This document shows positions 1 to 64,000 of a stretch of 64,000 bases of DNA, one piece after another. Under the pieces are notes generated by a model. It ran no database searches, was not told the DNA's origin, and saw only the letters and a program-made list of their open reading frames with translations. This DNA comes from Planctomycetota bacterium (lineage in GTDB: Bacteria; Planctomycetota; B15-G4), in contig JBQTIY010000009.1 in the NCBI GenBank assembly GCA_052387675.1, positions 141,804-205,803 of the forward strand, written 5' to 3'. The translations under genes were made by a program, and so were the position numbers. Within the stretch, counting starts at the first letter, position 1, and each line of letters starts with the position of its first letter.

Positions 1-258
1 GGCCTCCAAGCCAAGTTGCAGTGCCGCCGCGAGTCCCGCGCCCGGCCCGGGCAGCACCACGATGCGCGGCTCACGCCGCGCGGCGTGCTCCAGCCACTCG
101 GCGGTGCCGTCATCGACCTCGCCGGCGCGCGGCCGATCCAGCACGGCGAGCACGCGCACCGCGACGCCGCGCTGAGCCAGCACGTCGGCCAGCGCGTAAG
201 GCAGGGTGCGCCGCGCCTTGTGCACCGGCAACAGAACATCCACCTCGGGCAGCGCCAT
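1..258 (-). CDS. GT2-family glycosyltransferase, N-terminal part (runs off window edge)
   Basis: Manual translation from ATG at 258: MALPEVDVLLPVHKARRTLPYALADVLAQ...VDDGTAEWL...GLAAALQLGLEA, a typical GT2 N-terminus; not in the supplied ORF track. Confidence 0.75.
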   Translation of the reverse strand, partial: MALPEVDVLLPVHKARRTLPYALADVLAQRGVAVRVLAVLDRPRAGEVDDGTAEWLEHAARREPRIVVLPGPGAGLAAALQLGLEA

Positions 259-383
259 GCCGCCACGATGCCGCGGCGAGGCCGCGCGGATCCAGAGCCA
301 TTGCGGTCCCGACGATTGAGGCAGCGGCCGCTCGGTGGCTGAGGTCGCTCGGGGCCGCGGGGCAGTCGCTACACTCGGCCGCC

Positions 384-1016
384 ATGCCCGAACTCATCGT
401 CGTGAAAGCCGCCGAGTGCCTGCCGCTGCGCGAGGCGATCCTGCGCCCGGGCCAGCCGCCCTCGGCCTTCACCTACGCGCAGGACAACGACCCGCGCGCG
501 ATGCACTTCGCGGTGAAGCAGGGCAAGAAAGTGCTCGGCGTGGCCTCGCTGCTGCCCGAGACGCGCGCGGAGGCCGCGATCGCCGGCGCGCCCGCGCCGC
601 CCGAGGCGGTGGAGGTCATGACGCCCGCCGACCGCCGCGCCGACCCGCCCTTCCGGCTGCGCGGCATGGCCGTGCTGCCCGACCGCCAAAAGCAGGGCCT
701 GGGGCGCATGCTGCTGCTCGCCGTGCAGGCCATCGCGCAGGCGCGCGGCGGCGGCATCTGGTGTACGGCGCGCACGCATGTCGAGCCTTTCTATGCGGCA
801 CATGGCTTTCGGCGCGAGGGCGGGGTCTTCGATCTGCCCGGCGGCGGGCCGCACTTGCTGATGACCTGGTCGCCGCCAACCCGACGCCGCAGTGGCGATC
901 CGGTCGCTCCTGGTGAGCTGGCCGACGACGATGCCGGCGAAGAAGCGACCGGCGAGTCCGAGGGCGACGAGCCCGAGCCCGGCGACGAGCTGCCCGAACG
1001 CGGCTTGGAAACCTGA
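384..1016 (+). CDS. GNAT-family N-acetyltransferase with acidic C-terminal tail
   Basis: PLREAILRPGQP start; acetyl-CoA motif A LRGMAVLPDRQKQGLG; ARTHVEPFYAAHGF; start moved to ATG 384. Confidence 0.85.
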   Translation: MPELIVVKAAECLPLREAILRPGQPPSAFTYAQDNDPRAMHFAVKQGKKVLGVASLLPETRAEAAIAGAPAPPEAVEVMTPADRRADPPFRLRGMAVLPDRQKQGLGRMLLLAVQAIAQARGGGIWCTARTHVEPFYAAHGFRREGGVFDLPGGGPHLLMTWSPPTRRRSGDPVAPGELADDDAGEEATGESEGDEPEPGDELPERGLET

Positions 1017-1022
1017 GGGGGC

Positions 1023-1763
1023 GTGGGCAGCGGCGACTCAGCGACGCCGGTCAAGCCGCCTGCTCTGCCGTCCGCTCCGCCGCCCGCCAATCTGCCTGTC
1101 GCCGCGCGGGTGCAGTTCTTGGTCGTGCTCGCCGTCCTGATCTGGTCGGGCATTTCTCCGCTGGCCCGCGATATCTGGCTGCTCGAGACCATCCCGGCGA
1201 TGCTGGGCCTGGGCGTCATGCTGCTGCGCTGGCGCCGCTTTCCGTGGACACCGCTGACGGTTTCAGTGTGCTGTCTCTTCGCGGTGGTGCTCTGCGTCGG
1301 CGGGCATTACACCTACGCCCTCGTGCCCCTGGGCGACTGGGTGAGCGAGGCCCTCGACCTCTCGCGCAACCACTACGACCGCCTCGGCCACTTCCTGCAA
1401 GGCGTGATCCCGGCGCTCCTCGCCAGGGAGTTGCTGCTGCGCTGCACCAGCCTGCAACGTGGCCGAGCGCTCTTCTGGATCTGCGTCTCGATCGCGCTCG
1501 CCATCAGCGCGGGTTACGAGATCTTCGAGTGGTGGACGGCGGCGTGGGCGGCTCCCGAGGCGGGCCCTGCCTTTCTGGGCAGCCAGGGCGATGTCTGGGA
1601 TGCCCAGTGGGATATGAGCCTGGCCGCGTGCGGCGCGATCCTGGCGCAACTGGCGCTGGCAAGAGTCCATGACCGGCAGTTGGCCTCGCTCGCCGAGCAG
1701 CCGGCCGCGCTCGCCGAGCGGTCCGCGCCACCTCGCTCGGTGGGGCGTCCGCCGTTGCGATAA
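1023..1763 (+). CDS. DUF2238/YjdF-like inner membrane protein
   Basis: WLLE, GGHYTYALVPLG, RNHYDRLGHF, YEIFEWW, FLGSQGDVWDAQWDM motifs; multiple TM segments. Confidence 0.85.
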   Translation: MGSGDSATPVKPPALPSAPPPANLPVAARVQFLVVLAVLIWSGISPLARDIWLLETIPAMLGLGVMLLRWRRFPWTPLTVSVCCLFAVVLCVGGHYTYALVPLGDWVSEALDLSRNHYDRLGHFLQGVIPALLARELLLRCTSLQRGRALFWICVSIALAISAGYEIFEWWTAAWAAPEAGPAFLGSQGDVWDAQWDMSLAACGAILAQLALARVHDRQLASLAEQPAALAERSAPPRSVGRPPLR

Positions 1764-1941
1764 CGGCTCTGCCAGCGCATAATCCGGCCCTTTCGGCATC
1801 GGGCCGAAGGTGCGGCTGTGCGCGGCCGCGGCAGCGGGCTTCCCGCACCGCCGCGCTGGCCTGTGGCAGCGCCACTTGCGACGGGCGAGCCCGAGGCCCA
1901 AACGTGCAGGGCCAGCTCACCTTTCCTGGAGTCACTTCATC

Positions 1942-2811
1942 ATGGTCGTCAAGAAGGTCGGAGTTGTCGGTTGCGGTCTCATGGGCCACGGCATCGTGCA
2001 AATCGCCGCCCAGGCGGGCTGCACCGTCCTTGCGCGCGAGGCCGACCAGGCCGCGCTGGACAAGGGCCTGGCTCGCATTCGCAAGAGCCTCGACAAGCTC
2101 GTCGAGAAGCAGAAGACCACCCAAGCCGACGCGGACGCCGCCTTCGGCCGCGTGCGCGGCACGCTGGAACTCAAGGACCTGTCCGACTGCGACCTCGTCA
2201 TCGAGGCCATCGTCGAGAACATCCAGGTCAAGAACACGCTCTTCGCCGAGCTGGGGCGGCTCTGCAAGCCCGGCACGATCTTCGCCAGCAACACCTCGTC
2301 CTTCTCGATCGGCGAGATGGGCAAGGCCAGCGGCCGGCCGCAGCGCATGGTGGGGCTGCATTTTTTCAATCCGGTGCAGCTCATGAAGTTGGTGGAAGTC
2401 GTGCGCGCCAAGGAAACCTCCGGCGAGGTCTTTGCCGAAGCCAAGGCCTTCGGCGAGGCCTGCGGCAAGGTGCCCGTGGCCGCCAGCGACACGCCCGGCT
2501 TCGTGGTGAACCGCCTGCTCGTGCCCTATCTGGCCGAGGCCATCCGCATGGTGGAGCGCGGCGACGCCACGCCCGCCGACGTGGACGCGGGCATGACGCT
2601 GGGTTGCGGCTATCCCATGGGCCCCTTCACCCTGCTGGACTACGTGGGCCTCGACACAACACTCTTCATCCTGGAAGGCTGGCACAAGGACGAGCCGGGC
2701 AACCCGCTCTTCGTGCCACCCAAGCTGCTGCGTGAAAAGGTCGCCGCCAAGAAACTCGGCCGCAAGACGGGCGAAGGCTTCTTCAAGTGGGACGGCGACA
2801 AGCGCGCATGA
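1942..2811 (+). CDS. hbd: 3-hydroxybutyryl-CoA / 3-hydroxyacyl-CoA dehydrogenase
   Basis: GCGLMGHGI Rossmann motif, ASNTSS, GLHFFNP, GFVVNRLL, YPMGP, LGRKTGEGF. Confidence 0.92.
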   Translation: MVVKKVGVVGCGLMGHGIVQIAAQAGCTVLAREADQAALDKGLARIRKSLDKLVEKQKTTQADADAAFGRVRGTLELKDLSDCDLVIEAIVENIQVKNTLFAELGRLCKPGTIFASNTSSFSIGEMGKASGRPQRMVGLHFFNPVQLMKLVEVVRAKETSGEVFAEAKAFGEACGKVPVAASDTPGFVVNRLLVPYLAEAIRMVERGDATPADVDAGMTLGCGYPMGPFTLLDYVGLDTTLFILEGWHKDEPGNPLFVPPKLLREKVAAKKLGRKTGEGFFKWDGDKRA

Positions 2812-3590
2812 GCGAGAGGTCCGCACGGCTTGCCAAAGTGCTGACTGCGCCGGCGTTGCTTTCGGCGTTGCTGGCGGCGCTGTCGGCTTGCGCCGGCCAG
2901 TCGCAGCCCACGCCGGTGCTCGACGACGTCACAGCGCCGATGGTGGAGGCGATGGTGGCCGGGCTCGAGGGCCAGAGCGAGCAGGCGCCGCCGGCCGGCG
3001 TGGCCGCCAGCACGGGTGCCGGACCCTTCGGCGACTTGCTCATCACGGCGCTGCCGACGCCCAGTGAAGTGGCCGAGTTGGCGCGCCTCGTGGCCGAACT
3101 CGACACGACGCACGGCCTGCTCGTCCTGGAGTTCGATCCGGCGGCCGCGCCGCGGCACGTCGCAGCCTTCGTGGAGCGCGCGCGCGCCGGCTTGTACGAC
3201 GGGTTGAGCTTCCATCGCGTGCTGCCCGGAGTCCTGGCGCAGACGGGTGATCCGGTCAGTGCCGGCCGCGAGCGCCTCGACGAGGTCCTGCCGCTCGAAG
3301 CCGGAGCAGCGAAGCTCACGCGCGGCACGCTGGCCATGGCGCGGCTGGCCCATCCCGACTCAGCCGGTTCACAGTTCTTTCTGGCCCTCGGCGATCTGCC
3401 TTGGCTGGACGGCAAGTACACCGTCTTCGGCCGGCTGCTGCGCGGCGAATCCACCTTGCTCACCATCAGCGAACTGGGCAGCGAAACGGGCGCAACGCGC
3501 GAGCCGGTGCTCATCCGCAAACTCATTATCAGACCGCGGACTGCCCAGGATGTCCGTCACGCGGGTCAATCGACCCCGGAGAATCCATGA
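2808..3590 (+). CDS. Cyclophilin-type peptidyl-prolyl isomerase, predicted lipoprotein
   Basis: Lipobox LSAC; YDGLSFHRV, AMAR, SAGSQFF, WLDGKYTVFG; ATGA overlap with hbd. Confidence 0.85.
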   Translation: MSERSARLAKVLTAPALLSALLAALSACAGQSQPTPVLDDVTAPMVEAMVAGLEGQSEQAPPAGVAASTGAGPFGDLLITALPTPSEVAELARLVAELDTTHGLLVLEFDPAAAPRHVAAFVERARAGLYDGLSFHRVLPGVLAQTGDPVSAGRERLDEVLPLEAGAAKLTRGTLAMARLAHPDSAGSQFFLALGDLPWLDGKYTVFGRLLRGESTLLTISELGSETGATREPVLIRKLIIRPRTAQDVRHAGQSTPENP

Positions 3591-4495
3591 CCACCTTTTC
3601 ACCCGACAGCCGCGCGATCCTCAAAACATCCTACGGCGACATCACGCTGGAGTTCTTCCCCGACAAGGCCCCGCGCACGTGTGAGAGCTTCGTGCGGCTC
3701 GCGCGCCGCGGCTTCTACGACGGGCTGACCTTCCACCGCATCTTGAAGGACTTCATGGTGCAGGCCGGCTGCCCCAAAGGCGATGGCACCGGGAACCCCG
3801 GCTTCACGCTGCGCGCCGAGTTCAATGAGACGCCGCACGTCAAGGGCGTGCTGAGCATGGCGCGCGGCACCGATCCGCACAGCGCGGGCAGCCAGTTCTT
3901 CATCTGCCACGGCGAGGCGCGCTACCTCGACAACAAGTACACGGCCTTTGGGCGCGTCGTCGACGGGCTGCCGGTGCTGGACAAGATCGCCAGCGTGCCG
4001 GTGACCGAGAACCGCTACCGCGAGGCCAGCCAGCCGCGCGATCCGATCTTCATCAATCGCATCGTGCTCGAGGGCATTGAGTTCGACGCGAGCGACGAAG
4101 ATCGGCCACGCGACGGCCAGCACGGAGGCCAACAGGGCGGCCAACAGGGCGGCGAAGCCCACGGCGAGGGCGACGAACACGATGAGGAGGGCGACGATCA
4201 CGACGACGAGCCCGGCACGGACGGCGGCGGCGAGGACGCTCCCGACGAAGGCCGCGCTCCCCAAGGCGGCGAGAGTGCGCCGCGCGGCGGCGCCGCGCAG
4301 GGCGGCTCGTCGCAGGGTGGTCAGCAGGCCCAGCGCGGAGCGGCCCCCAGCGATTCCGGCGAAGACGACGACGCCGGCCAGCCGGACGGCGGAGCCCCAG
4401 GTGCTGCGCCGGGCGGCGAGTCCGGCGGCGAGCCGGGCGGCGGCCAGCGTGGCGGACGGCCGGGCGGACAGCGCGGACGCCGTCGTCGGCGCTGA
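3587..4495 (+). CDS. Cyclophilin-type PPIase with long low-complexity acidic/Gly tail and Arg-rich end
   Basis: FYDGLTFHRILKDFMVQAG, HVKGVLSMAR, SAGSQFFICH, LDNKYTAFG. Confidence 0.9.
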   Translation: MTTFSPDSRAILKTSYGDITLEFFPDKAPRTCESFVRLARRGFYDGLTFHRILKDFMVQAGCPKGDGTGNPGFTLRAEFNETPHVKGVLSMARGTDPHSAGSQFFICHGEARYLDNKYTAFGRVVDGLPVLDKIASVPVTENRYREASQPRDPIFINRIVLEGIEFDASDEDRPRDGQHGGQQGGQQGGEAHGEGDEHDEEGDDHDDEPGTDGGGEDAPDEGRAPQGGESAPRGGAAQGGSSQGGQQAQRGAAPSDSGEDDDAGQPDGGAPGAAPGGESGGEPGGGQRGGRPGGQRGRRRRR

Positions 4496-4579
4496 GCGGC
4501 CCCGGCGCAGCGCAACCACGCGAAGATCGAGCAGCGACGGCCAGTCCCACCCAGCGAAACCTGAGAGCGGAGCCAGCCA

Positions 4580-5365
4580 GTGACCAGTTACGAGAACATC
4601 CTGCGGCGTGACCAGGACGGCATCACCACCGTCACGGTGAACCGCCCCGACAAGCTCAATGCGCTGAACGCCGCCACGATCGGCGAGCTGCAGCACTGCT
4701 TCGAGGCGCTCGCCGCCGACGAGGCGGTGCGCGCGGTGATCCTCACCGGCGCGGGCGAGAAGGCCTTCGTGGCCGGCGCCGACATCGGCGAGCTGGCCAG
4801 CCAGACGCCGCTGCAGGCGCGGCCGCTCGCGATGCGCGGCCAGCGCCTGATGGACACGGTGGAGGCCTGCCCCAAGCCCGTCGTGGCCGCAGTGAACGGC
4901 TACGCCTTTGGCGGCGGCTGCGAGTTGGCCCTCGCCTGCCATCTGCGCCTCGCCGCAGACAACGCGCTGCTGGGCCTGCCCGAAGTCACGCTCGGCATCA
5001 TCCCGGGTTACGGCGGCACGCAGCGCCTGCCGCGCATCATCGGCAAGGGCCGCGCCATGGAGATGATCCTCACGGCGGCGCGCGTGGATGCCGCCGAGGC
5101 CTATCGCATCGGCCTGGTGAACAAGGTCTTCCCGCAGAAGGACCTCTTGCCCGAAACCGAAAAGTTGCTGCGCAAGACGCTCAGCTACGGACCGGTCGCC
5201 GTGCGCTTCGCCCTCGACGCCGTGAATCACGGCGGCGAGATGCCGCTGCACGACGGCCTGAACTACGAGGCCACTTTCTTCGGGCTGCTCGCCGCCACGA
5301 GCGACCTCAAGGAAGGCATGGCTGCTTTCCTCGAGAAGCGCCCCGCGAAATTCACCGGACGCTGA
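4580..5365 (+). CDS. crt: Enoyl-CoA hydratase (crotonase)
   Basis: AFVAGADI, GGGCELALAC, LGLPEVTLGIIPGYGGTQRLPR, EGMAAFLEKR. Confidence 0.92.
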   Translation: MTSYENILRRDQDGITTVTVNRPDKLNALNAATIGELQHCFEALAADEAVRAVILTGAGEKAFVAGADIGELASQTPLQARPLAMRGQRLMDTVEACPKPVVAAVNGYAFGGGCELALACHLRLAADNALLGLPEVTLGIIPGYGGTQRLPRIIGKGRAMEMILTAARVDAAEAYRIGLVNKVFPQKDLLPETEKLLRKTLSYGPVAVRFALDAVNHGGEMPLHDGLNYEATFFGLLAATSDLKEGMAAFLEKRPAKFTGR

Positions 5366-5454
5366 CCACACCTTGACCTCGCTGTGGCGCCGTGCGGCGC
5401 AGGCTAATCAATGTCCTTCAGCACCTCACTGCACCACTCTTCAGGAATCCTTCG

Positions 5455-6660
5455 ATGAGCAAGCCCGAACTGGTTCTTCTCGGCGGCGCCCGCACGGCCA
5501 TGGCCGAGTACTCCGGCACGCCCGGCTACGGCAAGCTGGCCGGCCACACCGCGCTGGAACTCGGCGCACACGCCGCCCGCGCCGCCCTGCAGCGCAGCGA
5601 AGTGCGTCCCGAGCAGGTGGATCACGTGGTCTTCGGCAACGTGCTCTACACCAGCCAGGACGCGCTCTACGGCGCGCGGCACATCGCGCTGAAGGCCGGC
5701 GTGCCCGTGCCCGTGCCGGCGCTCACCGTGAACCGCCTCTGCGGCTCGGGCATTCAGTCGGCCATCTCGGCCGCGCACCTCATCCTGGCCGGCGAGGCCA
5801 ACACGGTCGTGGCCGGCGGCACTGAGAACATGAGCCAGGCGCCCTTCGTGCTCTGGGGCATGCGCGCGGGCTACCGCTTCGGCGGCAAGTTCGACATGCA
5901 GGACATGCTGATGGGCAGCCTCTTCGATACCAACTGCGGCCTCTTCATGGCGCAGACCGCCGAGAAGCTGGCCAAGAAGTACGGCATCACGCGCCAGGCG
6001 CAGGATGAGTTCGCGGCGCGCAGCCACGCGCTCGGCGCGGCGGCAGTGAAGAGCGGCGTCTTCGCGGCGGAGATCGCGCCGCTGCAGCTCAAGAAGGGCG
6101 AGGAAGTCATCGGCCAGGTGGACACCGACGACCACATCAAGCCGGGCACCACGGTGGAAACGCTCACCAAGTTGCGCGCGGCCTTCGGCAAGGAGGGCAC
6201 GGTGACGGCCGGCAATGCCTCGGGCATCGTGGACGGCGCGGCGGCGCTGGTGGTGAGCACGGCCGCGGCGGCCAAGCAGCACGGCTGGAAGCCGCGCGCG
6301 CGCATCGTGTCGTGGGCGGTCTGTGGCGTGGAGCCCAGCGAGATGGGCATCGGCCCGGCGCCGGCCATCCGCGAGGCGCTCAAGAAGGCCGGCCTCACGC
6401 AGGATCAAGTGGACTACTACGAGATCAACGAGGCCTTCGCCGCTCAGTACCTCGCCGTGGAGAAGGAACTGGAGCTGGATCGCAGCAAGGTCAACGTCAA
6501 CGGCGGCGCCATCGCGCTGGGCCACCCGCTCGGCGCCACCGGCGCGCGGCTGATCCTCACGCTCATGCACCAGCTCGAGCGCAGCGGCAAGTCGCGCGGC
6601 ATGGCGTCGGCCTGCATCGGCGGCGGCCAGGGCATCGCCCTGCTCATCGAACGCTGCTGA
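5455..6660 (+). CDS. Acetyl-CoA C-acyltransferase (thiolase)
   Basis: NRLCGSG, NEAFA, GGAIALGHPLGATG, CIGGGQG. Confidence 0.95.
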   Translation: MSKPELVLLGGARTAMAEYSGTPGYGKLAGHTALELGAHAARAALQRSEVRPEQVDHVVFGNVLYTSQDALYGARHIALKAGVPVPVPALTVNRLCGSGIQSAISAAHLILAGEANTVVAGGTENMSQAPFVLWGMRAGYRFGGKFDMQDMLMGSLFDTNCGLFMAQTAEKLAKKYGITRQAQDEFAARSHALGAAAVKSGVFAAEIAPLQLKKGEEVIGQVDTDDHIKPGTTVETLTKLRAAFGKEGTVTAGNASGIVDGAAALVVSTAAAAKQHGWKPRARIVSWAVCGVEPSEMGIGPAPAIREALKKAGLTQDQVDYYEINEAFAAQYLAVEKELELDRSKVNVNGGAIALGHPLGATGARLILTLMHQLERSGKSRGMASACIGGGQGIALLIERC

Positions 6661-6694
6661 GCTAGCCCGGAACGGCTGACCGAGCACCACACGC

Positions 6695-8761
6695 ATGACT
6701 GCGCCCAACGTCATCCGCCTCGACCCGGCCAAGCGGGTGCTGTTCCTCACCAAGGACCTCTCGCTCATCGAGCGGCAACTCCGCGGCGAGCTCAACCTGC
6801 GCATGGCCGACCTGCGCGTCGAGGATCTGCTCGATGACATCAACACCGATGTCATGACTCCGGCCTGGGTCTGCTTTAGCCACCGGCCTGAAGACATCGC
6901 GCTGAACGCCTACGCCGGCCTGATGAAGGACGGCCGGCGCGTTTTCGCCGAGCGCGCGCTCATGGACGGCGGCTTCGAGGTCATCGTCTCGGGGCAGCGC
7001 AAGGGCACGGGCAGCTCGCGCGAGACGGCGCCGCAATGCGAGAAGTGGTGCGGCATCCGGCTGGTCATCGCGGCCTCCTTCGCGCCGATCCACGAGCGCA
7101 ACAACATCAATCTCGGGCAGCTCATGGGCGACCACGCGCAGCTCGTGCGCCTGCAGGCCGGCGAGGGCCTGCCGCTCGAAGAGTTCACGCGGCGCTACGA
7201 CCCGGTGACGCGCAAGATCCTCGAGCTGGGCGGGCTCTTCCCCTTCAGCAAGGCGCTCATCGAGGGGCGCGTGCAGGTGCCGGCGCCGCGCACGGCGCCG
7301 CGCGCCATGACCATCGCCGAGAAGGTCCTCGGCGCGCACTTGGTCGGCGGGCCGGGCGCCGTGCAGCCGGGCGACGTGGCCATGGTCAAGGTGGACGGCG
7401 GCTATAGCCACGAGTTCACTACGGCGCAGGTGCACGACTTCTTGCAGCGTGAGTTCGGCCAGGACTACCGCATCCCCGATGCCAGCAAGTTCGCAGTCTT
7501 CGAAGATCACCTGCTCTATGCCGACGGCGTGAAGCGCATGGCGCCCTTCGCCGGCAAGATCGCCACGCTGCGCCGCTTGCAGACCGAGTTCCTCAAGCAC
7601 ACCGGCGTGCGCGACTACCAGTCACGCGGCGGCATCTCGCCCGGCATCTGCCACGAAGTCGCGCGGCGCGACTTCATCGACCCGGGCGATTTCATCCAGG
7701 CCACCGACAGCCACACCTGCATGGGCGGCGGCAACAACGCCCTCGCTTGGGGAGTCGGTGCTACCGAGTACGCGGCGCTCATCGTCTCCGGCGCCACCTT
7801 CGTGCAAGTGCCGGAGAGCATCCGCTTCGAGCTGGTGGGGCGGCTGCGCGCCGACTGCACCGCGAAAGACGTCATGCTCTACATCTTGGCCAACCACGCG
7901 CGGCAGGAGCTGACGCTCGACCGCGTGATGGAGTTCGGCGGGCCTGGCTTGGCCACGCTTTCACTGGACGAGCGCGCCACGCTGGCCAACATGGCCACCG
8001 AGTGCACCGCCAAGACCGGCGTTTGCGAAGGCGATGAGGCGCTCATCGATTGGATCCTCGCCAGTCGGCCGAAGGGCCAGTCGGCCGCGGCGACGGGTGG
8101 GAGCGGCGCTGCGACCGCCGCGGCAGCCAATGATGGCGCCGCGGCGCGCGAGGCGCTGCGCAAGCGGCTCGTTGCGCCGGACAAGGGCGCGCAGTACGGC
8201 GGCGGCGTGCACACCATCGACCTCTCCGCGCTGCGGCCCATGGTCGCGCACCCGGGCGACCCCGACCGCGGCATCCCTTCCGACCCGACCAATGGTGCGC
8301 TGATCTCCGAAATCGGCGCGGTGCGGATCGACATCGCCTACGCCGGCTCTTGCACCGCCGGCAAAGTAGACGACTTCGCCATGTATGCGCGCGTGCTCGA
8401 GGACGCAGTGCGCTCCGGACGGCGCGTGGCCGACGGAGTGCGCCTCTACATCCAGTACGGCAGCGAGGCCACGCAGCAGGTCGCGCGCGAGCGCGGCTGG
8501 GACAAGGTCTTCGAGCGCGCGGGCGCGGAGATCATCAATCCCGGTTGCGGCGCCTGCATCGGCTGCGGCCCGGGCGTCTCCGACACCGCCGAGCAAGTCA
8601 CAGTCTCGGCCATCAACCGCAACTTCCAGGGCCGCAGCGGGCCCGGCAAACTCTGGCTGGCCTCGCCGCTCACTGTCGCGGCCTCCGCCATCGAGGGCCG
8701 CATCGTGGCCTACGAACCGGGGATGTTCGCTCCGATGTCCCGGACCAGCTCACCTACCTAG
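6695..8761 (+). CDS. Aconitase-family hydro-lyase: LeuD-like swivel domain fused N-terminal to a LeuC-like [4Fe-4S] domain
   Basis: N-terminal DDINTD, GSSRE, SFAPIHERN; then MTIAEKVL, EDH, GICH, TDSHTC, GSCTAG, PGCGACIG, NRNFQGR, LASP. Confidence 0.88.
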   Translation: MTAPNVIRLDPAKRVLFLTKDLSLIERQLRGELNLRMADLRVEDLLDDINTDVMTPAWVCFSHRPEDIALNAYAGLMKDGRRVFAERALMDGGFEVIVSGQRKGTGSSRETAPQCEKWCGIRLVIAASFAPIHERNNINLGQLMGDHAQLVRLQAGEGLPLEEFTRRYDPVTRKILELGGLFPFSKALIEGRVQVPAPRTAPRAMTIAEKVLGAHLVGGPGAVQPGDVAMVKVDGGYSHEFTTAQVHDFLQREFGQDYRIPDASKFAVFEDHLLYADGVKRMAPFAGKIATLRRLQTEFLKHTGVRDYQSRGGISPGICHEVARRDFIDPGDFIQATDSHTCMGGGNNALAWGVGATEYAALIVSGATFVQVPESIRFELVGRLRADCTAKDVMLYILANHARQELTLDRVMEFGGPGLATLSLDERATLANMATECTAKTGVCEGDEALIDWILASRPKGQSAAATGGSGAATAAAANDGAAAREALRKRLVAPDKGAQYGGGVHTIDLSALRPMVAHPGDPDRGIPSDPTNGALISEIGAVRIDIAYAGSCTAGKVDDFAMYARVLEDAVRSGRRVADGVRLYIQYGSEATQQVARERGWDKVFERAGAEIINPGCGACIGCGPGVSDTAEQVTVSAINRNFQGRSGPGKLWLASPLTVAASAIEGRIVAYEPGMFAPMSRTSSPT

Positions 8762-8772
8762 AGTCGTCACCC

Positions 8773-9861
8773 CTAGACGAAAAGGCTCGACTGCCTCGCG
8801 GCCGTGTCTGTTAGTGAGTCAAGCTCAAGCTGAGAGTGACTTCGCGACGCAATGTATAGGCGCTCCGTGTTTCGGAGATGGCTGACCTTTCCCACGCGGA
8901 GACCGTCTGGATTGTAGATCCCAATTTGCGCGCCTACGTAGCGCTTGAAGTCCTTCTCAATGACGGTGACCCGCGCAGTGCCCTCCCAGAGATGGCCGAG
9001 CATTCCTTCGATCTCAGCACGCGATAGGAATCCCTCATCGCTGAAGGAAACGACAAGCGTCGACGCCTGCACGTTGCTGAGCATTTCGATCATCGCACCT
9101 GCGAACCGTGGTCGCGAATTGAAGATGCTCTGGCGCTCGCGGCAGTCCACGCGCTTGCAGGCAACTCCATAGAAGTCGGGCTTGTCCCAGCGAACGAGCG
9201 ATTCCCAGATATGGTAGTTACCCAGGTACGAGTGTTGGTTGTATGGGGGATCGATGTACGCGACGTCGGCTTGGAGCTCGCGAACTGCCATCAGTGCGTC
9301 GAGATTGGAGGCTTGACCCTTCCCGAACTTCGAGCGGGGCAACACGTCTGGTATCCGAAGCACCAACGGGTTGTTTGCGCGCGGCGCCCAGCTCTTGAGA
9401 TAGGCCATCTGGACTCCGGTCGTTGAGTCCACCCGGTCAGCCGCCTCCATCAAAGAAACAAGCATGACGGCTTCTAGTTCTGGCCTGAGCCCCTTTGATG
9501 CGATCAGCTCGCGGATTGCATCGATCCTTTCGCCGTTGCGAGGCTGGAAGAATCGCGACTTCAAGCAGAACGTTTCGGTGAAGTATCCAGGCGAGCCCCG
9601 AGTGCGATTGAATTCAGTTACCAGTTGCTGCGCCTCTTCAAGGACGTCGTCCAGATCCGCTTCGACGTAACAGCGTGCGAGTGTTGCTGCGTACAAGTTG
9701 ACATCGTTTGAGATAACTCGGAAGCCAGCGCGTTTGAGTCCATGTCCGACGCGTGATGTGCCGGAGAAGAGATCCAGGACTGACTCAACGGGGCCTAGCC
9801 TTCGAATGACTTCGATGATCCGTGTCAGGAGAAGCCGTTTTGATCCAAGGTACTTGATCAC
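8773..9861 (-). CDS. N6-adenine DNA methyltransferase (alpha/D12 class)
   Basis: KYLGSK, motif I DLFSGT, motif IV YIDPPY; resembles M.NlaIII-type enzymes; visibly lower GC than flanks. Confidence 0.9.
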   Translation of the reverse strand: MIKYLGSKRLLLTRIIEVIRRLGPVESVLDLFSGTSRVGHGLKRAGFRVISNDVNLYAATLARCYVEADLDDVLEEAQQLVTEFNRTRGSPGYFTETFCLKSRFFQPRNGERIDAIRELIASKGLRPELEAVMLVSLMEAADRVDSTTGVQMAYLKSWAPRANNPLVLRIPDVLPRSKFGKGQASNLDALMAVRELQADVAYIDPPYNQHSYLGNYHIWESLVRWDKPDFYGVACKRVDCRERQSIFNSRPRFAGAMIEMLSNVQASTLVVSFSDEGFLSRAEIEGMLGHLWEGTARVTVIEKDFKRYVGAQIGIYNPDGLRVGKVSHLRNTERLYIASRSHSQLELDSLTDTAARQSSLFV

Positions 9862-10694
9862 AGCACGGGACTCCGGCGGCGCGGCTTGCCCTCAAAGAGC
9901 CATGTGAGCAAGCCGCCGGCGAGCCGAGTGTATTGAGATGCGGTGCAGGCGTACTCCATCGAAAACCACGAGAAGCAGGTCAGTCGGTCGGCCTGGACCT
10001 GAAAGTTGACGTGGTACTTGTTCCGGTATTTCACGAAGGCTCCGTTGGCAAGCACGACCAGTGAGCAGCGCGGATACCGAGTGGCAACTTCCAGGTACTG
10101 CATGATCTGGAAGGAGAGGCGCTCATGTGCATTACCGTCGATGTGGCGACGACGGCTCGACTTCGCGGTCTTGTACTCGAGAAGGACCTTTTCAACGAGA
10201 ATGCCGCCCTGTTCGAGGACCAGCGTGTCGTCGAATCGCGTTGTGAGGCCCGAGTAGAGCGATGGATAGTCGGATCCCGAGAATGGGCCGGTCTGCGGTG
10301 CGTACCGCTTGATGGCCTCCATCTCGCTGGGGAAGGCAGCGACCAGCTCAGTGACAGGGAATGCCACATCGAGCCAGCGTGACGGGATGTCGGTGGACTC
10401 CGAGGGCTTCGCCTTCGGCTTGATAGGTTGGGTTGGCAAGTACAGAGACCGTTCTCGGACAGAGAGTCGGGTCCAGGATCGGCCCCCGATCCTGGTTACC
10501 GCCGAAGACGCCGCACCGTGGTCAATCGCGTGCCGTACGACCGCCGCCCAGAACTCGCCAACAAGGCGCTCGAATCCACTGCCCTCGCGTCGTGAGCCGG
10601 TGCCCGTGTTCGCCACGCTCTCGGACGCCTCAAACGACTCCAACCTTTGGACGACCGTTTCAAGACTTCGGGCGAGTGTGAGCTTCTTGCGCAT
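9858..10694 (-). CDS. Putative type II restriction endonuclease (PD-(D/E)xK)
   Basis: GSGFE helix, RFDDTL...LLEYK catalytic pattern, GNAHER motif; GTGA overlap with the MTase. Confidence 0.7.
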   Translation of the reverse strand: MRKKLTLARSLETVVQRLESFEASESVANTGTGSRREGSGFERLVGEFWAAVVRHAIDHGAASSAVTRIGGRSWTRLSVRERSLYLPTQPIKPKAKPSESTDIPSRWLDVAFPVTELVAAFPSEMEAIKRYAPQTGPFSGSDYPSLYSGLTTRFDDTLVLEQGGILVEKVLLEYKTAKSSRRRHIDGNAHERLSFQIMQYLEVATRYPRCSLVVLANGAFVKYRNKYHVNFQVQADRLTCFSWFSMEYACTASQYTRLAGGLLTWLFEGKPRRRSPVL

Positions 10695-10867
10695 CTATGG
10701 AAAAGTGTACGAATGTCAGGGCCCTGCGGAAGGTCGGCCCAGGACGATCTGCGTTACCAACGACTCAGGGATCCGCGCAGTGGATTGGACCGGATCGATA
10801 GCAGGCTGCCAGTTCGACTAGATAGGTCGAGTTGCCTAGTGCTCTTCGAGGGGCCCGTCGAGATCCC

Positions 10868-10921
10868 CTACAAGGCCGTGCAGTACCCTTTCAGCACGAA
10901 GCGACGGCTGGCCACGAGTGG
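10868..10921 (+). pseudogene. Degenerate fragment of leuB (copy of 13034-13087)
   Basis: 46/54 nt identical by manual alignment; YKAVQYPFSTKRRLATSG vs YEAVQYPFSTDRWLATGG. Confidence 0.75.
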
Positions 10922-11016
10922 TAATCCGGTTCGACTGAGCGGTCTCGATCGGCCCAGGTGTTCCGTACGACCGAGCGCGAGGCGTCGGCAACTTCGCCTC
11001 CGCCATGCGTTGAACG

Positions 11017-12783
11017 TCACCGGCCCGGCACGCAGAGGCAGCTTGAGCCGATGCTGACGTCCGCGTCGGCCCACGCGGCGCGGAAACGCTCGCGCGCCGC
11101 GGCGGCGGCTTCTGCGGCGGGGCCGGTCTCCGCCGCACCGTCTTTGCCAGCCTTGCGCTCCAGGCAGCTCGCGAGGCCGTGCAGCGACCAGCCGTTGCCG
11201 GGCCACTGCTCGAGATCCGCGCGGTAGACGGCCTCGGCCTCGTCGAGGCGGCCGGCCTCGAGCAGGATCGCGCCCAGGGCGTGGCGCACAGGCAGCGCCC
11301 ATTCCGGCGGCTCCATGTAGACGAGCTGGTCCTCGATCGCGACCGCCTCGTGCAGCGCCGCGACGGCCGCGTCCGTCTCGCCGCGGCGGTAGGCGATCTC
11401 ACCGTCCAGCACGCGGCCCGCGATGGCGAGCACGCGCTGCGCGGGGTTCACCGAGACGTAGCGCTCGGGCGGCAGCTTGGCGGCCGCCTCGCGGAAGCGC
11501 GCGGCCTCTGCCTCGGCCTCGGCGACTTGGCCCTTCGCCGCCAGCGAGACACCCCGCGCGAAGCGCCACGACGCCGTCGTGAGCATCAGGTGCTCGGGCG
11601 GCGCCGGCTCGGCGAGCATTTCGTCCCAGCGCCCGAAGCGCACGAGCGTGTCGTAGAGGATCGAGAAGAAGGGCTCAATCGCAACGGTCTCGCGGCGCGC
11701 GTAGTCGTCGGGCACGCCGCGTGCGATGCGCCGTGCGGCGTCCAGAGCCAGTGCGCTGCGGCCGTCCATCATTCCAGCGAAGGCCAGCATCTGCAGGTTG
11801 TGCGCCATGTAGACGTGGTGAAACTCTTGGCGCGGCCGCACGGCGCGGTAGCGCGCGTCGGCGTCGATGGCGCGCAGGTTCGAGTCGATGGCTTCTTGCC
11901 AGCGGCCGAGCAGCACATCGATGTGGCTGGGCATGTGCAGCATGTGGCCGGAAACCGGAACCAAGTGCCGCAGCCGATCCGCGGCGGCGAGCGCTCGCTC
12001 AGGCTCGGGCCCGGCCTCCACGGCGTGGATGAGCAGATGCAGTCCGCCCGGATGCTCGGGCTCAAGGCGCAGCACCTGATCCAGCACCGCCAGGATCTCG
12101 CCGGTCCACTCGCGAGGCGTGCCGTCGTTGGCCCACAAATCCCAGGGATGCAGATCCATGAGCGCCTCGGCGCAAAGCGCGCCGATGTCGGCGTCGTCCG
12201 GGTGCGCGGTCCACACGCGGCGCATCGCCTCGGCATAGGCCTGGTCTCGGGCGGCGCGATCGGGCGTGGGCGGGCTGGCGTAGCGCGTTGCGAGCGCTTC
12301 GACGAGTTCGGCCTCGAGCTGCGCGCGCGCCGCCTGGGCGGCGGACTGCGTCTCCGGCCGGCGAGAGCGCGCCAGGATCAGCTCGCGCGCCCGCTGCACC
12401 GCGGCAACGGCGAGCCACTCCCGCGTCTCCGGCACCAGCGGGTTATTGATGTGCGGGCCGTTCGCCAGCGCGATGCCCCACCACGGCATCGCCGCGTCGG
12501 GGTCGGCTTCGGCCGCAGCGTAAAAGGATCGAATGGCCTCGTCGTGATTGAAGGACCAAGCGAAGACGAGCCCCTGGTCGAACCACGTCTGCGCGTCGGC
12601 CGAGCTTGTCGTGATGGGGCGGCCGTAGCCGCCCAGTCCCTCGAAACGCACGGCGGCCTCAGCAGCGGCAGCGGCGGTGGCCGTGCTCGGGTTGGCAGTG
12701 CGCGAGGCCGAGCAACCGGCCGCGGAGGCGGCGATCAGCACCGCGAGCGCGGCGAGCCTAGCGTTGGTGCAGACGTGTGACAT
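11017..12783 (-). CDS. Conserved TPR-repeat lipoprotein
   Basis: Signal peptide/lipobox AAGC; AQTWFDQGL..FNHDEA; HLLIHAVE, GHMLHMPSHI; TPR-like helices; NGWSLHGL. Confidence 0.75.
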   Translation of the reverse strand: MSHVCTNARLAALAVLIAASAAGCSASRTANPSTATAAAAAEAAVRFEGLGGYGRPITTSSADAQTWFDQGLVFAWSFNHDEAIRSFYAAAEADPDAAMPWWGIALANGPHINNPLVPETREWLAVAAVQRARELILARSRRPETQSAAQAARAQLEAELVEALATRYASPPTPDRAARDQAYAEAMRRVWTAHPDDADIGALCAEALMDLHPWDLWANDGTPREWTGEILAVLDQVLRLEPEHPGGLHLLIHAVEAGPEPERALAAADRLRHLVPVSGHMLHMPSHIDVLLGRWQEAIDSNLRAIDADARYRAVRPRQEFHHVYMAHNLQMLAFAGMMDGRSALALDAARRIARGVPDDYARRETVAIEPFFSILYDTLVRFGRWDEMLAEPAPPEHLMLTTASWRFARGVSLAAKGQVAEAEAEAARFREAAAKLPPERYVSVNPAQRVLAIAGRVLDGEIAYRRGETDAAVAALHEAVAIEDQLVYMEPPEWALPVRHALGAILLEAGRLDEAEAVYRADLEQWPGNGWSLHGLASCLERKAGKDGAAETGPAAEAAAAARERFRAAWADADVSIGSSCLCVPGR

Positions 12784-12881
12784 GGCAGTTCTCCAATCGT
12801 CACGGAGGTTCCGGGCATGGCGCGCCGGGCCGAGCCTTCATAAACTCTGGGGCCCTCCGCGTGCAATCCCGATTGAAGCCG

Positions 12882-13997
12882 ATGAACCCACAACAGAATC
12901 AAGGCCAGCCCATCGCATCGCAGACGCCTCGCGTTCACCGCCTCGCCGTGATCGGCGGCGACGGCATCGGCCCCGAAGTGATTGCCGAGGGCTTGAAGGT
13001 CCTCGCGGTCGTGGCTGAGCGCCATGGCATTCGCTACGAGGCCGTGCAGTACCCCTTCAGCACGGACCGTTGGCTGGCCACGGGCGGCGAGCGCGGCGGC
13101 GAGACGCTGCCGGACTCGGCCTTCGCCGAGATCCGCGACCACGCCGATGCCGTGCTGCTCGGCGCCATCGGCGACCCGCGCGCGCCGGTGGGCCTCGTCG
13201 AGCACGGCGTCATCATGCGCCTGCGCGTGGGGCTCGATCTCTTCGTGAACCTGCGGCCGGTCAAGCTCTACGACGAACGCCTCTGCCCGCTCAAGGACAA
13301 GCGCCCGGCCGACGTGGACATGATCATCGTGCGCGAGAACACCGAGGACGCCTACACGGCCAAGGCGGAGTTCACCGACAAGGGCGGCCCCAACGAGGTG
13401 GCCAGCCAGCCCATGCGCTACACGCGCAAGGGCACCGAGCGCGTGATTCGCTACGCCTACGAGCTGGCGCGCCGCCGCAACAAGCACAAGAAGCTGCTCA
13501 TGATCGACAAGGCCAATGCCGTGCGCGCGCAGGATCTGTGGACACGCGTCTTCGCGGAAGTCGGGAAGGAGTACCCCGACATCACGCAGGAGCACGCTTA
13601 CATCGACGCGGCCTGCATGTGGATGGTGAAGAACCCCGAGTGGTTCGACGTGGCCGTGACCACCAACCTCTTCGGCGACATCATCACGGACGTCGGCGCG
13701 ATGATCCAAGGCGGGCTGGGCATCGCCGCCAGCGGCAACATCCACCCGGGGCGCGTCTCGCTCTTCGAGCCGATCCATGGCAGCGCGCCCAAGTACAAAG
13801 GCCAGAACGTGGCCAACCCCGTGGCCTCGGTCATGGCCGTGGCCATGATGCTGGACCATCTTGGGCACCCGGCCGCCGGCAAGCAGATTGAAGAGGCCGT
13901 GTCCCGGCTGCTGCGCGAGAACGCGATCAAGTCCCTCTCGGCGGGCGTGCAGAAGACGAGCGAGATCGGCGACCTGCTCGCTGCCGCGCTGGCATGA
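12882..13997 (+). CDS. leuB: 3-isopropylmalate dehydrogenase (beta-decarboxylating dehydrogenase family)
   Basis: GDGIGPEV, LLGAIGDP, NLRPVK, VRENTED, DKAN, NLFGDIITD, FEPIHGSAP. Confidence 0.85.
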   Translation: MNPQQNQGQPIASQTPRVHRLAVIGGDGIGPEVIAEGLKVLAVVAERHGIRYEAVQYPFSTDRWLATGGERGGETLPDSAFAEIRDHADAVLLGAIGDPRAPVGLVEHGVIMRLRVGLDLFVNLRPVKLYDERLCPLKDKRPADVDMIIVRENTEDAYTAKAEFTDKGGPNEVASQPMRYTRKGTERVIRYAYELARRRNKHKKLLMIDKANAVRAQDLWTRVFAEVGKEYPDITQEHAYIDAACMWMVKNPEWFDVAVTTNLFGDIITDVGAMIQGGLGIAASGNIHPGRVSLFEPIHGSAPKYKGQNVANPVASVMAVAMMLDHLGHPAAGKQIEEAVSRLLRENAIKSLSAGVQKTSEIGDLLAAALA

Positions 13998-15229
13998 GCC
14001 GCATTGCGGCCGTGCTTGCCGCGCGCGCGGGCCAGTCTGGCGCGCGGCCCGGCGCGGCCCTGAGCGTGAGCGTGGACCGCGTGCTGCTCGACGGCCTCAC
14101 GGCGGAGTCGCTCTTTGGGCCGCTGATTGGCCGCGATCGGCCGGCCTTCCTGCAGCCGGAGCGCTTCGCGGTCTTCGGCGACGGCGAAGCGCCCAGCCCA
14201 CAGAGCCTGGCTGTCGCGGCTTGGCTGCGCACGGCGGGGCTGAGGCACGCGCTGGAACCGGCGCGCGCCGGGCTGCCGGGTGTGGTGGGCGCCGACGAAG
14301 GCCTCGTCTCCAGCCACGATGTCGTCGTGGGCACGACGCCGGATGTCGGCGGCCTGGGCGGATTGGGCTGCGTGGCCCTCCGCGTGAGCCGCCAGGAACT
14401 TCTGGGCCTCATGACGCAGCCGCGCCTGGCCACGAATGTGCCCACGACCCGCGTCGTGCAGGTCAGCGGCCGGCTGCCGCGCTGGGTCTCCGCCTTCGAT
14501 CTGGCTCAGGCGGTCCTGCAGGCGGCCAATGAGGCCGCCGATTCGGCGGGGCGCGTGCCGGGTGAGGTGTTCGAATTCCAAGGCGCGACCATCGACGCGC
14601 TCGATGTGCCGGAGCGCCTGGCGCTCTGCGAGGCCCTGGCGCGCGCGGGTGTGTGCGCGATCGTGCCGCCCGATGCCCGCACGCGGGCCTGGCTGGCCGC
14701 GCGTCAGATCACGGTCGAAGAGCCACAGAAGCCGTTGGAAACACAGCTTTCGGGGCCTTCCGGCGCCGGCTCGCCGCAGCGCCTCGAGATCCAAGCTCCG
14801 CGCGTGCGGCTCACGGCGGTGCTGCCGCCCGCTCCCGGCCGCCGCATCCCCGTGCCCGACGAGGGCGGCCCGCCGGTGAACTCAGCGCTGCTGGCCGGGC
14901 GGATCGAGGATTTGCGCGTCGCCGCTGACGTGCTTCGGGAACGCAACGTGCGCCGTGGCTTGCACTTGGGTGTTCTGCCCGCGAGCCAGCGCGTGCTGCT
15001 GCACGCCATCGAGGAAGGCCTGATCGCGGACTTTCTCCGCGCAGGCGCGAGTCTCTTGCCGCCAGGATCTCGTCCGGCGGCCGCGCCGAACCGGCTCGCG
15101 ACGCTCCCCGCCGATCCTCAGGACCTCCTGGCGGGCGCCGCCGTCGTCGCGGCGAGTTCGGTCGCTGGCAGACTCATCGATCCAGAGTCGATGCGTCGCG
15201 GTCATCGTCGCCGCTCGCGACTCGGCTGA
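13994..15229 (+). CDS. LeuC/HacA-like large-subunit homolog lacking catalytic and Fe-S residues
   Basis: Colinear with LeuC (SGRLPRWVSAFDL, EFQGATI, ERLALC, GRIEDLR); DH, DSH and all three Cys ligands are absent. Confidence 0.7.
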   Translation: MSRIAAVLAARAGQSGARPGAALSVSVDRVLLDGLTAESLFGPLIGRDRPAFLQPERFAVFGDGEAPSPQSLAVAAWLRTAGLRHALEPARAGLPGVVGADEGLVSSHDVVVGTTPDVGGLGGLGCVALRVSRQELLGLMTQPRLATNVPTTRVVQVSGRLPRWVSAFDLAQAVLQAANEAADSAGRVPGEVFEFQGATIDALDVPERLALCEALARAGVCAIVPPDARTRAWLAARQITVEEPQKPLETQLSGPSGAGSPQRLEIQAPRVRLTAVLPPAPGRRIPVPDEGGPPVNSALLAGRIEDLRVAADVLRERNVRRGLHLGVLPASQRVLLHAIEEGLIADFLRAGASLLPPGSRPAAAPNRLATLPADPQDLLAGAAVVAASSVAGRLIDPESMRRGHRRRSRLG

Positions 15230-15234
15230 GCTTT

Positions 15235-15284
15235 CGAGCGGCGCGAACGAGCGGCGCGAACGAGCGGCGCGAACGAGCGTCGCG
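15235..15284. repeat. 13-bp tandem repeat CGAGCGGCGCGAA, about 3.8 copies
   Basis: Read directly; intergenic. Confidence 0.85.
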
Positions 15285-15434
15285 CCGGAGCCGCTGTCGC
15301 GTCACCGTGCGCGTGTCGCGTCGGCAGCGGCTTGCGCCGCTTCGCGCGCCTGTGCTAGCCCCCTTTCCAGAGTGCGCGGCATCGGCCTATAGTCCTCTCG
15401 TGCTCGCCTTCGCGCGGCGAGCGGGAGGTGCGAG

Positions 15435-18400
15435 ATGGTCAAGAAACTCACAGCGTGCGCGCATTGCGGGCGTTCCTTTCGTGTGGAAGAGCAGCACGCG
15501 GGCCGTCGTGCGCGCTGCGCGCAGTGCGGCGAGTCCTTCGTGGTGAGTTTCGCAGCGGAGGCCGGCGCAGTCGCCGCGCCGTCGCTGAGTGAAGTGGTGG
15601 GTGACTCGGTCGTGGAGTCGATCTCGGCGGCGTCGATGGCGGCGCCTCCCGAGATCGGCCCCACGCCCGAGGAACTGCGGCGTGCGGAGGCTCTGCGCGA
15701 GGAGTTGGCGCGCCTCCAAGAGCAGAGCGCGGCCTGGGCAGTGCGCGTGGAGCAGGCCGAGGCGCGGGTTGCCCAGCTTGAGCGCCAGGCCAGCCAAGCC
15801 GAGGACCGCTCTGCGCAACTCGGGCGGCAGGTCCGCCAAGCCGAGGACCGCTCTGCGCAGCTCGAAGCGCGGGCTCAGCAGGCCGAGTCACGTGCGCAGC
15901 AATCCGAGGCGCGATTTGGGGAACTCGAAGAGGAGATCGCCGAGGCAGAGCGGCATCACGCCGAGGTCTTGGCGGCGAGCGCCCAGCAGGAGAGCCGCGC
16001 GCGCGAGATCGCCGCGCGGAGCGCTGAGGTCGAGCAGCATCTCGAACACAGTGTCGAGCAGGCCCGCGGCGCGATCGCCAAGTATCGAGCGGCGAAGGCC
16101 GCGCTCGTGGAACTCGAGGCGGCGCGCGAGGCCTCCGATGCGCATCGCCGCGAAGCCGAGAGCGCGCTGAGCGAGGCCGGTCGGCAGCGCGCGGAGCTCG
16201 AAGCCGCGGCGCGTGCGGCGGCGGAGGCGGCCGCTGTCGCCGAGGAGCAGCGGCGTCACGCCGACGAGGAGTCGTCGGCGCTCGTGGCGGAGCTGGCCGA
16301 ACTGCGCGGTGAAGTTGGCCGCGCGCAGGCTGTGCTGCAGCAGGCGCACGCGGCCGCGCGTTCCGCCGAAGCGCTGCGCAGCGAAGCCACACAGCAGGCC
16401 CAGACCCTGCGCAGCGAGGCTGCGCAGCAAGTGCAGGCGTTGCACAGCGAAGCGACGCAGCAGGTGCAGGCGTTGCGTCGCGAGGCGGATGCGGCGGCCG
16501 AGGCGCTGCGCCGGAGCGCCACTGAAGAGGCGCACGCCCTGACCCAATCGGCCGAGCGCGAGGCGCAGGCCCTGCGCGAAGCGGCCCAGCGTGAGGCCGC
16601 CGAACGCCGCGCAGCCGTCGCGGAGGCGGCTCTGCGGAGCGAGGAGACGGCGCGCCGCACGGCGGCCGACATCGTGGCCACGGCTGAGAGCCGCGCCGAC
16701 GAACTGTCCCGCCGCGTGGAATCCAAGCTCGCCGAGGCGCGCAAGGTGATCGAGGAGCGCCGCCTCGAAGTCGACGCCCTGCAGATCGAGCGCCACGAAC
16801 TCGAGAGCGCGCGCCAGACCCTGCAACAGGAGACTCTCGCGCTGCAGGCCGAGCGCGCGCGCCTGCAGGAGGCCGTGGCCGAGCGGAGCGCAGCGCTGTC
16901 TGCGGTCGTCGATCAGCGGCAGACGGAGGTCGCGGCCCTGGAGCAGCGCCGCGCGGCTTTGCGTCAAGCGCTGGGCACGGCGCAGCATGGCCTCGAGGAA
17001 CTGGAGCAGCAGCGCGTGGCGCTCGCGGCCCGCACGCAGGAGCTGCAGGCCGAAACGGCGGCCGGCGTGGACCGGCTCACCGATCTGCGGGCCGAGCTCG
17101 ACTTGGCCGAGCGCCAGGCCGCCGCCGCGCGGCAGCGCGAAGAGGCCGCTGAACATGCTCGCGCCCAGCAGCGGCGCAATGAACTCGTGGCGCATGAGCA
17201 GGCCCTCACGGAACTTCAGCGGCGCCGCGACGAACTCACGGCAGCGGCCGGAGGGCAGCAGCAGCGCCTTGAGCAGCTTCGCGCGGCCATCGCCGGCGGG
17301 CAGGCCGAACAGACCGCCCTGGCCATTAGTCTCAAGGAGTCGGCGCAGTCTCGCGACCGCCTCGTGGCCGAGCAGCAGAGCCTGCTGGAGGCGGCGCGCG
17401 CCGAACTGGCGCGCCTCTCCGCGCGCAAGCTCGAGGCGGAGTCGGAACTCAAGGGCCGCCTAGCCGAGCGCGACGAGTGCGGTGCGCGCGTGACGGCGCT
17501 CGTCGCGCAAAGTGCGGAACTCCAGCGCACCGTCCAAGCGCATGAGACCCGGCGCGACGAGCTCGCGGCGGAACTCGAGCTGAGCCGAGGGCGCCATGAA
17601 GCGCTGCGCGGCGACGTGGCGCGCGTGGAGGACCACTTGGTTGTGGCCACGCGCCAGCTCGCCGAGACAGAGGAGCGCCGCGCGGCCGCTGCTGCGCTGG
17701 TCGAGACCACGCGCCGGGCCCACGAGGGCCTGGTGGCCAGGGCCCAGGAAGAGGCCCAACGGCTGCGCGACGAGCGGGCCGGCATCGAGCAGCAGATCGT
17801 GGACCTCAAGGCCCGCGCCGCCGAGACCTCCGAGGAGGCTGTGGCGCGCATCAAGCGGCTGGGCGAGCAACAAAGCGCGCTGGAGCTGCGCTGCGGCGAA
17901 CTGCGCCGCGAGCAGGAACTGCTCATCGAGCGCGGGCAGGCGGCGCGCCAGGAACTGGCCGAGCTGGAGGGGCGTGTCGTGGAGGCGCGCGAGTCCGGCG
18001 AGCAGGCCATGGGCCAGGCGCGCAAGGCGCGCGAGACGCTCGTGGCCGCGCGCGAGGAACTCGCCAAGCACGAACTCCTGGCCCGCGAGACCATGCGGCG
18101 CCTGGAAGTGGCCGAGCAGAAGCGTCGCGAGCAGATCGAGGAGCGGCTGGCGCTCGAGGCGCGCACGCGCACGCAGCGTGTGCAGGCCGAGGATTTGCTG
18201 CGCGCCGCCAAGGACCGGCTCGCGGCGGCGCAGCGGCGCCAGGCGCAGTTGCTCGAGACGCTCAACCAGGAGCGCGAGGAGGCGCAGTCGAAGGTCAAGG
18301 CCGCGGGCGAGGCGATGGCGGCGGCCATGGGCGCGCAGCGTCAGGCCTCCGACCGGGCCCTGGAAGAGCGCCGCAAGGCTCAGGAGGAATTCGACGCAGC

Positions 18401-18509
18401 CACGCGCCAGTCCGAGGAGGCCGAGCGCGCCGCGCGCGAAATCTTCGAAGGACTGCGGAAGCCCGCCCGGGACGCGGCCAGCGAGATCGAGATCCCCGAC
18501 AGCATGTGA
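15435..18509 (+). CDS. 1024-aa coiled-coil protein with N-terminal zinc ribbon
   Basis: CAHC-x16-CAQC (MJ0042-type zinc finger); about 900 aa of A/E/R/Q/L-rich helix nearly free of Pro. Confidence 0.8.
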   Translation: MVKKLTACAHCGRSFRVEEQHAGRRARCAQCGESFVVSFAAEAGAVAAPSLSEVVGDSVVESISAASMAAPPEIGPTPEELRRAEALREELARLQEQSAAWAVRVEQAEARVAQLERQASQAEDRSAQLGRQVRQAEDRSAQLEARAQQAESRAQQSEARFGELEEEIAEAERHHAEVLAASAQQESRAREIAARSAEVEQHLEHSVEQARGAIAKYRAAKAALVELEAAREASDAHRREAESALSEAGRQRAELEAAARAAAEAAAVAEEQRRHADEESSALVAELAELRGEVGRAQAVLQQAHAAARSAEALRSEATQQAQTLRSEAAQQVQALHSEATQQVQALRREADAAAEALRRSATEEAHALTQSAEREAQALREAAQREAAERRAAVAEAALRSEETARRTAADIVATAESRADELSRRVESKLAEARKVIEERRLEVDALQIERHELESARQTLQQETLALQAERARLQEAVAERSAALSAVVDQRQTEVAALEQRRAALRQALGTAQHGLEELEQQRVALAARTQELQAETAAGVDRLTDLRAELDLAERQAAAARQREEAAEHARAQQRRNELVAHEQALTELQRRRDELTAAAGGQQQRLEQLRAAIAGGQAEQTALAISLKESAQSRDRLVAEQQSLLEAARAELARLSARKLEAESELKGRLAERDECGARVTALVAQSAELQRTVQAHETRRDELAAELELSRGRHEALRGDVARVEDHLVVATRQLAETEERRAAAAALVETTRRAHEGLVARAQEEAQRLRDERAGIEQQIVDLKARAAETSEEAVARIKRLGEQQSALELRCGELRREQELLIERGQAARQELAELEGRVVEARESGEQAMGQARKARETLVAAREELAKHELLARETMRRLEVAEQKRREQIEERLALEARTRTQRVQAEDLLRAAKDRLAAAQRRQAQLLETLNQEREEAQSKVKAAGEAMAAAMGAQRQASDRALEERRKAQEEFDAATRQSEEAERAAREIFEGLRKPARDAASEIEIPDSM

Positions 18510-18588
18510 GGCCGGTTGTGCCTCGGCCTTGATTCGCTTCCCGCGAATGACCGATAGTGCCCGCCCCGGCCTCCTGTGCCGCGGCGAC

Positions 18589-18664
18589 GGGCGGATAGCT
18601 CAGTTGGTAGAGCACTGCACTGAAAATGCAGGTGTCCCCGGTTCGAATCCGGGTCTGCCCACCA
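18589..18664 (+). tRNA. tRNA-Phe (GAA)
   Basis: Acceptor GGGCGGA/TCTGCCC, anticodon arm CTGCA-CTGAAAA-TGCAG, GTTCGAATC T-loop, encoded CCA. Confidence 0.97.
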
Positions 18665-18711
18665 TTTGCCGCTGCGCGGGCCGGCGCCGATGCACGTGCT
18701 GGTGCCGCTGC

Positions 18712-19650
18712 TCAGAGCGAGGCGAGCCGCTCGCGGGCCACGGTGCAGTCGCGGGCGATCTGCGCGCGGAGTTCTGCTACGTCGGCGAAGCGCTGCTCCC
18801 GGCGGATCTGGCTGTGGATCAGGACCTCCAGGCGTTCGCCGTAGAGTTCGAGCTCGCCGCGGTCGAGCACGTGGATCTCGAAGACGGCATGCGCAGCGTC
18901 CTGGTGGAAGGTGGGGCGCAGGCCGTAGTTCATCACGGCGGGCAGATCGCCCAGCCGGCAACGCGCCGTGACCGCATAGACGCCCAAGGGCGGGAAGGCC
19001 TCGGAGCGCACTTCGAGATTGGCCGTGGGAAAGCCCAGGCTGCGACCGCGTCCGTCGCCGCGCACCACGGTGCCGAGCAGGGACATGGGGCGGCCGAGCA
19101 GGCGCTCCACTTGCGGCAGGTCGCCCGTGGCGATGGCGCGCCGCACGGCCGTGGAGGAGACGACTTCGCCGTTCACCAGCACGCCGCCCACGGCCACGAC
19201 GCGGAAGCCGTAGCGCCGGCCCGCCTCCGCCAGGAAGGCGGCGTCGCCCTGGCGATCGCGCCCGATGGCCGTGTCGTGCCCGATGACTAGCTCGCGCACG
19301 CCGAGCCGCCGCACGAGGAGTTGCTCCACGAAGACGTCCGGCGCAGTGGCGGCCAGCTCGCGCGAGAACTCCAGCACGACGAGATCGTCGACGCCGCGCG
19401 CGCTGAGCAGTTCGAGCCGGTGTTCGAGCGAGAGAATCTGCCGCGGCGCAGAGTCCGACAAGATGGCCTGCGGATGGACCGAGAAGGTGACGCAAACCGA
19501 GGGCAGGCGGTGTTCGCGCGCGGCCTCGGCCAGACGCTGCAGAATGCCGGCATGCCCCAAATGCAGGCCGTCGAAGACGCCGATGGTCACGACCGAGCCG
19601 CGGTGCAGCACCGGCAGGGCCTCGATCGAGCGCACGATCGGCCGGGTCAT
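18712..19650 (-). CDS. ribF: Bifunctional riboflavin kinase / FAD synthetase
   Basis: IGVFDGLHLGH, VSSTAVR, GRGRSLGFPTANL, GVY, GLRPTF, EIHVLD. Confidence 0.95.
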   Translation of the reverse strand: MTRPIVRSIEALPVLHRGSVVTIGVFDGLHLGHAGILQRLAEAAREHRLPSVCVTFSVHPQAILSDSAPRQILSLEHRLELLSARGVDDLVVLEFSRELAATAPDVFVEQLLVRRLGVRELVIGHDTAIGRDRQGDAAFLAEAGRRYGFRVVAVGGVLVNGEVVSSTAVRRAIATGDLPQVERLLGRPMSLLGTVVRGDGRGRSLGFPTANLEVRSEAFPPLGVYAVTARCRLGDLPAVMNYGLRPTFHQDAAHAVFEIHVLDRGELELYGERLEVLIHSQIRREQRFADVAELRAQIARDCTVARERLASL

Positions 19651-19691
19651 GGCAATGGGACCGGAGGGGCGTCGCTCAATCGGCGCTGGCC

Positions 19692-20231
19692 TCAGCCGGC
19701 GCTGGCGACGCGGGCCGTCAGCTCCTCGAGTTCGCGCCGCCAGCGGATGCGATCCACCGGGCTCATGCGGTGCACGAGCAGCACGCCATCCAGATGGTCG
19801 AGTTCGTGCTGCACGATGCGCGCCGGAAAGTCGTTCAGATCGCGCTCGTGCGGCTGGCCCTGCAGATCCTGCCAGGCCACGCGCACGCCCGCCGGGCGCT
19901 CCACCTCCACGAAGATTTCCGGGAAGGAAAGACAGCCCTCCTCGGCGGTGGCCTTGCCCCAGCGCTTGATGAGGCGCGGATTGACGAGCGTGAGGGCCTC
20001 CTCGGCGTCCTTGGCATCGCCGCTGGGGTTCAGCACAAGCACGCGCGCGCCCCAGCCGGCCTGGGGGGCGGCCAGGCCCACGCCGTGCTCGGCATACATG
20101 ATTCCGAACATCTGCTCGGCGCGCTCGGCGAGCGTGGCGTCGAAATCCACCACCGGCTGCGCCGGCTTGAGCAGCACCGGATCGGGGTAGAGGCGAAGCG
20201 AAAGTTGCAGGGGCGCGGTCATCGCCGTCAT
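19692..20231 (-). CDS. def: Peptide deformylase
   Basis: GVGLAAPQ, EGCLS, QHELDHLDG. Confidence 0.96.
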   Translation of the reverse strand: MTAMTAPLQLSLRLYPDPVLLKPAQPVVDFDATLAERAEQMFGIMYAEHGVGLAAPQAGWGARVLVLNPSGDAKDAEEALTLVNPRLIKRWGKATAEEGCLSFPEIFVEVERPAGVRVAWQDLQGQPHERDLNDFPARIVQHELDHLDGVLLVHRMSPVDRIRWRRELEELTARVASAG

Positions 20232-20275
20232 TATGGCATAGCCACATGCGGCTCCCGTGGCGCCGGACCGATGCG

Positions 20276-21610
20276 ATGGATGTGACGCGATTCCTGGAGA
20301 AGGCCGAGGCGGCGGTGCGGCGAGCGCCCGACCAGGCCATCGCGCTCTACCGGCAAGTGCTCGTGGCCGAGCCGACCAATGCGGCGGCGCGCGGCGGGCT
20401 CTTGGCTGCGTACCGGCGTCGCGCTGAACTGAAGAATGGGCCCTCGCTGCTGGATCGCGCGGCAGCCAAGTCGCTCTACGCGGCCGCGCTGGGCCTGCGC
20501 GGCAGCAAGCGCTGGGCGGCGGTGGTCAAGAGTTGCGATAGCGCGCTGGAAAAGGCCCCGGCCGACGCCGCGGTGGTCACGCTGCTGGCTGAGGCACTCG
20601 AAGCGCTGGGACAGAAGGAAGCGGCGCTGGCGAGTTGGCTCGCCGTCCTCAAGGAGGATGCCGAGAGCGTGCTGGCGCTCAAGAGCGCCGGGCGCCTGCA
20701 CTACGAGCTCAAGCAAGTGCAGCAAGCCACGGAGTGCCTGGAGCGCGCGCACGCGCTCGACCGCCATGATCCGGATGTCGAGCGGCTGCGGCGCAATCTT
20801 GCGGCCGAAGGCACGCTGGCCAACAGCCGCTACGAGACGGCGACGTCCTCGCGCGATGTGCTCAAGAATCCGCAACTGCTCAAGCGGGCCGAGGCCTCCT
20901 CGCGGCTGCATCGCACCGAGGCCGAGCGCGCCGAGGATCTGGAGAGTCTGCGCAGCGCGGCGGCGGCGGCACCGCGCGATGCGGATCTGCGCCGGCGCTT
21001 CGTGAAGGCCCTGCAGGCTGCCGGACGCCACGCCGAGGCGCTGGCCCTGCTCGACGCGGCTCTGCAGGCCACGCCTCAAGATGATGGGCTCTCGGATCTG
21101 CGCGGCGAAGTGGCCCTGGCTGGCAAGGAGGCCGAGCTACAGGCCGCCCGGGCGGCCGGCGACGAAGCGGCCCTGGAGCGTCTGCGCGGCGAGCAGCGCA
21201 CGCTGGAGATCGACGAAGCGCTGCGGCGCGTACGCCAGAATCCGGCCGAGGCCGCCGGGCGCCTGCGCTTGGCCAAGATCCTCTACAAGGCCGGGCGCAT
21301 CGATGAGGCGCTGGAGCACTTCCAGGCCAGCGTGACCGACCCCCGCTTCAAGCTCGAGAGCCAGCAGGGCCTGGGCGCCTGCTTCTTCCGCAAAGGGCTT
21401 TTTCCGCTGGCCGCGCGCCAGTTTGAGGCGGCACTGCAAGCGGCGGGGGGCGTGGCCGGCGAGCGCGGCAAGGAGATTTGTTACCATTTGGGGCTTGTCT
21501 CCGAGCGCATGAATGACCGCCCGGGGGCGCTGGCCCGCTATCTGGCCGTCTACGAAGTGGACATCAACTTCCGCGACGTGGCGCGCAAGATCGAGGACCT
21601 GAAGAACTGA
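20276..21610 (+). CDS. TPR-repeat protein
   Basis: Multiple TPR-like helical repeats; C-terminal YHLG...YEVDINFRDV. Confidence 0.75.
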   Translation: MDVTRFLEKAEAAVRRAPDQAIALYRQVLVAEPTNAAARGGLLAAYRRRAELKNGPSLLDRAAAKSLYAAALGLRGSKRWAAVVKSCDSALEKAPADAAVVTLLAEALEALGQKEAALASWLAVLKEDAESVLALKSAGRLHYELKQVQQATECLERAHALDRHDPDVERLRRNLAAEGTLANSRYETATSSRDVLKNPQLLKRAEASSRLHRTEAERAEDLESLRSAAAAAPRDADLRRRFVKALQAAGRHAEALALLDAALQATPQDDGLSDLRGEVALAGKEAELQAARAAGDEAALERLRGEQRTLEIDEALRRVRQNPAEAAGRLRLAKILYKAGRIDEALEHFQASVTDPRFKLESQQGLGACFFRKGLFPLAARQFEAALQAAGGVAGERGKEICYHLGLVSERMNDRPGALARYLAVYEVDINFRDVARKIEDLKN

Positions 21611-21643
21611 CCCTTCCCCGGAATCTGGAATCGGATCGCTCTC

Positions 21644-21913
21644 ATGCCTACCAGCCTGTCCTCCGCCAAGCGCGTGCGCCAGAACGCCAAGCGCAAGCTG
21701 CTCAACAAGCAGAAGATCTCGGCCGTGAAGACCACGACCAAGAAGCTCGAAGCTGCGATCAAGTCGGGTGACGCCAAGGTCACGGCGGCCCTGCTGAACG
21801 AGGCCTATCAGCGCATCGACAAGGCGGCTGCCCGTCGCGCGCTTCATCCCAACACGGCGGCGCGGCGCAAGGCGCTGCTCGCGCGGCACGCTGCCAAGCT
21901 CGCCAAGAGCTGA
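21644..21913 (+). CDS. rpsT: 30S ribosomal protein S20
   Basis: SAKRVRQN...IDKAA..LHPNTAARRKA. Confidence 0.95.
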   Translation: MPTSLSSAKRVRQNAKRKLLNKQKISAVKTTTKKLEAAIKSGDAKVTAALLNEAYQRIDKAAARRALHPNTAARRKALLARHAAKLAKS

Positions 21914-21964
21914 GGACTGCGCAGCCCGGGGCCGACGGCCCTGGACCGCGCGACGAGGGCCGGG

Positions 21965-22480
21965 CTAGCGGGCTGTCGGCCGGTGCAGCGGCACGTGCGC
22001 CGCCACGAAGGCGCGCTTCTTGCGCGCGTAGACCGGGATCATGCGGGCCGCGCGCTCAGCGCTCCAGCCCTCAAACTCGATCATGTAGAGCGCGCCGAAG
22101 ACTCGCGCGCGGCCCGAGCCGTGCCGGCAGTGAATCAGCACCGGGCGCTCGGTGCGCTCCAGGATCTGCACGAACTGCGCCAGCGTTTCGGGCTGCGGGA
22201 CCTGCTTGGCCGCTAGGTGCGTGTGCGTCACGCCGAGCTTCTGCAGGACCTGTTTTTCGCGCTCAATGCGGTCGAGATTGCGGCGCAAGTCGATGACCGA
22301 GCGGATGCCGTGACGGCGGACGGCGGCCGTGAGCCGGCGCTCGGAGAGCTCGCCGGAGCGGTAGGCGCGGCCGGGAACCAGCGTGGTGAAGCGCTTGGCG
22401 ACGTAGATCCAGTGGCCGCGCGCCAGCAGCCCCGCCGCGCCGAGCGCCCCGAGGCCTAAGAGCCAGGGGTCACCGCTCAC
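21965..22480 (-). CDS. Protein-tyrosine/dual-specificity phosphatase-like protein with N-terminal anchor
   Basis: YRSG, VIDLR, PVLIHCRHGSGR (CX5R); GTGA overlap with upstream gene. Confidence 0.8.
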   Translation of the reverse strand: MSGDPWLLGLGALGAAGLLARGHWIYVAKRFTTLVPGRAYRSGELSERRLTAAVRRHGIRSVIDLRRNLDRIEREKQVLQKLGVTHTHLAAKQVPQPETLAQFVQILERTERPVLIHCRHGSGRARVFGALYMIEFEGWSAERAARMIPVYARKKRAFVAAHVPLHRPTAR

Positions 22481-24504
22481 GCGCGCACCGCCGCGCGCCC
22501 GCCGTGCAACAGAAAGCGCGAGGCTTCGAGATAGCCGCGGCACAGGCGCGTCAGGCGTGCCGCATCGCTCGGGTAGCGGCTGCTCACGTCGTCGCAGGGC
22601 TGCTCCGAGCGGTAGCGGTAAAGGGCCGTGCTGCCCGAGGGTTGCAAGCAGAGGAAGAACTCGTTGCTCACCAAACCGAGCCGCGGCACGGCGCGCACGA
22701 AGGCCAGCCGCTCGCCGCCGGCTTCGAAGATGTCGCGGCCCAGCGTGGCGTTCTCATAGGGCAGTCCCGCCAGGCTGGCTGCGGTGGGCAGCACGTCGAG
22801 CGAACTCGCCACGGCCTCGATCTCGCGGGCGGGGCCCAGCAGCGCCGGAGCATGAATCACCATGGGCGTGTGCACGTGCGTCAGGCCGAGCCGCTCCCAA
22901 GGGATGTCGTGCGGCGCCGCCGCCCCATGGTCACCGATGGTGAAGAAGATCGTGTTGCGATACCAGTCCTGGCGCTTGGCGGCCTCGAAAAAGGCGCCGA
23001 TGGAATGGTCCATGAAGCGGAAGGAATTGAACTCGGCCAGCGAGTCGAAGCCGTTGGCGTGCAGCTCGGGCGTGGGGACGTCGCGCAACTGAAAGCCGCG
23101 GTTGTCCTCGGGGATCGTCCAAGGCCGGTGGTTGCCCGAAGTGTGCAAAAAAGCCACGAAAGGGCGGCTGCGCTTGCTGAAGGCCTCGCCCGCCTCCAAG
23201 AGCAGATGCAGATCGGAGACGCCCCAGCCATCCACCGCCGGCGCGACGAAGGACTTCTCCTCGAACAGCTCCATGTCCGAGATGTTGTGCGAGAGCACAC
23301 CGCGGATATTGCCCCAGCTCGCGCTGCCGCCGATGAAATACATCTTGTCGTAGCCGGTGAAGGCGTTCACCAGCGTGTGCTGCTTCACGACCATGGGGTT
23401 GCGCGAGGCCGAGTGCACCGGATTAACGTCGGGGATGCCGGTGAGCAGCGTGAAGATCGCGCGCGCCGTGGGCGAGCTGAAGGCGAAGAAGTTCCGGAAG
23501 AGCAGCGAGTCCCGGGCCAGGGCGTCGAAGTGGGGCGTGGGCGAGAGACGGTTGCCGAAGGCGCCGATTTTGTAGCCGGCGTGCGACTCCAGGACGATCA
23601 CCACGATGTTCGGCGGGCGGCCCGCTGCACTGCCGAGTGCGCTGTTCGTCGCGCTGCCGGGAGCACCGACCAGCGCGCGAGGCCCGTCGGCAGGCTCGCG
23701 CGGCCGGGCCGGCACGCGGCGCGTGAGATCCAGCGTCTGCGTGTCGGGCTGCGCCACGCCCAGGACCGCGGCCAGCTCGCTGTAATGCTCGCGCAGTGCG
23801 GCCGGGTTGGCCCGCGCATGCCGGTTGGGCCAAGTGGACTGCAGGAAGAGCACCGGATTGAGTCCGAGTGCCGCCACGAAGGGACTTGTGCTGAAGAAAG
23901 CATCGCTCCAGCGCAGCGGGAACTTCGTGGCGCGGCCATGCAGGCCGGCGATGACCAGCAGCCCCGTGACCAGCCACCACGGCCAGACGGCGCCCGCGGG
24001 ATCCGGCGCGGCCCGCGCCGCGCCGAGTGCCGCCCAGCAGGTCCAGCCATAGGCGGCCAGCGCGGCCAGAAAGACCAGCGCGCCGCGCAGCAGGGGGAAG
24101 CTCTCCCAGGCCGTGCGCAGCGCGATCGACGGCACCTCGATGTTCTCCACCACGGTGGCGTTCAGCCGGCAGTGCAGATAGCTGTAGTGGGCCACATCGA
24201 CGAGATAGATGAGCGTGACCGCGAACCAGGCCGCCAGCAGCAGAGCCCACCACACAGTGCCGGCCGCCGCGGAGGCACTGGCGCCCACGACAGGCAGCCA
24301 GCCCAGCACGAGCAGCGGCAGCGCCAGCAGAAGTGCGAGGCGCAGATCGAGACGCAGGCCGATGCCCAGCGCCTTGAGGAGTTCAGCGCGCCCGGCGCCC
24401 GGTCCCGTGCTGCGAAAGCCCGCGAAGAAGGCGGCTCGATAAGCCGCCAACCAGCCCAGGTTGAGGAGCGCAACGCTCCAAAACGCGAGCAAAGCTCGGC
24501 TCAC
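22477..24504 (-). CDS. LTA-synthase-family (alkaline phosphatase superfamily) membrane protein
   Basis: About five N-terminal TM helices; PNIVVIVLES, catalytic Thr in SPTAR, NHRPW, GDHG. Confidence 0.85.
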   Translation of the reverse strand: MSRALLAFWSVALLNLGWLAAYRAAFFAGFRSTGPGAGRAELLKALGIGLRLDLRLALLLALPLLVLGWLPVVGASASAAAGTVWWALLLAAWFAVTLIYLVDVAHYSYLHCRLNATVVENIEVPSIALRTAWESFPLLRGALVFLAALAAYGWTCWAALGAARAAPDPAGAVWPWWLVTGLLVIAGLHGRATKFPLRWSDAFFSTSPFVAALGLNPVLFLQSTWPNRHARANPAALREHYSELAAVLGVAQPDTQTLDLTRRVPARPREPADGPRALVGAPGSATNSALGSAAGRPPNIVVIVLESHAGYKIGAFGNRLSPTPHFDALARDSLLFRNFFAFSSPTARAIFTLLTGIPDVNPVHSASRNPMVVKQHTLVNAFTGYDKMYFIGGSASWGNIRGVLSHNISDMELFEEKSFVAPAVDGWGVSDLHLLLEAGEAFSKRSRPFVAFLHTSGNHRPWTIPEDNRGFQLRDVPTPELHANGFDSLAEFNSFRFMDHSIGAFFEAAKRQDWYRNTIFFTIGDHGAAAPHDIPWERLGLTHVHTPMVIHAPALLGPAREIEAVASSLDVLPTAASLAGLPYENATLGRDIFEAGGERLAFVRAVPRLGLVSNEFFLCLQPSGSTALYRYRSEQPCDDVSSRYPSDAARLTRLCRGYLEASRFLLHGGRAAVRA

Positions 24505-26099
24505 TTGGAGCCGATGACGGTGTCGTAGCGGCTATAGACCTCGAGGGTCAGGCAGAGCAGCGCGGTGGAGTAGACGCGGCCGCCCTCGCTGCCCCAAGGA
24601 TCTTCCTGAGGATCCCAGGAGCCGGCGCGCTCACCCACTTTGTGCTGGGTGTCCACGACGGCCGGTTTGATGGTGGTTTCCCACGACTTCCAGGGATTTC
24701 CGCCGACCTGGTACAGGGCGTAGGTGCCGTAGTACCAGTAGTAGTAGTCACGCCGCCCTTCGAAGCCATCCTTCCAAACGGGCGGCAGCTTGAGCATGAG
24801 CGCGGCGCCCTTGTCGATGAGTTCCTTGTTGCCCGGGCGCTTCAGCTCCGGGTCGGCGAAGATGCGGCAGAGCACGCCGACCGCCGTCATGGACTCAGAC
24901 TGATCGTAGGGCCAGTTCTCGGTCATGAAGCCGTCTTCGCGTGCCGGTCCGCCGCCGCGGCTGTAGTAACCCGTGCGGCCGGTCGCCGGATCCGTCATCT
25001 CTTCCAGGAAGAGCATCGCGTCTTCCAAGGCGGTCTGGTCGAAGGGCAAGCCGAGCGTGCGGTACTCCTTGGCCATGGTCATCGACATGATGGCCCAGCC
25101 CGTGACCGACATGTCGTTTTCCTTGCCCGGTCCCATCTGGTCGTTGAAGGCCGGGTAGCGCCAAGCCGCATTGGGATTGCGGATCTTGTACATGTGCTTG
25201 AGGGCCTTCTCAGCCGGACCCTTGAACATGCGATGGCCCTTGCTGAGGGCGCAAGCCTCCACGACGGCGAGCGTGGCCAGGAGATGGTCATAGGTGTGCT
25301 GGGGCTTGGTCTCCACGCCGAAGTTGCCGTCCGGCCCCTGGTTGTCGATCAGGTACTTCAGCCCGTTCTTGACCGTGGCCTTGTAGTTGCCGACGGTGTT
25401 GGTATTGCCCGCACCGAGGAAGGCCAGCAGTGCCAGGCTCGTGACGCCCACATCGAACTGCGGGTCGCCCAGGCCATCGCAAGAGGGCACATCGTCAGGC
25501 AGCTTCTCGTCGCGCTGCTTGCCGCACTCGGTGTCGAAGGCTGCGCAGGACCAATGCCCGTCGTCCAGGCTCTGGTGGTTCTTCAGCCACTTGAGCGCCA
25601 GCTCGACGGAGGCGTTCACAGCCTCACCGCCCGGCTTGCCGCCGCCACGCCCGCCGAGCTTGCCGCCACTGCCGCCGATTCCGCCGCCGCCGGTGCCCAG
25701 CACGTCGTTCATGCTGGCATTGTCGAAGTCGCTCACCGGGCCCTGGATGAGATCTTCCATGGGGATGTCTTCGACGTCAGTCGGGTTCTCTGTGATCGCC
25801 GGCTCTTCGACCACTTCCTTGGGCTTCTCCATCTCCGGCGGCGGGGGCGGTGGAGGCGGAGGCGGCAACTCCTCGACCACGTTGCTCTCGGCCTTGAGCG
25901 TGGGGCCCTTCAAATCATCGGGACGCTGGTTGCCGGTGATGAAGACGATGCCCAGCAGGATGTGGATCACCGCGGAGATGACCAAGTACGGCGAGCTGCG
26001 CAACAGATCGCGCAGAGTCTCTTCGAAACTCTTCGGCTCCTGGAAACCCACTTGGTGGGACTTCTGGAACACCAGCTCCGGATAGGCGTTTTCAGCCAC
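24501..26099 (-). CDS. Membrane-anchored prenyltransferase/squalene-oxidase-repeat protein with Pro-rich linker
   Basis: TM helix, poly-Pro, Gly-rich linker; ALKWLKNHQ..DGHW, TSLALLAFLGAG, YYWYYGT, GSWDP, GGRVYSTAL. Confidence 0.8.
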   Translation of the reverse strand: MAENAYPELVFQKSHQVGFQEPKSFEETLRDLLRSSPYLVISAVIHILLGIVFITGNQRPDDLKGPTLKAESNVVEELPPPPPPPPPPEMEKPKEVVEEPAITENPTDVEDIPMEDLIQGPVSDFDNASMNDVLGTGGGGIGGSGGKLGGRGGGKPGGEAVNASVELALKWLKNHQSLDDGHWSCAAFDTECGKQRDEKLPDDVPSCDGLGDPQFDVGVTSLALLAFLGAGNTNTVGNYKATVKNGLKYLIDNQGPDGNFGVETKPQHTYDHLLATLAVVEACALSKGHRMFKGPAEKALKHMYKIRNPNAAWRYPAFNDQMGPGKENDMSVTGWAIMSMTMAKEYRTLGLPFDQTALEDAMLFLEEMTDPATGRTGYYSRGGGPAREDGFMTENWPYDQSESMTAVGVLCRIFADPELKRPGNKELIDKGAALMLKLPPVWKDGFEGRRDYYYWYYGTYALYQVGGNPWKSWETTIKPAVVDTQHKVGERAGSWDPQEDPWGSEGGRVYSTALLCLTLEVYSRYDTVIGSK

Positions 26100-26197
26100 G
26101 GCCGTCTGCTCTCGAGGGTTCGTTCGGGGGACCCGTCGCGGCTCGGAGCGCACCAACCGTTCCGCACCGACCAAGTCGAGCGATTCTAGGTGTCGCT

Positions 26198-27262
26198 CTA
26201 GGGCTTGGCAACAGCCTCGAAGAGGTCACGCGGCCAATAGGTGGACTGCTGGGCCAGTGAGCGGACCAGGTGTTGGCGCGCCTGGGCCAGGTGCTGGCCC
26301 TGAATCTGGTTGCGCAGCCGCTCCTGCCACTCTGAAAAGAGCGCCGCGCGCGCCGGTTCGCGCCGCACGAGCCGCAGAACGGCGGCGCCCTCGTCGGCGC
26401 TGTGCGCCTGCAGGCTCCCTGGCGGCTCCTCGCGCAGGAAGCGAGCGACCTCGGCGGGAAAGACCTCGTCCAGTACCGCCAGAGGGATTTCTCGCTCCAA
26501 AGGCAGGCGGCTGGGCGGCTGGCCGGCCAGCAGGGCGGCCTGCAGTGCCTCCGCCTCGGCAGCATTCAAGCAGGGATGCAGCTCGACGAGCACGCGCTCC
26601 GGCAGGCCGAGTTCCTCGCGGCGAGACTGGAACATCTCCTTGATCTGCGCGGGCGTCACCGCCACGTTGCGCGAGAGCAAGGGGTCGGGCGCGATGGCCT
26701 CACGCAACTCGGCCCGCAAGCCGACGCGGTGCATGAGATAGAGGTCGGCCAGCACCATGCGCCGGGCGAGTTCGCGCTGCCGATCGAGTGTCGTGCCGTT
26801 CTCGGCGGCCAGCGCAACAAAGTCCGGCTTCTCGCCGAAGCGCTGCTCGAGGAAGCCCTCGACGTCTCGGTCGGTGAGTTCGACGCCCAGTCGGCGCGCC
26901 TCGCCGGCCAGCAGCACCTCTTCCGCGATGCGACGTCGCGCTTCCAGCAGCACAAGCTCCAGCGGTGCCTCGGGAGCCTCCTCGGCGAAACGCCGCGCGA
27001 CGAGCGCGATGTCTTCATCCGTGATCGAGAGTCCGTTGACTGTGGCCGGGCGCGCCACGCGCGCGGTGGACTCCGTCGGGGCGGCTGAGCCTGCGGGAGC
27101 GGGTGAACTGGCAGGAGCGGGTGAACCGGCAGGAGCGGGTGAACCGGCCTCCTGCGCGGCGGCCGCGCTCGGCCAGAACATGACGGCCGCGACAAGCCCG
27201 ACCAGCGCACGGTGGGCGAGGCGGGCCACAGCAAGGGGCGGGGAGGGTGCACGACGTGGCAT
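26198..27262 (-). CDS. SurA/PrsA-like exported chaperone-domain protein
   Basis: Signal peptide; ATVNGLSIT, LLAGEARRLGVELTD, VTPAQIKEMF; AGSPAP-like 18-bp repeats near N-terminus. Confidence 0.6.
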   Translation of the reverse strand: MPRRAPSPPLAVARLAHRALVGLVAAVMFWPSAAAAQEAGSPAPAGSPAPASSPAPAGSAAPTESTARVARPATVNGLSITDEDIALVARRFAEEAPEAPLELVLLEARRRIAEEVLLAGEARRLGVELTDRDVEGFLEQRFGEKPDFVALAAENGTTLDRQRELARRMVLADLYLMHRVGLRAELREAIAPDPLLSRNVAVTPAQIKEMFQSRREELGLPERVLVELHPCLNAAEAEALQAALLAGQPPSRLPLEREIPLAVLDEVFPAEVARFLREEPPGSLQAHSADEGAAVLRLVRREPARAALFSEWQERLRNQIQGQHLAQARQHLVRSLAQQSTYWPRDLFEAVAKP

Positions 27263-27314
27263 GAGATGACTCACCGTACCGCACGGCTCAGCGCGACCGC
27301 TACAATCCGCGCCC

Positions 27315-28841
27315 ATGAGCGGCCGAGTGTGGCGTTGGGCCCGGGCCAGTCTCTTTGCGCTCGCGCCGCTGCTCCTGCTCGTGCTCCTGCTGGAGCTGGG
27401 TCTGTGGGCCGCTGGCCTGGGCAGTCCCGACTCCAGCCTCTCGCTCACGCGCGGTTTTGATCCGCGGGCGCCCTATCTGCTGCCCGTCGCCGATCAGCCG
27501 GGCGCCTACGTCACCCAGATGTTCGAGGGCTCGGCGCCCGAAGTGCACATTCCCCCCAAGGGCGAGCGCCTGCGCGTGCTCATGTTGGGCGGTTCGAACA
27601 CGCAGGGTTTTCCGCGCGCCTGGCTCGAGGAGCAGCTCAACGCACGCGCCCCCGAACCTGGTTTCGAAGTCATCAACTTGGGGCGACAAGGCTACGGCAG
27701 CGAACGCGTGGCCATACTCGCCGCACAGGCCAGCGTGCTCGAGCCGGACGTACTGCTGGTTTATCTGGGGCACAACGAATTCGTTGAGGCGGGTTTCATG
27801 CTGGAGCTCGTGCGGCAGTGGGGCGATGCGCGCCTCATGCGGCTGGGCGCGGCCCTGGCGCACTTGCGCACGCTCAACGTGCTCACTGGCCTGCTGCGGT
27901 CGCCGGCGCGCGCGCCTGAGCCGCGCAGCAAGCGCAGCGAGGAGTTTCGCGAGCTGCACTATGCCCAGACGCAGGCCTTTTACCGGCAATACCGCGAACG
28001 CGTGCGGGAGCTGTGTCGCCGTGGGCTGGCCGACGGCGCCGAAGTCGTGCTCAGCACGGTCGTGTGGAACCACTTCGATCCGCCGACGGTGGTGAGCGTG
28101 GATCCGTGGCTCGCTCCGGCGCAGGCCCAGCGCGTCAAGCAGCTCTGCGCCGCGGCGGCGGCGGCGATTCCGGAGCGCTTCGCCAGGGGCGTCATTCAGC
28201 GTGCGCCGCTGGACGAGATCGTGCGCCTGCGTCCCGAAGCTTGGGGCGAGGCCATTGCTCCCGAGGAGCGGAAAGCGCGTCGCGCGCACAGCGCTGCGCA
28301 GCCGGTTCCCAGCCTGCGCGCACTCAGCGGGGCCTTTGCCGGAGGGCCTTTCTGGCTGGACAGCGCACTCTGGACCGAGCCGGTGCACCAGCTCCTCGCG
28401 ACCCACGCGGCCTTCTTCGAGCGCAGCTTGCTGCCCGGCGAAGCCGAGGCCCTCTCCGCAGCCATCGCCTCGCTCGAGGAGGCCCTGGCCTTGAGCCCCG
28501 ACCATCCGCAGTCGCTCTTTCAGCTCGGCTGGTGCCTCTGGCTCGCCGGCCAGGACGATGCGCGCGCTGCGAGCCTGTTGCGCGAGGCAGCCCGCTTCGA
28601 TCGCGCGCCCACGCACGGCAACGATGCGACGAATGACATCCTGCGCGAGATTGCCGCCGAGCTGCCGCGCGTGCACTTCGTCGACACCGAAGCCGCCGTG
28701 AGCGCTTGCCATCCCCAAGGCCTCGTCGGCCTGGAGATCATGCTCGACAACTGCCATCTCCATTCGCCGGCCAGGCCGCTGCTCTTGGAGGGGTCGCTGC
28801 CGGCGCTGCTTGAAGCCGGGCGGCGCGCAGCTCTGCGTTAG
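27315..28841 (+). CDS. Membrane-anchored SGNH/GDSL hydrolase-like protein with TPR
   Basis: N-terminal TM; blocks LGGS, NLGRQGYGS, YLGHNE, DNCH; TPR near 28470-28600. Confidence 0.7.
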   Translation: MSGRVWRWARASLFALAPLLLLVLLLELGLWAAGLGSPDSSLSLTRGFDPRAPYLLPVADQPGAYVTQMFEGSAPEVHIPPKGERLRVLMLGGSNTQGFPRAWLEEQLNARAPEPGFEVINLGRQGYGSERVAILAAQASVLEPDVLLVYLGHNEFVEAGFMLELVRQWGDARLMRLGAALAHLRTLNVLTGLLRSPARAPEPRSKRSEEFRELHYAQTQAFYRQYRERVRELCRRGLADGAEVVLSTVVWNHFDPPTVVSVDPWLAPAQAQRVKQLCAAAAAAIPERFARGVIQRAPLDEIVRLRPEAWGEAIAPEERKARRAHSAAQPVPSLRALSGAFAGGPFWLDSALWTEPVHQLLATHAAFFERSLLPGEAEALSAAIASLEEALALSPDHPQSLFQLGWCLWLAGQDDARAASLLREAARFDRAPTHGNDATNDILREIAAELPRVHFVDTEAAVSACHPQGLVGLEIMLDNCHLHSPARPLLLEGSLPALLEAGRRAALR

Positions 28842-28878
28842 GGGCCCAGCCTTGGGCTCAAGGCCCGCGGCTGAGGCT

Positions 28879-31800
28879 CTAGCGGCGTGAAGGCGCCGCG
28901 GCGCGCGCCGTGCGTGCGGCGCTGGCCTCGAAGCGCTCGAGCAGCCAACGCAGCCGATCGGCCGGCTCACGCACGGCGCTCGGCCAGTTGGTGCGGACGC
29001 GGCCGGGGCTCACCGAGCCCAGTTCGCGCGCGTCGAAGGGGCCGCGCCGCGCCCAGGCGCGCTCGTCGGCCACGGTGAAAATCACGCCGCCCAGACCGTC
29101 GGCCTGCACCGAGCTGAGGCCGGCGAGGCGCACGAGGCGGCGCAGCCGGAAGAGCTCGATGAGCTGAGCGGCGGGGCGCGGCAGCCGGCCGAAGCGGTCC
29201 TGAAGTTCGGCCTCCAGCGCCTGCAGCCGCTGCGCTCCCGCGGCGGCCAGCCGGCGCAAGAGCGACATGCGCAGGCTTTCTTCGGGCACATAGTCGGCCG
29301 GCAGGAAGGCGGTGAGGCCAAGTTCCACTTCGATTTCGCCCGGCTCTTCCGGCACGCGCTCGCCCTTGGCGGTGAGCACGGCGTTGCGCAGCAGCCGGCA
29401 GTACATGTCGTAACCCACGGCCATGATGTGGCCCGACTGCTCGGCGCCCAGCAGGTTGCCGGCACCGCGCAGCTCGAGGTCGCGCAGCGCAATGGGCAGG
29501 CCGCTGCCCAGGCTGCTGAACTCCTCGATGGCCTTGAGGCGGCGCTGGGCGTCCTCGGCCAGCGGCGGATCGCGCGGCACGAGAAAGTGCGCGTAGGCCT
29601 GCACGTGCTCGCGGCCGACGCGCCCGCGCAACTGGTGCATGTCGGCCAGCCCGAAGTGGTGGCTGTCGGTGACGATGATCGTGTTGGCGCGCGGGATGTC
29701 GATGCCCGACTCAATGATGGCCGTGCAGACGAGCACGTCGAGCTCGCCGCGGGCGAAGGTCTCGATGACTTCGCGCAGCTCGTCGCTGCCCATCTGGCCG
29801 TGCGCGAGGGCGGTGCGCGCCGTAGGCACCAGCGCGCGGATGCGCGCCAGCACCGTGCCGATGCTCTGCACGCGGTTGTGCAGCACGAAGACCTGCCCGC
29901 CGCGCCCGATCTCGTGCAAGAGCGCCTGGCGCAGCGCGCCGTCCTCGTCGTAACCGACCTTGGTCAGCACCGGCCGGCGCCCCGGCGGCGGTGTCTTGAT
30001 CGTGGAGATGTCACGCAGGCCGGACATGGCCATGTGCAGCGTGCGCGGGATAGGCGTGGCCGAGAGCGTGAGCACGTCCACCGTGGCGCGGAGCTGCTTG
30101 AGGCGTTCCTTGTGCGCGACGCCGAAGCGCTGCTCCTCGTCCACGATGGCCAGGCCCATGTCGTGAAAGCGCACGTCCTTGCCCAGCAGCCGGTGCGTGC
30201 CGATGACGATGTCCACTTTGCCGACGGCGAGCTGCTCAAGCACGCGCTGCTGTTCCTTGTCGCCGCGAAAGCGTGAGAGCACTTGCAGGACCACGGCTTC
30301 CTCGGCCATGCGCCGCGAGAAAGTGTCGTAGTGCTGCTCGGCCAGGATCGTGGTGGGCACGAGCACGGCCACTTGCTTGCCGCCGGCCACGGCCTTGAAC
30401 GCCGCGCGCACGGCGATCTCGGTCTTGCCGAAGCCCACGTCACCGACGAGCAGGCGGTCCATCGGCCGCTCGCCTTCCATGTCGCGGCGCACTTCACTCC
30501 AGGCCACGGACTGGTCGGGCGTGTCCTCGTAGGGGAAGGCCGCCTCGAAGCGGCGCTGGAAATCGTCCTCGCCAGGGAACTGGAAGCCGCGCCCGCCCTG
30601 GCGGGCGGCTTGCAGCGCCAGGAGTTCGGCCGCCAAGTCGCGCACCGCGCGCGCGACTTTCTCTTTGCGATTGCGCCAGGTGCGCCCGCCGATGCGATCG
30701 AGCCGCGGCCCGCGCGCTTCGGCGCCCACGAAGCGCTCCACCAGGTCGATGCGGCTGGCCGGCACGAAGAGGCGCGTCTCCTCGGCAAACTCGAGGACCA
30801 GGAAGTCCTCCTCGCCTTGCTCGCGGGCGAGCCGCTCCAGGCCCACAAAGCGCGCGACGCCGTGCAACAGGTGCACGACGGCGTCGCCTGGATGGAGTTC
30901 GGCGAGGTTGTCCAGCGCGCGCGTGGCGAGCACACGCCGGGCGCGCGTGCGCCGCACGGGCCGGCGCCCGAGAAGTTCGTGGTGATGCACGAGCACTGGG
31001 CCGGTGCCGGGGAAAGCAAAGCCACGCGAAAGCCGGGCGACGTAGAACTCGACTGGCCCGCTGAGGCGTTCGGCGAGACGCTCGCCTTCGGCCGCCGTGT
31101 CGCCCAGCACGAGCACTTGGCGGCCTTGCTCCTGCCAGGTGGCCAGCACGTCTTCCGCCGGGCGCGGATCGCCGCCGACCGAGCGCAGCGAGAGGTCGCG
31201 TGCCGGATCTCCGAGATCGAGCGGCAAGAGATCGAGGCCCGGGCGCTCGGCGAGGGCGCTGAGCGCGGCCGTGATCTCGCGCGGCGCCAAGCCATGCTCG
31301 AAGGCCACCTCGGCGAGGCGGTCCTTGAGCCGCGGCGGGTCCAGGACGAAGACCGCAGCGTCGCTGGGGAACAGATCCACGAGACGCGCGCCTTTCGGCG
31401 CAGACGGCGCGCCGCCCAGCGGCAGCGTCACCTGGTCGACGCTGGCCACCGAGCACTGCGTCTCCACATCGAAGCGGCGCAGTTCCTCGATCTCGTCATC
31501 GAGCAGCTCCGCGCGGATCGGGTTCTCGGCGGCCCAGGGGTAGATGTCGAGAATGTCGCCGCGCAGCGACCATTCGCCGGGCGCGGCCACAAGCGGCACG
31601 CGCTGTAGGCCGGCCGCGGCGAGCTGTTCGAGCAGCGTGGCGCGGTCGGGTCTGTCGCCGCGGCGCAGCGTGAGGCCCTCGCCGCTGGGTTCGGGCAGGC
31701 GCTCAAGCAGCACCGGGCCCGGCACGACGAGCAGACCCGCGCCGGCCTCGGCCAGAAAACTCAGCGCGACGAGACGCTCGGAGCGATTGCCGGCAAGTTC

Positions 31801-32106
31801 AGGGCCATCGGCCAGGCCCTCCTCCTCGACGGGCAGCAGGCGGAGCGGCAATTGCGGGAAGGCCGTGGCGAGATCCAGCAGCAGCGACTCGGCGTCCTCG
31901 GCTGTGGGAGCGAGCGCGACGCTGCGCGTGCGGCCGGTGCTGAGCAGGCCGCACACCAGCGCAGCGGAAGCGCCCCAGGCGCCGCCGAGCGTCGCGCGCG
32001 GCTCGAGCGAGATCTGTGCCAGCGCCGGCAGCCGGCCGAGCGCAGCCACAAGCGTGGCGAGGGGCGTAGCAGGGCCAGGAGTCTGGCCCTCAGCGCGCCG
32101 CGCCAT
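28879..32106 (-). CDS. mfd: Transcription-repair coupling factor Mfd
   Basis: [58 protein letters not shown]. Confidence 0.96.
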
Positions 32107-34087
32107 CAGCGGCTCCGGGCGGATTGCCGTCTTCAGGGAGCCATGTTTCGGGATCGGCCTCGGGATCAGGGTCGGCGTCGTGCGGGGGCGAGGAGTCTCC
32201 GAGCGCCTCGGAGCGCAAGCGCAGGAGCGCGAGGCGCGCCGCGCGCTGCTCGGCCTGGCGCTTGTTCTTGCCACTGGCCACCGCGAGCTCGCGGTTCCCG
32301 ATCATGGCCGCAACGCGAAAGACCTTGGCGTGATCGGGGCCCTCCTCGCTCAGCACGCGGTACTCGGGTGTCTCGCCGCTTTCGCCTTGCGTGAAGTGCT
32401 GCAGCGCGGACTTGTGATTGCCGTGCCGGCGCCGGTCGGAGGCGGCCTCGATGAGCGGACCGAAGTCGGACTGCACGATGCGGGCCACGGCCGGCAAGCC
32501 GCCGTCGAGGAAGACCGCGCCCAGCACGGCTTCCACGGCGTCCGCCACGATGGAGTCCGGCACTTCGCCGGCCGTGCGCACGCTGGCATTCATGGTGAGC
32601 AGGTCCACCAGGCCCCAGCCTTCGGCGACGCGGCGCAGGGCGTGGCGGCTCACGACCGCGCCGCGGATGCGGGAGAGTTCGCCCTCATCGCGGTCGGTGA
32701 AGCGCTGATACAGGTCGCGTGCCACGCAGAGGCCCAGCACGGAGTCGCCCAGGTACTCCAGGCGCTCGTTGGGCGCACGCACATCGCTGCGCGCTGAGGC
32801 GTGCGTCAAGGCCGTTCCGGCCAGGCGCTTGTCGTGGAAGCGATAGCCGATGTGCTGTTCGAGCTGTGCGACCCGGGCTTCGGATTCTGCAGCGCTCTGG
32901 GCGTCCAACGCGGGCGCCGTGTGCACGGAGCGTGCCTGAGCCAGGCGCCGCGACTCCTCCATGGCGAAGCGGTCGGTCATGCCGGCCACGTAGTCGCAGA
33001 CCGTGCGGCCCAGGCCCTCGGCCTCACGGCGGCCGCGATAGTCGGCCGGCAGTTCGTCCGGATGCGCGTGGTAGTGCTCCACGATCACGGCGATGGCTTC
33101 GCGCGCCGTAGCGGCCGAGCGGAGCACGCGCGGATGCCGGTAGAAACGCTCGAGCAGAAAGGCGCCGAGCTGGCGGTGCTGGCTGCCGCGTTCGGCTGAG
33201 AAGCTCACCAGCCGCGCGGCCTGCTGCATGACGTCGCTGGCCTCGCGTGCCGTCGTGGCCTCGAGCAAACGCTGCGAGTGGGAGACGATGTCATGCAGCG
33301 AGGCCTTGAGGATGCGGCTGAGCAGGTCTTTGCGGCGCGCGCCCGCGGAGCGACTGCCCGCACGGCCGGCAGGCTTTGGTTGGGCCGGCTCCTCGGCCAG
33401 CACGCAGCGCCAGATCTCCAACTCGGCCAGTTCCGGTTCGGAGAGGATCCCGGCGCGCAGCCCGTCCTCAAGATCGTGGTGCTGATACGCAGTGGAGTCG
33501 GCGAGATCGGTGGCTTGCGCTTCAAGCACAAGGCCCGGCGTGGCTGGCGCGCCGCGCCCCGCTTCGCCGCCGTGCTTGAGGATCGAGCGGCGCAGCACCT
33601 GCGTGAGGTTCAATCCCTGCCGGTCGGGATAGGGTGACTCGAGCACGTCCACAATGCGCAGCGCCTGCGCGTTGTGGTTGAAACTGACGCCGGCGCGTTC
33701 GCCCAGAATGCGTTCACCCTCGTGGCCGAAGGGCGGATGCCCGATGTCATGCACGAGCGCGAGAGCCTCGCCAAGAGACTCATTCAGGCGCAGCGCCGAG
33801 CACAGGAAACGCGCCATCTGCGCCACCTCGAGCGTGTGCGTCAGGCGCGTCCGATAGAAGTCGCCCTCGTCGATGACAAAGACCTGCGTCTTGTCCTTGA
33901 GGCGCCGAAACGCGCCGCAGTGCACGATCCGGTCGCGGTCACGGACGAAGGCCGTGCGGTACGGATCGGGGGCCTCCGGTTCGGGCCGGGCACCGTGCTG
34001 GTCCGAAAAGCAGGCCAACGGCGAGAGCCACTCGTGCTCTCGCCGTTCGGCCTCTTGGCGGGTCGCGACTGAGGATTTCGAGGCCAC
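32090..34087 (-). CDS. Fusion of HD-family dGTP triphosphohydrolase (N-terminal) and ribonuclease III with dsRBD (C-terminal)
   Basis: RDRDRI, KTQVF, RTRLTH, HDIGHPPFGH, DYVAGMTD; then ALTHAS, NERLEYLGD, ADAVEAVLGA, KSALQ, GPDH, KRQAEQRAA; single reading frame. Confidence 0.9.
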   Translation of the reverse strand: MASKSSVATRQEAERREHEWLSPLACFSDQHGARPEPEAPDPYRTAFVRDRDRIVHCGAFRRLKDKTQVFVIDEGDFYRTRLTHTLEVAQMARFLCSALRLNESLGEALALVHDIGHPPFGHEGERILGERAGVSFNHNAQALRIVDVLESPYPDRQGLNLTQVLRRSILKHGGEAGRGAPATPGLVLEAQATDLADSTAYQHHDLEDGLRAGILSEPELAELEIWRCVLAEEPAQPKPAGRAGSRSAGARRKDLLSRILKASLHDIVSHSQRLLEATTAREASDVMQQAARLVSFSAERGSQHRQLGAFLLERFYRHPRVLRSAATAREAIAVIVEHYHAHPDELPADYRGRREAEGLGRTVCDYVAGMTDRFAMEESRRLAQARSVHTAPALDAQSAAESEARVAQLEQHIGYRFHDKRLAGTALTHASARSDVRAPNERLEYLGDSVLGLCVARDLYQRFTDRDEGELSRIRGAVVSRHALRRVAEGWGLVDLLTMNASVRTAGEVPDSIVADAVEAVLGAVFLDGGLPAVARIVQSDFGPLIEAASDRRRHGNHKSALQHFTQGESGETPEYRVLSEEGPDHAKVFRVAAMIGNRELAVASGKNKRQAEQRAARLALLRLRSEALGDSSPPHDADPDPEADPETWLPEDGNPPGAADGAAR

Positions 34088-34116
34088 CGGGGGCCCAGCT
34101 TACGCGAGGGCCTCGC

Positions 34117-34767
34117 TTAGAGCGCCTTGGCGTGCTCCTTCAGGTAGCTGGCCACGCCATCCTTGCTGGCCTTCATGCCCTTCTTGCCGGGGGCCCAACC
34201 GGCCGGGCAGACCTCACCGTTCTTGGTGTGGAAGTCGAGGGCGTCGACCATGCGCAGCATCTCGTCGATGTTGCGGCCGAGCGGCAGGTCGTTGACGACC
34301 TGGTGGCGCACGATGCCCTTGGAGTCGATCAAGAAGGAGCCGCGCAGGGCCACGCCGCCGCCGACCACGTGGGTCTTGCCGTCGCGGTCGATGATGCGAT
34401 TGGCGCCGAGCAGCACGTCATAGGCCGCCGCGATGCTCTTGGTCAGGTCGGCGACGAGCGGGTAGTTCAGCTTGCCCACGCCGCCGGCCTCGACAGCGGT
34501 GTTCGTCCAGGCCATGTGCGTGAAGTGGCTGTCGATCGAGCAGCCGATGACCTGCGTGTTGCGGGTCTGGAACTCCTTGGCCCGGTTGTGAAAGGCCAGC
34601 AGCTCCGAGGGGCACACGAAGGTGAAGTCGAGCGGATAGAAGAAGAGCACCACGTTCTTGCCGCGGAAGTCGCTCAGCTTGAAGTCGGCCTTGAAGGAGC
34701 CGTCAGGCATGAGGGCGGTGGCGGTGAAGTCGGGCGCTTCCTTGGTCACGAGCACGGACATGGTCAT
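34117..34767 (-). CDS. ahpC: Typical 2-Cys peroxiredoxin (AhpC/Prx1)
   Basis: FYPLDFTFVCP, GRNIDE, GEVCPAGW. Confidence 0.93.
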   Translation of the reverse strand: MTMSVLVTKEAPDFTATALMPDGSFKADFKLSDFRGKNVVLFFYPLDFTFVCPSELLAFHNRAKEFQTRNTQVIGCSIDSHFTHMAWTNTAVEAGGVGKLNYPLVADLTKSIAAAYDVLLGANRIIDRDGKTHVVGGGVALRGSFLIDSKGIVRHQVVNDLPLGRNIDEMLRMVDALDFHTKNGEVCPAGWAPGKKGMKASKDGVASYLKEHAKAL

Positions 34768-34839
34768 CTCCGGATCTTGGGGTGTGAGTGTGAGAGCCCG
34801 GTCAGCCAGGCGATAAGCGAGTGGTCGGTGCGAGCTGGC

Positions 34840-35331
34840 TCAGGCGGACTTGGGAGCCTCGCCCTCGAACTGCTGGTGCGCGAGCCAGTGTTCCAGACCC
34901 AGCGTCTGGATTTTCTGGAGCTGCGTCTCGAGCCAGTCGATGTGCTCCTCCTCGTTCACCAGGATGTGCTCGAAGAGTTCACGCGAACCGTGGTCCTTGA
35001 GCGCGAAGGCGGTGTCGAGCGAGGCGCGCAGGACCTCCATGGCGCGATGCTCCAGCGCCAGGTCGGCAGCCAGCATGCTCTTCACGTCCTTGCCGATGAC
35101 CACCTTTTCGTAGCTGGTCATGTTCGGCTGGCCGTCCAGGTACAGCATGCGATCGATGATCTGGTCGGCGTGGCGCATCTCGTCCATGGACTCATCCCAC
35201 TCAAAGCGCGCCAAGCGCAGGTAGCCCCAGCTCTTGGCCATCTTCGAGTGAAGGAAGTACTGATTGATGCCGGTCAGCTCCATGGTGAGCACGGCTTGCA
35301 GCGCAGCAAGGATCTTGGGGTCCGCCTTCAT
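34840..35331 (-). CDS. bfr: Bacterioferritin
   Basis: ELTGINQYFLH, ESMDEMRHAD (heme Met), EEEHIDWLETQL. Confidence 0.95.
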   Translation of the reverse strand: MKADPKILAALQAVLTMELTGINQYFLHSKMAKSWGYLRLARFEWDESMDEMRHADQIIDRMLYLDGQPNMTSYEKVVIGKDVKSMLAADLALEHRAMEVLRASLDTAFALKDHGSRELFEHILVNEEEHIDWLETQLQKIQTLGLEHWLAHQQFEGEAPKSA

Positions 35332-35496
35332 GCTGTTTGCATAGCATGGCGGGCGCGGTGGCTGCAAACGCGCCGCGCGGTCGACGCGGTACGGCCGCAC
35401 TGAGCGTGCCCCCTTCAACGCGACAGGGGCGCGGCCCCCTTGGCGGGAACCGCGCCCCTGGCATGCGAAGTCTGGCGCAATCGCCAGACCGGCAGG

Positions 35497-35745
35497 TCAG
35501 CCGTTCGGCTTCTCGGCCGTGCCCGTGCAAGCCTTCTGCTCGCCGGCGCACTCCTTCTTGGCGGCCTCGCAGGCTGCCTTCTTCTCGGCCGTGCACTCAG
35601 TCGTCTGCTTGCAGCAGTCGGCGGCCTTGGCGTTCGCGTCGAAGCCGACCGACGACTCCTCGGCGACGGAGGTGCGCGTGGCGCAGGCCGTGAACACGAG
35701 GGCGAGGGCGAGGCTGGACGTGCTGAGGATCTTGCGCAGGTTCAT
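35497..35745 (-). CDS. Small Cys/Lys/Glu-rich predicted lipoprotein
   Basis: Signal peptide with lipobox FTAC; six further Cys; GGAG upstream; strongly GC3-biased codons. Confidence 0.75.
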   Translation of the reverse strand: MNLRKILSTSSLALALVFTACATRTSVAEESSVGFDANAKAADCCKQTTECTAEKKAACEAAKKECAGEQKACTGTAEKPNG

Positions 35746-35993
35746 TCGGAAACTCCGGGGTTGGGGTGAGGGGGGACGATTCTAGCAAGCTTGGCCGGCC
35801 GAGTCTGCCCAGGCCAAGTCTGCCCACGAGGACGAAGCCGTCGCCGCAGGCGCCGGAGGTTACGGTGGGCGCGTGTCGGCGTGAGACTTGACCTGTGGGG
35901 AGGAACGGCCTTCCGGCGGGGGAGTGCTCGCTCCACAGGCATTTGCCAAGCATGCACTCGCCAAGCACGCACTCTCCGGAGGGGCCAGGCCCG

Positions 35994-37226
35994 ATGAGTC
36001 CAAGTGGAACGCAGCTCGACTCCGAGGCGCTGAGCCGGCATTGGGCTCTCGACCCGACCATCTGCTTCCTAAACCACGGCTCCTACGGAGCCTGCCCCAA
36101 GCCCGTGCTGGCGGCGCAGGCCGAGTGGCGGGCACGACTGGAGAGCGAGCCGGTGCGCTTCATGGCACGCGAGCTCGATCCGGCGCTGGACCAGGCGCGC
36201 GCTGAACTGGCCGCCTTTGTGGGAGCGGAAGCCGACGATCTCGTCTTCGTCACGAATGCAACGACGGGTGTGAACACGGTGCTGCGCTCGCTGCGCCTTG
36301 CCCCCGGCGACGAACTCCTGGTGACCGATCACGGCTACGGCGCCTGCCGCAACGCTGCAGAGGAGGTTGCGCGCGCTGCGGGTGCCCGGGTCGTGTGCGT
36401 GCCGGTGCCCTTTCCCCTGCAAAATGCGGCCGAGGTTGAGGCGGCCGTGTTGGCGGGCGTCAGCGCTCGCACGCGACTGGCCCTGCTCGACCACGTCACC
36501 AGTCCCACGGGGCTTGTGTTTCCCATTGAGCGGCTCGTGCCGGCGCTGCGCGCCCGCGGAGTCGAGACTCTGGTGGATGGTGCGCATGCTCTCGGCATGT
36601 TGCCGCTGAACTTGCGCGGCTTGGCGCCCACGTACTACACAGCCAACGCGCACAAGTGGCTGTGCACGCCACGCGGCGTGGCGTTTCTTTATGTTGCTCG
36701 CGAGCGGCAAGCCGACGTACGTCCTTTGGTCATGAGTCACGGCGCTCGCGGCCGCACGGACCGTTCGCGCTTTCAACTCGAGTTCGGCTGGACCGGCACG
36801 GAGGACCCCACCGGCCGGCTCTGCGTTCCAGCGGCCTTGAAGTTTCTGGGCGGTCTCTTCCCGGGCGGCTGGCCCCAGCTCATGGCGACCAATCGTGAAC
36901 TCGCCCTGAGCGGGCGGACAATCCTGTGTGAAGTACTGGGCATTTCAGCGCCGGCGCCGGCCGAGATGCTGGGTGCCTTGGCCGCGGTGCCCTTGCCTCC
37001 TGGGCCTTCGGAACCGCCGACCGCTCCACCCTGGGTTGAGGCTCTGCAGGCCCGCCTCTGGGAGCCGCATCGCATCGAAGTGCCGGTCTTTCCTTGGCCG
37101 AAGCGACCTAGCCGCTTGCTGAGAATCTCCGCGCAGGTCTACAACGGCGTTGCGGATTATCGCCGGCTCGCTGTGGCGCTTCGCCAAGAATTGGCGGCGG
37201 AGCCTTCGGCTGTGCGCGCCCGGTAA
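35994..37226 (+). CDS. Class V PLP enzyme (isopenicillin N epimerase / cysteine lyase-like)
   Basis: FLNHGSYGA, NATTG, DHVTSPTG, VDGAH, NAHKW, RISAQVYN. Confidence 0.88.
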   Translation: MSPSGTQLDSEALSRHWALDPTICFLNHGSYGACPKPVLAAQAEWRARLESEPVRFMARELDPALDQARAELAAFVGAEADDLVFVTNATTGVNTVLRSLRLAPGDELLVTDHGYGACRNAAEEVARAAGARVVCVPVPFPLQNAAEVEAAVLAGVSARTRLALLDHVTSPTGLVFPIERLVPALRARGVETLVDGAHALGMLPLNLRGLAPTYYTANAHKWLCTPRGVAFLYVARERQADVRPLVMSHGARGRTDRSRFQLEFGWTGTEDPTGRLCVPAALKFLGGLFPGGWPQLMATNRELALSGRTILCEVLGISAPAPAEMLGALAAVPLPPGPSEPPTAPPWVEALQARLWEPHRIEVPVFPWPKRPSRLLRISAQVYNGVADYRRLAVALRQELAAEPSAVRAR

Positions 37227-37346
37227 ATCGGGACCCTCGGTTATCCTGACCGAGCCTCCCCGAACCCCTCCTCCGTCGCCTCCGTCGCTCCTCCCGAGGT
37301 TCGGTCAGGCCGTGCTGGCCGTTCCCGAAACAGCGGGCCAGCGGAG

Positions 37347-38102
37347 GTGAGCCGAGACGTGGAACCGTCCGGACTGCATCAGCGTCTTCTGGGCTTGCCC
37401 GGGGCCGAAGCTCTGTCGCCACTTGGCCGCTTCGATCCTGGCAATGACCTGCATCTCGACGCCGCGGCGACGCTGCTCATCGAGCGTTTCCATCGCGAGA
37501 ATGACGCCGAAGCGCTGGCCCTGCTGTACGAGTTGTGCCATCAGCGGCTACACGACATTGCTCGGCTCGTGCGGAGGCAGTTGGCCGTGGCCGTGGACCC
37601 CGAGGACCTTGTGGCGAGCTTCATGACCCGGCTCTTCGTGGACGTGCGCCGTCCGCAGCCCAAGGTCCGGCATTTCCTGGGGCTGGCGCACACCGCCATG
37701 CGCAACGATGCGCGCAATCAGTTGCGGCAGGCGGCGCGGGCCACACGCCGACACATCGCCTGGCAGAGCGCCCTGCCTGGGCCATCGGAGCCGACCCGCG
37801 CTCTCGACGAGCGCGAAGAGGAAGCTGCTTGCGCCAAGCTTGGGATCCTCGTCCTGGCGCTCATTGCGCGCAGCTTCAATGCCCTGGGCGAACGTGATCG
37901 CCGCAGCCTCTTCCTACGGGATGTGGAGGGGCTCAGCTACGAGGCTCTGGCGCAGAGGCTCGCTTTGCCGGCCGACCAGGTCGGTACGATTCTGCGTCGG
38001 GCACGAACGCGCCTAGCCAAGCGGATCGGCTCGGCGCTCGACGGCTCGGTCGAGGGTCCGGATTCCCGGTCGGGTCCCCAGCAAGGGAGGGCGAGTCTAT
38101 GA
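37347..38102 (+). CDS. ECF-type RNA polymerase sigma factor
   Basis: Region 2 DPEDLV; region 4 LRDVEGLSYEALAQRL..VGTILRRARTRL. Confidence 0.75.
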   Translation: MSRDVEPSGLHQRLLGLPGAEALSPLGRFDPGNDLHLDAAATLLIERFHRENDAEALALLYELCHQRLHDIARLVRRQLAVAVDPEDLVASFMTRLFVDVRRPQPKVRHFLGLAHTAMRNDARNQLRQAARATRRHIAWQSALPGPSEPTRALDEREEEAACAKLGILVLALIARSFNALGERDRRSLFLRDVEGLSYEALAQRLALPADQVGTILRRARTRLAKRIGSALDGSVEGPDSRSGPQQGRASL

Positions 38103-38905
38103 GCGAGCCGGACCTGCTCCACGAGGCCTTGACCTATCTCACCGGTGAAGGGCGTGCGCATCCGCCGGCAGAGTTGCTGGAGCGACTCTATGGCCGCTTC
38201 CGCAGTGCGGGGCGCGACCGGCTGGCCGATCTGGTCTACGAGATGGCCAAGGCGTGTCTCGCGGCGCTGCCCGACGTCTCCGTACGGACGCTGCTGCAAG
38301 TTGAGCCGCGACGGCCGGACGTCATCTCCGGTGAACTCACCACGCTGTCGCAGTGCCTCGCGAGCGTCTCGGCGGCCGCGGATGTGACGGTGGCGGCGGG
38401 GCGTCGGCCGGCCCCGCCGGAGGCGCTCGAAGACGCGCGCAAGTGCCTGAGTGTCCTCGCAACTTTGGAGGGCGGGACCGGTCGCCAGCAACTCGGCCTG
38501 GCTCTCCTGGAAGTCCATGCCGGCCAGCCTGCCGTCGCCGAGCGAGTCTTGCGCGGCCTGCTCGCGCGCACGGGCGAAGCCCCCGAAATCCTGCGCATCG
38601 CACAAGTGAACTTGGCCTTTGCCCTCGTGCGGCAACGGCGCTTCGCCGAGGCTTTGCCGGCTGCGCAAGAGGCCGCGTCGGCGGCGCCCGACGACCCAGT
38701 GCCGTTGTTCAATCTGTTGGCGGCGGCTGCGGAACTGCGTGATCGAGAGGCCTTCGAACTCGGTGTCGCGCGCCTGCGCGAGATCCACTCGCGGGGCCAG
38801 GCGCCGCTGGTCGCGAAGTGGGTGGCGCACGATTTGCAGTTCCTCGGTGCCATCGCAGGCCTGTCGCCCGCCCGCATCGACGAATTGGCGCGGCTCGGGA
38901 GCTGA
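38099..38905 (+). CDS. TPR-like soluble protein coupled to the ECF sigma gene
   Basis: ATGA overlap; VNLAFALVRQRRFAEA, PDDPVPLFNL. Confidence 0.6.
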   Translation: MSEPDLLHEALTYLTGEGRAHPPAELLERLYGRFRSAGRDRLADLVYEMAKACLAALPDVSVRTLLQVEPRRPDVISGELTTLSQCLASVSAAADVTVAAGRRPAPPEALEDARKCLSVLATLEGGTGRQQLGLALLEVHAGQPAVAERVLRGLLARTGEAPEILRIAQVNLAFALVRQRRFAEALPAAQEAASAAPDDPVPLFNLLAAAAELRDREAFELGVARLREIHSRGQAPLVAKWVAHDLQFLGAIAGLSPARIDELARLGS

Positions 38906-38933
38906 GGCAGGCTCGGCCGGACACGGGCCGTCG

Positions 38934-40193
38934 TTAGCGGCTGGCGGCCGCGATTCCGTCCACGAGCGCGGCCACGAGGCGTGGCACGTCGCGTTCAGGC
39001 GTCGAGCAGAGGGCCACGCGCACCGCACCAGCCAGCGGCACGACGAAAACGCCGAGTTCGCGCATTCTCTGGGCCGTGACTTCGGCGTCGGGAGTGAAGA
39101 CGCTCACGAAAAAGCCGCCTTCGTAGCGCGGATAGTTCAGACCGGCGCGCGGGGCCAAGCGATTGAAGGCTGCCACGCGCTGGCCCAGCAAAGCCTGCAA
39201 ACGCAGGCGTTCGGTGTCGGCTCGTGCCCGCAGAGTCCCGTCCTCAAGCAATTCCGTAACGGCCAACATGGCCTGATGATTGCAGTTAGACCACGTGCCG
39301 CGGCACGAGAAGCTCAGCGCGTTCTGAATGCGCGTGCGTTCGGCCGGATCGGGATGGCTCGCGACCAGGGCGCCGAGGCGTGCGCCGTAGAGCGCGTAGC
39401 TCTTCGAGGCTGTCCATGCCACGAGGAGCAGCGCTTCGCCGGCCAGCTCCTCGAAGTGCCGCACCCAGGCGGTTGCATCAGCGGCTCCGAAGCGTGCGTA
39501 CGCAAAGTCGAGGCAGAGAGTCACTGGTCCACGTTGACTGGCCGAGCGTACGGCCGAGGCGATCGCCTGCCAGTCATGATCATCCAGCGAATAGCCGGTT
39601 GGGTTGTGACAGGGCGTGTTGAGAAACACCAGGGCGCGCTTCTGCTCGTCCATCTGCTTCTGGAGAGCCGTTTCGAAAGCGGCAGTGCCGAAGACTCCGG
39701 ACTCATCAAACATCGCGAAGGTCGCCAGTTCGCGTCGCGTCTGATTGGCCAGGGTCTTGTAAGGGCCCCAGTAATAGCTGCTGGTCAGGAGCGCCTGGCC
39801 GGGCTGCAAGAAGTTCACGATGGCGTGGTGCAGGGCACCCGTCCCACCGGGGGTTGCGGCGCCCACCGACTGCCGAGCCAGGGGGTTGTCGCCGAAGAGA
39901 TCGCGGATGACGGCGCTGAGGAAGCGGGGTTCGCCGGCGATCGGGGCGTAGGAGGCCGCCTTGCGTTGTGGTACCGCCGCCAGAGCCTCGAAGGCGACTG
40001 GCAGGATGGCCAGTTGGCCGTCATCCTCCATCAGGGCGCCAAGAGTGGCGTTGAGGATGGATTCCCCTGCCTGAGCCCGCTTCACCGCTTCGGCATTCAG
40101 GGCAAAAATTGGGTCATCCCCCGGGCGCACCCGGCAGTCTGGAATGAGGTGGCTTTCACGGGCTGCTGTGAGGGCTCGGGGCACGGTGCGCAT
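38934..40193 (-). CDS. Class I/II PLP-dependent aminotransferase
   Basis: NATLG, TPGGTGAL, HNPTG, DFAY, TASKSYALYGARLG. Confidence 0.88.
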   Translation of the reverse strand: MRTVPRALTAARESHLIPDCRVRPGDDPIFALNAEAVKRAQAGESILNATLGALMEDDGQLAILPVAFEALAAVPQRKAASYAPIAGEPRFLSAVIRDLFGDNPLARQSVGAATPGGTGALHHAIVNFLQPGQALLTSSYYWGPYKTLANQTRRELATFAMFDESGVFGTAAFETALQKQMDEQKRALVFLNTPCHNPTGYSLDDHDWQAIASAVRSASQRGPVTLCLDFAYARFGAADATAWVRHFEELAGEALLLVAWTASKSYALYGARLGALVASHPDPAERTRIQNALSFSCRGTWSNCNHQAMLAVTELLEDGTLRARADTERLRLQALLGQRVAAFNRLAPRAGLNYPRYEGGFFVSVFTPDAEVTAQRMRELGVFVVPLAGAVRVALCSTPERDVPRLVAALVDGIAAASR

Positions 40194-40453
40194 CCAGAGA
40201 TGAGAGGGAGGCTGGCCGGTTTACCAAATGGAGCCTAGCCCCGGCCGTAAATGGAGGCACTCAAGTTTGAAACTTGGGGCGGTCGATGGGGGCGCGCGGT
40301 CCGCAGAAAAAGAAGCCCAAATGGGCACCTCCGGACGCATGCGTTACAATCCATGTCTTCCTCTCCCCCGAAACAGAACCTCACTCCTGACACGGCCGCC
40401 CCTTCTCGGCGGCCGCACTCATGAAGTACCCCGCCTACGTTGGAGGCCCTTTG

Positions 40454-42115
40454 ATGTTCCGCAGCACCCTCTCGCTGTCCCTGGCCCTTGCGGCCCTTTC
40501 AACCCCTCTTGCAGCCCAGGACGACCTCGGCGAGGTGCTGATCCATAAGAAGATCAGCTCGATCGACGGCACCTTCTCGGGCGGCCTCGACAACGGCGAT
40601 CTGTTCGGCGGGGCCATTGCAGCTCTCGGTGACCTCGATGGCGATGGCATCGGCGACTACGCCGTCGGCGCCATTCGCGATGACGATGGCGGCACCGATG
40701 CGGGCGCAGTTTGGATTCTCTTCCTGCGCGCCAACGGGACCGTGAAGTCTTTCCAGAAGATCAGCGCCCTAGAGGGCGGCTTGGTTGGCCCGGTAGCGGC
40801 CGGCGATGCCTTTGGCGTTTCGCTAGCTGCTTTGGGCGATTTGGATAGTGACGGCGTGCGCGACCTAGCGGTCGGTTCCTTCCTGGACGACAGCGGTGGC
40901 CCCAACCGTGGTGCGGTCTACGTTCTCTTCCTCAATGCCAACGGCACCGTCAAGGCTGAACAAAAGATCAGTTCGACGAGCGGTGGCTTGGGGACTCCGC
41001 TGGATGACGAAGATCGCTTTGGCCACGCCCTGGCCCGGCTTTCGCCCACCCGAATCGCTGTAGGAATTCTCTTCGATGATGATGGCGGCGCTGACCGTGG
41101 GGCCGTTTTGATTCTAGACCTCACCACCACGACCGGAATGGTCGCCGGTGAGGCCAAGATCAGCAGCACCGCCGGTGGCTTCGGTGGAGTCCTGGACGAC
41201 GGCGACTGGTTCGGAACAGCCTTGGCGGATGCCGGAGACATCAACGGCGACACAAACACTGACCTACTCGTGGGCGCCCGGAAGGACGATGACGGCGGCA
41301 CCGACCGTGGTGCGCTGTGGGTCCTTTTCCTCGACGCGGGAGGCGCTGTTCTCGGCCAATCAAAGATTAGTCATGGGAACGGCGGTTTCTCAGGCAGTCT
41401 GGCCAATCTCGACGCCTTTGGAACCTCCGCGGCGAAATTGGGCGAAGTCGGCGGCGACACCGTTGTGGCCGTGGGCTGCCCGTTCCAAGATGACGGTGGC
41501 ACCGACCGTGGTGCGTTGTGGCTGCTCTTCCTGGATTCGACTGGGACTTGCACGAATAGCCTCAAGATCAGCGATACCGTTGGGAACTTCGCAGGGCAAC
41601 TCGCCAACAGCGATCAGTTCGGATACGCCCTGGTTGCTCGTGACGACGCCAATGAGCAGTTCGGCTTCGCTGATCTGATCGTGGGTGCGCGTTTCGCAGA
41701 CAACGGTGGTGCCGATCGCGGCCGCGTTCACCTCTTGCGCATCAGCGAGGGCCCCTTCACCGACCTTGGAAATGGTCTGCTCGGTAGCAACGGCATGCCG
41801 GAACTCACCGGCACCGGGACCTTGGTCGCGGGCACGGCCATGTCGATCAATCTGGTCAGCGCGAAGCAGAGTGCCTCTGCCGCCTTGGTCGTCGGGATCT
41901 CGAACCTCTACGCCAACTTCAAGGGTGGCGTCATGGTGGGTGACCCCTTGATCATTTTCTCGGGCCTGACGACGACCCCCTCGGGTACGGCCACTCTGGG
42001 AACCCCCAGCTTCCCCTCGGGACTTTCGTTGTTCACCATGTACTTCCAGTACTGGATCACAGAGAGCCCGGGCGTGTTCTCTGCCAGCAACGGCTTGGCG
42101 ATGACGGCCCCCTAA
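40454..42115 (+). CDS. Secreted FG-GAP/integrin-alpha beta-propeller protein (paralog 1)
   Basis: RBS GGAGG, signal peptide, repeated FG...GDLDGDG..D.AVG..DDDGG.DRGA.W.LFL. Confidence 0.85.
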   Translation: MFRSTLSLSLALAALSTPLAAQDDLGEVLIHKKISSIDGTFSGGLDNGDLFGGAIAALGDLDGDGIGDYAVGAIRDDDGGTDAGAVWILFLRANGTVKSFQKISALEGGLVGPVAAGDAFGVSLAALGDLDSDGVRDLAVGSFLDDSGGPNRGAVYVLFLNANGTVKAEQKISSTSGGLGTPLDDEDRFGHALARLSPTRIAVGILFDDDGGADRGAVLILDLTTTTGMVAGEAKISSTAGGFGGVLDDGDWFGTALADAGDINGDTNTDLLVGARKDDDGGTDRGALWVLFLDAGGAVLGQSKISHGNGGFSGSLANLDAFGTSAAKLGEVGGDTVVAVGCPFQDDGGTDRGALWLLFLDSTGTCTNSLKISDTVGNFAGQLANSDQFGYALVARDDANEQFGFADLIVGARFADNGGADRGRVHLLRISEGPFTDLGNGLLGSNGMPELTGTGTLVAGTAMSINLVSAKQSASAALVVGISNLYANFKGGVMVGDPLIIFSGLTTTPSGTATLGTPSFPSGLSLFTMYFQYWITESPGVFSASNGLAMTAP

Positions 42116-42186
42116 GGCCGGGCCCACTGACCGTGGGCGGTCGGTAATCCGTCGGTAATCCGAGGCCGCTAACCTCGGAACCCGTC

Positions 42187-42225
42187 CTGTAGTCCCCAGG
42201 ACGCTTGTCGTCCTGGGGACTACAG
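42187..42225. terminator. Perfect 17-bp inverted repeat hairpin between the FG-GAP paralogs (terminator or stabilising stem)
   Basis: CTGTAGTCCCCAGGACG-CTTGT-CGTCCTGGGGACTACAG; only a weak U tract. Confidence 0.6.
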
Positions 42226-42342
42226 CGTTTCAAGGAACTCCTTGAGGCCGTACTCGCTCTGTGTCGAAGACAGGGCCGGTGTTGCGTCTGAGCGCGCCGC
42301 CATTCGTTCTCGGCGCCGATCCCAAACTTCCCTGATCATCCA

Positions 42343-44037
42343 ATGGAGAGAGACATCGTGACGATTCCCCGTGGCATCACCCGTTCCTTGCCGCTTCTCG
42401 CTGTCGGCCTGCTTACTGGAACCGTGCCCTTGATGGCGCAGTCCCTGCCCGGCGACGTGTTGACGACTAGCCGAATCAGCTCGAGCGTCGGCGGTTTCGT
42501 GAATGACCTTGGCGATGGCGACCTCTTCGGTGGCGCGGTCGCTCCCCTCGGCGATCTGGACGGAGACGGTGTCCGAGACGTCGCAGTGGGTGCCATGCGC
42601 CATGATGCCGGGGGCACGGATCGCGGAGCTGTGTGGATTCTGTTCCTCAACGCTGACGACAGCGTTAAGGCCTCCACCAAGATCAGCAGCACGTCCGGCG
42701 GCCTTGTGGGCCCGCTAGCCGATGGCGATCACTTCGGCGTTTCGCTGGCAGGCCTCGGTGACCTGGACGGCGACAACATCACTGACCTAGCCGTTGGTGC
42801 CTATCTGGCCGACCACGGCGGTGTCGATCGCGGTGCGGTTTATGTGCTCTTCCTCAATGCCAACGGAACCGTCAAGGCCGAGCAAGTCATCAGCAGCACG
42901 GCAGGAGGCTTCGGTGGCGTACTCGACAACGATGACCGCTTTGGTCTGAGCTTGGCGAATCTCTCCAATGGCCGGCTCGCCGTGGGTACGGGCTTCGATG
43001 ACGACGCCGGTCCGGACCGCGGCGCCGTGTGGCTCGTAGACCTGGCCGCCAATGGGACCGTCACCTCCTTCGGGAAGATCAGTGCGACCTCTGGTGGGTT
43101 TGGCGGCGTTCTCGATGACCAGGACTGGTTCGGGAGCGCGGTGGCCTCGGCTCGCGACCTGGATAGTGATGGTGTCATCGATCTCTTCGTGGGCGCCAGG
43201 CAGGATGACGATGGTGGTTCCAACCGCGGCGCCTTGTGGGTGCTACTCCTGAATGCCAACAAGACGGTGAAGGCCTCGACCAAGATTAGTGCGTCCAGCG
43301 GCGGATTCACCGGCGCGCTCGACAACACCGACAACTTCGGTGCCTCCGTCTGCCTCCTTGGTGACTACGACGGCGACGGCAAGCGCGATGCGGCCGTCGG
43401 AGCCTCCGGTGACGACGACGGTGGCCTAAACCGCGGCGCGGTTTGGATTCTGCACCTAGCTGCTGACGGGACCGTGCTCGGCCACAGCAAGTTGAGCAGC
43501 CAGGTTGGAAACGTTACGGGCCCCCTCGCAGACGGTGACCAGTTCGGCTACTCGATCGCGTGGCTCGACGGCAACTATGGCCTGGGCGATGCGCTGGTCG
43601 GCCAGCGTTTCGCTGACGATGGCGGCGCGGATCGTGGCGCTGTAACTTCGTTGCGCCTGAGCCATGGCATCTGGACAGACATGCGTCACTTCAAGTCGGG
43701 CAGCGCGGGCGCGCCCGTTCTGACCATGACCGGAACGCTCATCCCGGGCGCGATGGTCAACGTGGGTGTCACTGGCGCAGCCGCCTTCAAGTCCGCAATC
43801 ATTGCCATCGGACTGAATGCGACTGCTGCTCCGTTCGCCTCCGGCGTGATCGTGCCCTCTTTGGACATGCTGCTGGGCGGTTTCGCGACCACGGGCGCCG
43901 GCACCTTGTCGGTCAACGACCGCTTCCCGCCGAACCTGCCTGAGGGCTTCGTCTTCTACACCCAGGTGTGGATCCGCGATCAGGCGGCGGCCTTCGGCTT
44001 CTCCTTGACCAACGCCGTGGCGGGCGCGATGCCCTGA
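42343..44037 (+). CDS. Secreted FG-GAP/integrin-alpha beta-propeller protein (paralog 2)
   Basis: Same repeat architecture and C-terminal domain as paralog 1; exact start uncertain. Confidence 0.85.
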   Translation: MERDIVTIPRGITRSLPLLAVGLLTGTVPLMAQSLPGDVLTTSRISSSVGGFVNDLGDGDLFGGAVAPLGDLDGDGVRDVAVGAMRHDAGGTDRGAVWILFLNADDSVKASTKISSTSGGLVGPLADGDHFGVSLAGLGDLDGDNITDLAVGAYLADHGGVDRGAVYVLFLNANGTVKAEQVISSTAGGFGGVLDNDDRFGLSLANLSNGRLAVGTGFDDDAGPDRGAVWLVDLAANGTVTSFGKISATSGGFGGVLDDQDWFGSAVASARDLDSDGVIDLFVGARQDDDGGSNRGALWVLLLNANKTVKASTKISASSGGFTGALDNTDNFGASVCLLGDYDGDGKRDAAVGASGDDDGGLNRGAVWILHLAADGTVLGHSKLSSQVGNVTGPLADGDQFGYSIAWLDGNYGLGDALVGQRFADDGGADRGAVTSLRLSHGIWTDMRHFKSGSAGAPVLTMTGTLIPGAMVNVGVTGAAAFKSAIIAIGLNATAAPFASGVIVPSLDMLLGGFATTGAGTLSVNDRFPPNLPEGFVFYTQVWIRDQAAAFGFSLTNAVAGAMP

Positions 44038-44166
44038 GTTCGAAGCAGCGCGAGACACTCTTCACTCGCCATTTGCGCGCGGTGCACTCTTTCCGGAGAG
44101 TGCATCGCGCGCAATGCTTTTTGGCGCACTCCAGCCCGAGTCATCGAAGAGAGGAGAGCGGTCGGC

Positions 44167-45327
44167 GTGTCTGCGCGCATCCTGGTCAATGACCGGCCGC
44201 TCTATGTCACGACTTCGGGCGTGCCGGTTTATTTGCGCAGTCTTCTGGCGCATTGGCCCGCCGGCGGACCAGAGACCTGGGGTGTCCTTACGCATGGCTT
44301 GCGGCGGGCCGGGCACTGGCCGGCAGTGAGTGCACGGCACTCCAGCGCGCTGCGTCTCCGGCCGCTCGTGGCGCTGGGTTCGCCGAAGGCTTTGGGACGC
44401 CAAGTGCCGAACTCAGTCCGCCGCGCACTTCGTCGCGGTTACGCCTGGACAGTGCGCCGCTTGGCGCACAGCAGCAGAAGTCGCGCCTACTTCGAACCAA
44501 ATCACCTAGCAGTCGCTACCGACTTGCCCACGCTCACCGCTTTTCACGATCTGTCGGTCGTGGATCATCCAGAGTGGCACCACGCCGCCCGCGTGAAGCA
44601 GTGGGATCTCGAACTGCCCCAGACGCTGCGAGTGACGCGCCGCTGGGTGACGGCCAGCCAGTTCACTCGCGATCGCTTGGTGCAGAAACTTGGAGTCTCG
44701 CCGGAACGAATCGACGTTGTGCCGATGGCGCCGCGAGTCTTCTCCTCAGAAACCACATCTGGCAGCCGGTACGAACTTCCTGAGCGCTACTTGCTGGTCG
44801 TAGGAACGCTGGAGCCACGTAAGGGATTGCTGACGCTGCTTGATGCCTGGGCGGCGGTCCCGGACACCCGTCGCCGGAACTGTCGCCTTGTCCTCACTGG
44901 CCCCGTGGGCTGGGGCGACTCCGTCTTTTGGAACTCCCTGGTCGGACACCGAGCGGCACAGGACGTGTTAACCACTGGCTCCGTCGACGAGGCAGCGCTC
45001 GGCCAACTCCTGCGCGGGGCCGTCGCGCTGCTCAGCGCGTCGCGCTACGAGGGCTTCGGTCTGCCGCTCGTTGAGGCTTTTGCGCTCGGGACGCCCGTGA
45101 TCTGCTCAGACATTCCGACCTACCGCGAAGTGGCTGGCACGGCAGCTCTGCGCGTGCCGGCCGAGGACGAGGCGGCCTGGGCCCGGGCCATCGGGAGTGT
45201 TCTGGACGATGCAGCGTTGCGCGCAGACCTGGCTGCGGCGGGGACGCGGCAGGTCGCGGCACTGACCTGGAATCAGACGGCCGGCCGCATGGCCGAGTTG
45301 CTGACTCAGCTGGCCTCAGCGGGCTGA
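44167..45327 (+). CDS. GT4-family glycosyltransferase
   Basis: HDLS, GTLEPRKGL, YEGFGLPLVEA, SDIPTYREVAG. Confidence 0.9.
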   Translation: MSARILVNDRPLYVTTSGVPVYLRSLLAHWPAGGPETWGVLTHGLRRAGHWPAVSARHSSALRLRPLVALGSPKALGRQVPNSVRRALRRGYAWTVRRLAHSSRSRAYFEPNHLAVATDLPTLTAFHDLSVVDHPEWHHAARVKQWDLELPQTLRVTRRWVTASQFTRDRLVQKLGVSPERIDVVPMAPRVFSSETTSGSRYELPERYLLVVGTLEPRKGLLTLLDAWAAVPDTRRRNCRLVLTGPVGWGDSVFWNSLVGHRAAQDVLTTGSVDEAALGQLLRGAVALLSASRYEGFGLPLVEAFALGTPVICSDIPTYREVAGTAALRVPAEDEAAWARAIGSVLDDAALRADLAAAGTRQVAALTWNQTAGRMAELLTQLASAG

Positions 45328-46196
45328 TTTGCTCTCCGCAGCAGCCAGCGCAATTGCCAGCCCAGCATGGACAGCGGCAGCCGGCGGTTGTAGCGCCAGG
45401 CCAGGGCCAAGCCGAGCGGAGCCTTGGCTAGGCGGTTCAGGAGCCGATGCCGCGAGATGGCTAGTCCGCGCGATTCAACGAGGACATGTGCGAGATGGCG
45501 CAGCGGCTGATCGGGGACCCGGCCGAGATGTCGGCTCAGCAGTTCGACGACTTCGCGGGCATGGTCCACGGGGCGGCCCACCGATTTGCTGGCGGGGTGC
45601 AGGCGCGCGCCCGCAAGTGTCTGCGGCAGGTACTGGAAGCGGGCTCCGGCCTTCGCCAGCCGGAGCCAGTACTCGTAATCCATGCAGTAGTGCAGCGATT
45701 CGTCGAGCCCGCCCAGCTTGGTCACGAGGCGCCGCCGAAAGAAGACGGCGGGCGTGCACAGAAAACAGTGCTCGTACAGCCGTTGCGCGGAAAACGCTTC
45801 GGTTGGATAGCGTTGCAGCACGCGGTCGTGCGCATCGATGTAGTCGGCGTCGCCGTAGAGCACGTCGAGCTGCGGGTCACTGGCAAAGGCTTCGGCAATG
45901 ACGCTCAGTGTGCGGGGGTAATAGACGTCATCCGCGTTGAGCCAGCCGATGACTTCGCCCCGCGCTGCGGCCAGGGCCTTGTTCACGGCCTGTGCCTGAC
46001 CTTGGTCTGGTTCGCTCAGCGACTCGACCTGTCCGGCGTATTGCGCCAGAATCGCTTGTGTGTCGTCGCCGCTGCCTCCGTCCCGGACGACGAACTGCAG
46101 CCCCGCGAGACGCTGACCGAGCACGCTCTGTATGGCGCGTTCAATGAACTCGCCCTGCCCAAGGGAGGGCATGACGATCGTGATGCTGCAGGCCAT
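45306..46196 (-). CDS. GT2-family glycosyltransferase
   Basis: IVMPS, DGGSGD, GQAQAVN, WLNADD, MDYEYWLR. Confidence 0.9.
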   Translation of the reverse strand: MACSITIVMPSLGQGEFIERAIQSVLGQRLAGLQFVVRDGGSGDDTQAILAQYAGQVESLSEPDQGQAQAVNKALAAARGEVIGWLNADDVYYPRTLSVIAEAFASDPQLDVLYGDADYIDAHDRVLQRYPTEAFSAQRLYEHCFLCTPAVFFRRRLVTKLGGLDESLHYCMDYEYWLRLAKAGARFQYLPQTLAGARLHPASKSVGRPVDHAREVVELLSRHLGRVPDQPLRHLAHVLVESRGLAISRHRLLNRLAKAPLGLALAWRYNRRLPLSMLGWQLRWLLRRANQPAEAS

Positions 46197-46347
46197 GGAT
46201 GGTGGAGCTTCGGCGTGAGGTCTCGTGGCACTGTTGTACTCTCGGGGCTGCCGAGCGCGGCGAATTTGGCTCCGTTTCGCTAGACTGGCAGCGCGCGACC
46301 TTCGGAGCCTGTTCGTGGCAGAGAGCGGCCGCTCGCCGACACAATCC

Positions 46348-47385
46348 ATGCAGCGAGTCCGGGCCAAGCGCTGCTGGTGCGGCTCGGAGACTCTGCAGCC
46401 CTTCGCGCCCAATTACTTGCTCTGCACGGTCTGCCAGACGCTGGTGTCCGGCGCACGCCTGCCGGATGAGGCTCTGCGGGTTACGAATGATGCAGGCGAC
46501 TTTTACGGTCGTCGCTACTGGTGGGAGCACCAGACCGAGGATCTCGGCTATCCGAATCTGGAGCAGCGGGCGCGCGCCGACCTCGCCGAGCGCTGTGCGC
46601 AGTGGCTGTCGGTCCTGCTGCGCTGGCGCGCGCCGCCGGGCCGGGTGCTGGAGTTGGGATCCGCACACGGCGGCTTCGTCGCCTTGATGCGCCTGGCCGG
46701 CTTCGAGGCCACCGGGCTCGAACTGAGCCCGAGTGTCGTGACGTGGTCGCAGGTCGCCTTTGGGATTCCCGTGCTCTGCGGGCCCCTGGAGAACCAGACG
46801 ATTGCCCCGGCGTCGCTCGAGGCCATCGTGCTCATGGATGTCCTCGAGCACTTGAGTGATCCACTGGCGACGATGAAGCTGTGCCGGCGACTGCTGGCGC
46901 CCGGCGGGATCGTTCTGGCGCAAACGCCTGCTTGGCGCGGGCAAGACTACTCAGCGATGCAATCCGCTCGGGATCCCTTTCTAGAGCACTTCAAGCCTGA
47001 CGAACATCTGCATCTCTTCTCGCCTCAGGCCGCTCGCCGACTGCTGGCGGAGGCCGGACTCTCTCACGTGACTGAGGAGCCCGCGCCCTTCGTGCATGAC
47101 ATGCTCCTCGTGGCTTCAGCCGAGCCGCTGCCGACCGAGACCTCTGAGCTGACAGCAGACCGGCTGCTCAGAGCACCGGCCGGGCGCATGGCCTTGGCCT
47201 TGCTGGACGCGGGCGTCCGCAGCGACGATTTGGCGAGAGTGTGCGCAGCGCGACAGAGGGTTATCGAGGAGCAGCAGCAGGAGATCGAGCTGCTTCGGCA
47301 GGCCTGCGCCGAGCGGCTGGCCCTCATTGAGGCGCAAGAGCGGGAACTCGGGCCTCTGCGGCGGGGCGCCGGCAGGTCAGAATGA
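46348..47385 (+). CDS. Class I SAM-dependent methyltransferase with Cys-rich N-terminus and short C-terminal coiled coil
   Basis: CWC..CTVC; VLELGSAHG, DVLEHLSDP, EHLHLFS. Confidence 0.85.
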   Translation: MQRVRAKRCWCGSETLQPFAPNYLLCTVCQTLVSGARLPDEALRVTNDAGDFYGRRYWWEHQTEDLGYPNLEQRARADLAERCAQWLSVLLRWRAPPGRVLELGSAHGGFVALMRLAGFEATGLELSPSVVTWSQVAFGIPVLCGPLENQTIAPASLEAIVLMDVLEHLSDPLATMKLCRRLLAPGGIVLAQTPAWRGQDYSAMQSARDPFLEHFKPDEHLHLFSPQAARRLLAEAGLSHVTEEPAPFVHDMLLVASAEPLPTETSELTADRLLRAPAGRMALALLDAGVRSDDLARVCAARQRVIEEQQQEIELLRQACAERLALIEAQERELGPLRRGAGRSE

Positions 47386-47410
47386 ATCGGTACGCCTGGA
47401 TCGCCTGACG

Positions 47411-50400
47411 ATGCACACCTTTCTCGTGAACCTGCTGACTCTCGACCCCGGCCGTAATGGCGGTGTCGCGCGCGTCGCGGCAGTGGTGGGGCGGCATCTC
47501 GCTCGCACAGCACGCCGGGGTCGCGCTCGCGTGGTGTTTGCCGTGAGCTACGAGTTCGCCGAGCGCTTTCCGGCCTGGCTTGGCGAAACGGGTGGCGTGG
47601 TGCTGCCGTGCCCGGCGTCCGCCGCGGCCGCGGAGCTTCTGGCGCCCTTGCGGCCAGACGTGATTGTCAGTCCGCTCTTCGGCGGCGAGCCCTTCTTGGG
47701 AGTTCACGCTTTGCAGGGCGCGAGGCACGTGGCCTTCATGCCGGATGCCCTGGCCCTGGATCGGCCCGAGCTGTTGCCCGTCGCCGAAGTTGCCCGGCGC
47801 GAGGCCGCGTACCAGGGCCTGCGGCAGGTCGACTGCGTCATCACGTCGTCTCGATTCTCTCGCGCGCGTCTCATCGCGCACTTGGGCTTGCCGAGTTCGA
47901 GGGTCCGGGTGGTCTCGCTCGGTGGTGACGGACTTTCAACTGCAGCCGCCGAGCAGCCCCTGCCCGCCGGGCTGCAGCGGCCCTTTCTGCTCTATCCCGC
48001 CAATCGCTGGCTCCACAAGCGCCACGCTCTGGCCGTGGCCACCATGGAGCGCATCTGGCAGCGCCGGCCCGAACTGCAGCTCGCCGTGACCGGGTCTATC
48101 GATTCGGGCTTGGTCGAGAGACTCGCGGGCGTAGCCGGCGGGGCGCTCTCGCGCGACGAGCGGATCGTGGACCTCGGCTTCGTGTCCGACGGCGAACTGG
48201 ACGCCCTCTATCGCAACGCCGAAGCGCTGCTGTTCTGTTCGGACTACGAGGGCTTTGGCATGCCCGTGGTCGAGGCCATGCAGCGAGGATGTCCGGTGAT
48301 CTGCTCGCGGGCAGGCTCTTTGCCTGAGGTCGCGGGACATGCGGCGCTGTACTCCGAGAGCGACGATCCCGAAGCGTGGGCGCGGCTCGTGCTTCGCGAA
48401 CTGCCGCGACGGCGCAACGCACTGATCAAGCGCGGGCTCGTTCAAGCGCGCTCCTTCACGTGGGAGCACACCTGGCGTGGCTGGCGTAAGGCCTTGACGT
48501 CCGTTGTTGGCAGGACGGCCCTGCAAGGCCGTGCCACCGCAGCTCAGGGTGCGGGCCTGGAACCACAGATCCTTCTCGATTGGGTGCAGCGGCAGCGGGC
48601 CTTGAACGAAGAGTTGGTGGCCAAAGAGCGGGTGATCCAAGAACTGAAGCGGACCGATGCCGACCTTGCGCGCGAGCTGGCCATCAGCAAGGCCACGGCT
48701 CAGGCCGAGGCCTCGGCTCGGGAGCAACTGCAAGGGGAACTCGCTGCGCGTGAGTCTGCTCTCGCCTCGACGCTGAAGGAGTTGAGTGAGCAGCGCGAAG
48801 AGCTCGTTCAGCAGCAGCATGGACTCGAAGCCAAAGAAGCGGTCATCCAGGGGCAGATCCTGGCCACTCAGCAGCTCGAGGCGGAGCGCTTGGCGCTGCG
48901 CGATGAGCTCCAGGTCCGCCAGGCCGCCTGGGAGTCGCAGCAGCTTGAAGAGAAGCGAAAGTCCGCCGCGCTGCAGAGTGAAGTCGCGCAGCAGCAGGAG
49001 GCCTTGCGCGTTGCGCGGGAGCAGCTCGCCGCTGGGGAAGAGCGCGTCAGCCTGCTGCGCGCGGATCGGCTGCTGGCCTTGGAAGCACTGGAAGCCGCGA
49101 GCGGTCGACTCGAAGCCCGCGAGCAGGAGTTAGCGGCTGCGCAGGCGCGGCTCGCCGGAACGGAAGCGGCGCTGGCCGCTGAAACCGTGGCATTGACGGA
49201 AGCGAAACGAGCGGCCCAGCTTCAGGAGACGCGCCTTGAGGCCCTGCGCACCGCAGGCCGTCAAGAGCGAACCGAGTTGCAGGATCGCTTGGCCGCTGAC
49301 GCCAAGCTGCGCCTCGAGCTCGAAACGCAGCGCAGTCGCCTCGAGCAAGAGGCCGCGCGGTTGCGGGTCTCACTGTCCGAAACAGAAACCCGGCTGACCG
49401 CGGCCAGAGCCTCGCTGTCCGGTCTGACCGACGCGTTGGCTGCGGTCCGCCAGGAACTCGCCCAGGCCCAGGCTTCCGCGCAGTCCGAGGCTGCTGGCTG
49501 GGCTCGGCGCGTGGCGGCTCAGCAGCAGGAACTCGGAGGCCTGCAGGCTCAGCTCGTGCACGCAGAGGAGCTGGCGCACTTGCGCGCTGCCGAACAGCAG
49601 AGGCTATCGGCCGAAGTCACCCGCGGCCAGGAGCAGTTGGCCCGCAAGCATGAGGAGCTGGCCCGGCTGCGCGGCTCGCTGGCCGATGCCCACCGCCTGC
49701 GCGAATCGCTCGAGCAACGGCTGGTCGAAGCTTCCGAGACAGAGCGCGCAGCCGCAGCGGAGCGCGAGGAACTCGAAGCCGAGCTGGGCCAAGTGCGGGG
49801 CTCGCTGGCCGCCGTGGAGAACAGGCTTCAAGAGCGCGAGCGTGATCTCGCGACTCGTGACGATTCCTTGCGCTCGCAGCGCCAGGAACTGCGCGCCCGC
49901 GAAAGCACGATTACCGCGCAACTTCGGGAACTCGCCCAGCGCGACGACGATCTCGCCCAACTGCGCCAGGAGTTGGCGGCCGCTGCTGAGTCCGTGCTGG
50001 AACGTGATCGCGCCCTGGGCGGGCGCGATCGCACGATCGCCGAGCGCGACGGCGCACTGGCCGCGCGTGCCGAGGAGCTCGCCGAGCGCGATCGGCGCCT
50101 CGATGGCCAGATGGGCGAGCTCATCGCCAAGGAGGCGGTGATTCAGGACCTGCTGCGCTATCGTTCCTGGTCGTTGCGCTGGTGGTGGATCTCGCGTGTT
50201 GGTCCGGCCACGGGCCTGCCGCTGGCCTTCCGGACTGTGCAGAAAGTGCGTGAGCGGGCTGCCGATGCCGTGGCGCCGCGCCTCGGGACGCTTTACCAGT
50301 ACCCGCCGGTGCCGCTGCGCGTTCCGCGCCGCTACCAGCCGTCAGTGCCGCCCAGCACCGCTCTGCCTTCGATCTCGCTTGTGACACCCTCCTTCAATCA

Positions 50401-51145
50401 AGCGGCCTTTCTGGAGCGCACGATCCGCAGCGTGGCGGGACAGGACTATGCCGACCTGCAATACATCGTCCAGGATGGCGGCTCCACGGACGGGACGGCT
50501 GACGTCTTGAAGCGCTACGCGCACCAAATGACCGATGCCTTCAGCCGCAAAGACCGCGGTCAGTCGCACGCCATCAATCTGGGCTTCGAGCAGACTTCGG
50601 GCGAAATCATGGCCTGGCTGAACTCCGACGACATCCTGCTGCCCGGCACTCTGCGCTACGTCGCCGAGTACTTCACGGCTCACCCCGACGTGGATGTGGT
50701 CTACGGCCACCGCGTGCTCATCGATGAGCACGATGGAGAGATCGGGCGCTGGGTCCTGCCTCCGCACGATCAGGACGTGCTGAGCTGGGCCGACTACGTG
50801 CCCCAAGAAACACTTTTCTGGCGCCGCACGGCCTGGGACCGCGCCGGCGGCTCGATCGACGAGAGCTTCCAGTTCGCCATGGATTGGGACCTGCTGCTGC
50901 GGCTGCGCGGCTCCGGCGCGAGCATGGTGCGCTTGCCGCGCTTTCTTGCGGCTTTCCGCGTGCATTCGGCCCAGAAGACTTCGGCGCGCATCAATGACCT
51001 CGGAGCGCGCGAGATGACGCGTCTGCGCGAGCGCAGCCTCGGCCGGCCCGTGAGCCATGAGGAGATCATGGAGCACGTCCGTCCGTACCTCAGCCGGTCG
51101 GTCCTGTACCACCAGCTTTGGCGCCTCGGCATGGTGCGCTACTGA
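47411..51145 (+). CDS. Multidomain glycosyltransferase: GT4 - long coiled coil - GT2
   Basis: LLYPANRWLHKRH, YEGFGMPVVEAM; about 530-aa heptad region; ISLVTPSFNQ, DGGSTD, WLNSDD. Confidence 0.88.
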   Translation: MHTFLVNLLTLDPGRNGGVARVAAVVGRHLARTARRGRARVVFAVSYEFAERFPAWLGETGGVVLPCPASAAAAELLAPLRPDVIVSPLFGGEPFLGVHALQGARHVAFMPDALALDRPELLPVAEVARREAAYQGLRQVDCVITSSRFSRARLIAHLGLPSSRVRVVSLGGDGLSTAAAEQPLPAGLQRPFLLYPANRWLHKRHALAVATMERIWQRRPELQLAVTGSIDSGLVERLAGVAGGALSRDERIVDLGFVSDGELDALYRNAEALLFCSDYEGFGMPVVEAMQRGCPVICSRAGSLPEVAGHAALYSESDDPEAWARLVLRELPRRRNALIKRGLVQARSFTWEHTWRGWRKALTSVVGRTALQGRATAAQGAGLEPQILLDWVQRQRALNEELVAKERVIQELKRTDADLARELAISKATAQAEASAREQLQGELAARESALASTLKELSEQREELVQQQHGLEAKEAVIQGQILATQQLEAERLALRDELQVRQAAWESQQLEEKRKSAALQSEVAQQQEALRVAREQLAAGEERVSLLRADRLLALEALEAASGRLEAREQELAAAQARLAGTEAALAAETVALTEAKRAAQLQETRLEALRTAGRQERTELQDRLAADAKLRLELETQRSRLEQEAARLRVSLSETETRLTAARASLSGLTDALAAVRQELAQAQASAQSEAAGWARRVAAQQQELGGLQAQLVHAEELAHLRAAEQQRLSAEVTRGQEQLARKHEELARLRGSLADAHRLRESLEQRLVEASETERAAAAEREELEAELGQVRGSLAAVENRLQERERDLATRDDSLRSQRQELRARESTITAQLRELAQRDDDLAQLRQELAAAAESVLERDRALGGRDRTIAERDGALAARAEELAERDRRLDGQMGELIAKEAVIQDLLRYRSWSLRWWWISRVGPATGLPLAFRTVQKVRERAADAVAPRLGTLYQYPPVPLRVPRRYQPSVPPSTALPSISLVTPSFNQAAFLERTIRSVAGQDYADLQYIVQDGGSTDGTADVLKRYAHQMTDAFSRKDRGQSHAINLGFEQTSGEIMAWLNSDDILLPGTLRYVAEYFTAHPDVDVVYGHRVLIDEHDGEIGRWVLPPHDQDVLSWADYVPQETLFWRRTAWDRAGGSIDESFQFAMDWDLLLRLRGSGASMVRLPRFLAAFRVHSAQKTSARINDLGAREMTRLRERSLGRPVSHEEIMEHVRPYLSRSVLYHQLWRLGMVRY

Positions 51146-52029
51146 TGGCCGCCGAGCGCGGCGCCGCGCCACTGCCGGTGACGATCATCCGCGCCGAGCC
51201 GCAGGGTGGCGCATGGCGGCACGCGCTGCCGTGGCGAGCTGCCGCGGCCCTCTGGCGCCACCGTGATCTCACGGCGCAGCTCGTGCGCCGCGACCTGCGC
51301 GCCCGCTACGTCGGCACTTCGCTCGGCTGGCTCTGGCTGGTGCTCGATCCGCTCTTCATGCTGGCGCTCTACACGCTGGTCTTCTCGGTAGTCTTCGAGG
51401 CGCGCTGGGGGCATCCAGCAGACTCCGACTGGCCCGGCTTTGCGCTGACCCTGGCGGCCGGCCTCGTGGCCTTCGATTGGCTGGCCAACAGCCTGACGCG
51501 CGCCGTGGGGCTCATCGCGGGTGCGCGCACGCTCATTCGACGCGAACGCTTCCCGGCCGAATCGTTGGCCTTGTCCGTGGCGCTGGGCGCGGGAGTGCAC
51601 GCGGCCGTCCAGCTCGGCGTGTTGCTCGCGGTCACGGTGCTATTCGGTCACGGGCTCTCGTGGCAGATCCTCTGGCTGCCTTTTGTGGTGCTGCCGCTGC
51701 TGCTCCTTGTCGTGGGGCTGACCTGGTTTGTGGCAGCCGAGAGCGTGTTCTCTCCGGACTTGGCACAGGCCGTGCCGTTCGCGCTGCGCCTACTGCTGTG
51801 GGGCACGCCCATCCTGTACCCGGCTGCGCTGCTGCCCGCCGCTCTGCAGCCGCTGGTCACCCTGAATCCGCTGCACGTGATCGTCGAGAACCTGCGCCGC
51901 ATCACACTCTGGGATCAGCCGCCGCAGTTCTCGGCGCTGCTGATCATCACGGGCCTGGCGCTGGCCGTGGCCTCGGCGAGCTACGCCTACTTCCTGCACC
52001 GCCAACGGTCCTTCGGTGATGTCGTCTGA
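51145..52029 (+). CDS. wzm: Polysaccharide ABC exporter permease
   Basis: RDLRARYVGTSLGWLW, TPILYP, LNPL, C-terminal FGDVV. Confidence 0.9.
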   Translation: MAAERGAAPLPVTIIRAEPQGGAWRHALPWRAAAALWRHRDLTAQLVRRDLRARYVGTSLGWLWLVLDPLFMLALYTLVFSVVFEARWGHPADSDWPGFALTLAAGLVAFDWLANSLTRAVGLIAGARTLIRRERFPAESLALSVALGAGVHAAVQLGVLLAVTVLFGHGLSWQILWLPFVVLPLLLLVVGLTWFVAAESVFSPDLAQAVPFALRLLLWGTPILYPAALLPAALQPLVTLNPLHVIVENLRRITLWDQPPQFSALLIITGLALAVASASYAYFLHRQRSFGDVV

Positions 52030-53422
52030 GCGGGGGCAGCGTGCCGGGTTGGCACGCATCGAGGTGCGCGGGATCGGCAAGCGCTATCGCTTGAAGTCTG
52101 GCGGAGCGAGCGCGCACGGCTCCACGGCACCGGTGAACGCGCCCCACGTTGCGCCGGCTGTGCATGACTTCTGGGCACTGCGCGGCGTCAACTTCGAGGT
52201 GGGCCCCGGCGAGGTCTTTGGTGTCATCGGCCGCAACGGTTCCGGGAAGAGCACGCTCCTGCAGATTCTGGCCGGCATCCTGCCGCCGAGTGAGGGCGAG
52301 GCGGTGCTGCGCGGGCGGCTGGGCACCATGCTCGAACTGGGCAGCGGCTTTGACCCTGAGGAAACCGGGCGCCAAGGCGTCTTCCTCAAGGGCGCGCTGC
52401 TCGGCTTGCCGCGCCGGGAGATCGAGGAGCAGTTCGATCGGATCCTGGCCTTTGCCGAACTCGGCAGCTTCATCGATCAGCCGGTGCGCACCTACTCCAG
52501 CGGCATGCTCATGCGGCTGGCCTTCGCCGTGACGACCTGCCTCGACGTGGACATCCTGCTCGTGGACGAAGTCCTGGCAGTCGGCGATGTCTTTTTCCGC
52601 CAGAAGTGCCACGCGCGGCTGCGCGAACTCTTGGAGCGCGGCACGAGCGTGATCCTCGTGAGCCATGCCATGGACGAGGTTGCACAGCTTTGCCAGCGAG
52701 TGCTCGTGCTCGGGCACGGCCAGCCGGTCTTTCTGGGTCCGGCGCCCGAGGCCGTGCAGCGCTACTTCCTCCTGCGTGCGGCGCGGCCGCCCGAGCCAGA
52801 CGCCACGGCTGCGGAGGCCGCGTCGGCCGCCGTCGAGCAGGGTCTCACGCTGAACGAGCCGACCCCGGAGGCCGCCTTTGACCTAAGCGGCCGCGTGCAA
52901 GTGGGGGACGGCAGCGCCCGCTGTCGGCTCGTGGCGCTCAGTGATGTGCAGGGCCGGGCCTGCCGCAGCTTTGCTCAGGGCGATTCTGCGGTCATCGACT
53001 GCGAGTTCGAGATCCTGCGTCCGCTCGAAGTGCCCGTCTCGGGAGTGCTTCTGCGGGATGAGCGCGGGGCCGTCGTGCATGGCAAGACCACGCTGCAACT
53101 GGAAGCCGCCGTGCCGCGCCGTGTTTCCGAGCGGAGTGTGCTGCGCGTCCGTCAGATCGTGCAACTCCATCTGGCCGCGGGGGAGTACAGCCTCGACGTG
53201 GGACTCTCTTCGCTCTCCTTGGCAGCGCATGCACAGCGCAGCGCCTGGACGCAGGAAGAACTGGCCGAGCAGATCACCCGCCGCTGCCATGTTGCGGGGG
53301 TCGGTCATTTTGCGGTCCTGCGCCGCGCCACCGGCGGAGAGGGCGTGCAGCTTCCGCACCACGGACTTGTGAACCTGCCGGGCGAGGCGGTCGTCGTCGT
53401 GCGTGCCGAGCGCGCTCAGTGA
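52019..53422 (+). CDS. wzt: Polysaccharide ABC exporter ATPase with Wzt C-terminal carbohydrate-binding domain
   Basis: FWAL, GRNGSGKST, YSSGM, VDEVLAVGD..F..KC, VSH; beta-rich C-terminal extension (LAAGEYSLDVG). Confidence 0.92.
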   Translation: MSSERGQRAGLARIEVRGIGKRYRLKSGGASAHGSTAPVNAPHVAPAVHDFWALRGVNFEVGPGEVFGVIGRNGSGKSTLLQILAGILPPSEGEAVLRGRLGTMLELGSGFDPEETGRQGVFLKGALLGLPRREIEEQFDRILAFAELGSFIDQPVRTYSSGMLMRLAFAVTTCLDVDILLVDEVLAVGDVFFRQKCHARLRELLERGTSVILVSHAMDEVAQLCQRVLVLGHGQPVFLGPAPEAVQRYFLLRAARPPEPDATAAEAASAAVEQGLTLNEPTPEAAFDLSGRVQVGDGSARCRLVALSDVQGRACRSFAQGDSAVIDCEFEILRPLEVPVSGVLLRDERGAVVHGKTTLQLEAAVPRRVSERSVLRVRQIVQLHLAAGEYSLDVGLSSLSLAAHAQRSAWTQEELAEQITRRCHVAGVGHFAVLRRATGGEGVQLPHHGLVNLPGEAVVVVRAERAQ

Positions 53423-54144
53423 CTTCCGCCGGAACAACGCTGCTGCATGTCACGCATTGGAAGGCTGGCTCGCAGTGGATCTACGCCATCCTGCGCGCCT
53501 GTGCCGGCGAGCGAGTGGTGACACCCCAGTTGGGCGTCGCGCATGTGCTGGGCGCCGCCTTGCAGCCTGGGCGCATCTATCCCACGGCCTATCTCACCCG
53601 CCAGCAGTTCCTGCAGCTGGAGCGACCCGCCGGCACGCAGCATTTTCTCGTGTTCAGAGACCTGCGCGACACGCTGGTGTCGGGCTACTTCAGCATGCGC
53701 CACAGCCACCCTGAAATCAGTCCGCGGGTGACGAGCCTGCGTTCGCGACTCAGTGCCTGCGATCTGCCCGCGGGCTTGCGACTCCTCATGCAGGAATGGC
53801 TGCCCCTGAGTGCCGCGGTGCAGCGTTCATGGCTGGCTGCCGCCGAGCCCTTCTTGCGTTACGAGGACTTGCTCTCGAACGACGTCGAACTGCTCGAGGC
53901 CACACTGTTGGATCGCTGTGGCCTCGACGTGCCACGTGAGCACCTGCGCCAAGCCGTCCTCGCCAACCGCTTCGAAGCACGCACCGGGCGTCGTCCCGGC
54001 GAGGAGCGTCTCGACGCGCACGAGCGACTGGGCGTGGCCGGCGATTGGCGCCGCCACTTCGACGCGGGTCTCAAGGCGGACTTCAACGAAAGCTTTGGGG
54101 ACCTGCTCATCGCGTCGGGCTACGAAACCAGCCATGACTGGTGA
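53419..54144 (+). CDS. Sulfotransferase-domain protein
   Basis: 5'-PSB-like THWKAGSQW, 3'-PB RDLRDTLVS, YEDL, RLGVAGDWRRHF. Confidence 0.8.
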   Translation: MTSAGTTLLHVTHWKAGSQWIYAILRACAGERVVTPQLGVAHVLGAALQPGRIYPTAYLTRQQFLQLERPAGTQHFLVFRDLRDTLVSGYFSMRHSHPEISPRVTSLRSRLSACDLPAGLRLLMQEWLPLSAAVQRSWLAAAEPFLRYEDLLSNDVELLEATLLDRCGLDVPREHLRQAVLANRFEARTGRRPGEERLDAHERLGVAGDWRRHFDAGLKADFNESFGDLLIASGYETSHDW

Positions 54145-54949
54145 TCGGACGGCCTCCGCTGGACCCGCGCGCGCCGACGCGACACCGCCGAATCTGCGCT
54201 TGATCGTCGCGGAGTACCCCAAGTCGGGAGGCGTCTGGCTGGTGAGCCTGCTGGGTGACGCGCTGCACCTGCCGAAGCGCGACATCTACACCGACGATTC
54301 CTGGGACCAGTACGACCTGACGAACCATCCCTGGTATGAGGGTGCATCCAGCCTCGGCCTGCCGCCGGCTTGCGTGATCAAGAGTCATGAGCTGCCCGGG
54401 TCGAAGCTGCACGAGTTTGCGCCACGCTCGCGCTCATCGCTGCAGGTGGAGCAACGTGAACTCCATCTGCTCCGTGACGGCCGCGACGTCATCGTCTCAA
54501 AGTACTTCTTCGAGACGGAGTTCTGCGCCCGGAATGGGCTGCCCTCAGCGCATGCGCGCCCCTTCGACGACTATGTGCTGAGTGAGGCGACCCGCTGGCG
54601 CGATTACGTCACGGCCTGGCTCGCGGCCGGGACCGACTTTGTGCGTTACGAAGATCTGCTGGCGGATCCAGCCGGCCGGCTGGCCACGCTCTGTGCGAGC
54701 CTTGCTCATCCGTTGAGCGAGGCGCGCATCGCGGCGGCCGTGGCCGGCAATACGCGCGCCCGGCTGCACGCTGCGCTCGGGCGCGTTTTCCAGCACAACA
54801 CCTTCGTGCGCCGCGGCGTGGCCGGCGACTGGAAGCGGCACTTCAGTTCACGACAGGCGGACAGTTTCTGGGAGTTGGCTGGCGGGCTGCTCGAGCGGCT
54901 GGGCTATCCGCGCGCAGGTCTGCAGGTCGATCCAGGTCCGGAGCGATGA
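54134..54949 (+). CDS. Sulfotransferase-domain protein
   Basis: EYPKSGGVWL, IKSH, RDGRDVIVS, RYEDL, RRGVAGDWK. Confidence 0.85.
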   Translation: MTGDRTASAGPARADATPPNLRLIVAEYPKSGGVWLVSLLGDALHLPKRDIYTDDSWDQYDLTNHPWYEGASSLGLPPACVIKSHELPGSKLHEFAPRSRSSLQVEQRELHLLRDGRDVIVSKYFFETEFCARNGLPSAHARPFDDYVLSEATRWRDYVTAWLAAGTDFVRYEDLLADPAGRLATLCASLAHPLSEARIAAAVAGNTRARLHAALGRVFQHNTFVRRGVAGDWKRHFSSRQADSFWELAGGLLERLGYPRAGLQVDPGPER

Positions 54950-55866
54950 CCAGTCTCTTCGTTTCCACTTTCACTCGGCTGCTGCGCGTGGAGCTCGACT
55001 CAGCGTGGGCGCTGCGCGAAGTCAGTACTGTCCATGAGGGTGAGGGGATCTACTTTGGCCTGTCCAGCGCGGCCGACGGCTTGCTGGCCGTAGCGCGCAA
55101 CGAGGATCCCTGGGGCGTGCCGGCGCGGCCCGACGTGCCGAGCAATCGCATCTTGCGGCTCTTGCCTGAGGGCCCGCCGCTGGCCGCGCTGGGCCGCGGC
55201 ACCAACGTGCACCAGATCCGTCGCCACGCCGGACTGCTGTGGGTCACGACTGGCCCGGCCCCCGAGCTGCGCGCTTACCACCTGAGCGATGGACGCCTGG
55301 TGGGAGCCGTGCGGCTGTCCGATCTGGTGCCGCCGGATCTGCAGCACCCGGCCATCGCAGGCCACGAGGCGGACGCCTATCATTTCAACTCGCTGCACTT
55401 TCGGGACGGCGCGCTCTTCGTCCTGGCACACAATTGGCATTTCGGTTCCTTTGCCCTTGAGTTGGCCTTGAGTGCCGGCGGCGCTGCGCACGGGCTGTTC
55501 GCGGAGCCGCGTCTGCAGGCCGTTCACCGTGGGTTGGGGCGCGCCAGTCACGACATCTTTCACGACGGCGAACAGTTGCTGGCGCTCTCCGGAGCTGAAG
55601 GCCGGCTGGTGGGCACGCGCGGTTTCTCGCTGCGCATCGGGACCGAGGCCGAGGCCTGGTTTCCGCGCGGGCTCGCCGTCGGCGCGGAGCGCTGGGTGAT
55701 TGGCTGTGGCCAGCAGAGCGAGGACCGCGGCGCGCGTTGCAACGGCCCCACGCACCTAGTCGTGTATGACCCGCGGAGTGGGCGGCTGGACCCGCCGCTG
55801 GCTCTCGGTCACCACGGCAACACCTGCGCCCTACGCTTCGCGGGCTTCGACCGGACGGAAGGCTGA
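54946..55866 (+). CDS. Hypothetical beta-propeller protein (DUF4915-like motifs)
   Basis: YFGL, NVHQI, HFNSL, SHDI, FPRGLA; beta-strand-rich. Confidence 0.5.
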   Translation: MTSLFVSTFTRLLRVELDSAWALREVSTVHEGEGIYFGLSSAADGLLAVARNEDPWGVPARPDVPSNRILRLLPEGPPLAALGRGTNVHQIRRHAGLLWVTTGPAPELRAYHLSDGRLVGAVRLSDLVPPDLQHPAIAGHEADAYHFNSLHFRDGALFVLAHNWHFGSFALELALSAGGAAHGLFAEPRLQAVHRGLGRASHDIFHDGEQLLALSGAEGRLVGTRGFSLRIGTEAEAWFPRGLAVGAERWVIGCGQQSEDRGARCNGPTHLVVYDPRSGRLDPPLALGHHGNTCALRFAGFDRTEG

Positions 55867-55996
55867 TGGTAGGATTCACGAGCGTGATGTGTGTTGCCGA
55901 AGCTGATCGGAACCCGAAGGAAGGCGTCGCGGAATGAGCACTTCCGAGGCCGACGCCAGGCAGCCCTTGCGCCGCGGTCTGCATCCGGGCGGAGCC

Positions 55997-56851
55997 ATGG
56001 CGCCGTCCATCGAGACGGCTGCGGCGACCCTGCCCCGTTGCCTTGAACTGGCCAGCACACTGCGCCGCTGGATCATCGAGCAGTCGCTCGACTCGCGCGT
56101 TGGGCACATCGGCTCGGCGCTGTCCATTGCCGACATCATGGCCGTGCTTTGGGAAGGTGTGCTGCGCGACGCAGGGACGACGGCGCCGCACCGGGATCGC
56201 TTTGTGCTTGGCAAGGGACACGCCGCCCTGGCGCTCTATGGAGTCCTGCGCTGGAAGGGCCTGCTGAGCGAGGAGGTCTTCCGCACCTACTGCGCGGACA
56301 ACTCCTTGCTTGGCGTGCACCCGGAGCATGCTCTGCCGGGTGTGGATCTCTCGACCGGATCACTCGGGCAGGGCTTGTCGGTTGCGTGTGGACTCGCGCT
56401 GGGTCTGCGCCTGCGCAATTCTCCGGGCCGAGTGCACGCTCTGCTCTCGGATGCCGAGTGCAACGAAGGACAAGTCTGGGAGGCGGCGGCCTTCGCCGGT
56501 CACCACCGCCTCGACAACCTGACCGTCGTCGTCGACCTCAACGGCCTGCAAGCGCTGGGTCACACGCGAGACGTGCTCAACCAAACGCGACTCGCTCAAG
56601 TGTGGGCCTCCTTCCACTGGGAGACCGTGGAAGTCGACGGGCATTCTTGCGACGCGCTGCTCTCGGCCTATCGGCGGCCACAGGCCGGCCAGCCGCGCGT
56701 CCTCATCGCGCGCACGGTGCTCGGCAAGGGTGTCTCCTTCATGGAGGACCGCCTCGAGTGGCACTACCGCAACCTGACGCCGGAGACGGCCCGCGCGGCG
56801 CTCGATGAATTGAGCGGTGCCGCGCACAACGGCAGGGGCCGCAGCGGATGA
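55997..56851 (+). CDS. Transketolase N-terminal (TPP-binding) subunit
   Basis: GHIGSALS, RDRFVLGKGH, STGSLGQG, SDAECNEG..WEA, GKG. Confidence 0.9.
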   Translation: MAPSIETAAATLPRCLELASTLRRWIIEQSLDSRVGHIGSALSIADIMAVLWEGVLRDAGTTAPHRDRFVLGKGHAALALYGVLRWKGLLSEEVFRTYCADNSLLGVHPEHALPGVDLSTGSLGQGLSVACGLALGLRLRNSPGRVHALLSDAECNEGQVWEAAAFAGHHRLDNLTVVVDLNGLQALGHTRDVLNQTRLAQVWASFHWETVEVDGHSCDALLSAYRRPQAGQPRVLIARTVLGKGVSFMEDRLEWHYRNLTPETARAALDELSGAAHNGRGRSG

Positions 56852-57774
56852 GAACCGCACTCATCGAGACACTCTGTGAGCTGGCTGCTGAGGACGAGCG
56901 GATCATGCTGCTCACCGCCGACTTGGGCTGGTCCGTGGTCGAACCGTTTCGGGAGCGTTTTCCCCGGCGCTTCCTGAACGTGGGGGTCGCGGAGGCCAAC
57001 ATGATGGGAGTGGCCACAGGCCTGGCCCAGCTTGGATACGTGCCCTTCGTCTACTCGATTGCGACCTTCGCCTCGATGCGCGGATACGAGCAACTGCGCG
57101 ACGGGCCCATCTTGCATCAGCTTCCGGTGCGAGTGATCGGTATCGGCGGCGGCTTCGCCTACGGACATGCCGGGCCGACGCATCACGCACTCGAAGATCT
57201 GTGCATCGGCCGGGCACAACCGGGTCTCACGGTGCTGGCACCGGCCGACCCGGCTCAGACGCGCACCATCTTGCGCGAGACCGCGTCGTTGCCTGGCCCG
57301 GCGTACTTCCGCATCGGCAAGGGCGGCAATGCCGAGGTGCCCGGGCTGCAGGGCCGCTTCGCGCTGAATCGCCCCGAGCTCGTGCGCGAGGGCGAGGACG
57401 TGCTCTTCCTCACCGTGGGTTCGATCGCGCACGAGGCTCTGGACGCGGCGAAGCTGCTGGCGGCCAGCGGCCATTCGGCTGCGGTGGCTGTCCTGGCGCA
57501 CCTCCCGCACCAGTCCTCGGCAGCTCTGGCCGAATTGCTGGCCGACTATGCGCTGGTGGTCTCGGTGGAGGAAGGCTTCGCAGCCGGCGGGCTGGGCTCG
57601 CTGACAGCGGAGACCATTGCCGAGAACGGACTCTCCTGCCGACTCGCCATCCGAGCCGTGCGCCGCAACTTCGCCGGCGCTTCGGGCAGCGAACGCTGGA
57701 TGCGCGCGCAGCACGGGCTCGATGCCGCCTCTCTGGTGGCTGCCGTCGAGCAGTTGGCTAACGCCAAGGCGTGA
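56848..57774 (+). CDS. Transketolase C-terminal subunit
   Basis: TADLG, NVGVAEANM, GPTHH, VEE..GGLG. Confidence 0.9.
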   Translation: MRTALIETLCELAAEDERIMLLTADLGWSVVEPFRERFPRRFLNVGVAEANMMGVATGLAQLGYVPFVYSIATFASMRGYEQLRDGPILHQLPVRVIGIGGGFAYGHAGPTHHALEDLCIGRAQPGLTVLAPADPAQTRTILRETASLPGPAYFRIGKGGNAEVPGLQGRFALNRPELVREGEDVLFLTVGSIAHEALDAAKLLAASGHSAAVAVLAHLPHQSSAALAELLADYALVVSVEEGFAAGGLGSLTAETIAENGLSCRLAIRAVRRNFAGASGSERWMRAQHGLDAASLVAAVEQLANAKA

Positions 57775-58487
57775 GCACGTCCGACGGCGTCGCGCTGCTG
57801 TCGGTGGTCCTGCCCTGTCGAAATCAAGCCGACCACATCGCAGCCGTGCTGGAGCGCTACCGCGCTCCGCTGGAAGGCCGCGGGCGTCCTTACGAACTCG
57901 TCGTGGTGCCGAATGCGTGTACGGACCGCACTGCGGACGTTGTGCGTGCGCTGGCCCAGCGCTGGGAGGCCGTGCGAGTCATCGAGAGCCAACGCGGGGG
58001 CTGGGGGCTTGCCGTGAAACTCGGCTTGGCGGCTGCTCGCGGCACGACGCTCTGCTACACCAACTCGGCTCGCACGGATCCGCTGCAGCTTGTGCGACTG
58101 CTGGAAACCTACGAGTCCCGGCAGCCGTGCCTGGCCAAGGTGCGGCGTGTGCGCCGCGGAGTCCTTGCGCGTGAACTCGGTTCGTGGCTCTACAACCTCG
58201 AGGGACGGACGCTGCTCGGAATCGGCGCGCGCGACGTGAACGGCACTCCCAAGATCCTCTCGCGGGATGTCTGGCAACGGGTCCAACTCACGGAGGAGGG
58301 GGATCTCATCGACATGGAACTGCTGGCCAAGGTCTCGCGGCTCGGGCTGCCCGTCGTTGAACTGGAAGTGGAGGGCTTTACGCGGCACGGTGGCCGCTCC
58401 AGCACGAATCTGCGAAGTGCCTTGAACATGTACCTGGGTGCGCTGCGGTTGCGTCGCCAGCTCAAGAACTTCACGGCGGCCGCATGA
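57771..58487 (+). CDS. GT2-family glycosyltransferase (DPM/ArnC-like)
   Basis: LSVVLPCRN, NACTDRT, GWGLAVKLG, DVNGTPK, DMELL. Confidence 0.8.
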   Translation: MSTSDGVALLSVVLPCRNQADHIAAVLERYRAPLEGRGRPYELVVVPNACTDRTADVVRALAQRWEAVRVIESQRGGWGLAVKLGLAAARGTTLCYTNSARTDPLQLVRLLETYESRQPCLAKVRRVRRGVLARELGSWLYNLEGRTLLGIGARDVNGTPKILSRDVWQRVQLTEEGDLIDMELLAKVSRLGLPVVELEVEGFTRHGGRSSTNLRSALNMYLGALRLRRQLKNFTAAA

Positions 58488-59737
58488 GGGCGCCGTCCAC
58501 CAGGCCGCGTCCGCCCGGCGCCCGCTTCGCAGACGAAGCGCTTTGGGCGCATCATCATGCCGAGTGGCGTGATCCGACCGAGGTCGTTGTGCAGTGGTCT
58601 GCGCCGGCGCAGACGGATGCGCGCCTGCTCTCGTGGCGTGTGAGCGGAGACTTTTGGGGCGCCCTGGCGAATGCCGGCGGAACACTCGTCGTCACGCGCG
58701 AGTACGAGCACCTCGTGATGGCGCTGGCCGTGCGGCAGGGCCGGCCCAGAGTCTCGTGGATGCCGCTGCCGCACCCGAGCGGTGTGGCCGTGGATCAGCG
58801 GGGCGCTCGGTTCACAGTGGCCAGTACCCGCAATCCCAACCAGCTTTTCGAATTGCGCCCGTGCCGGAGCTGGATGGCGCGATCAGGTGAGCGAGCCGTG
58901 CCCGCTGCACTCCAGGGCGTGCTCCTGCCGGCGCGCAGCGTGACTCTGCCGGGCTGTCTCTACCTCCACGACCTGGCCTATTTGGACGGGGCTCTGCACG
59001 GCAATGCCGTGGCGATGAACGCCGTCGTGCGCATCGCAGCCGACGGATCCGTCAAACCGGTCTGGTGGCCGAGATCCATCGAGGCGCTCGGTGCGCGCGG
59101 CTTCCTGCGCAACTCTCTGCAGCTCAACTCCATCGGCGGCGGCCCCGGTGTGCGCGATGCTTACTTTTCCGCATCCGCTGCCAAGCCCTCGGCGCGCCGG
59201 CCGGGCCACTTGAACTTTCCCGTGGACGGACGCGGCGTGATCTTCTCCGGTCGCACGCGCCGCGTCGTGGCCGAGGGCCTCACGCGCCCGCACTCCGTGC
59301 GCCGGCTTGGCCGCGAGCTCTTCGTGGACAACAGCGGCTACGGAGAACTCTGCCGCATCGACGAGTCTCGCGGCCGCTGCGAGCCCGTGCTGCGTCTGCC
59401 GGGCTGGACGCGTGGCCTCTGCGGCACGGCGCGCGTGGCCTTTGTCGGCACGAGCCGCGTCATCCCGCGCTTTCGGCACTACGCGCCAGGCCTGCAAGTG
59501 CGCGACAGCCTTTGCGGTGTGCATGCCGTGGACCTGCGCAGCGGCGAGGTGCTGGGCAGTCTGCAATGGCCTTCCGGCAATCAGATCTTTGCCCTGGACC
59601 TGTTGGGAACGAGCTTTGACACACCCGGCTTTCCGCTCGAAGTGGGCGCGCGCGGTGCAGCCGATCTGGCGCGGCGCATTTACTTCCTCGGGCGGCCGGG
59701 TCCTAGCCCTCGACGGGCAGGATCTGCAGCGTTCTGA
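58484..59737 (+). CDS. TIGR03032/DUF4915-family protein
   Basis: LHDL, PVWWP, QLNSI, GLTRPHSVR, NSGYGEL, LPGWTRGL, FVGTSR. Confidence 0.75.
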   Translation: MRAPSTRPRPPGARFADEALWAHHHAEWRDPTEVVVQWSAPAQTDARLLSWRVSGDFWGALANAGGTLVVTREYEHLVMALAVRQGRPRVSWMPLPHPSGVAVDQRGARFTVASTRNPNQLFELRPCRSWMARSGERAVPAALQGVLLPARSVTLPGCLYLHDLAYLDGALHGNAVAMNAVVRIAADGSVKPVWWPRSIEALGARGFLRNSLQLNSIGGGPGVRDAYFSASAAKPSARRPGHLNFPVDGRGVIFSGRTRRVVAEGLTRPHSVRRLGRELFVDNSGYGELCRIDESRGRCEPVLRLPGWTRGLCGTARVAFVGTSRVIPRFRHYAPGLQVRDSLCGVHAVDLRSGEVLGSLQWPSGNQIFALDLLGTSFDTPGFPLEVGARGAADLARRIYFLGRPGPSPRRAGSAAF

Positions 59738-61745
59738 AGAGCACGGCCGCCTGGCGCACGCCCTCTTCCCAGCGTGTGTAGTGGAACTGCAGTTCATGCG
59801 GCCCCGGTGACAGGTCCAGCGTGAACTCCAGAGCATCGAAGCGGCTGGGCGCTTCGAAGCGATGGCGTCGCACCTCGCGCCCGTCGAGTGTGATCAGCAG
59901 TTCCTGCTCGGACAGATCGGACTTGCAGTCCAGCACGATGCGCCGTCTGGCCGGCGTGGACGTGGAGAGGTCGAAGCGCGTGGCCGGGCCCACTCCCCAG
60001 CGCACGAGCGGCAATCCCCACTGCGGGTAGGGGCCCTCAAGTTCCCAGAGTCCGCTGACACCGCGCAGTCCTGCGAAGGGCTGCAGGCGTTCGAAAATGA
60101 GCAGCGCCTTGTCGTTGCCAGTCGGCACTCTCAGCGGCGGCAGGAAGGCGCCGTCCGCACGCACGATCGCCAGAGTCTGCGCCTGAAGGTCGGTGCTGAC
60201 GAGACCCGGCGCCGCTTCGGTTTGACCCGGCTCTCCGGCGATCACGATGTCGGCGCGGCGAATGCTGTCCTTGAACACCCCGAGGTCGTGGGTGAAGGGC
60301 GCGTTGTGGAAAGTGAAACCATCGAGGCGATCAACGCGCGCCAGCCAGCGCAGCACATCGGCGTTGACCGAGCCGATGGACGTGAGGAAGACCGTGGTGC
60401 CTGGCCTGCCGCGCATGGCACTGAGCTCGGCGTAAACCTCGTTGACTACACGGCGCGTCGTGGCGGTGCGCTCGGTTCCGGCGGCATCCCAGCGCGGGGG
60501 CCAGCGAAACTCGAGCCCGCCCCAGAGCAGCAGCCCGCCGAGGAGCCAGGCCAGCCAGCGTGGTTCGCGAGCAGGCGTGACGGCTGCCGGTGAGCGCACG
60601 ATCCAGCTCAGTGCCAGCAGAGCGCTGAAGATCAGCAGCCACTGCATCGTGACACCGAAGAACTGCTGCTTCACAGGATTGAGCACGGGCACGGCCAGCG
60701 ACACGGCCATGGCGACCAGCAAAGCTCCTATGCGGGCCAGGGCCGAACGATCACGGCGCAGCGCGAGGCCGACGGTGGCGCCCGCGAGCAGGAGCCCGAG
60801 CGGCAACAAATGTCCGCCGAGCATGACCTGGCCGCCGTAGCCGTCGAGGTAGTAGCGCACCTGCGTCAGCGGTCCGCCGGCCAGGTCGGCGATGGGTTTG
60901 GCGTCGGCGAACTGTGAGTCCCGGATGTACTCCCAGTAGCGCTGACCGCGGAGCACGGCCTGAGGCAACGCCGGCAGGCAGGCCGCGAGCAAAAAGTAGA
61001 TCGCGTGGCGCCAGGGGTGGCTGGCGGGCGCAGCGGCTGAGGCCCGCGTCGCGTCTGACCTTCGTCCAAGCAGCAGCGAGAGCACCAGCGTCACGCCGAG
61101 CAAAGCCAGAGTCAGCGGAAAGATTGAGGGCTTGATGAGCAGGGCGGCGGCGAAGCAGAGTCCGGCCACGATGGCTTGACGCGCACTGGAGCGAGCCAGC
61201 GGGGACTGGATCGCTAAGACGACTCCCAGCGCAGAGAACAGTCCGCAGGCCACGTCGGGCCGAAACTCGACCACCAGTTCGCCGGCAATCGGCACGCTCA
61301 GCACGAAGGCTGCCAGGCAGATTCGCACGCTGGCAGAGGCCTCCGGCCAGAGCCTGCGGAGTGCGAGCAGCAAGAACAGGATCAGCAGGCCGTTGGCGGC
61401 GTAGGGCGCCCATTCGCGTGGCCCCGCGACCGCGAAGGCGCCCATCGCGAGATAGGTGGAGAAAGGCGAGTGCGGCGGGTCCGCCGTGTGCATTGCGATC
61501 AGGCCGCGCAGTCCGTCGTTGTGCAGTCGGTCGAGTCGCTCCAGGCCGTCGAGAAAGTAGGTGACGTCGTCGTAGGAGGGCGGCAGCAGCAGGCGCCCGT
61601 GCTTCATCGAGTGCTGCACCATCACCAGCGTGAACAAGGCTGCGGCGACTGCGCAGACGATCCAGCCCAAGGCTCGGCCTCGTCGCGAACAACTGCCCGG
61701 TGCGGAGTCCGCAGCGCCGAGTGAGCCGTCAGTTGCTCTGGACAT
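59703..61745 (-). CDS. Polytopic membrane protein, GT-C (ArnT/PMT-like) glycosyltransferase candidate
   Basis: First loop YDDVTY, HSP, RPD, ALLIKPS; many TM helices; periplasmic C-terminal domain. Confidence 0.6.
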   Translation of the reverse strand: MSRATDGSLGAADSAPGSCSRRGRALGWIVCAVAAALFTLVMVQHSMKHGRLLLPPSYDDVTYFLDGLERLDRLHNDGLRGLIAMHTADPPHSPFSTYLAMGAFAVAGPREWAPYAANGLLILFLLLALRRLWPEASASVRICLAAFVLSVPIAGELVVEFRPDVACGLFSALGVVLAIQSPLARSSARQAIVAGLCFAAALLIKPSIFPLTLALLGVTLVLSLLLGRRSDATRASAAAPASHPWRHAIYFLLAACLPALPQAVLRGQRYWEYIRDSQFADAKPIADLAGGPLTQVRYYLDGYGGQVMLGGHLLPLGLLLAGATVGLALRRDRSALARIGALLVAMAVSLAVPVLNPVKQQFFGVTMQWLLIFSALLALSWIVRSPAAVTPAREPRWLAWLLGGLLLWGGLEFRWPPRWDAAGTERTATTRRVVNEVYAELSAMRGRPGTTVFLTSIGSVNADVLRWLARVDRLDGFTFHNAPFTHDLGVFKDSIRRADIVIAGEPGQTEAAPGLVSTDLQAQTLAIVRADGAFLPPLRVPTGNDKALLIFERLQPFAGLRGVSGLWELEGPYPQWGLPLVRWGVGPATRFDLSTSTPARRRIVLDCKSDLSEQELLITLDGREVRRHRFEAPSRFDALEFTLDLSPGPHELQFHYTRWEEGVRQAAVLFRTLQILPVEG

Positions 61746-62676
61746 GCTTGCGCTCCTCCATCCAGGCGGCCACCTTGCGCACGCCCTGTTCGAGCGAATG
61801 CGCGGCCGACCAGTTTAGGGTGGACTGCGTCATGCTCACGTCCGCCTGCCAGCGGCGCGCATCCCAGTGGCGGGCCGGCATCGCGCCCCAGTGGACCTCA
61901 CTGCGGCTGCCGGTCACGCGCAGCACGACTTCCACGACTTCGCGCAGCGTCGTCTCGCGCCCCGACCCGAGATTGAAGACCTCGCCGCGACAGGCGGCCA
62001 GCCGCTCGAAGCCGCAGAGCGCATCGAGCACGTCGTCGAGGTAGATGAAGTCGTGGGCCGTTTCCGGGGCCACCATTTCGAGCGGCAGTCCCGCGCGAGC
62101 GCGACGCAGGATCGTCGGGAAAAGCCGGGTGGGCTCCTCCCACGGTCCATAGACCGAGAAGAGCCGAAAGGTCACGACGGGCAGTGCGTGCTGGCGGGAC
62201 AGCAAGGCGCAGAGATGCGTCTGCGCGGCCTTGGCGACGGCGTACAGGCTGTTCGGTTCAAGCCGGTCACTCTCGCGCATGGGTTCGTCACGCCAGCCGT
62301 ACTCGGAGGAACTGCCGGCGTTCACAACCAGCTTCACGCCGTGCTCCTGGCAGGCCGCCAGGAGGTTCCAAGTGCCCACGACATTCGTGGTGAGGATCGC
62401 CGCCGCGTCGGACTGCGACTCGTAGGCACCATAGGCCGCGAGGTGCACGACGACGTCAGGGCGTGCGGCCCTCAGCGCAGCCGACACCGCCGCCCGATCG
62501 GTCAGATTCCCGTCGTGCACGACGAGGCGTTCGCGTATCGAATCCAAGCGCCAGAGCCGAGCCTCCGGCCGCAGCAAGACATGCACTGAATCGCCGCGGC
62601 CAAGCAGCCGCCGCACGAGTCCTCCGCCGATGAAGCCCGAGGCTCCGGTGACCAGGACGCGCCTGGTCTCAGGCAT
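61729..62676 (-). CDS. NAD-dependent sugar epimerase/dehydratase/reductase (extended SDR)
   Basis: TGASGFIG, HLAA, GSSSEYG, YAVAK, FSVYGP, DFIYLDD. Confidence 0.9.
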   Translation of the reverse strand: MPETRRVLVTGASGFIGGGLVRRLLGRGDSVHVLLRPEARLWRLDSIRERLVVHDGNLTDRAAVSAALRAARPDVVVHLAAYGAYESQSDAAAILTTNVVGTWNLLAACQEHGVKLVVNAGSSSEYGWRDEPMRESDRLEPNSLYAVAKAAQTHLCALLSRQHALPVVTFRLFSVYGPWEEPTRLFPTILRRARAGLPLEMVAPETAHDFIYLDDVLDALCGFERLAACRGEVFNLGSGRETTLREVVEVVLRVTGSRSEVHWGAMPARHWDARRWQADVSMTQSTLNWSAAHSLEQGVRKVAAWMEERKHVQSN

Positions 62677-63589
62677 AGCCGAAGGCAGTGAGCAGCGGCC
62701 GAGTGCGGTCGCGGATCTCGTCCTTCTCCTGCGCGCTCAGTTCATCGCCCGTGGCCTGATTGGCCGCCGTCGTCGGCGTGCGGATGGTGCCCCAGGGGTA
62801 GACCTGCTCCAGGACCTTGCCATTCCAGGAAGCACGCGCGAGCGTGGGAGACGGGCCGACGCCCAGCTTGGCCAAAAACTCGCCGAGTACGCGCTGCGGA
62901 TCCACGATGATGTCCTCGAAGCGCAGGATATGCACGCGCTGCGGGTGTGCGGCCGAGAAGTTCAGCGCAGCGAGCTGATGCATGCACCAGCCGGTCATGT
63001 AGTGCGCGATCGAGAGCGGCACGGCGCGCTTCTTGGTGTCGCCGTAGGCCGACCAGGGGTTGCGCACGACGTTGAGCACGTGCGCCTCGGGCATGTCCTT
63101 CACGATTTGTCCGGCATCGACGCCGATGATGGGGCTGTAACCCACGTGCACCTGCTCCTTGCCGGAGCGGCGGTAGTCCTTCCAGGCCTCGCCCGAGGCG
63201 CGATAGAAAGCAGCGACGAGATTGGCGCGCGTGCGCGGCTTGCCCTGCATCTGGGCGACGAAGAGTCGCTTGCGCTCCTTGTCGTCCATCTCCATCGGCC
63301 AGTCCTTGAACTTGCTCGACTGCGGCGTCTTGAGCCGCACCTTGCATTCCTCGTCGATGATCAGCTCGTAGTCCTGCTCGACGCTGCCATCGAGCGGGAA
63401 GACCGGCCAGCGGTACTTCACCGGATAGAGCGAGGAGAGGAAGTCCACGACGAGGCGCGTGCCGGGCTGCGACTCAAAGGGATAGCTCTGCAGCTCAGGG
63501 TGCCCGTCGAGCAGGCGCTGGGTGGTGTTGCCGCCGTTCTCGTACATGGCCGAGATCATCAGGAGGCGGAAAGGGCCGTTGGCGGTCAT
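62669..63589 (-). CDS. Divergent sulfotransferase-fold protein
   Basis: QRLLDGHPEL, VVRNP, LRFEDI..DP; atypical PSB loop (AMYENGGNT). Confidence 0.6.
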   Translation of the reverse strand: MTANGPFRLLMISAMYENGGNTTQRLLDGHPELQSYPFESQPGTRLVVDFLSSLYPVKYRWPVFPLDGSVEQDYELIIDEECKVRLKTPQSSKFKDWPMEMDDKERKRLFVAQMQGKPRTRANLVAAFYRASGEAWKDYRRSGKEQVHVGYSPIIGVDAGQIVKDMPEAHVLNVVRNPWSAYGDTKKRAVPLSIAHYMTGWCMHQLAALNFSAAHPQRVHILRFEDIIVDPQRVLGEFLAKLGVGPSPTLARASWNGKVLEQVYPWGTIRTPTTAANQATGDELSAQEKDEIRDRTRPLLTAFGYA

Positions 63590-63644
63590 GGAGCAGCAGT
63601 CCCCGAGTCAGTGGTCATGGTGGACCGCCGAGCGGTCGCGTGCC

Positions 63645-63720
63645 TGGAGCGGGTGACCGGGATCGAACCGGCGACATTCAGCTTGGGAAGCTGACACTCT
63701 GCCAACTGAGTTACACCCGC
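63645..63720 (-). tRNA. tRNA-Gly (CCC)
   Basis: Reverse complement GCGGGTG...TCAGC-TTCCCAA-GCTGA...GTTCGATCC...CACCCGC-TCCA. Confidence 0.97.
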
Positions 63721-63811
63721 GAAAGAGACGAAGATAGAGGCCGGTGCCCGGTGGCCGCAAGGGCCGAGCCGCTGCTAGAGTTGCCGCGCCTCCCCTGCGG
63801 CGACCGCCCTG

Positions 63812-64000
63812 TTGAAGATCCTGCACCTCTTCGCCAACTGGAAGTGGACCGGCCCTGCCGAGCCCGCGCTCAACGTGGCTTGGCGGCAGTCGCGCGAGCA
63901 CCAGGTGCTCTTTCTAAGCGGCACCCCTCCCGAAGGCCAGTCGAGCCGCATCACGCCGCAGGCCCAGCAGCGCGGCGTCGCCACTCGCGACGGCTTTGTG
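63812..64000 (+). CDS. Probable GT4 glycosyltransferase N-terminus (runs off window edge)
   Basis: TTG start; MKILHLFANWKWTGPAEPALN...; open to the end of the window. Confidence 0.55.
   Translation, partial: MKILHLFANWKWTGPAEPALNVAWRQSREHQVLFLSGTPPEGQSSRITPQAQQRGVATRDGFV

Follow-up and report, generated by a model that had tools for sequence, protein, structure and literature searches.

In a 64,000-nucleotide stretch of a Planctomycetota genome (hereafter, the window), we observe that a dNTP triphosphohydrolase (dgt) and a ribonuclease III with its dsRNA-binding domain (rnc) are encoded by a single open reading frame. The fusion is real, and it is undescribed in the literature that we searched. 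It has a single origin from adjacent genes, is conserved within one bacterial family, and retains intact catalytic motifs in both of its halves. We consider it likely that this is a genuine, evolutionarily fixed and lineage-specific housekeeping fusion, in which adjacent and translationally coupled dgt and rnc genes merged and whose predicted product is bifunctional. The gene is composed of the following parts:

32090..34087, minus strand: fused dgt-rnc open reading frame, 665 aa, GTG start, TGA stop (reading of the ORF)
32930..34087, minus strand: dNTP triphosphohydrolase module, residues 1-386 (Pfam, TIGR01353, PDB match)
33488-33847, minus strand: HD domain, residues 81-200 (Pfam 49.9 versus a gathering threshold of 22)
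32945-33208, minus strand: HD_assoc domain, residues 294-381 (Pfam 75 versus a gathering threshold of 22.2)
32903..32929, minus strand: unstructured part of the linker, residues 387-395, inside the variable stretch 383-408 (AF2 model)
32438..32902, minus strand: RNase III catalytic domain, residues 396-550, or 419-540 by Pfam (Pfam, TIGR02191, PDB match)
32216..32413, minus strand: dsRNA-binding domain (dsrm), residues 559-624 (Pfam 57.9 versus a gathering threshold of 23)
32093..32203, minus strand: disordered acidic and Pro-rich C-terminal tail, residues 629-665 (pLDDT 29-41)

The initial annotation, made from this DNA alone, had described a full Dgt-type HD domain, a linker and a full RNase III plus dsRNA-binding domain within one 665-aa frame, and this architecture is borne out by Pfam and NCBIfam models scoring above their cut-offs. 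The frame contains zero internal stops, and in the alignment its N-terminus is in register with the starts of homologues. The NCBIfam dGTP_triPase model TIGR01353 scores 244.9 (cut-off 152.35), and the RNaseIII equivalog TIGR02191 scores 192.1 (cut-off 166.25) over model positions 1-218 of 219; in the search of the whole genome the latter match reaches 195.6 bits. The models nearest to the dNTPase half are those of the housekeeping PRK01286 group, of which the best, NF002326, scores 333.8 against an equivalog cut-off of 390, so that the dGTPase assignment is one at subfamily level (TIGR01353). The motifs that had been pointed out are likewise present and conserved: NERLEYLGD supplies E441, E444 and D448, and DAVE supplies D516 and E519, acidic residues whose correspondence to the E. 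coli numbering we assume. Across 45 fused sequences, H84, H113, D114, D194 and D197, which we take to be the metal ligands, are invariant, as are E444, D448 and E519, while E441 and D516 are kept in at least 90% of them (P0037 carries Asn in place of D516, and P0026 carries Gln in place of E441). The alignment and the AF2 model both place a variable insert in the dNTPase module at about residues 229-252. From these features the product is predicted to be bifunctional, with a mass of about 73 kDa as estimated from its length.

Across the genome (3.39 Mb, 89.9% complete), TIGR02191 and TIGR01353 each match only once, in both cases within the fused gene, which answers the question, raised in the initial annotation, of whether this is the sole rnc. 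In the GTDB family to which the window belongs, dgt and rnc share a reading frame that is uninterrupted by any stop in 13/13 assessable genomes (that of the window included), so that the stop or frameshift in close relatives that had been proposed as grounds for abandoning the fusion is found in none of them. No second, separate rnc or dgt match was found in any genome of this family. Two further genomes of the family were uninformative and left out: in G006 the gene is cut by the end of a contig and no rnc is found in the rest of the assembly, and G010, which is 84% complete, has neither dgt nor rnc. Since the fusion is conserved in relatives, a chance origin is excluded.

Among the best 120 database matches we found 48 non-self clusters (at 90% identity) that contain HD_assoc together with RNase III, at 54-70% identity to the window's protein, and no full-length unfused dGTPase above 50% identity; the nearest unfused matches include the dGTPase of a cultured species, Engelhardtia mirabilis. 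The clusters come from JGI, NCBI, ENA and Logan assemblies and include contigs of 5.29, 1.88 and 1.16 Mb; all fused members are from uncultured organisms, as MAGs or metagenome contigs. A set of 1.84 billion representative proteins yielded one fused representative among the best 150 matches. The ESM Atlas gave plain dGTPases as the nearest clusters (scores 0.75-0.76) and no fused cluster of at least 50 members, a result that is not a gauge of novelty. In public records some of the fused proteins go by the name 'ribonuclease III' and others by 'dGTPase' or 'dNTP triphosphohydrolase', and each label hides one half of the function. As the initial annotation had supposed, no characterised fusion of a dGTPase or dNTPase with RNase III is described in the literature searched, judged mostly by titles and the openings of abstracts.

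Visualizing the relatedness of the sequences as phylogenetic trees, we observed that the fused sequences form one clade, with support of 100/100 in the dgt tree and 100/99 in the rnc tree. Identity to the other families is 42-47% for dgt, 40-46% for rnc and 45% for mfd; because these values are similar, we conclude that neither module is decaying. In the sister families (f2-f5; 26 genomes), dgt and rnc are separate genes, usually adjacent and usually with mfd next. Five unfused junctions were examined within the class: two (G017 and G020) have a 4-nt ATGA/GTGA overlap, two (G025 and G028) have one in-frame TGA and a spacer of 45-48 nt, and the fifth (G019) has a 49-nt spacer. The rnc start in the sister lineages lies at a place equivalent to the linker of the fusion. 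The mfd gene follows rnc in 12/13 fused loci and in 5/7 of the unfused class loci examined, and the dgt-rnc(-mfd) linkage also occurs in some other Planctomycetota outside the class.

Several further genomes that appeared to carry the fusion were rejected. Stops lie between dgt and rnc in G043 and G108, which had drawn attention by equal open-frame values, and also in G137. The 786-aa open frame at dgt in G082 closes before rnc, whose match is split over two frames, and the 1275-aa open frame that surrounds rnc in G024 proved spurious, the opposite strand there encoding a beta-lactamase-family protein. In G162 and G097, where dgt lies in a long open frame, no rnc match was found in that frame within the stretch examined.

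The neighbourhood of the fused gene is a housekeeping one:

28879..32106, minus strand: mfd, transcription-repair coupling factor (Pfam UvrB_inter, CarD_TRCF_RID, DEAD, Helicase_C, TRCF)
34117..34767, minus strand: upstream peroxiredoxin of 1-Cys type (AhpC/TSA), with 29 nt separating it from the fusion start (Pfam)
34840..35418, minus strand: upstream ferritin-like (Dps-type) gene (Pfam)

The probable ATG of mfd at 32106 lies in the mfd reading frame, and the N-termini of mfd in relatives align from residue 2-16 of the protein that begins there; given this start, the 17-nt overlap between the two genes noted earlier holds. The last codons of the fusion, which overlap the mfd start, belong to a C-terminal tail that is variable among relatives. 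Sulfatase and aminotransferase genes are further neighbours, and no defence or mobile genes were found near the fusion. A Dps-type gene also lies upstream of the fusion in three other loci (L009, L012 and L015).

Between the conserved blocks lie 26 residues (AQARSVHTAPALDAQSAAESEARVAQ, residues 383-408), nine of them Ala, in good agreement with the Ala-rich linker of roughly 25 aa initially described. Over 49 sequences this stretch spans 21-61 aa in 15 distinct lengths and is variable in sequence, and it is always in frame. The AF2 model (mean pLDDT 87.5) is confident for both modules and has low confidence in the linker, where only about residues 387-395 are non-helical and pLDDT falls below 50 at 389-393; in the dsrm, three strands stand between two helices, and pLDDT exceeds 90. 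The pTM is 0.66 and, therefore, the mutual orientation of the modules is not confidently given by the model. A complex prediction for the dNTPase part (1-388) with the RNase III part (394-640), both supplied as alignments, gave a score of 0.00 against a mark of 0.32 and bears neither way on docking.

A flexible, poorly conserved linker at the very place where rnc begins in sister lineages could also mean that RNase III is made mainly as a separate protein, by proteolysis or by internal initiation within the linker (for example at the TTG at 32910-32908), which would leave effectively two enzymes. The linkers of 13/13 fused genomes each contain one or more in-frame ATG, GTG or TTG codons, so internal initiation could occur in any single species, and to that extent the earlier suggestion of an internal start stands. 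The particular TTG that had been singled out does not fare as well: among the other genomes, L008 alone has a counterpart at nearly the same position. Nor did we find a position-conserved start codon or Shine-Dalgarno-like motif in the linkers of the 13 genomes; SD-like strings precede just 5/31 of the candidate linker start codons listed. A consensus scan, which is a weak test for Planctomycetota, picked up no promoter-like site anywhere in the region that it covered; within the ORF it also gave no terminator-like site on the minus strand. Separate production would, moreover, leave the reading frame unconstrained, yet it is open across all 15 linker lengths and in every one of the 13 genomes. 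We thus regard separate production of RNase III as unlikely, and prefer the fusion translated as a single chain.

Each half of the fusion can be compared with known enzymes. The closest solved chain among the best 60 of 65 PDB matches is 2dqb_A (E 2.7e-77, residues 20-383), from a six-chain entry of the Thermus thermophilus-type enzyme, which is a homohexameric broad-specificity dNTPase. The two share the HD plus HD_assoc architecture, whereas the fusion carries the variable insert, lies below the equivalog cut-offs and runs on at its C-terminus into RNase III. With bacterial class 1 RNase III (E. coli Rnc 7r97, Campylobacter 3n3w, Mycobacterium 2a11, Aquifex 1yyk; PDB matches from E 2e-39 for 3n3w_A to 1e-24), the fusion has in common the catalytic domain, the single dsRNA-binding domain, the signature motif and the acidic residues. 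The class 1 enzymes, however, stand alone at ~220-250 aa, while here RNase III is the C-terminal third (residues ~396-628) of a 665-aa frame and has a further, disordered and acidic tail behind it. Residues 405-622 are also matched by chains of Drosha and Dicer, which likewise hold RNase III inside a larger multidomain protein, but these have two RNase III domains, which form an intramolecular dimer, and helicase or PAZ modules, in contrast to the one RNase III domain and unrelated enzymatic partner of the fusion. The eukaryotic SAMHD1, which binds nucleic acid and whose RNase activity is disputed, is likewise an HD-superfamily dNTPase with an added domain; it differs in that this is an N-terminal SAM domain, in being a tetramer and in being only distantly related, no SAMHD1 chain occurring among the best 60 of 65 PDB matches at E <= 1e-5.

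A further possibility is that the fusion serves regulatory coupling, with binding or cleavage of dsRNA switching the dNTPase allosterically (as in antiviral or stress-induced dNTP depletion) or with dNTPs gating RNA processing. Precedent for such control exists: according to PMC9257424, SAMHD1 is under allosteric regulation, the allosteric control of hexameric dGTPases acts at their dimer interfaces, and ssDNA activates E. coli Dgt. A functional link is hinted at by the conservation of the dgt-rnc(-mfd) linkage, both in the class and among some Planctomycetota outside it, and the PADLOC dGTPase model matches the fusion with 272.5 bits. That model, however, comes without a cut-off, so any Dgt would match it, and the NCBIfam antiphage_dGTPase model (NF041026) scores only 192.7 against a cut-off of 400, below the nearest, housekeeping models. 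The anti-phage dGTPases do belong to the same HD dGTPase superfamily; unlike them, the fusion is single-copy, is vertically inherited and stands in a housekeeping context of ahpC, dps, mfd, sulfatase and aminotransferase genes. Being the genome's only rnc as well as its only dgt is what would be expected of housekeeping genes, and the variable length and sequence of the linker are unlike the prediction for a tuned allosteric connection. We therefore find regulatory coupling improbable. The initial annotation had offered two interpretations, and it is the housekeeping one that is upheld, by the sole copies, the fixation in one family clade, the ancestral dgt-rnc-mfd order and the neighbours, while dsRNA sensing with dNTP depletion, or an antiphage role, is without positive support.

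In its most elaborate form, coupling would involve an assembly of a hexameric dNTPase core with three RNase III dimers, in which binding of dsRNA (or R-loop-related RNA) and hydrolysis of dNTPs regulate each other; we hold this to be a long shot. Were it true, RNA processing, dNTP supply and, through the co-transcribed mfd, transcription-coupled repair would be linked, and the dgt-rnc-mfd order of unfused relatives would point to a physical partnership of Dgt with RNase III, overlooked elsewhere.

The window derives from a MAG, and a lost stop or an indel in assembly or sequencing could in principle mimic a fusion, but this explanation is effectively refuted. The same architecture recurs in 12 further species-level genomes and in 48 protein clusters of varied provenance, megabase-scale contigs included, and independent Logan DNA contigs cross the junction without gaps in two of the four runs covered, all of one study; these two are possibly the source samples. 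In X1, record 3 spans 32269-34300 and shows 0 differences, and in X2, record 11 spans 32344-33852 with 1 difference (depth is low, about 5-7); this is contig-level evidence on the support across the junction that had been called for.

We therefore return to the ordinary housekeeping fusion, which this gene probably is. In the ancestor of one uncultured Planctomycetota family, dgt and rnc would have stood side by side and translationally coupled inside a dgt-rnc-mfd cluster, and would then have passed into a single reading frame, the short flexible linker representing the former C-terminal tail of Dgt and the former N-terminal tail of RNase III. Made as one chain, the protein would hydrolyse dNTPs with its N-terminal module and cleave dsRNA with its C-terminal module, both activities presumably having been retained. 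The dNTPase part may oligomerise like its hexameric relatives while RNase III still pairs into its usual dimers, and the main effect would be to fix co-expression at 1:1 and co-localisation, with no new activity.

A whole bacterial family encodes its only RNase III and its only dNTPase in one reading frame, predicted to yield a single polypeptide. Fusions of neighbouring genes ('Rosetta stone' proteins) often mark proteins that work together, and the fusion, taken with the tight coupling of dgt and rnc ahead of mfd in unfused relatives, predicts a link between control of the dNTP pool and processing of dsRNA, one not described in the literature searched. If, instead, the fusion amounts to mere permanent co-expression, it would be a tidy example of the passage from operon to fusion, stages of which, the 4-nt overlap and the single in-frame stop, persist in the sister lineages.

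The dgt gene (HD-type dNTP triphosphohydrolase) and the rnc gene (RNase III) are joined in the window in one reading frame, the domains of which all lie above the Pfam gathering score:

32090-34087, minus strand: fusion ORF, 665 codons, GTG start, zero internal stops
Residues 81-200 of the fusion: HD domain
Residues 294-381 of the fusion: HD_assoc domain
Residues 419-540 of the fusion: RNase III catalytic domain
Residues 559-624 of the fusion: dsRBD

NCBIfam assigns the N-terminal part to the dGTP triphosphohydrolase subfamily (TIGR01353, score 244.9, cut-off 152.35) and the C-terminal part to the RNase III equivalog (TIGR02191, score 192.1, cut-off 166.25); all of its dGTPase equivalog models fall below cut-off for the fusion (best 333.8 vs 390). 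The final 17 nt of the ORF overlap an ATG at 32106, which is in frame with mfd, the transcription-repair coupling factor gene, and the Mfd proteins of relatives begin to align at residue 2-16 from this ATG. Because the ORF, Pfam, NCBIfam and mfd-overlap results agree, the initial annotation, which had described a single 665-aa dGTPase, RNase III and dsRBD frame running 17 bp into mfd, was right on all checkable points. Peroxiredoxin and Dps-like ferritin genes (Pfam) lie upstream of the fusion. Elsewhere in the window, two adjoining 564-aa ORFs with FG-GAP repeats (40421-42115 and 42343-44037, both plus strand) look like tandem paralogues.

Searching 41 genomes (40 relatives and the window's own), we found one uninterrupted full-length match in each of 12 genomes of f1, the window's own GTDB family, and two matches within a single open frame in two more f1 genomes, from genus g3. 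Among the fetched loci, dgt and rnc share a frame in every assessable f1 genome (13, counting the window's own), with none of the intervening stops that the initial annotation had proposed looking for in close relatives. Left out of the 13 were G006, where a contig end truncates the gene and no rnc occurs elsewhere, and G010, 84% complete and without either gene; ten loci from a named-genome collection with identical match geometry were taken as the same genomes and not counted twice. The best 120 protein matches include 48 non-self 90%-identity clusters with HD_assoc and RNase III (54-70% identity), drawn from JGI, NCBI, ENA and Logan assemblies, some on contigs of 5.29, 1.88 and 1.16 Mb, and no full-length dGTPase-only protein more than 50% identical to the query. 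One fused protein, P0048, carries the NCBI label 'Pseudohongiellaceae bacterium', where every other named member is assigned to Planctomycetota; a mistake in binning or labelling is the probable cause.

Both modules retain their motifs. In 45 aligned fused proteins, H84, H113, D114, D194 and D197 of the HD motif and many surrounding residues are invariant, as are E444, D448 and E519 of the RNase III module, where 90% or more of the sequences keep E441 and D516. The exceptions seen are P0026, with Gln replacing E441, and P0037, with Asn replacing D516, substitutions that may alter activity in these single lineages. The window's dgt module is 60-75% identical to those of f1 relatives and 42-47% to those of other families, and for its rnc module the ranges are 57-68% and 40-46%; since these values parallel those of mfd (57-70% over long f1 matches, about 45% to other families), neither half is decaying. 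The closest solved chains are those of 2dqb, a putative dGTPase whose entry has 6 chains (E 2.7e-77), and, for the other module, the bacterial RNase III structures 3n3w, 2a11, 7r97, 1o0w and 1yyk. An AlphaFold2 model from the 45-row alignment (mean pLDDT 87.5, pTM 0.66) is confident in both modules; residues 389-393 and the tail (640-665) score below pLDDT 50. An Ala/Pro/Arg/Gly-rich, low-confidence insert in the dNTPase module (residues 229-251; window 33334-33402, minus strand) varies in length among fused relatives.

Across 49 sequences the linker is 21-61 aa long, takes 15 different lengths and is poorly conserved; that a separate RNase III is made from a start within it is a less likely reading. 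Every linker examined in the 13 genomes does contain some in-frame ATG, GTG or TTG, but no candidate start is conserved in position, Shine-Dalgarno-like strings precede only 5 of 31, and the TTG near 32908, singled out in the initial annotation, has a near-positional counterpart in just one of the 12 other genomes. The frame stays open through many indels, which argues that the long product matters.

Our collection has 42 genomes of the window's GTDB class, divided among five families of a single order. In the sister families, f2-f5, dgt and rnc give separate matches in 26 of 26 genomes, adjacent in f2 (12/12), f3 (1/1), f5 (5/5) and one f4 genome; the other seven f4 genomes have rnc 1.5-5 kb from dgt or on another contig. 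In one of these, G024, a beta-lactamase-family gene (PF00144) on the opposite strand splits the two (locus L102, 3139-5406, minus strand), and a 1104-aa open frame ahead of rnc in this genome was rejected as spurious. Downstream of rnc comes mfd, at 12 of the 13 fused loci and at 5 of the 7 unfused class loci examined. The dgt stop and rnc start overlap as ATGA in G017 and GTGA in G020; by hand computation from match coordinates, confirmed by sequence for these two genomes only, a frame offset matching a 4-nt overlap is seen for 14 of 19 adjacent pairs. G019 has a 49-nt spacer, and in G025 and G028 a 45-48 nt spacer and a single in-frame TGA separate the genes:

L016 (G025) 3141-3143: single in-frame TGA
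L017 (G028) 3132-3134, reverse-complement coordinates: single in-frame TGA

A lone TGA likewise separates the genes, which share a frame, at L107 in G137, a genome from outside the class. To judge from their sequences, the junctions of the five class genomes resemble steps toward fusion, and G025, G028 and G137 look like intermediates, in which occasional TGA read-through would yield a low level of fused protein. In maximum-likelihood trees of each module (13 fused, 7 unfused class and 3 outside sequences; midpoint root for drawing only), all fused sequences group in a single clade (support 100/100 in the dgt tree, 100/99 in the rnc tree). The fusion had a single origin from coupled neighbours. 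Because the N-terminal extension of the G020 RNase III resembles the window linker by eye, the linker looks like an old Dgt tail joined to an old RNase III tail.

The initial annotation had offered two readings, a lineage-specific housekeeping fusion and a coupling of dsRNA sensing or phage defence to dNTP depletion. The second lacks support: a PADLOC dGTPase model does match but has no cut-off, whereas the anti-phage dGTPase model places the fusion far below its own, the neighbours are housekeeping genes and the module trees indicate vertical inheritance. We therefore reject an antiviral sensor-effector and consider a housekeeping fusion most likely. An assembly artefact is excluded by the conservation in relatives, evidence stronger than the Logan contigs (two runs of a single study, possibly the source samples) that span the junction gap-free with 0 or 1 differing letters, giving contig support across it where the initial annotation had sought read support. 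As to whether this is the genome's only rnc, the fusion ORF is the sole RNase III match, and the sole dGTPase match, in the 3.39 Mb, 22-contig, 89.9% complete assembly.

When 1.84 billion 50%-identity representatives were scanned exhaustively with HMMER, one full-length fused protein was listed, P0047 (699 bits), followed by a 383-aa dGTPase (317.5 bits); the combination is absent from the other 149 of the best 150 proteins listed, down to 211.7 bits. Among the matches listed for 151 sampled phylum genomes, an uninterrupted full-length match occurs only in the window's genome and three f1 genomes, that of G137 being interrupted by its TGA. In G043, G108, G082 and G137, all from outside the class, stops separate the neighbouring dgt and rnc genes; mfd lies downstream in G043. 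Neither rnc nor mfd lies within the fetched flank (up to 6 kb) of any of 70 other dgt loci (69 unfused, mostly from other phyla, and one truncated f1 locus). From the scan, the phylum sample and the 70 loci, therefore, dgt-rnc linkage characterises Planctomycetota, and the fusion a single family, f1. The order dgt-rnc-mfd is kept across the class (loci L004-L021, L103, L104) and recurs in at least one further family of the phylum (G043). Two proteins unrelated to the fusion locus show different unusual arrangements of bacterial-type RNase III with dsRBD: P0257 (480 aa), a tandem duplicate in one chain, and P0254 (2391 aa), which holds two such units.

We hypothesize that the fused protein is translated as a single chain keeping both activities, and that the selective benefit would be fixed stoichiometry and co-localisation of two already co-translated enzymes. 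In PMC9257424, hexameric dGTPase relatives are described as built from three dimers arranged in parallel, the dimer interfaces carrying allosteric sites. By analogy, a hexameric core could, speculatively, present its C-termini in pairs, letting RNase III form its usual dimers.

A full-text literature search, with matches judged mainly from titles and abstract starts, found no description of a dGTPase-RNase III architecture. The fusion unites two well-known enzymes in a domain architecture not described before, and its members already sit in public databases under half-names ('ribonuclease III', 'dGTPase', 'dNTP triphosphohydrolase, partial') or as 'hypothetical protein', assigned to Planctomycetota MAGs. 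It is a Rosetta-stone pointer to a possible functional link between Dgt and RNase III, and perhaps Mfd, in Planctomycetota.

Follow-up and report, generated by a model that had tools for sequence, protein, structure and literature searches.

A single gene in the 64,000-nt window analysed here (positions 47411 to 51145, + strand) encodes a protein of 1244 aa, P0002, in which a GT4 domain and a GT2 module are separated by a heptad-rich coil of 531 aa. Because the gene lies directly upstream of those for Wzm and for a Wzt bearing Wzt_C, its ABC-transporter-dependent, capped-glycan ruler context is real, as the original prediction had supposed. We lean towards the view that the protein serves as a membrane-anchored scaffold and ruler of Wzm/Wzt-CBM polysaccharide assembly in a diderm, LPS-making bacterium; LpxC is encoded in the genome, which is that of a high-GC diderm. 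To our knowledge, coiled-coil rulers for polysaccharide length are established in just a few enterobacterial O antigens. Orthologous cassettes with the same enzymes and with coils of ~45 to 531 aa form a natural length series, which lets the ruler model be examined outside Enterobacteria and at four times the coil length of WbdD. The locus also ties a very large uncharacterised coil-GT2 family to ABC-transporter glycan assembly, with a possible use in the engineering of glycan chain length and end-group chemistry.

The gene occupies a single open frame (47327-51145, +), within which the ATG at 47411 gives an N-terminus that agrees with those of the orthologs. The N-terminal domain (aa 1-380, 47411 to 48550) matches the Pfam models Glyco_transf_4 (aa 17-171) and Glycos_transf_1 (aa 187-329; E 2.6e-20, 73.1 bits against a cut-off of 26.4), and it carries the GT4 signature EX7E as EGFGMPVVE at aa 280-288. 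By these features it is a CAZy GT4 (retaining GT-B) domain, and it is 42-51% identical, over its full length, to those of 11 orthologs. The C-terminal module (aa 956-1244, 50276 to 51142) contains the motifs YQYPP, TPSFNQ, DGGSTD, NSDD, PQET and DWDLLLR, of which DGGSTD, NSDD and DWDLLLR are invariant columns in the family alignment; Glycos_transf_2 covers aa 989-1112 (E 6.9e-24, 85.1 bits against a cut-off of 23.3), and Glyco_tranf_2_3 reaches aa 1179. The Pfam matches and the Asp-rich donor/metal motifs make it a CAZy GT2 (inverting GT-A) module. Membership of the WbbB sequence family was considered and rejected: the N-terminal domain matches GT4 models and not the beta-Kdo transferase of WbbB, whose N-terminal domain is, we assume, the one named GT99. 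A PDB sequence search with the protein gave 29 matches, with no WbbB chain among them, and the NCBIfam profile search returned no model at or above its cut-off. The 1244-aa protein carries a precomputed assignment to PF27881.

The coiled coil extends over aa 386-916 (48566 to 50158, +) according to composition, heptad score, register analysis and AF2 helices; its extent and length, like all coil lengths given here, stem from a crude heptad score that we devised rather than from a published predictor. The predicted division of GT4 and GT2 by a coil of ~530 aa is thus borne out (530-531 aa), and the ends agree with the 48570-50160 of the original prediction. The stretch from aa 386 to aa 931 (546 aa) is proline-free, compared with ~6% proline in the flanks, and A/L/E/R/Q make up 72% of the coil. 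One core position is 81% hydrophobic (Leu 46/80) and the other 53%; the latter value counts against the ruler model. The heptad score lies at z = 7.8 relative to 200 composition-preserving shuffles, and since this periodicity is maintained over 531 aa, the sequence of the coil is under structural constraint. A Viterbi assignment divides the register into runs of 116, 13, 132, 46, 224 and 15 aa, with five shifts (aa 502, 515, 647, 693 and 917). Gly-Gly pairs occur in the coil just twice, at aa 709-710 and aa 870-871, and may act as hinges. Because of these shifts and pairs, the "uninterrupted heptad-rich helix" of the original prediction is heptad-rich but not strictly uninterrupted. If continuous, the coil would measure 531 aa x 0.1485 nm per residue = 78.9 nm; the anticipated span of ~80 nm is therefore correct as arithmetic, whereas its straightness is qualified by the Gly-Gly sites and by the broken 590-aa model described below. 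Between aa 400 and aa 930, Pfam gave only RNase_Y_N, below threshold (aa 780-857, 20.1 bits against a cut-off of 32). Tandem Repeats Finder and a direct-repeat search of the coil DNA found no duplication apart from two short items, the 20-nt motif that occurs three times and three repeats of a 21-nt period (50037-50102), and composition-corrected BLASTP gave no match of the coil to itself or to 120 family proteins; a recent tandem duplication of the coil, or its acquisition from another family member, was therefore rejected.

Structure prediction gave a divided answer on the shape of the coil. Folded alone as an AF2 monomer, aa 430-709 form a single helix (aa 431-708, mean pLDDT 85). On the other hand, the monomer model of aa 371-960 (590 aa, pTM 0.22) consists of helices at aa 385-546, 550-709, 713-866 and 875-930, three of them ~160 aa long, separated by breaks at aa 547-549, 710-712 and 867-874, and it is compatible with a folded-back bundle. 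It is conceivable, though we consider it unlikely, that the coil is hinged or folded back, for example as three antiparallel helices of ~160 aa with joints at ~548, 709-710 and 870-871. Equally unlikely is the consequence that the effective distance from GT4 to the membrane would be ~24-32 nm, close to that of WbdD and unexceptional. Such folding would fit the splitting of the 590-aa monomer model into separate helices, the exact coincidence of both Gly-Gly pairs with two of the AF2 breaks, and the resulting segment lengths of 162, 160 and 154 aa, each close to a third of the coil. However, the 590-aa model has a low pTM and was built from single-sequence input, and its break at aa 547-549 is absent from the shorter construct, in which pLDDT exceeds 90 across the site; this break is thus attributed to model geometry and not to sequence, while the shorter construct does not span either Gly-Gly break. 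Moreover, the 546 aa contain neither proline nor a loop-like stretch, and the register shifts and the AF2 breaks lie at different positions. A Foldseek search of the coil model against the PDB yielded one row, at E 9.6, which is uninformative. The five register shifts, the two Gly-Gly pairs and the broken 590-aa model also count against the ruler model.

The coil-GT2 module at the C-terminus is that of a very large family spread across phyla, with at least 5,273 cluster representatives at E <= 1e-30, in which it stands behind GT4, methyl-, carbamoyl- or sulfotransferases, or alone. Among the 119 matches listed, the N-terminal partners, by our own count of the Pfam column, are GT4 (30), FkbM methyltransferase (27), SAM methyltransferase (8), carbamoyltransferase (14), sulfotransferase (8), GT9 (2) and pyruvyl transferase (1), with none recognised in 29; most partners are capping-type enzymes, and GT4 holds the same position. 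The family core, drawn from the alignment consensus and invariant columns with roughly half of 270 sequences inspected by eye, runs from a KExVI-type helix through an aromatic segment to PRLG..YPP, TPSxNQ, NSDD, PQET(L/M)FW and DWDLLLR; judged by its sequence, the present protein carries all of these core features and is a member. The catalytic domains are conserved, and no feature of the family varies more than the length of the coil, which ranges from 0 to 426 aa (median 79) in 251 relatives and from 45 to 122 aa in the 11 true orthologs. The expectation of a very long coil was well founded, the 531-aa coil being the longest relative to the 251 relatives and to 79 sampled genome loci. Even between phyla, GT2 modules are ~60% identical; such conservation is unexpected in a polymerase whose glycans vary, and it counts against the ruler model. 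A further point against the model is that 40 related genomes contain no ortholog. A plasmid collection contained 14 matches, all annotated merely as glycosyltransferase, and a full-text literature search, judged by titles and abstract starts, gave no paper pointing to the coil-GT2 family or to its motif.

The genes of the locus are tightly packed on the + strand in the order methyltransferase, GT4-coil-GT2, Wzm, Wzt with Wzt_C, sulfotransferases. The first (46348 to 47385; Pfam, translation) encodes a SAM methyltransferase (Methyltransf_23), a candidate capping enzyme, which ends in a short coiled-coil tail of ~45 aa; its orthologs are 46-52% identical, keep the tail and lie directly upstream of GT4-coil-GT2 orthologs. 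Downstream are Wzm, an ABC-2 permease (51118 to 52029; Pfam ABC2_membrane), related in NCBIfam to the KpsM and galactan Wzm models below cut-off, and the Wzt ATPase (52016 to 53422; ABC_tran), which carries the carbohydrate-binding Wzt_C domain at its C-terminus (aa 296-399; E 7.3e-13, 49.2 bits against a cut-off of 30.4). The best PDB relative of its ATPase domain is chain 8dku_A (E 3e-62), deposited as 'ABC transporter', which we take to be Aquifex aeolicus Wzt. Two sulfotransferase-like ORFs follow (53419 to 54949, +; Sulfotransfer_1) at 53419-54144 and 53810-54949; the latter has an uncertain start, and the former has homologs in 14 of the 79 loci, with four copies in the syntenic locus L029. 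On the other side lie a stand-alone GT4 (44167 to 45327, +; Pfam) and, on the - strand, a coil-less stand-alone GT2 paralog (45306 to 46412; Pfam, alignment), 38% identical to the GT2 module and probably starting at an internal Met near nt 46196. Counterparts of this paralog are present in the syntenic loci L029 and L023. Synteny in L029 comprises the methyltransferase, GT4-coil-GT2, the GT2 paralog, Wzt-CBM and sulfotransferases and is partial in L043 and L023; the coils of these three cassettes measure 56-171 aa. At least 37 of the 79 family loci have a Wzt-type ATPase no more than 10 kb away, a floor, as many contigs are short. With a tailed methyltransferase upstream in orthologous cassettes, and a GT2 paralog and a further GT4 adjacent, the proposal of a "single-protein polymerase/terminator" proved too simple.

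Two smaller elements accompany the coil. The motif AKE.VIQ occurs exactly three times in the protein, each copy 9 nt from the position first quoted: a motif scan places AKERVIQ at aa 404 (48620 to 48640, +), 18 aa past the start of the coil on the GT4 side, and AKEAVIQ at aa 474 (48830 to 48850, +) and at aa 906 (50126 to 50146, +), the last corresponding, by the consensus KExVI, to the family-wide helix ahead of the GT2 module. In the orthologs, the motif likewise comes after the GT4 domain. It is part of a family-wide 14-residue coil signature that also occurs at the C-terminal end of free-standing neighbour enzymes, including the upstream methyltransferase, whose tail has two copies (RQRVIEEQ at nt 47251 and ERLALIEAQ at nt 47314). 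The predicted Trp/Arg patch ahead of the GT2 module is present as RYRSWSLRWWWISR (aa 916-929, 50156 to 50197, +) directly after the coil, with a calculated Wimley-White interfacial sum of ~-6 kcal/mol per 18-residue window and aromatic-rich counterparts in homologs; by this calculation, it is probably a membrane-association element.

If the protein is indeed a ruler, the Trp/Arg segment would keep the GT2 module at the membrane, and the module would act on a lipid-linked chain, probably alongside the two stand-alone enzymes encoded nearby, the GT4 and the coil-less GT2 paralog. The coil would homo-oligomerise into a long rod, up to ~79 nm if straight, and place the N-terminal GT4, which we infer to be a terminator and not a polymerase, far from the membrane; the upstream methyltransferase would probably be at the distal end too, docked via its coiled-coil tail. 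A terminal cap would be given only to chains that reach the distal enzymes, and the carbohydrate-binding module of Wzt would then read the cap for export. We propose that the unusually long coil would therefore produce an unusually long modal chain. The opposing view, that the coil is a mere oligomerisation or scaffold element, GT4 and GT2 form the polymerase and the extra coil is neutral drift, seems improbable to us, as does its corollary that, with low-complexity drift in the coil, length is set elsewhere, by the capping kinetics of the methyltransferase or by transporter stoichiometry. In its favour, 8 of the 119 matches listed are GT4-GT2 relatives with no detectable coil, among them P0019, P0021-P0024 and P0026, so GT4 and GT2 can also work side by side, an arrangement that would resemble a bifunctional polymerase; the simple composition of the coil and its lack of detectable homology to the other long coils of the family point the same way. 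However, it is mechanistically awkward for two sites to alternate in catalysis across tens of nm, and the view accounts poorly for the heptad periodicity, for the conserved motifs that bookend the insertion at both ends, and for the non-GT capping enzymes at the N-terminal position in most of the family. Far less credible is an assembly or annotation artefact, such as a chimeric join or a collapsed repeat in the MAG, a 22-contig draft that is 89.9% complete: the gene is internal to a 362-kb contig, the coil DNA is free of long repeats able to mis-assemble, the frame is open with a codon-position GC bias like that of its neighbours, and the two termini share the same orthologs.

The presence of the shared motif on free-standing enzymes suggests docking, and it may explain the recruitment of separate capping enzymes. 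More tentatively, and at low confidence, the 14-residue heptad pair (KExVIxxL or CxERLxLIxxL) could be a portable coiled-coil address tag and part of a programmable multi-enzyme ruler. Such a tag may dock free-standing capping or decorating enzymes, among them SAM and FkbM methyltransferases, sulfotransferases, GSCFA proteins and GT4s, onto the coil of coil-GT2 scaffolds; in the present protein, insertions of ~56 aa and ~418 aa of coil may have broken up an ancestral row of tandem motifs, so that docking stations would lie ~3 nm and ~13 nm from the GT4 end, with one at the membrane end. If true, a single ~79 nm rod would set the distances of different enzymes.

The protein resembles the characterised WbbB, WbdD and Klebsiella O7 ORF6-like systems, with a candidate ruler of extreme length. 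Wzm/Wzt, a CBM on Wzt and a coiled coil, the hallmarks of WbdD/WbbB-type systems, are all present, and at the distal end GT4 occupies the position of the methyl-, carbamoyl- and sulfotransferases of relatives, with a tail-bearing methyltransferase adjacent. WbbB (Klebsiella pneumoniae O12 / Raoultella terrigena) is described as a similar single polypeptide, GT-coiled coil-GT, of a Wzm/Wzt-CBM system, in which chain termination falls to the N-terminal GT and polymerisation to the C-terminal GTs (PMC11231755). It differs in the beta-Kdo transferase fold of its N-terminal domain, where the present protein has GT4, and in having two polymerase GTs instead of one GT2 module; the present locus also adds the separate tail-bearing methyltransferase. 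For WbdD (E. coli O9a / K. pneumoniae O3, O5), coil deletions are reported to shorten and insertions to lengthen the modal chain (PMC6286764). In the published description of WbdD (PMC11231755, PMC6286764), an amphipathic region that associates with the membrane comes after the coiled-coil ruler, the methyltransferase that adds the cap sits distally, and the Wzt CBM reads the cap; the present locus has candidate counterparts of these. Unlike the present protein, WbdD carries no GT and recruits WbdA, its coil is given as ~200 Å compared with up to ~790 Å here, and the methyltransferase of the present locus is separate, with a coil of only ~45 aa. The arrangement had been thought different from known examples; in fact, the order capping-type enzyme-coil-GT2 is common in databases and, according to PMC11231755, already characterised in Klebsiella O7 ORF6 and WbbB, so that what sets the protein apart from WbbB, WbdD and Klebsiella O7 ORF6-like systems is confined to the pairing of GT4 with GT2 and the length of the coil. 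ORF6 of K. pneumoniae O7 has an N-terminal methyltransferase-kinase-CBM instead of GT4, and two GT2 modules. The upstream methyltransferase resembles that of E. coli O101/O162, described as free-standing with a C-terminal coil, for which a complex with membrane GTs has been proposed (PMC13168486); in that description, the methyltransferase coil is the proposed ruler, whereas in the present locus it is the GT protein that bears the long coil, and the methyltransferase has only a short tail.

The gene of P0002, the 1244-aa protein under study, lies in a single open frame (47327-51145, + strand), and translation from the ATG at 47411 gives an N-terminus (MHTFLVNLLTLDPGRNGG) that agrees with those of its orthologs. 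Pfam matches define a GT4-type GT-B domain (Glyco_transf_4, aa 17-171; Glycos_transf_1, aa 187-329) with an EX7E motif at aa 280-288, and a GT2 domain (Glycos_transf_2, aa 989-1112; Glyco_tranf_2_3, to aa 1179) in which the motifs DGGSTD, NSDD, PQET and DWDLLLR are found. Over aa 400-930, the sole Pfam match is a sub-threshold one to RNase_Y_N at aa 780-857 (20.1 bits; cut-off 32). Our own heptad score, which is distinct from published predictors and underlies all coil limits and lengths presented here, places a coil at aa 386-916. The predicted layout of a GT4 and a GT2 domain separated by a coil of approximately 530 aa is thus confirmed.

The residues A, L, E, R and Q make up 72% of aa 381-935, and aa 386-931 are free of proline, compared with ~6% proline in the flanks. 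The total register score of the coil lies 7.8 SD above 200 shuffles; one heptad core position is 81% hydrophobic (Leu at 46 of 80), and the other is 53% hydrophobic. The original prediction had described an uninterrupted heptad-rich helix. The heptad-rich character holds, but Viterbi register assignment splits the coil into six runs of 116, 13, 132, 46, 224 and 15 residues. At aa 647 and aa 693 the register jumps from c to g, which in our reading is a shift of the stutter type tolerated in long coiled coils. The sole evident hinge candidates are the two Gly-Gly pairs (aa 709-710 and aa 870-871). If straight, the 531 aa would extend over a computed 78.9 nm, in agreement with the ~80 nm originally expected of a continuous coil. 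No recent duplications were found in the coil DNA, and comparison of the coil protein with itself and with the coils of 120 relatives revealed no detectable similarity.

A hinged or folded coil would give P0002 only an ordinary reach. An AlphaFold2 monomer model of aa 371-960, built from a single sequence (pLDDT 67.8, pTM 0.22), has helices over aa 385-546, 550-709, 713-866 and 875-930, and three near-equal helices among these would suit a fold-back bundle. The first break, at aa 547-549, disappears when aa 430-709 are folded alone, where a single helix covers aa 431-708 (mean pLDDT 85.2) and pLDDT exceeds 90 over aa 547-549. This implies that the first break is set by the geometry of the longer model and not by the sequence. 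A hinged or folded coil, one of the two main rival readings, seems unlikely to us. A Foldseek search with the coil model returned no informative match.

The family of P0002 is defined by the last ~345 aa, in which the helix before GT2 is followed by the aromatic segment and the GT2 core. At E <= 1e-30 this coil-GT2 family contains at least 5,273 cluster representatives, the best 150 of which all have E < 1e-102 and 35-64% identity, with the module C-terminal in nearly all of them. A genome scan confirmed at least 583 relatives, spanning Proteobacteria, Myxococcota, Chloroflexota, Planctomycetota, Actinomycetota, Cyanobacteria, Bacteroidota and others. According to the Pfam assignments of 119 relatives, among the 120 of 286 matches listed, the N-terminal partner is GT4 in 30, an FkbM methyltransferase in 27, a carbamoyltransferase in 14, a SAM methyltransferase in 8, a sulfotransferase in 8, GT9 in 2 and a pyruvyl transferase in 1, with none recognised in 29. 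The more distant GT4-coil-GT2 relatives P0016-P0018 and P0020 (L043) have an extra domain of ~130 aa, apparently beta-rich, between the coil and GT2, which recalls the CBM reported for Klebsiella O7 ORF6.

Comparison of coil length among homologs revealed wide variation, with P0002 at the extreme. Under the identical score, 251 relatives, drawn from the 120 of 286 matches listed (proteins of 684-2177 aa only) and from the best 150 by GT2 similarity, have a median coil of 79 aa. Their 90th percentile lies at 190 aa and the longest coil has 426 aa; five of these relatives have coils of at least 300 aa. The longest coil at the 79 genome loci holding coil-GT2 genes is 224 aa, and the P0002 coil, at ~530 aa, is therefore the longest among all relatives and loci sampled. 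Eleven true orthologs, whose GT4 domains share 42-51% identity with P0002 over the full length, are 764-862 aa in total with coils of 45-122 aa. Syntenic cassettes were also found: a Chloroflexota MAG (L029) holds Wzt with a CBM, four sulfotransferase-like paralogs, a methyltransferase (46% identity), GT4-coil-GT2 and a GT2 paralog; L043 holds a methyltransferase (52% identity) followed by GT4-coil-GT2; and L023 holds Wzm, Wzt-CBM, GT4-coil-GT2 and a GT2 paralog. Taken together, these comparisons indicate that the enzymes are conserved while the spacer varies approximately tenfold.

The motif AKE.VIQ was seen at aa 404, 474 and 906 of P0002, matching the three copies predicted to bracket the coil. 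In the orthologs it occurs directly after GT4 and directly before GT2, and in the short ortholog P0003 the entire coil amounts to about three tandem copies; the long coil of P0002 therefore looks inserted between conserved bookends. Family-wide, the aromatic segment comes after a helix of the KExVI or ARLxVIEEQ type. The methyltransferase encoded upstream of P0002 ends in a coil of ~45 aa with the motif copies RQRVIEEQ and ERLALIEAQ, and its orthologs retain such tails. A scan of 17,705 six-frame ORFs from the genome of origin (here and below stop-to-stop frames, not gene calls) found the strict pattern 13 times, and four of the 13 fall in the P0002 and methyltransferase genes. A looser pattern, written once the pre-helices of GT2 and the tails of three methyltransferases had been seen and counted only inside coils, gave no match in 3.15 M residues of this genome outside the cluster. 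In the non-GT2 ORFs of the 79 loci, it gave 28 matches, of which 24, from 15 loci, lie no more than 60 aa from the ORF end; its mirror image gave one match there, none C-terminal. The 17 tail-bearing neighbour ORFs comprise seven with an FkbM and three with a SAM methyltransferase domain (a single ORF carries the two domains together), five sulfotransferases, two GSCFA proteins and one GT4, and their tails are tandem 14-residue 'CxERLxLIxxL' coiled coils (e.g., L038:7201-9023, L081:8225-9169 and L045:14297-18799). Since these are the enzyme classes fused to coil-GT2 elsewhere, docking may be argued in Rosetta-stone style.

The P0002 gene belongs to a tightly packed plus-strand operon. A SAM methyltransferase gene (probable start 46348) lies directly ahead of it, and Wzm (51118-52029) and Wzt (52016-53422) follow, the latter carrying a Wzt_C carbohydrate-binding domain; among solved structures, Wzt best matches chain 8dku_A, whose deposited name is 'ABC transporter' (E 3e-62). 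A Wzt-type ATPase lies within 10 kb at no fewer than 37 of the 79 loci and Wzm at no fewer than 17, both being floors because many contigs are short. After Wzt come, on the same strand, two sulfotransferase-like ORFs and one ORF without assigned function, and the edge of the cluster holds another sulfotransferase-family ORF (62669-63589, - strand); the three sulfotransferase-type ORFs point to a sulfated product. Farther along the + strand are a split transketolase, with the N-terminal part followed by the pyrimidine-binding and C-terminal parts (55934-57774), a short GT2 (57771-58487) that looks like a polyprenyl-phosphate sugar synthase and a DUF4915/TIGR03032 protein (58484-59737). The presence of the transketolase and the DUF4915/TIGR03032 protein in a glycan operon is a hint that the sugar precursor may be unusual or branched. 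A PMT_2 (GT-C) membrane protein (59703-61745, - strand) is encoded near the short GT2, and the pair recalls systems in which side-chain sugars are attached outside the cytoplasm. Upstream of the operon, the genes of a stand-alone GT4 and of a GT2-module paralog that lacks a coil (38% identity; minus strand) are found.

Among known rulers, PMC11231755 describes WbbB as an N-terminal terminating GT, a coil and two polymerase GTs, and Klebsiella O7 ORF6 as methyltransferase-kinase-CBM, a coil and two GT2 modules, with terminators at the ruler's distal end and the coiled-coil protein as a membrane-associated scaffold. The WbdD coil is ~200 A long, and altering its length moves the modal chain length (PMC6286764); against this figure, the P0002 coil would be up to four times longer. 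P0002 fits this kind of ruler protein, although its GT4/GT2 pairing and the separate tail-bearing methyltransferase set it apart. By sequence, judged from Pfam domains and PDB matches, it is not a member of the WbbB family itself. A role of the coil as scaffold only, the other main rival reading, seems improbable to us. In the reading that we favour with moderate confidence, the locus most likely encodes a putative ruler that is also the scaffold of a long-chain surface glycan, capped and probably both methylated and sulfated. The single-protein polymerase and terminator originally proposed is partly supported: the ruler-type setting and the unusual GT4/GT2 pairing hold, but a protein acting singly seems too simple a picture, as the gene of a methyltransferase with its own tail adjoins the P0002 gene.

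The genome, a 3.39-Mb draft in 22 contigs, encodes LpxC and nine Wzy_C-type proteins and therefore belongs to a diderm with LPS. The LpxC match (G000:C6:85920-86732, - strand) lies within a 474-aa open frame that may be an LpxC-FabZ-type fusion. Third-position GC is 0.76-0.86 in the cluster genes (35895-62676) versus mostly 0.80-0.95 in flanking housekeeping genes, and a P0002 ortholog is absent from all 40 related genomes; together, these results suggest horizontal acquisition of the cluster. Large frames of 1024, 416 and 556 aa with coding-like GC bias (15435-18509, + strand; 26198-28970, - strand) have no Pfam match at E <= 1e-5. Two FG-GAP repeat proteins of 564 aa each are encoded in tandem (40421-42115 and 42343-44037, + strand) just upstream of the cluster. 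In addition, HD and HD_assoc phosphohydrolase domains share a 665-aa frame (32090-34087, - strand) with RNase III and a dsRNA-binding motif, an unusual fusion provided that the frame is one gene.
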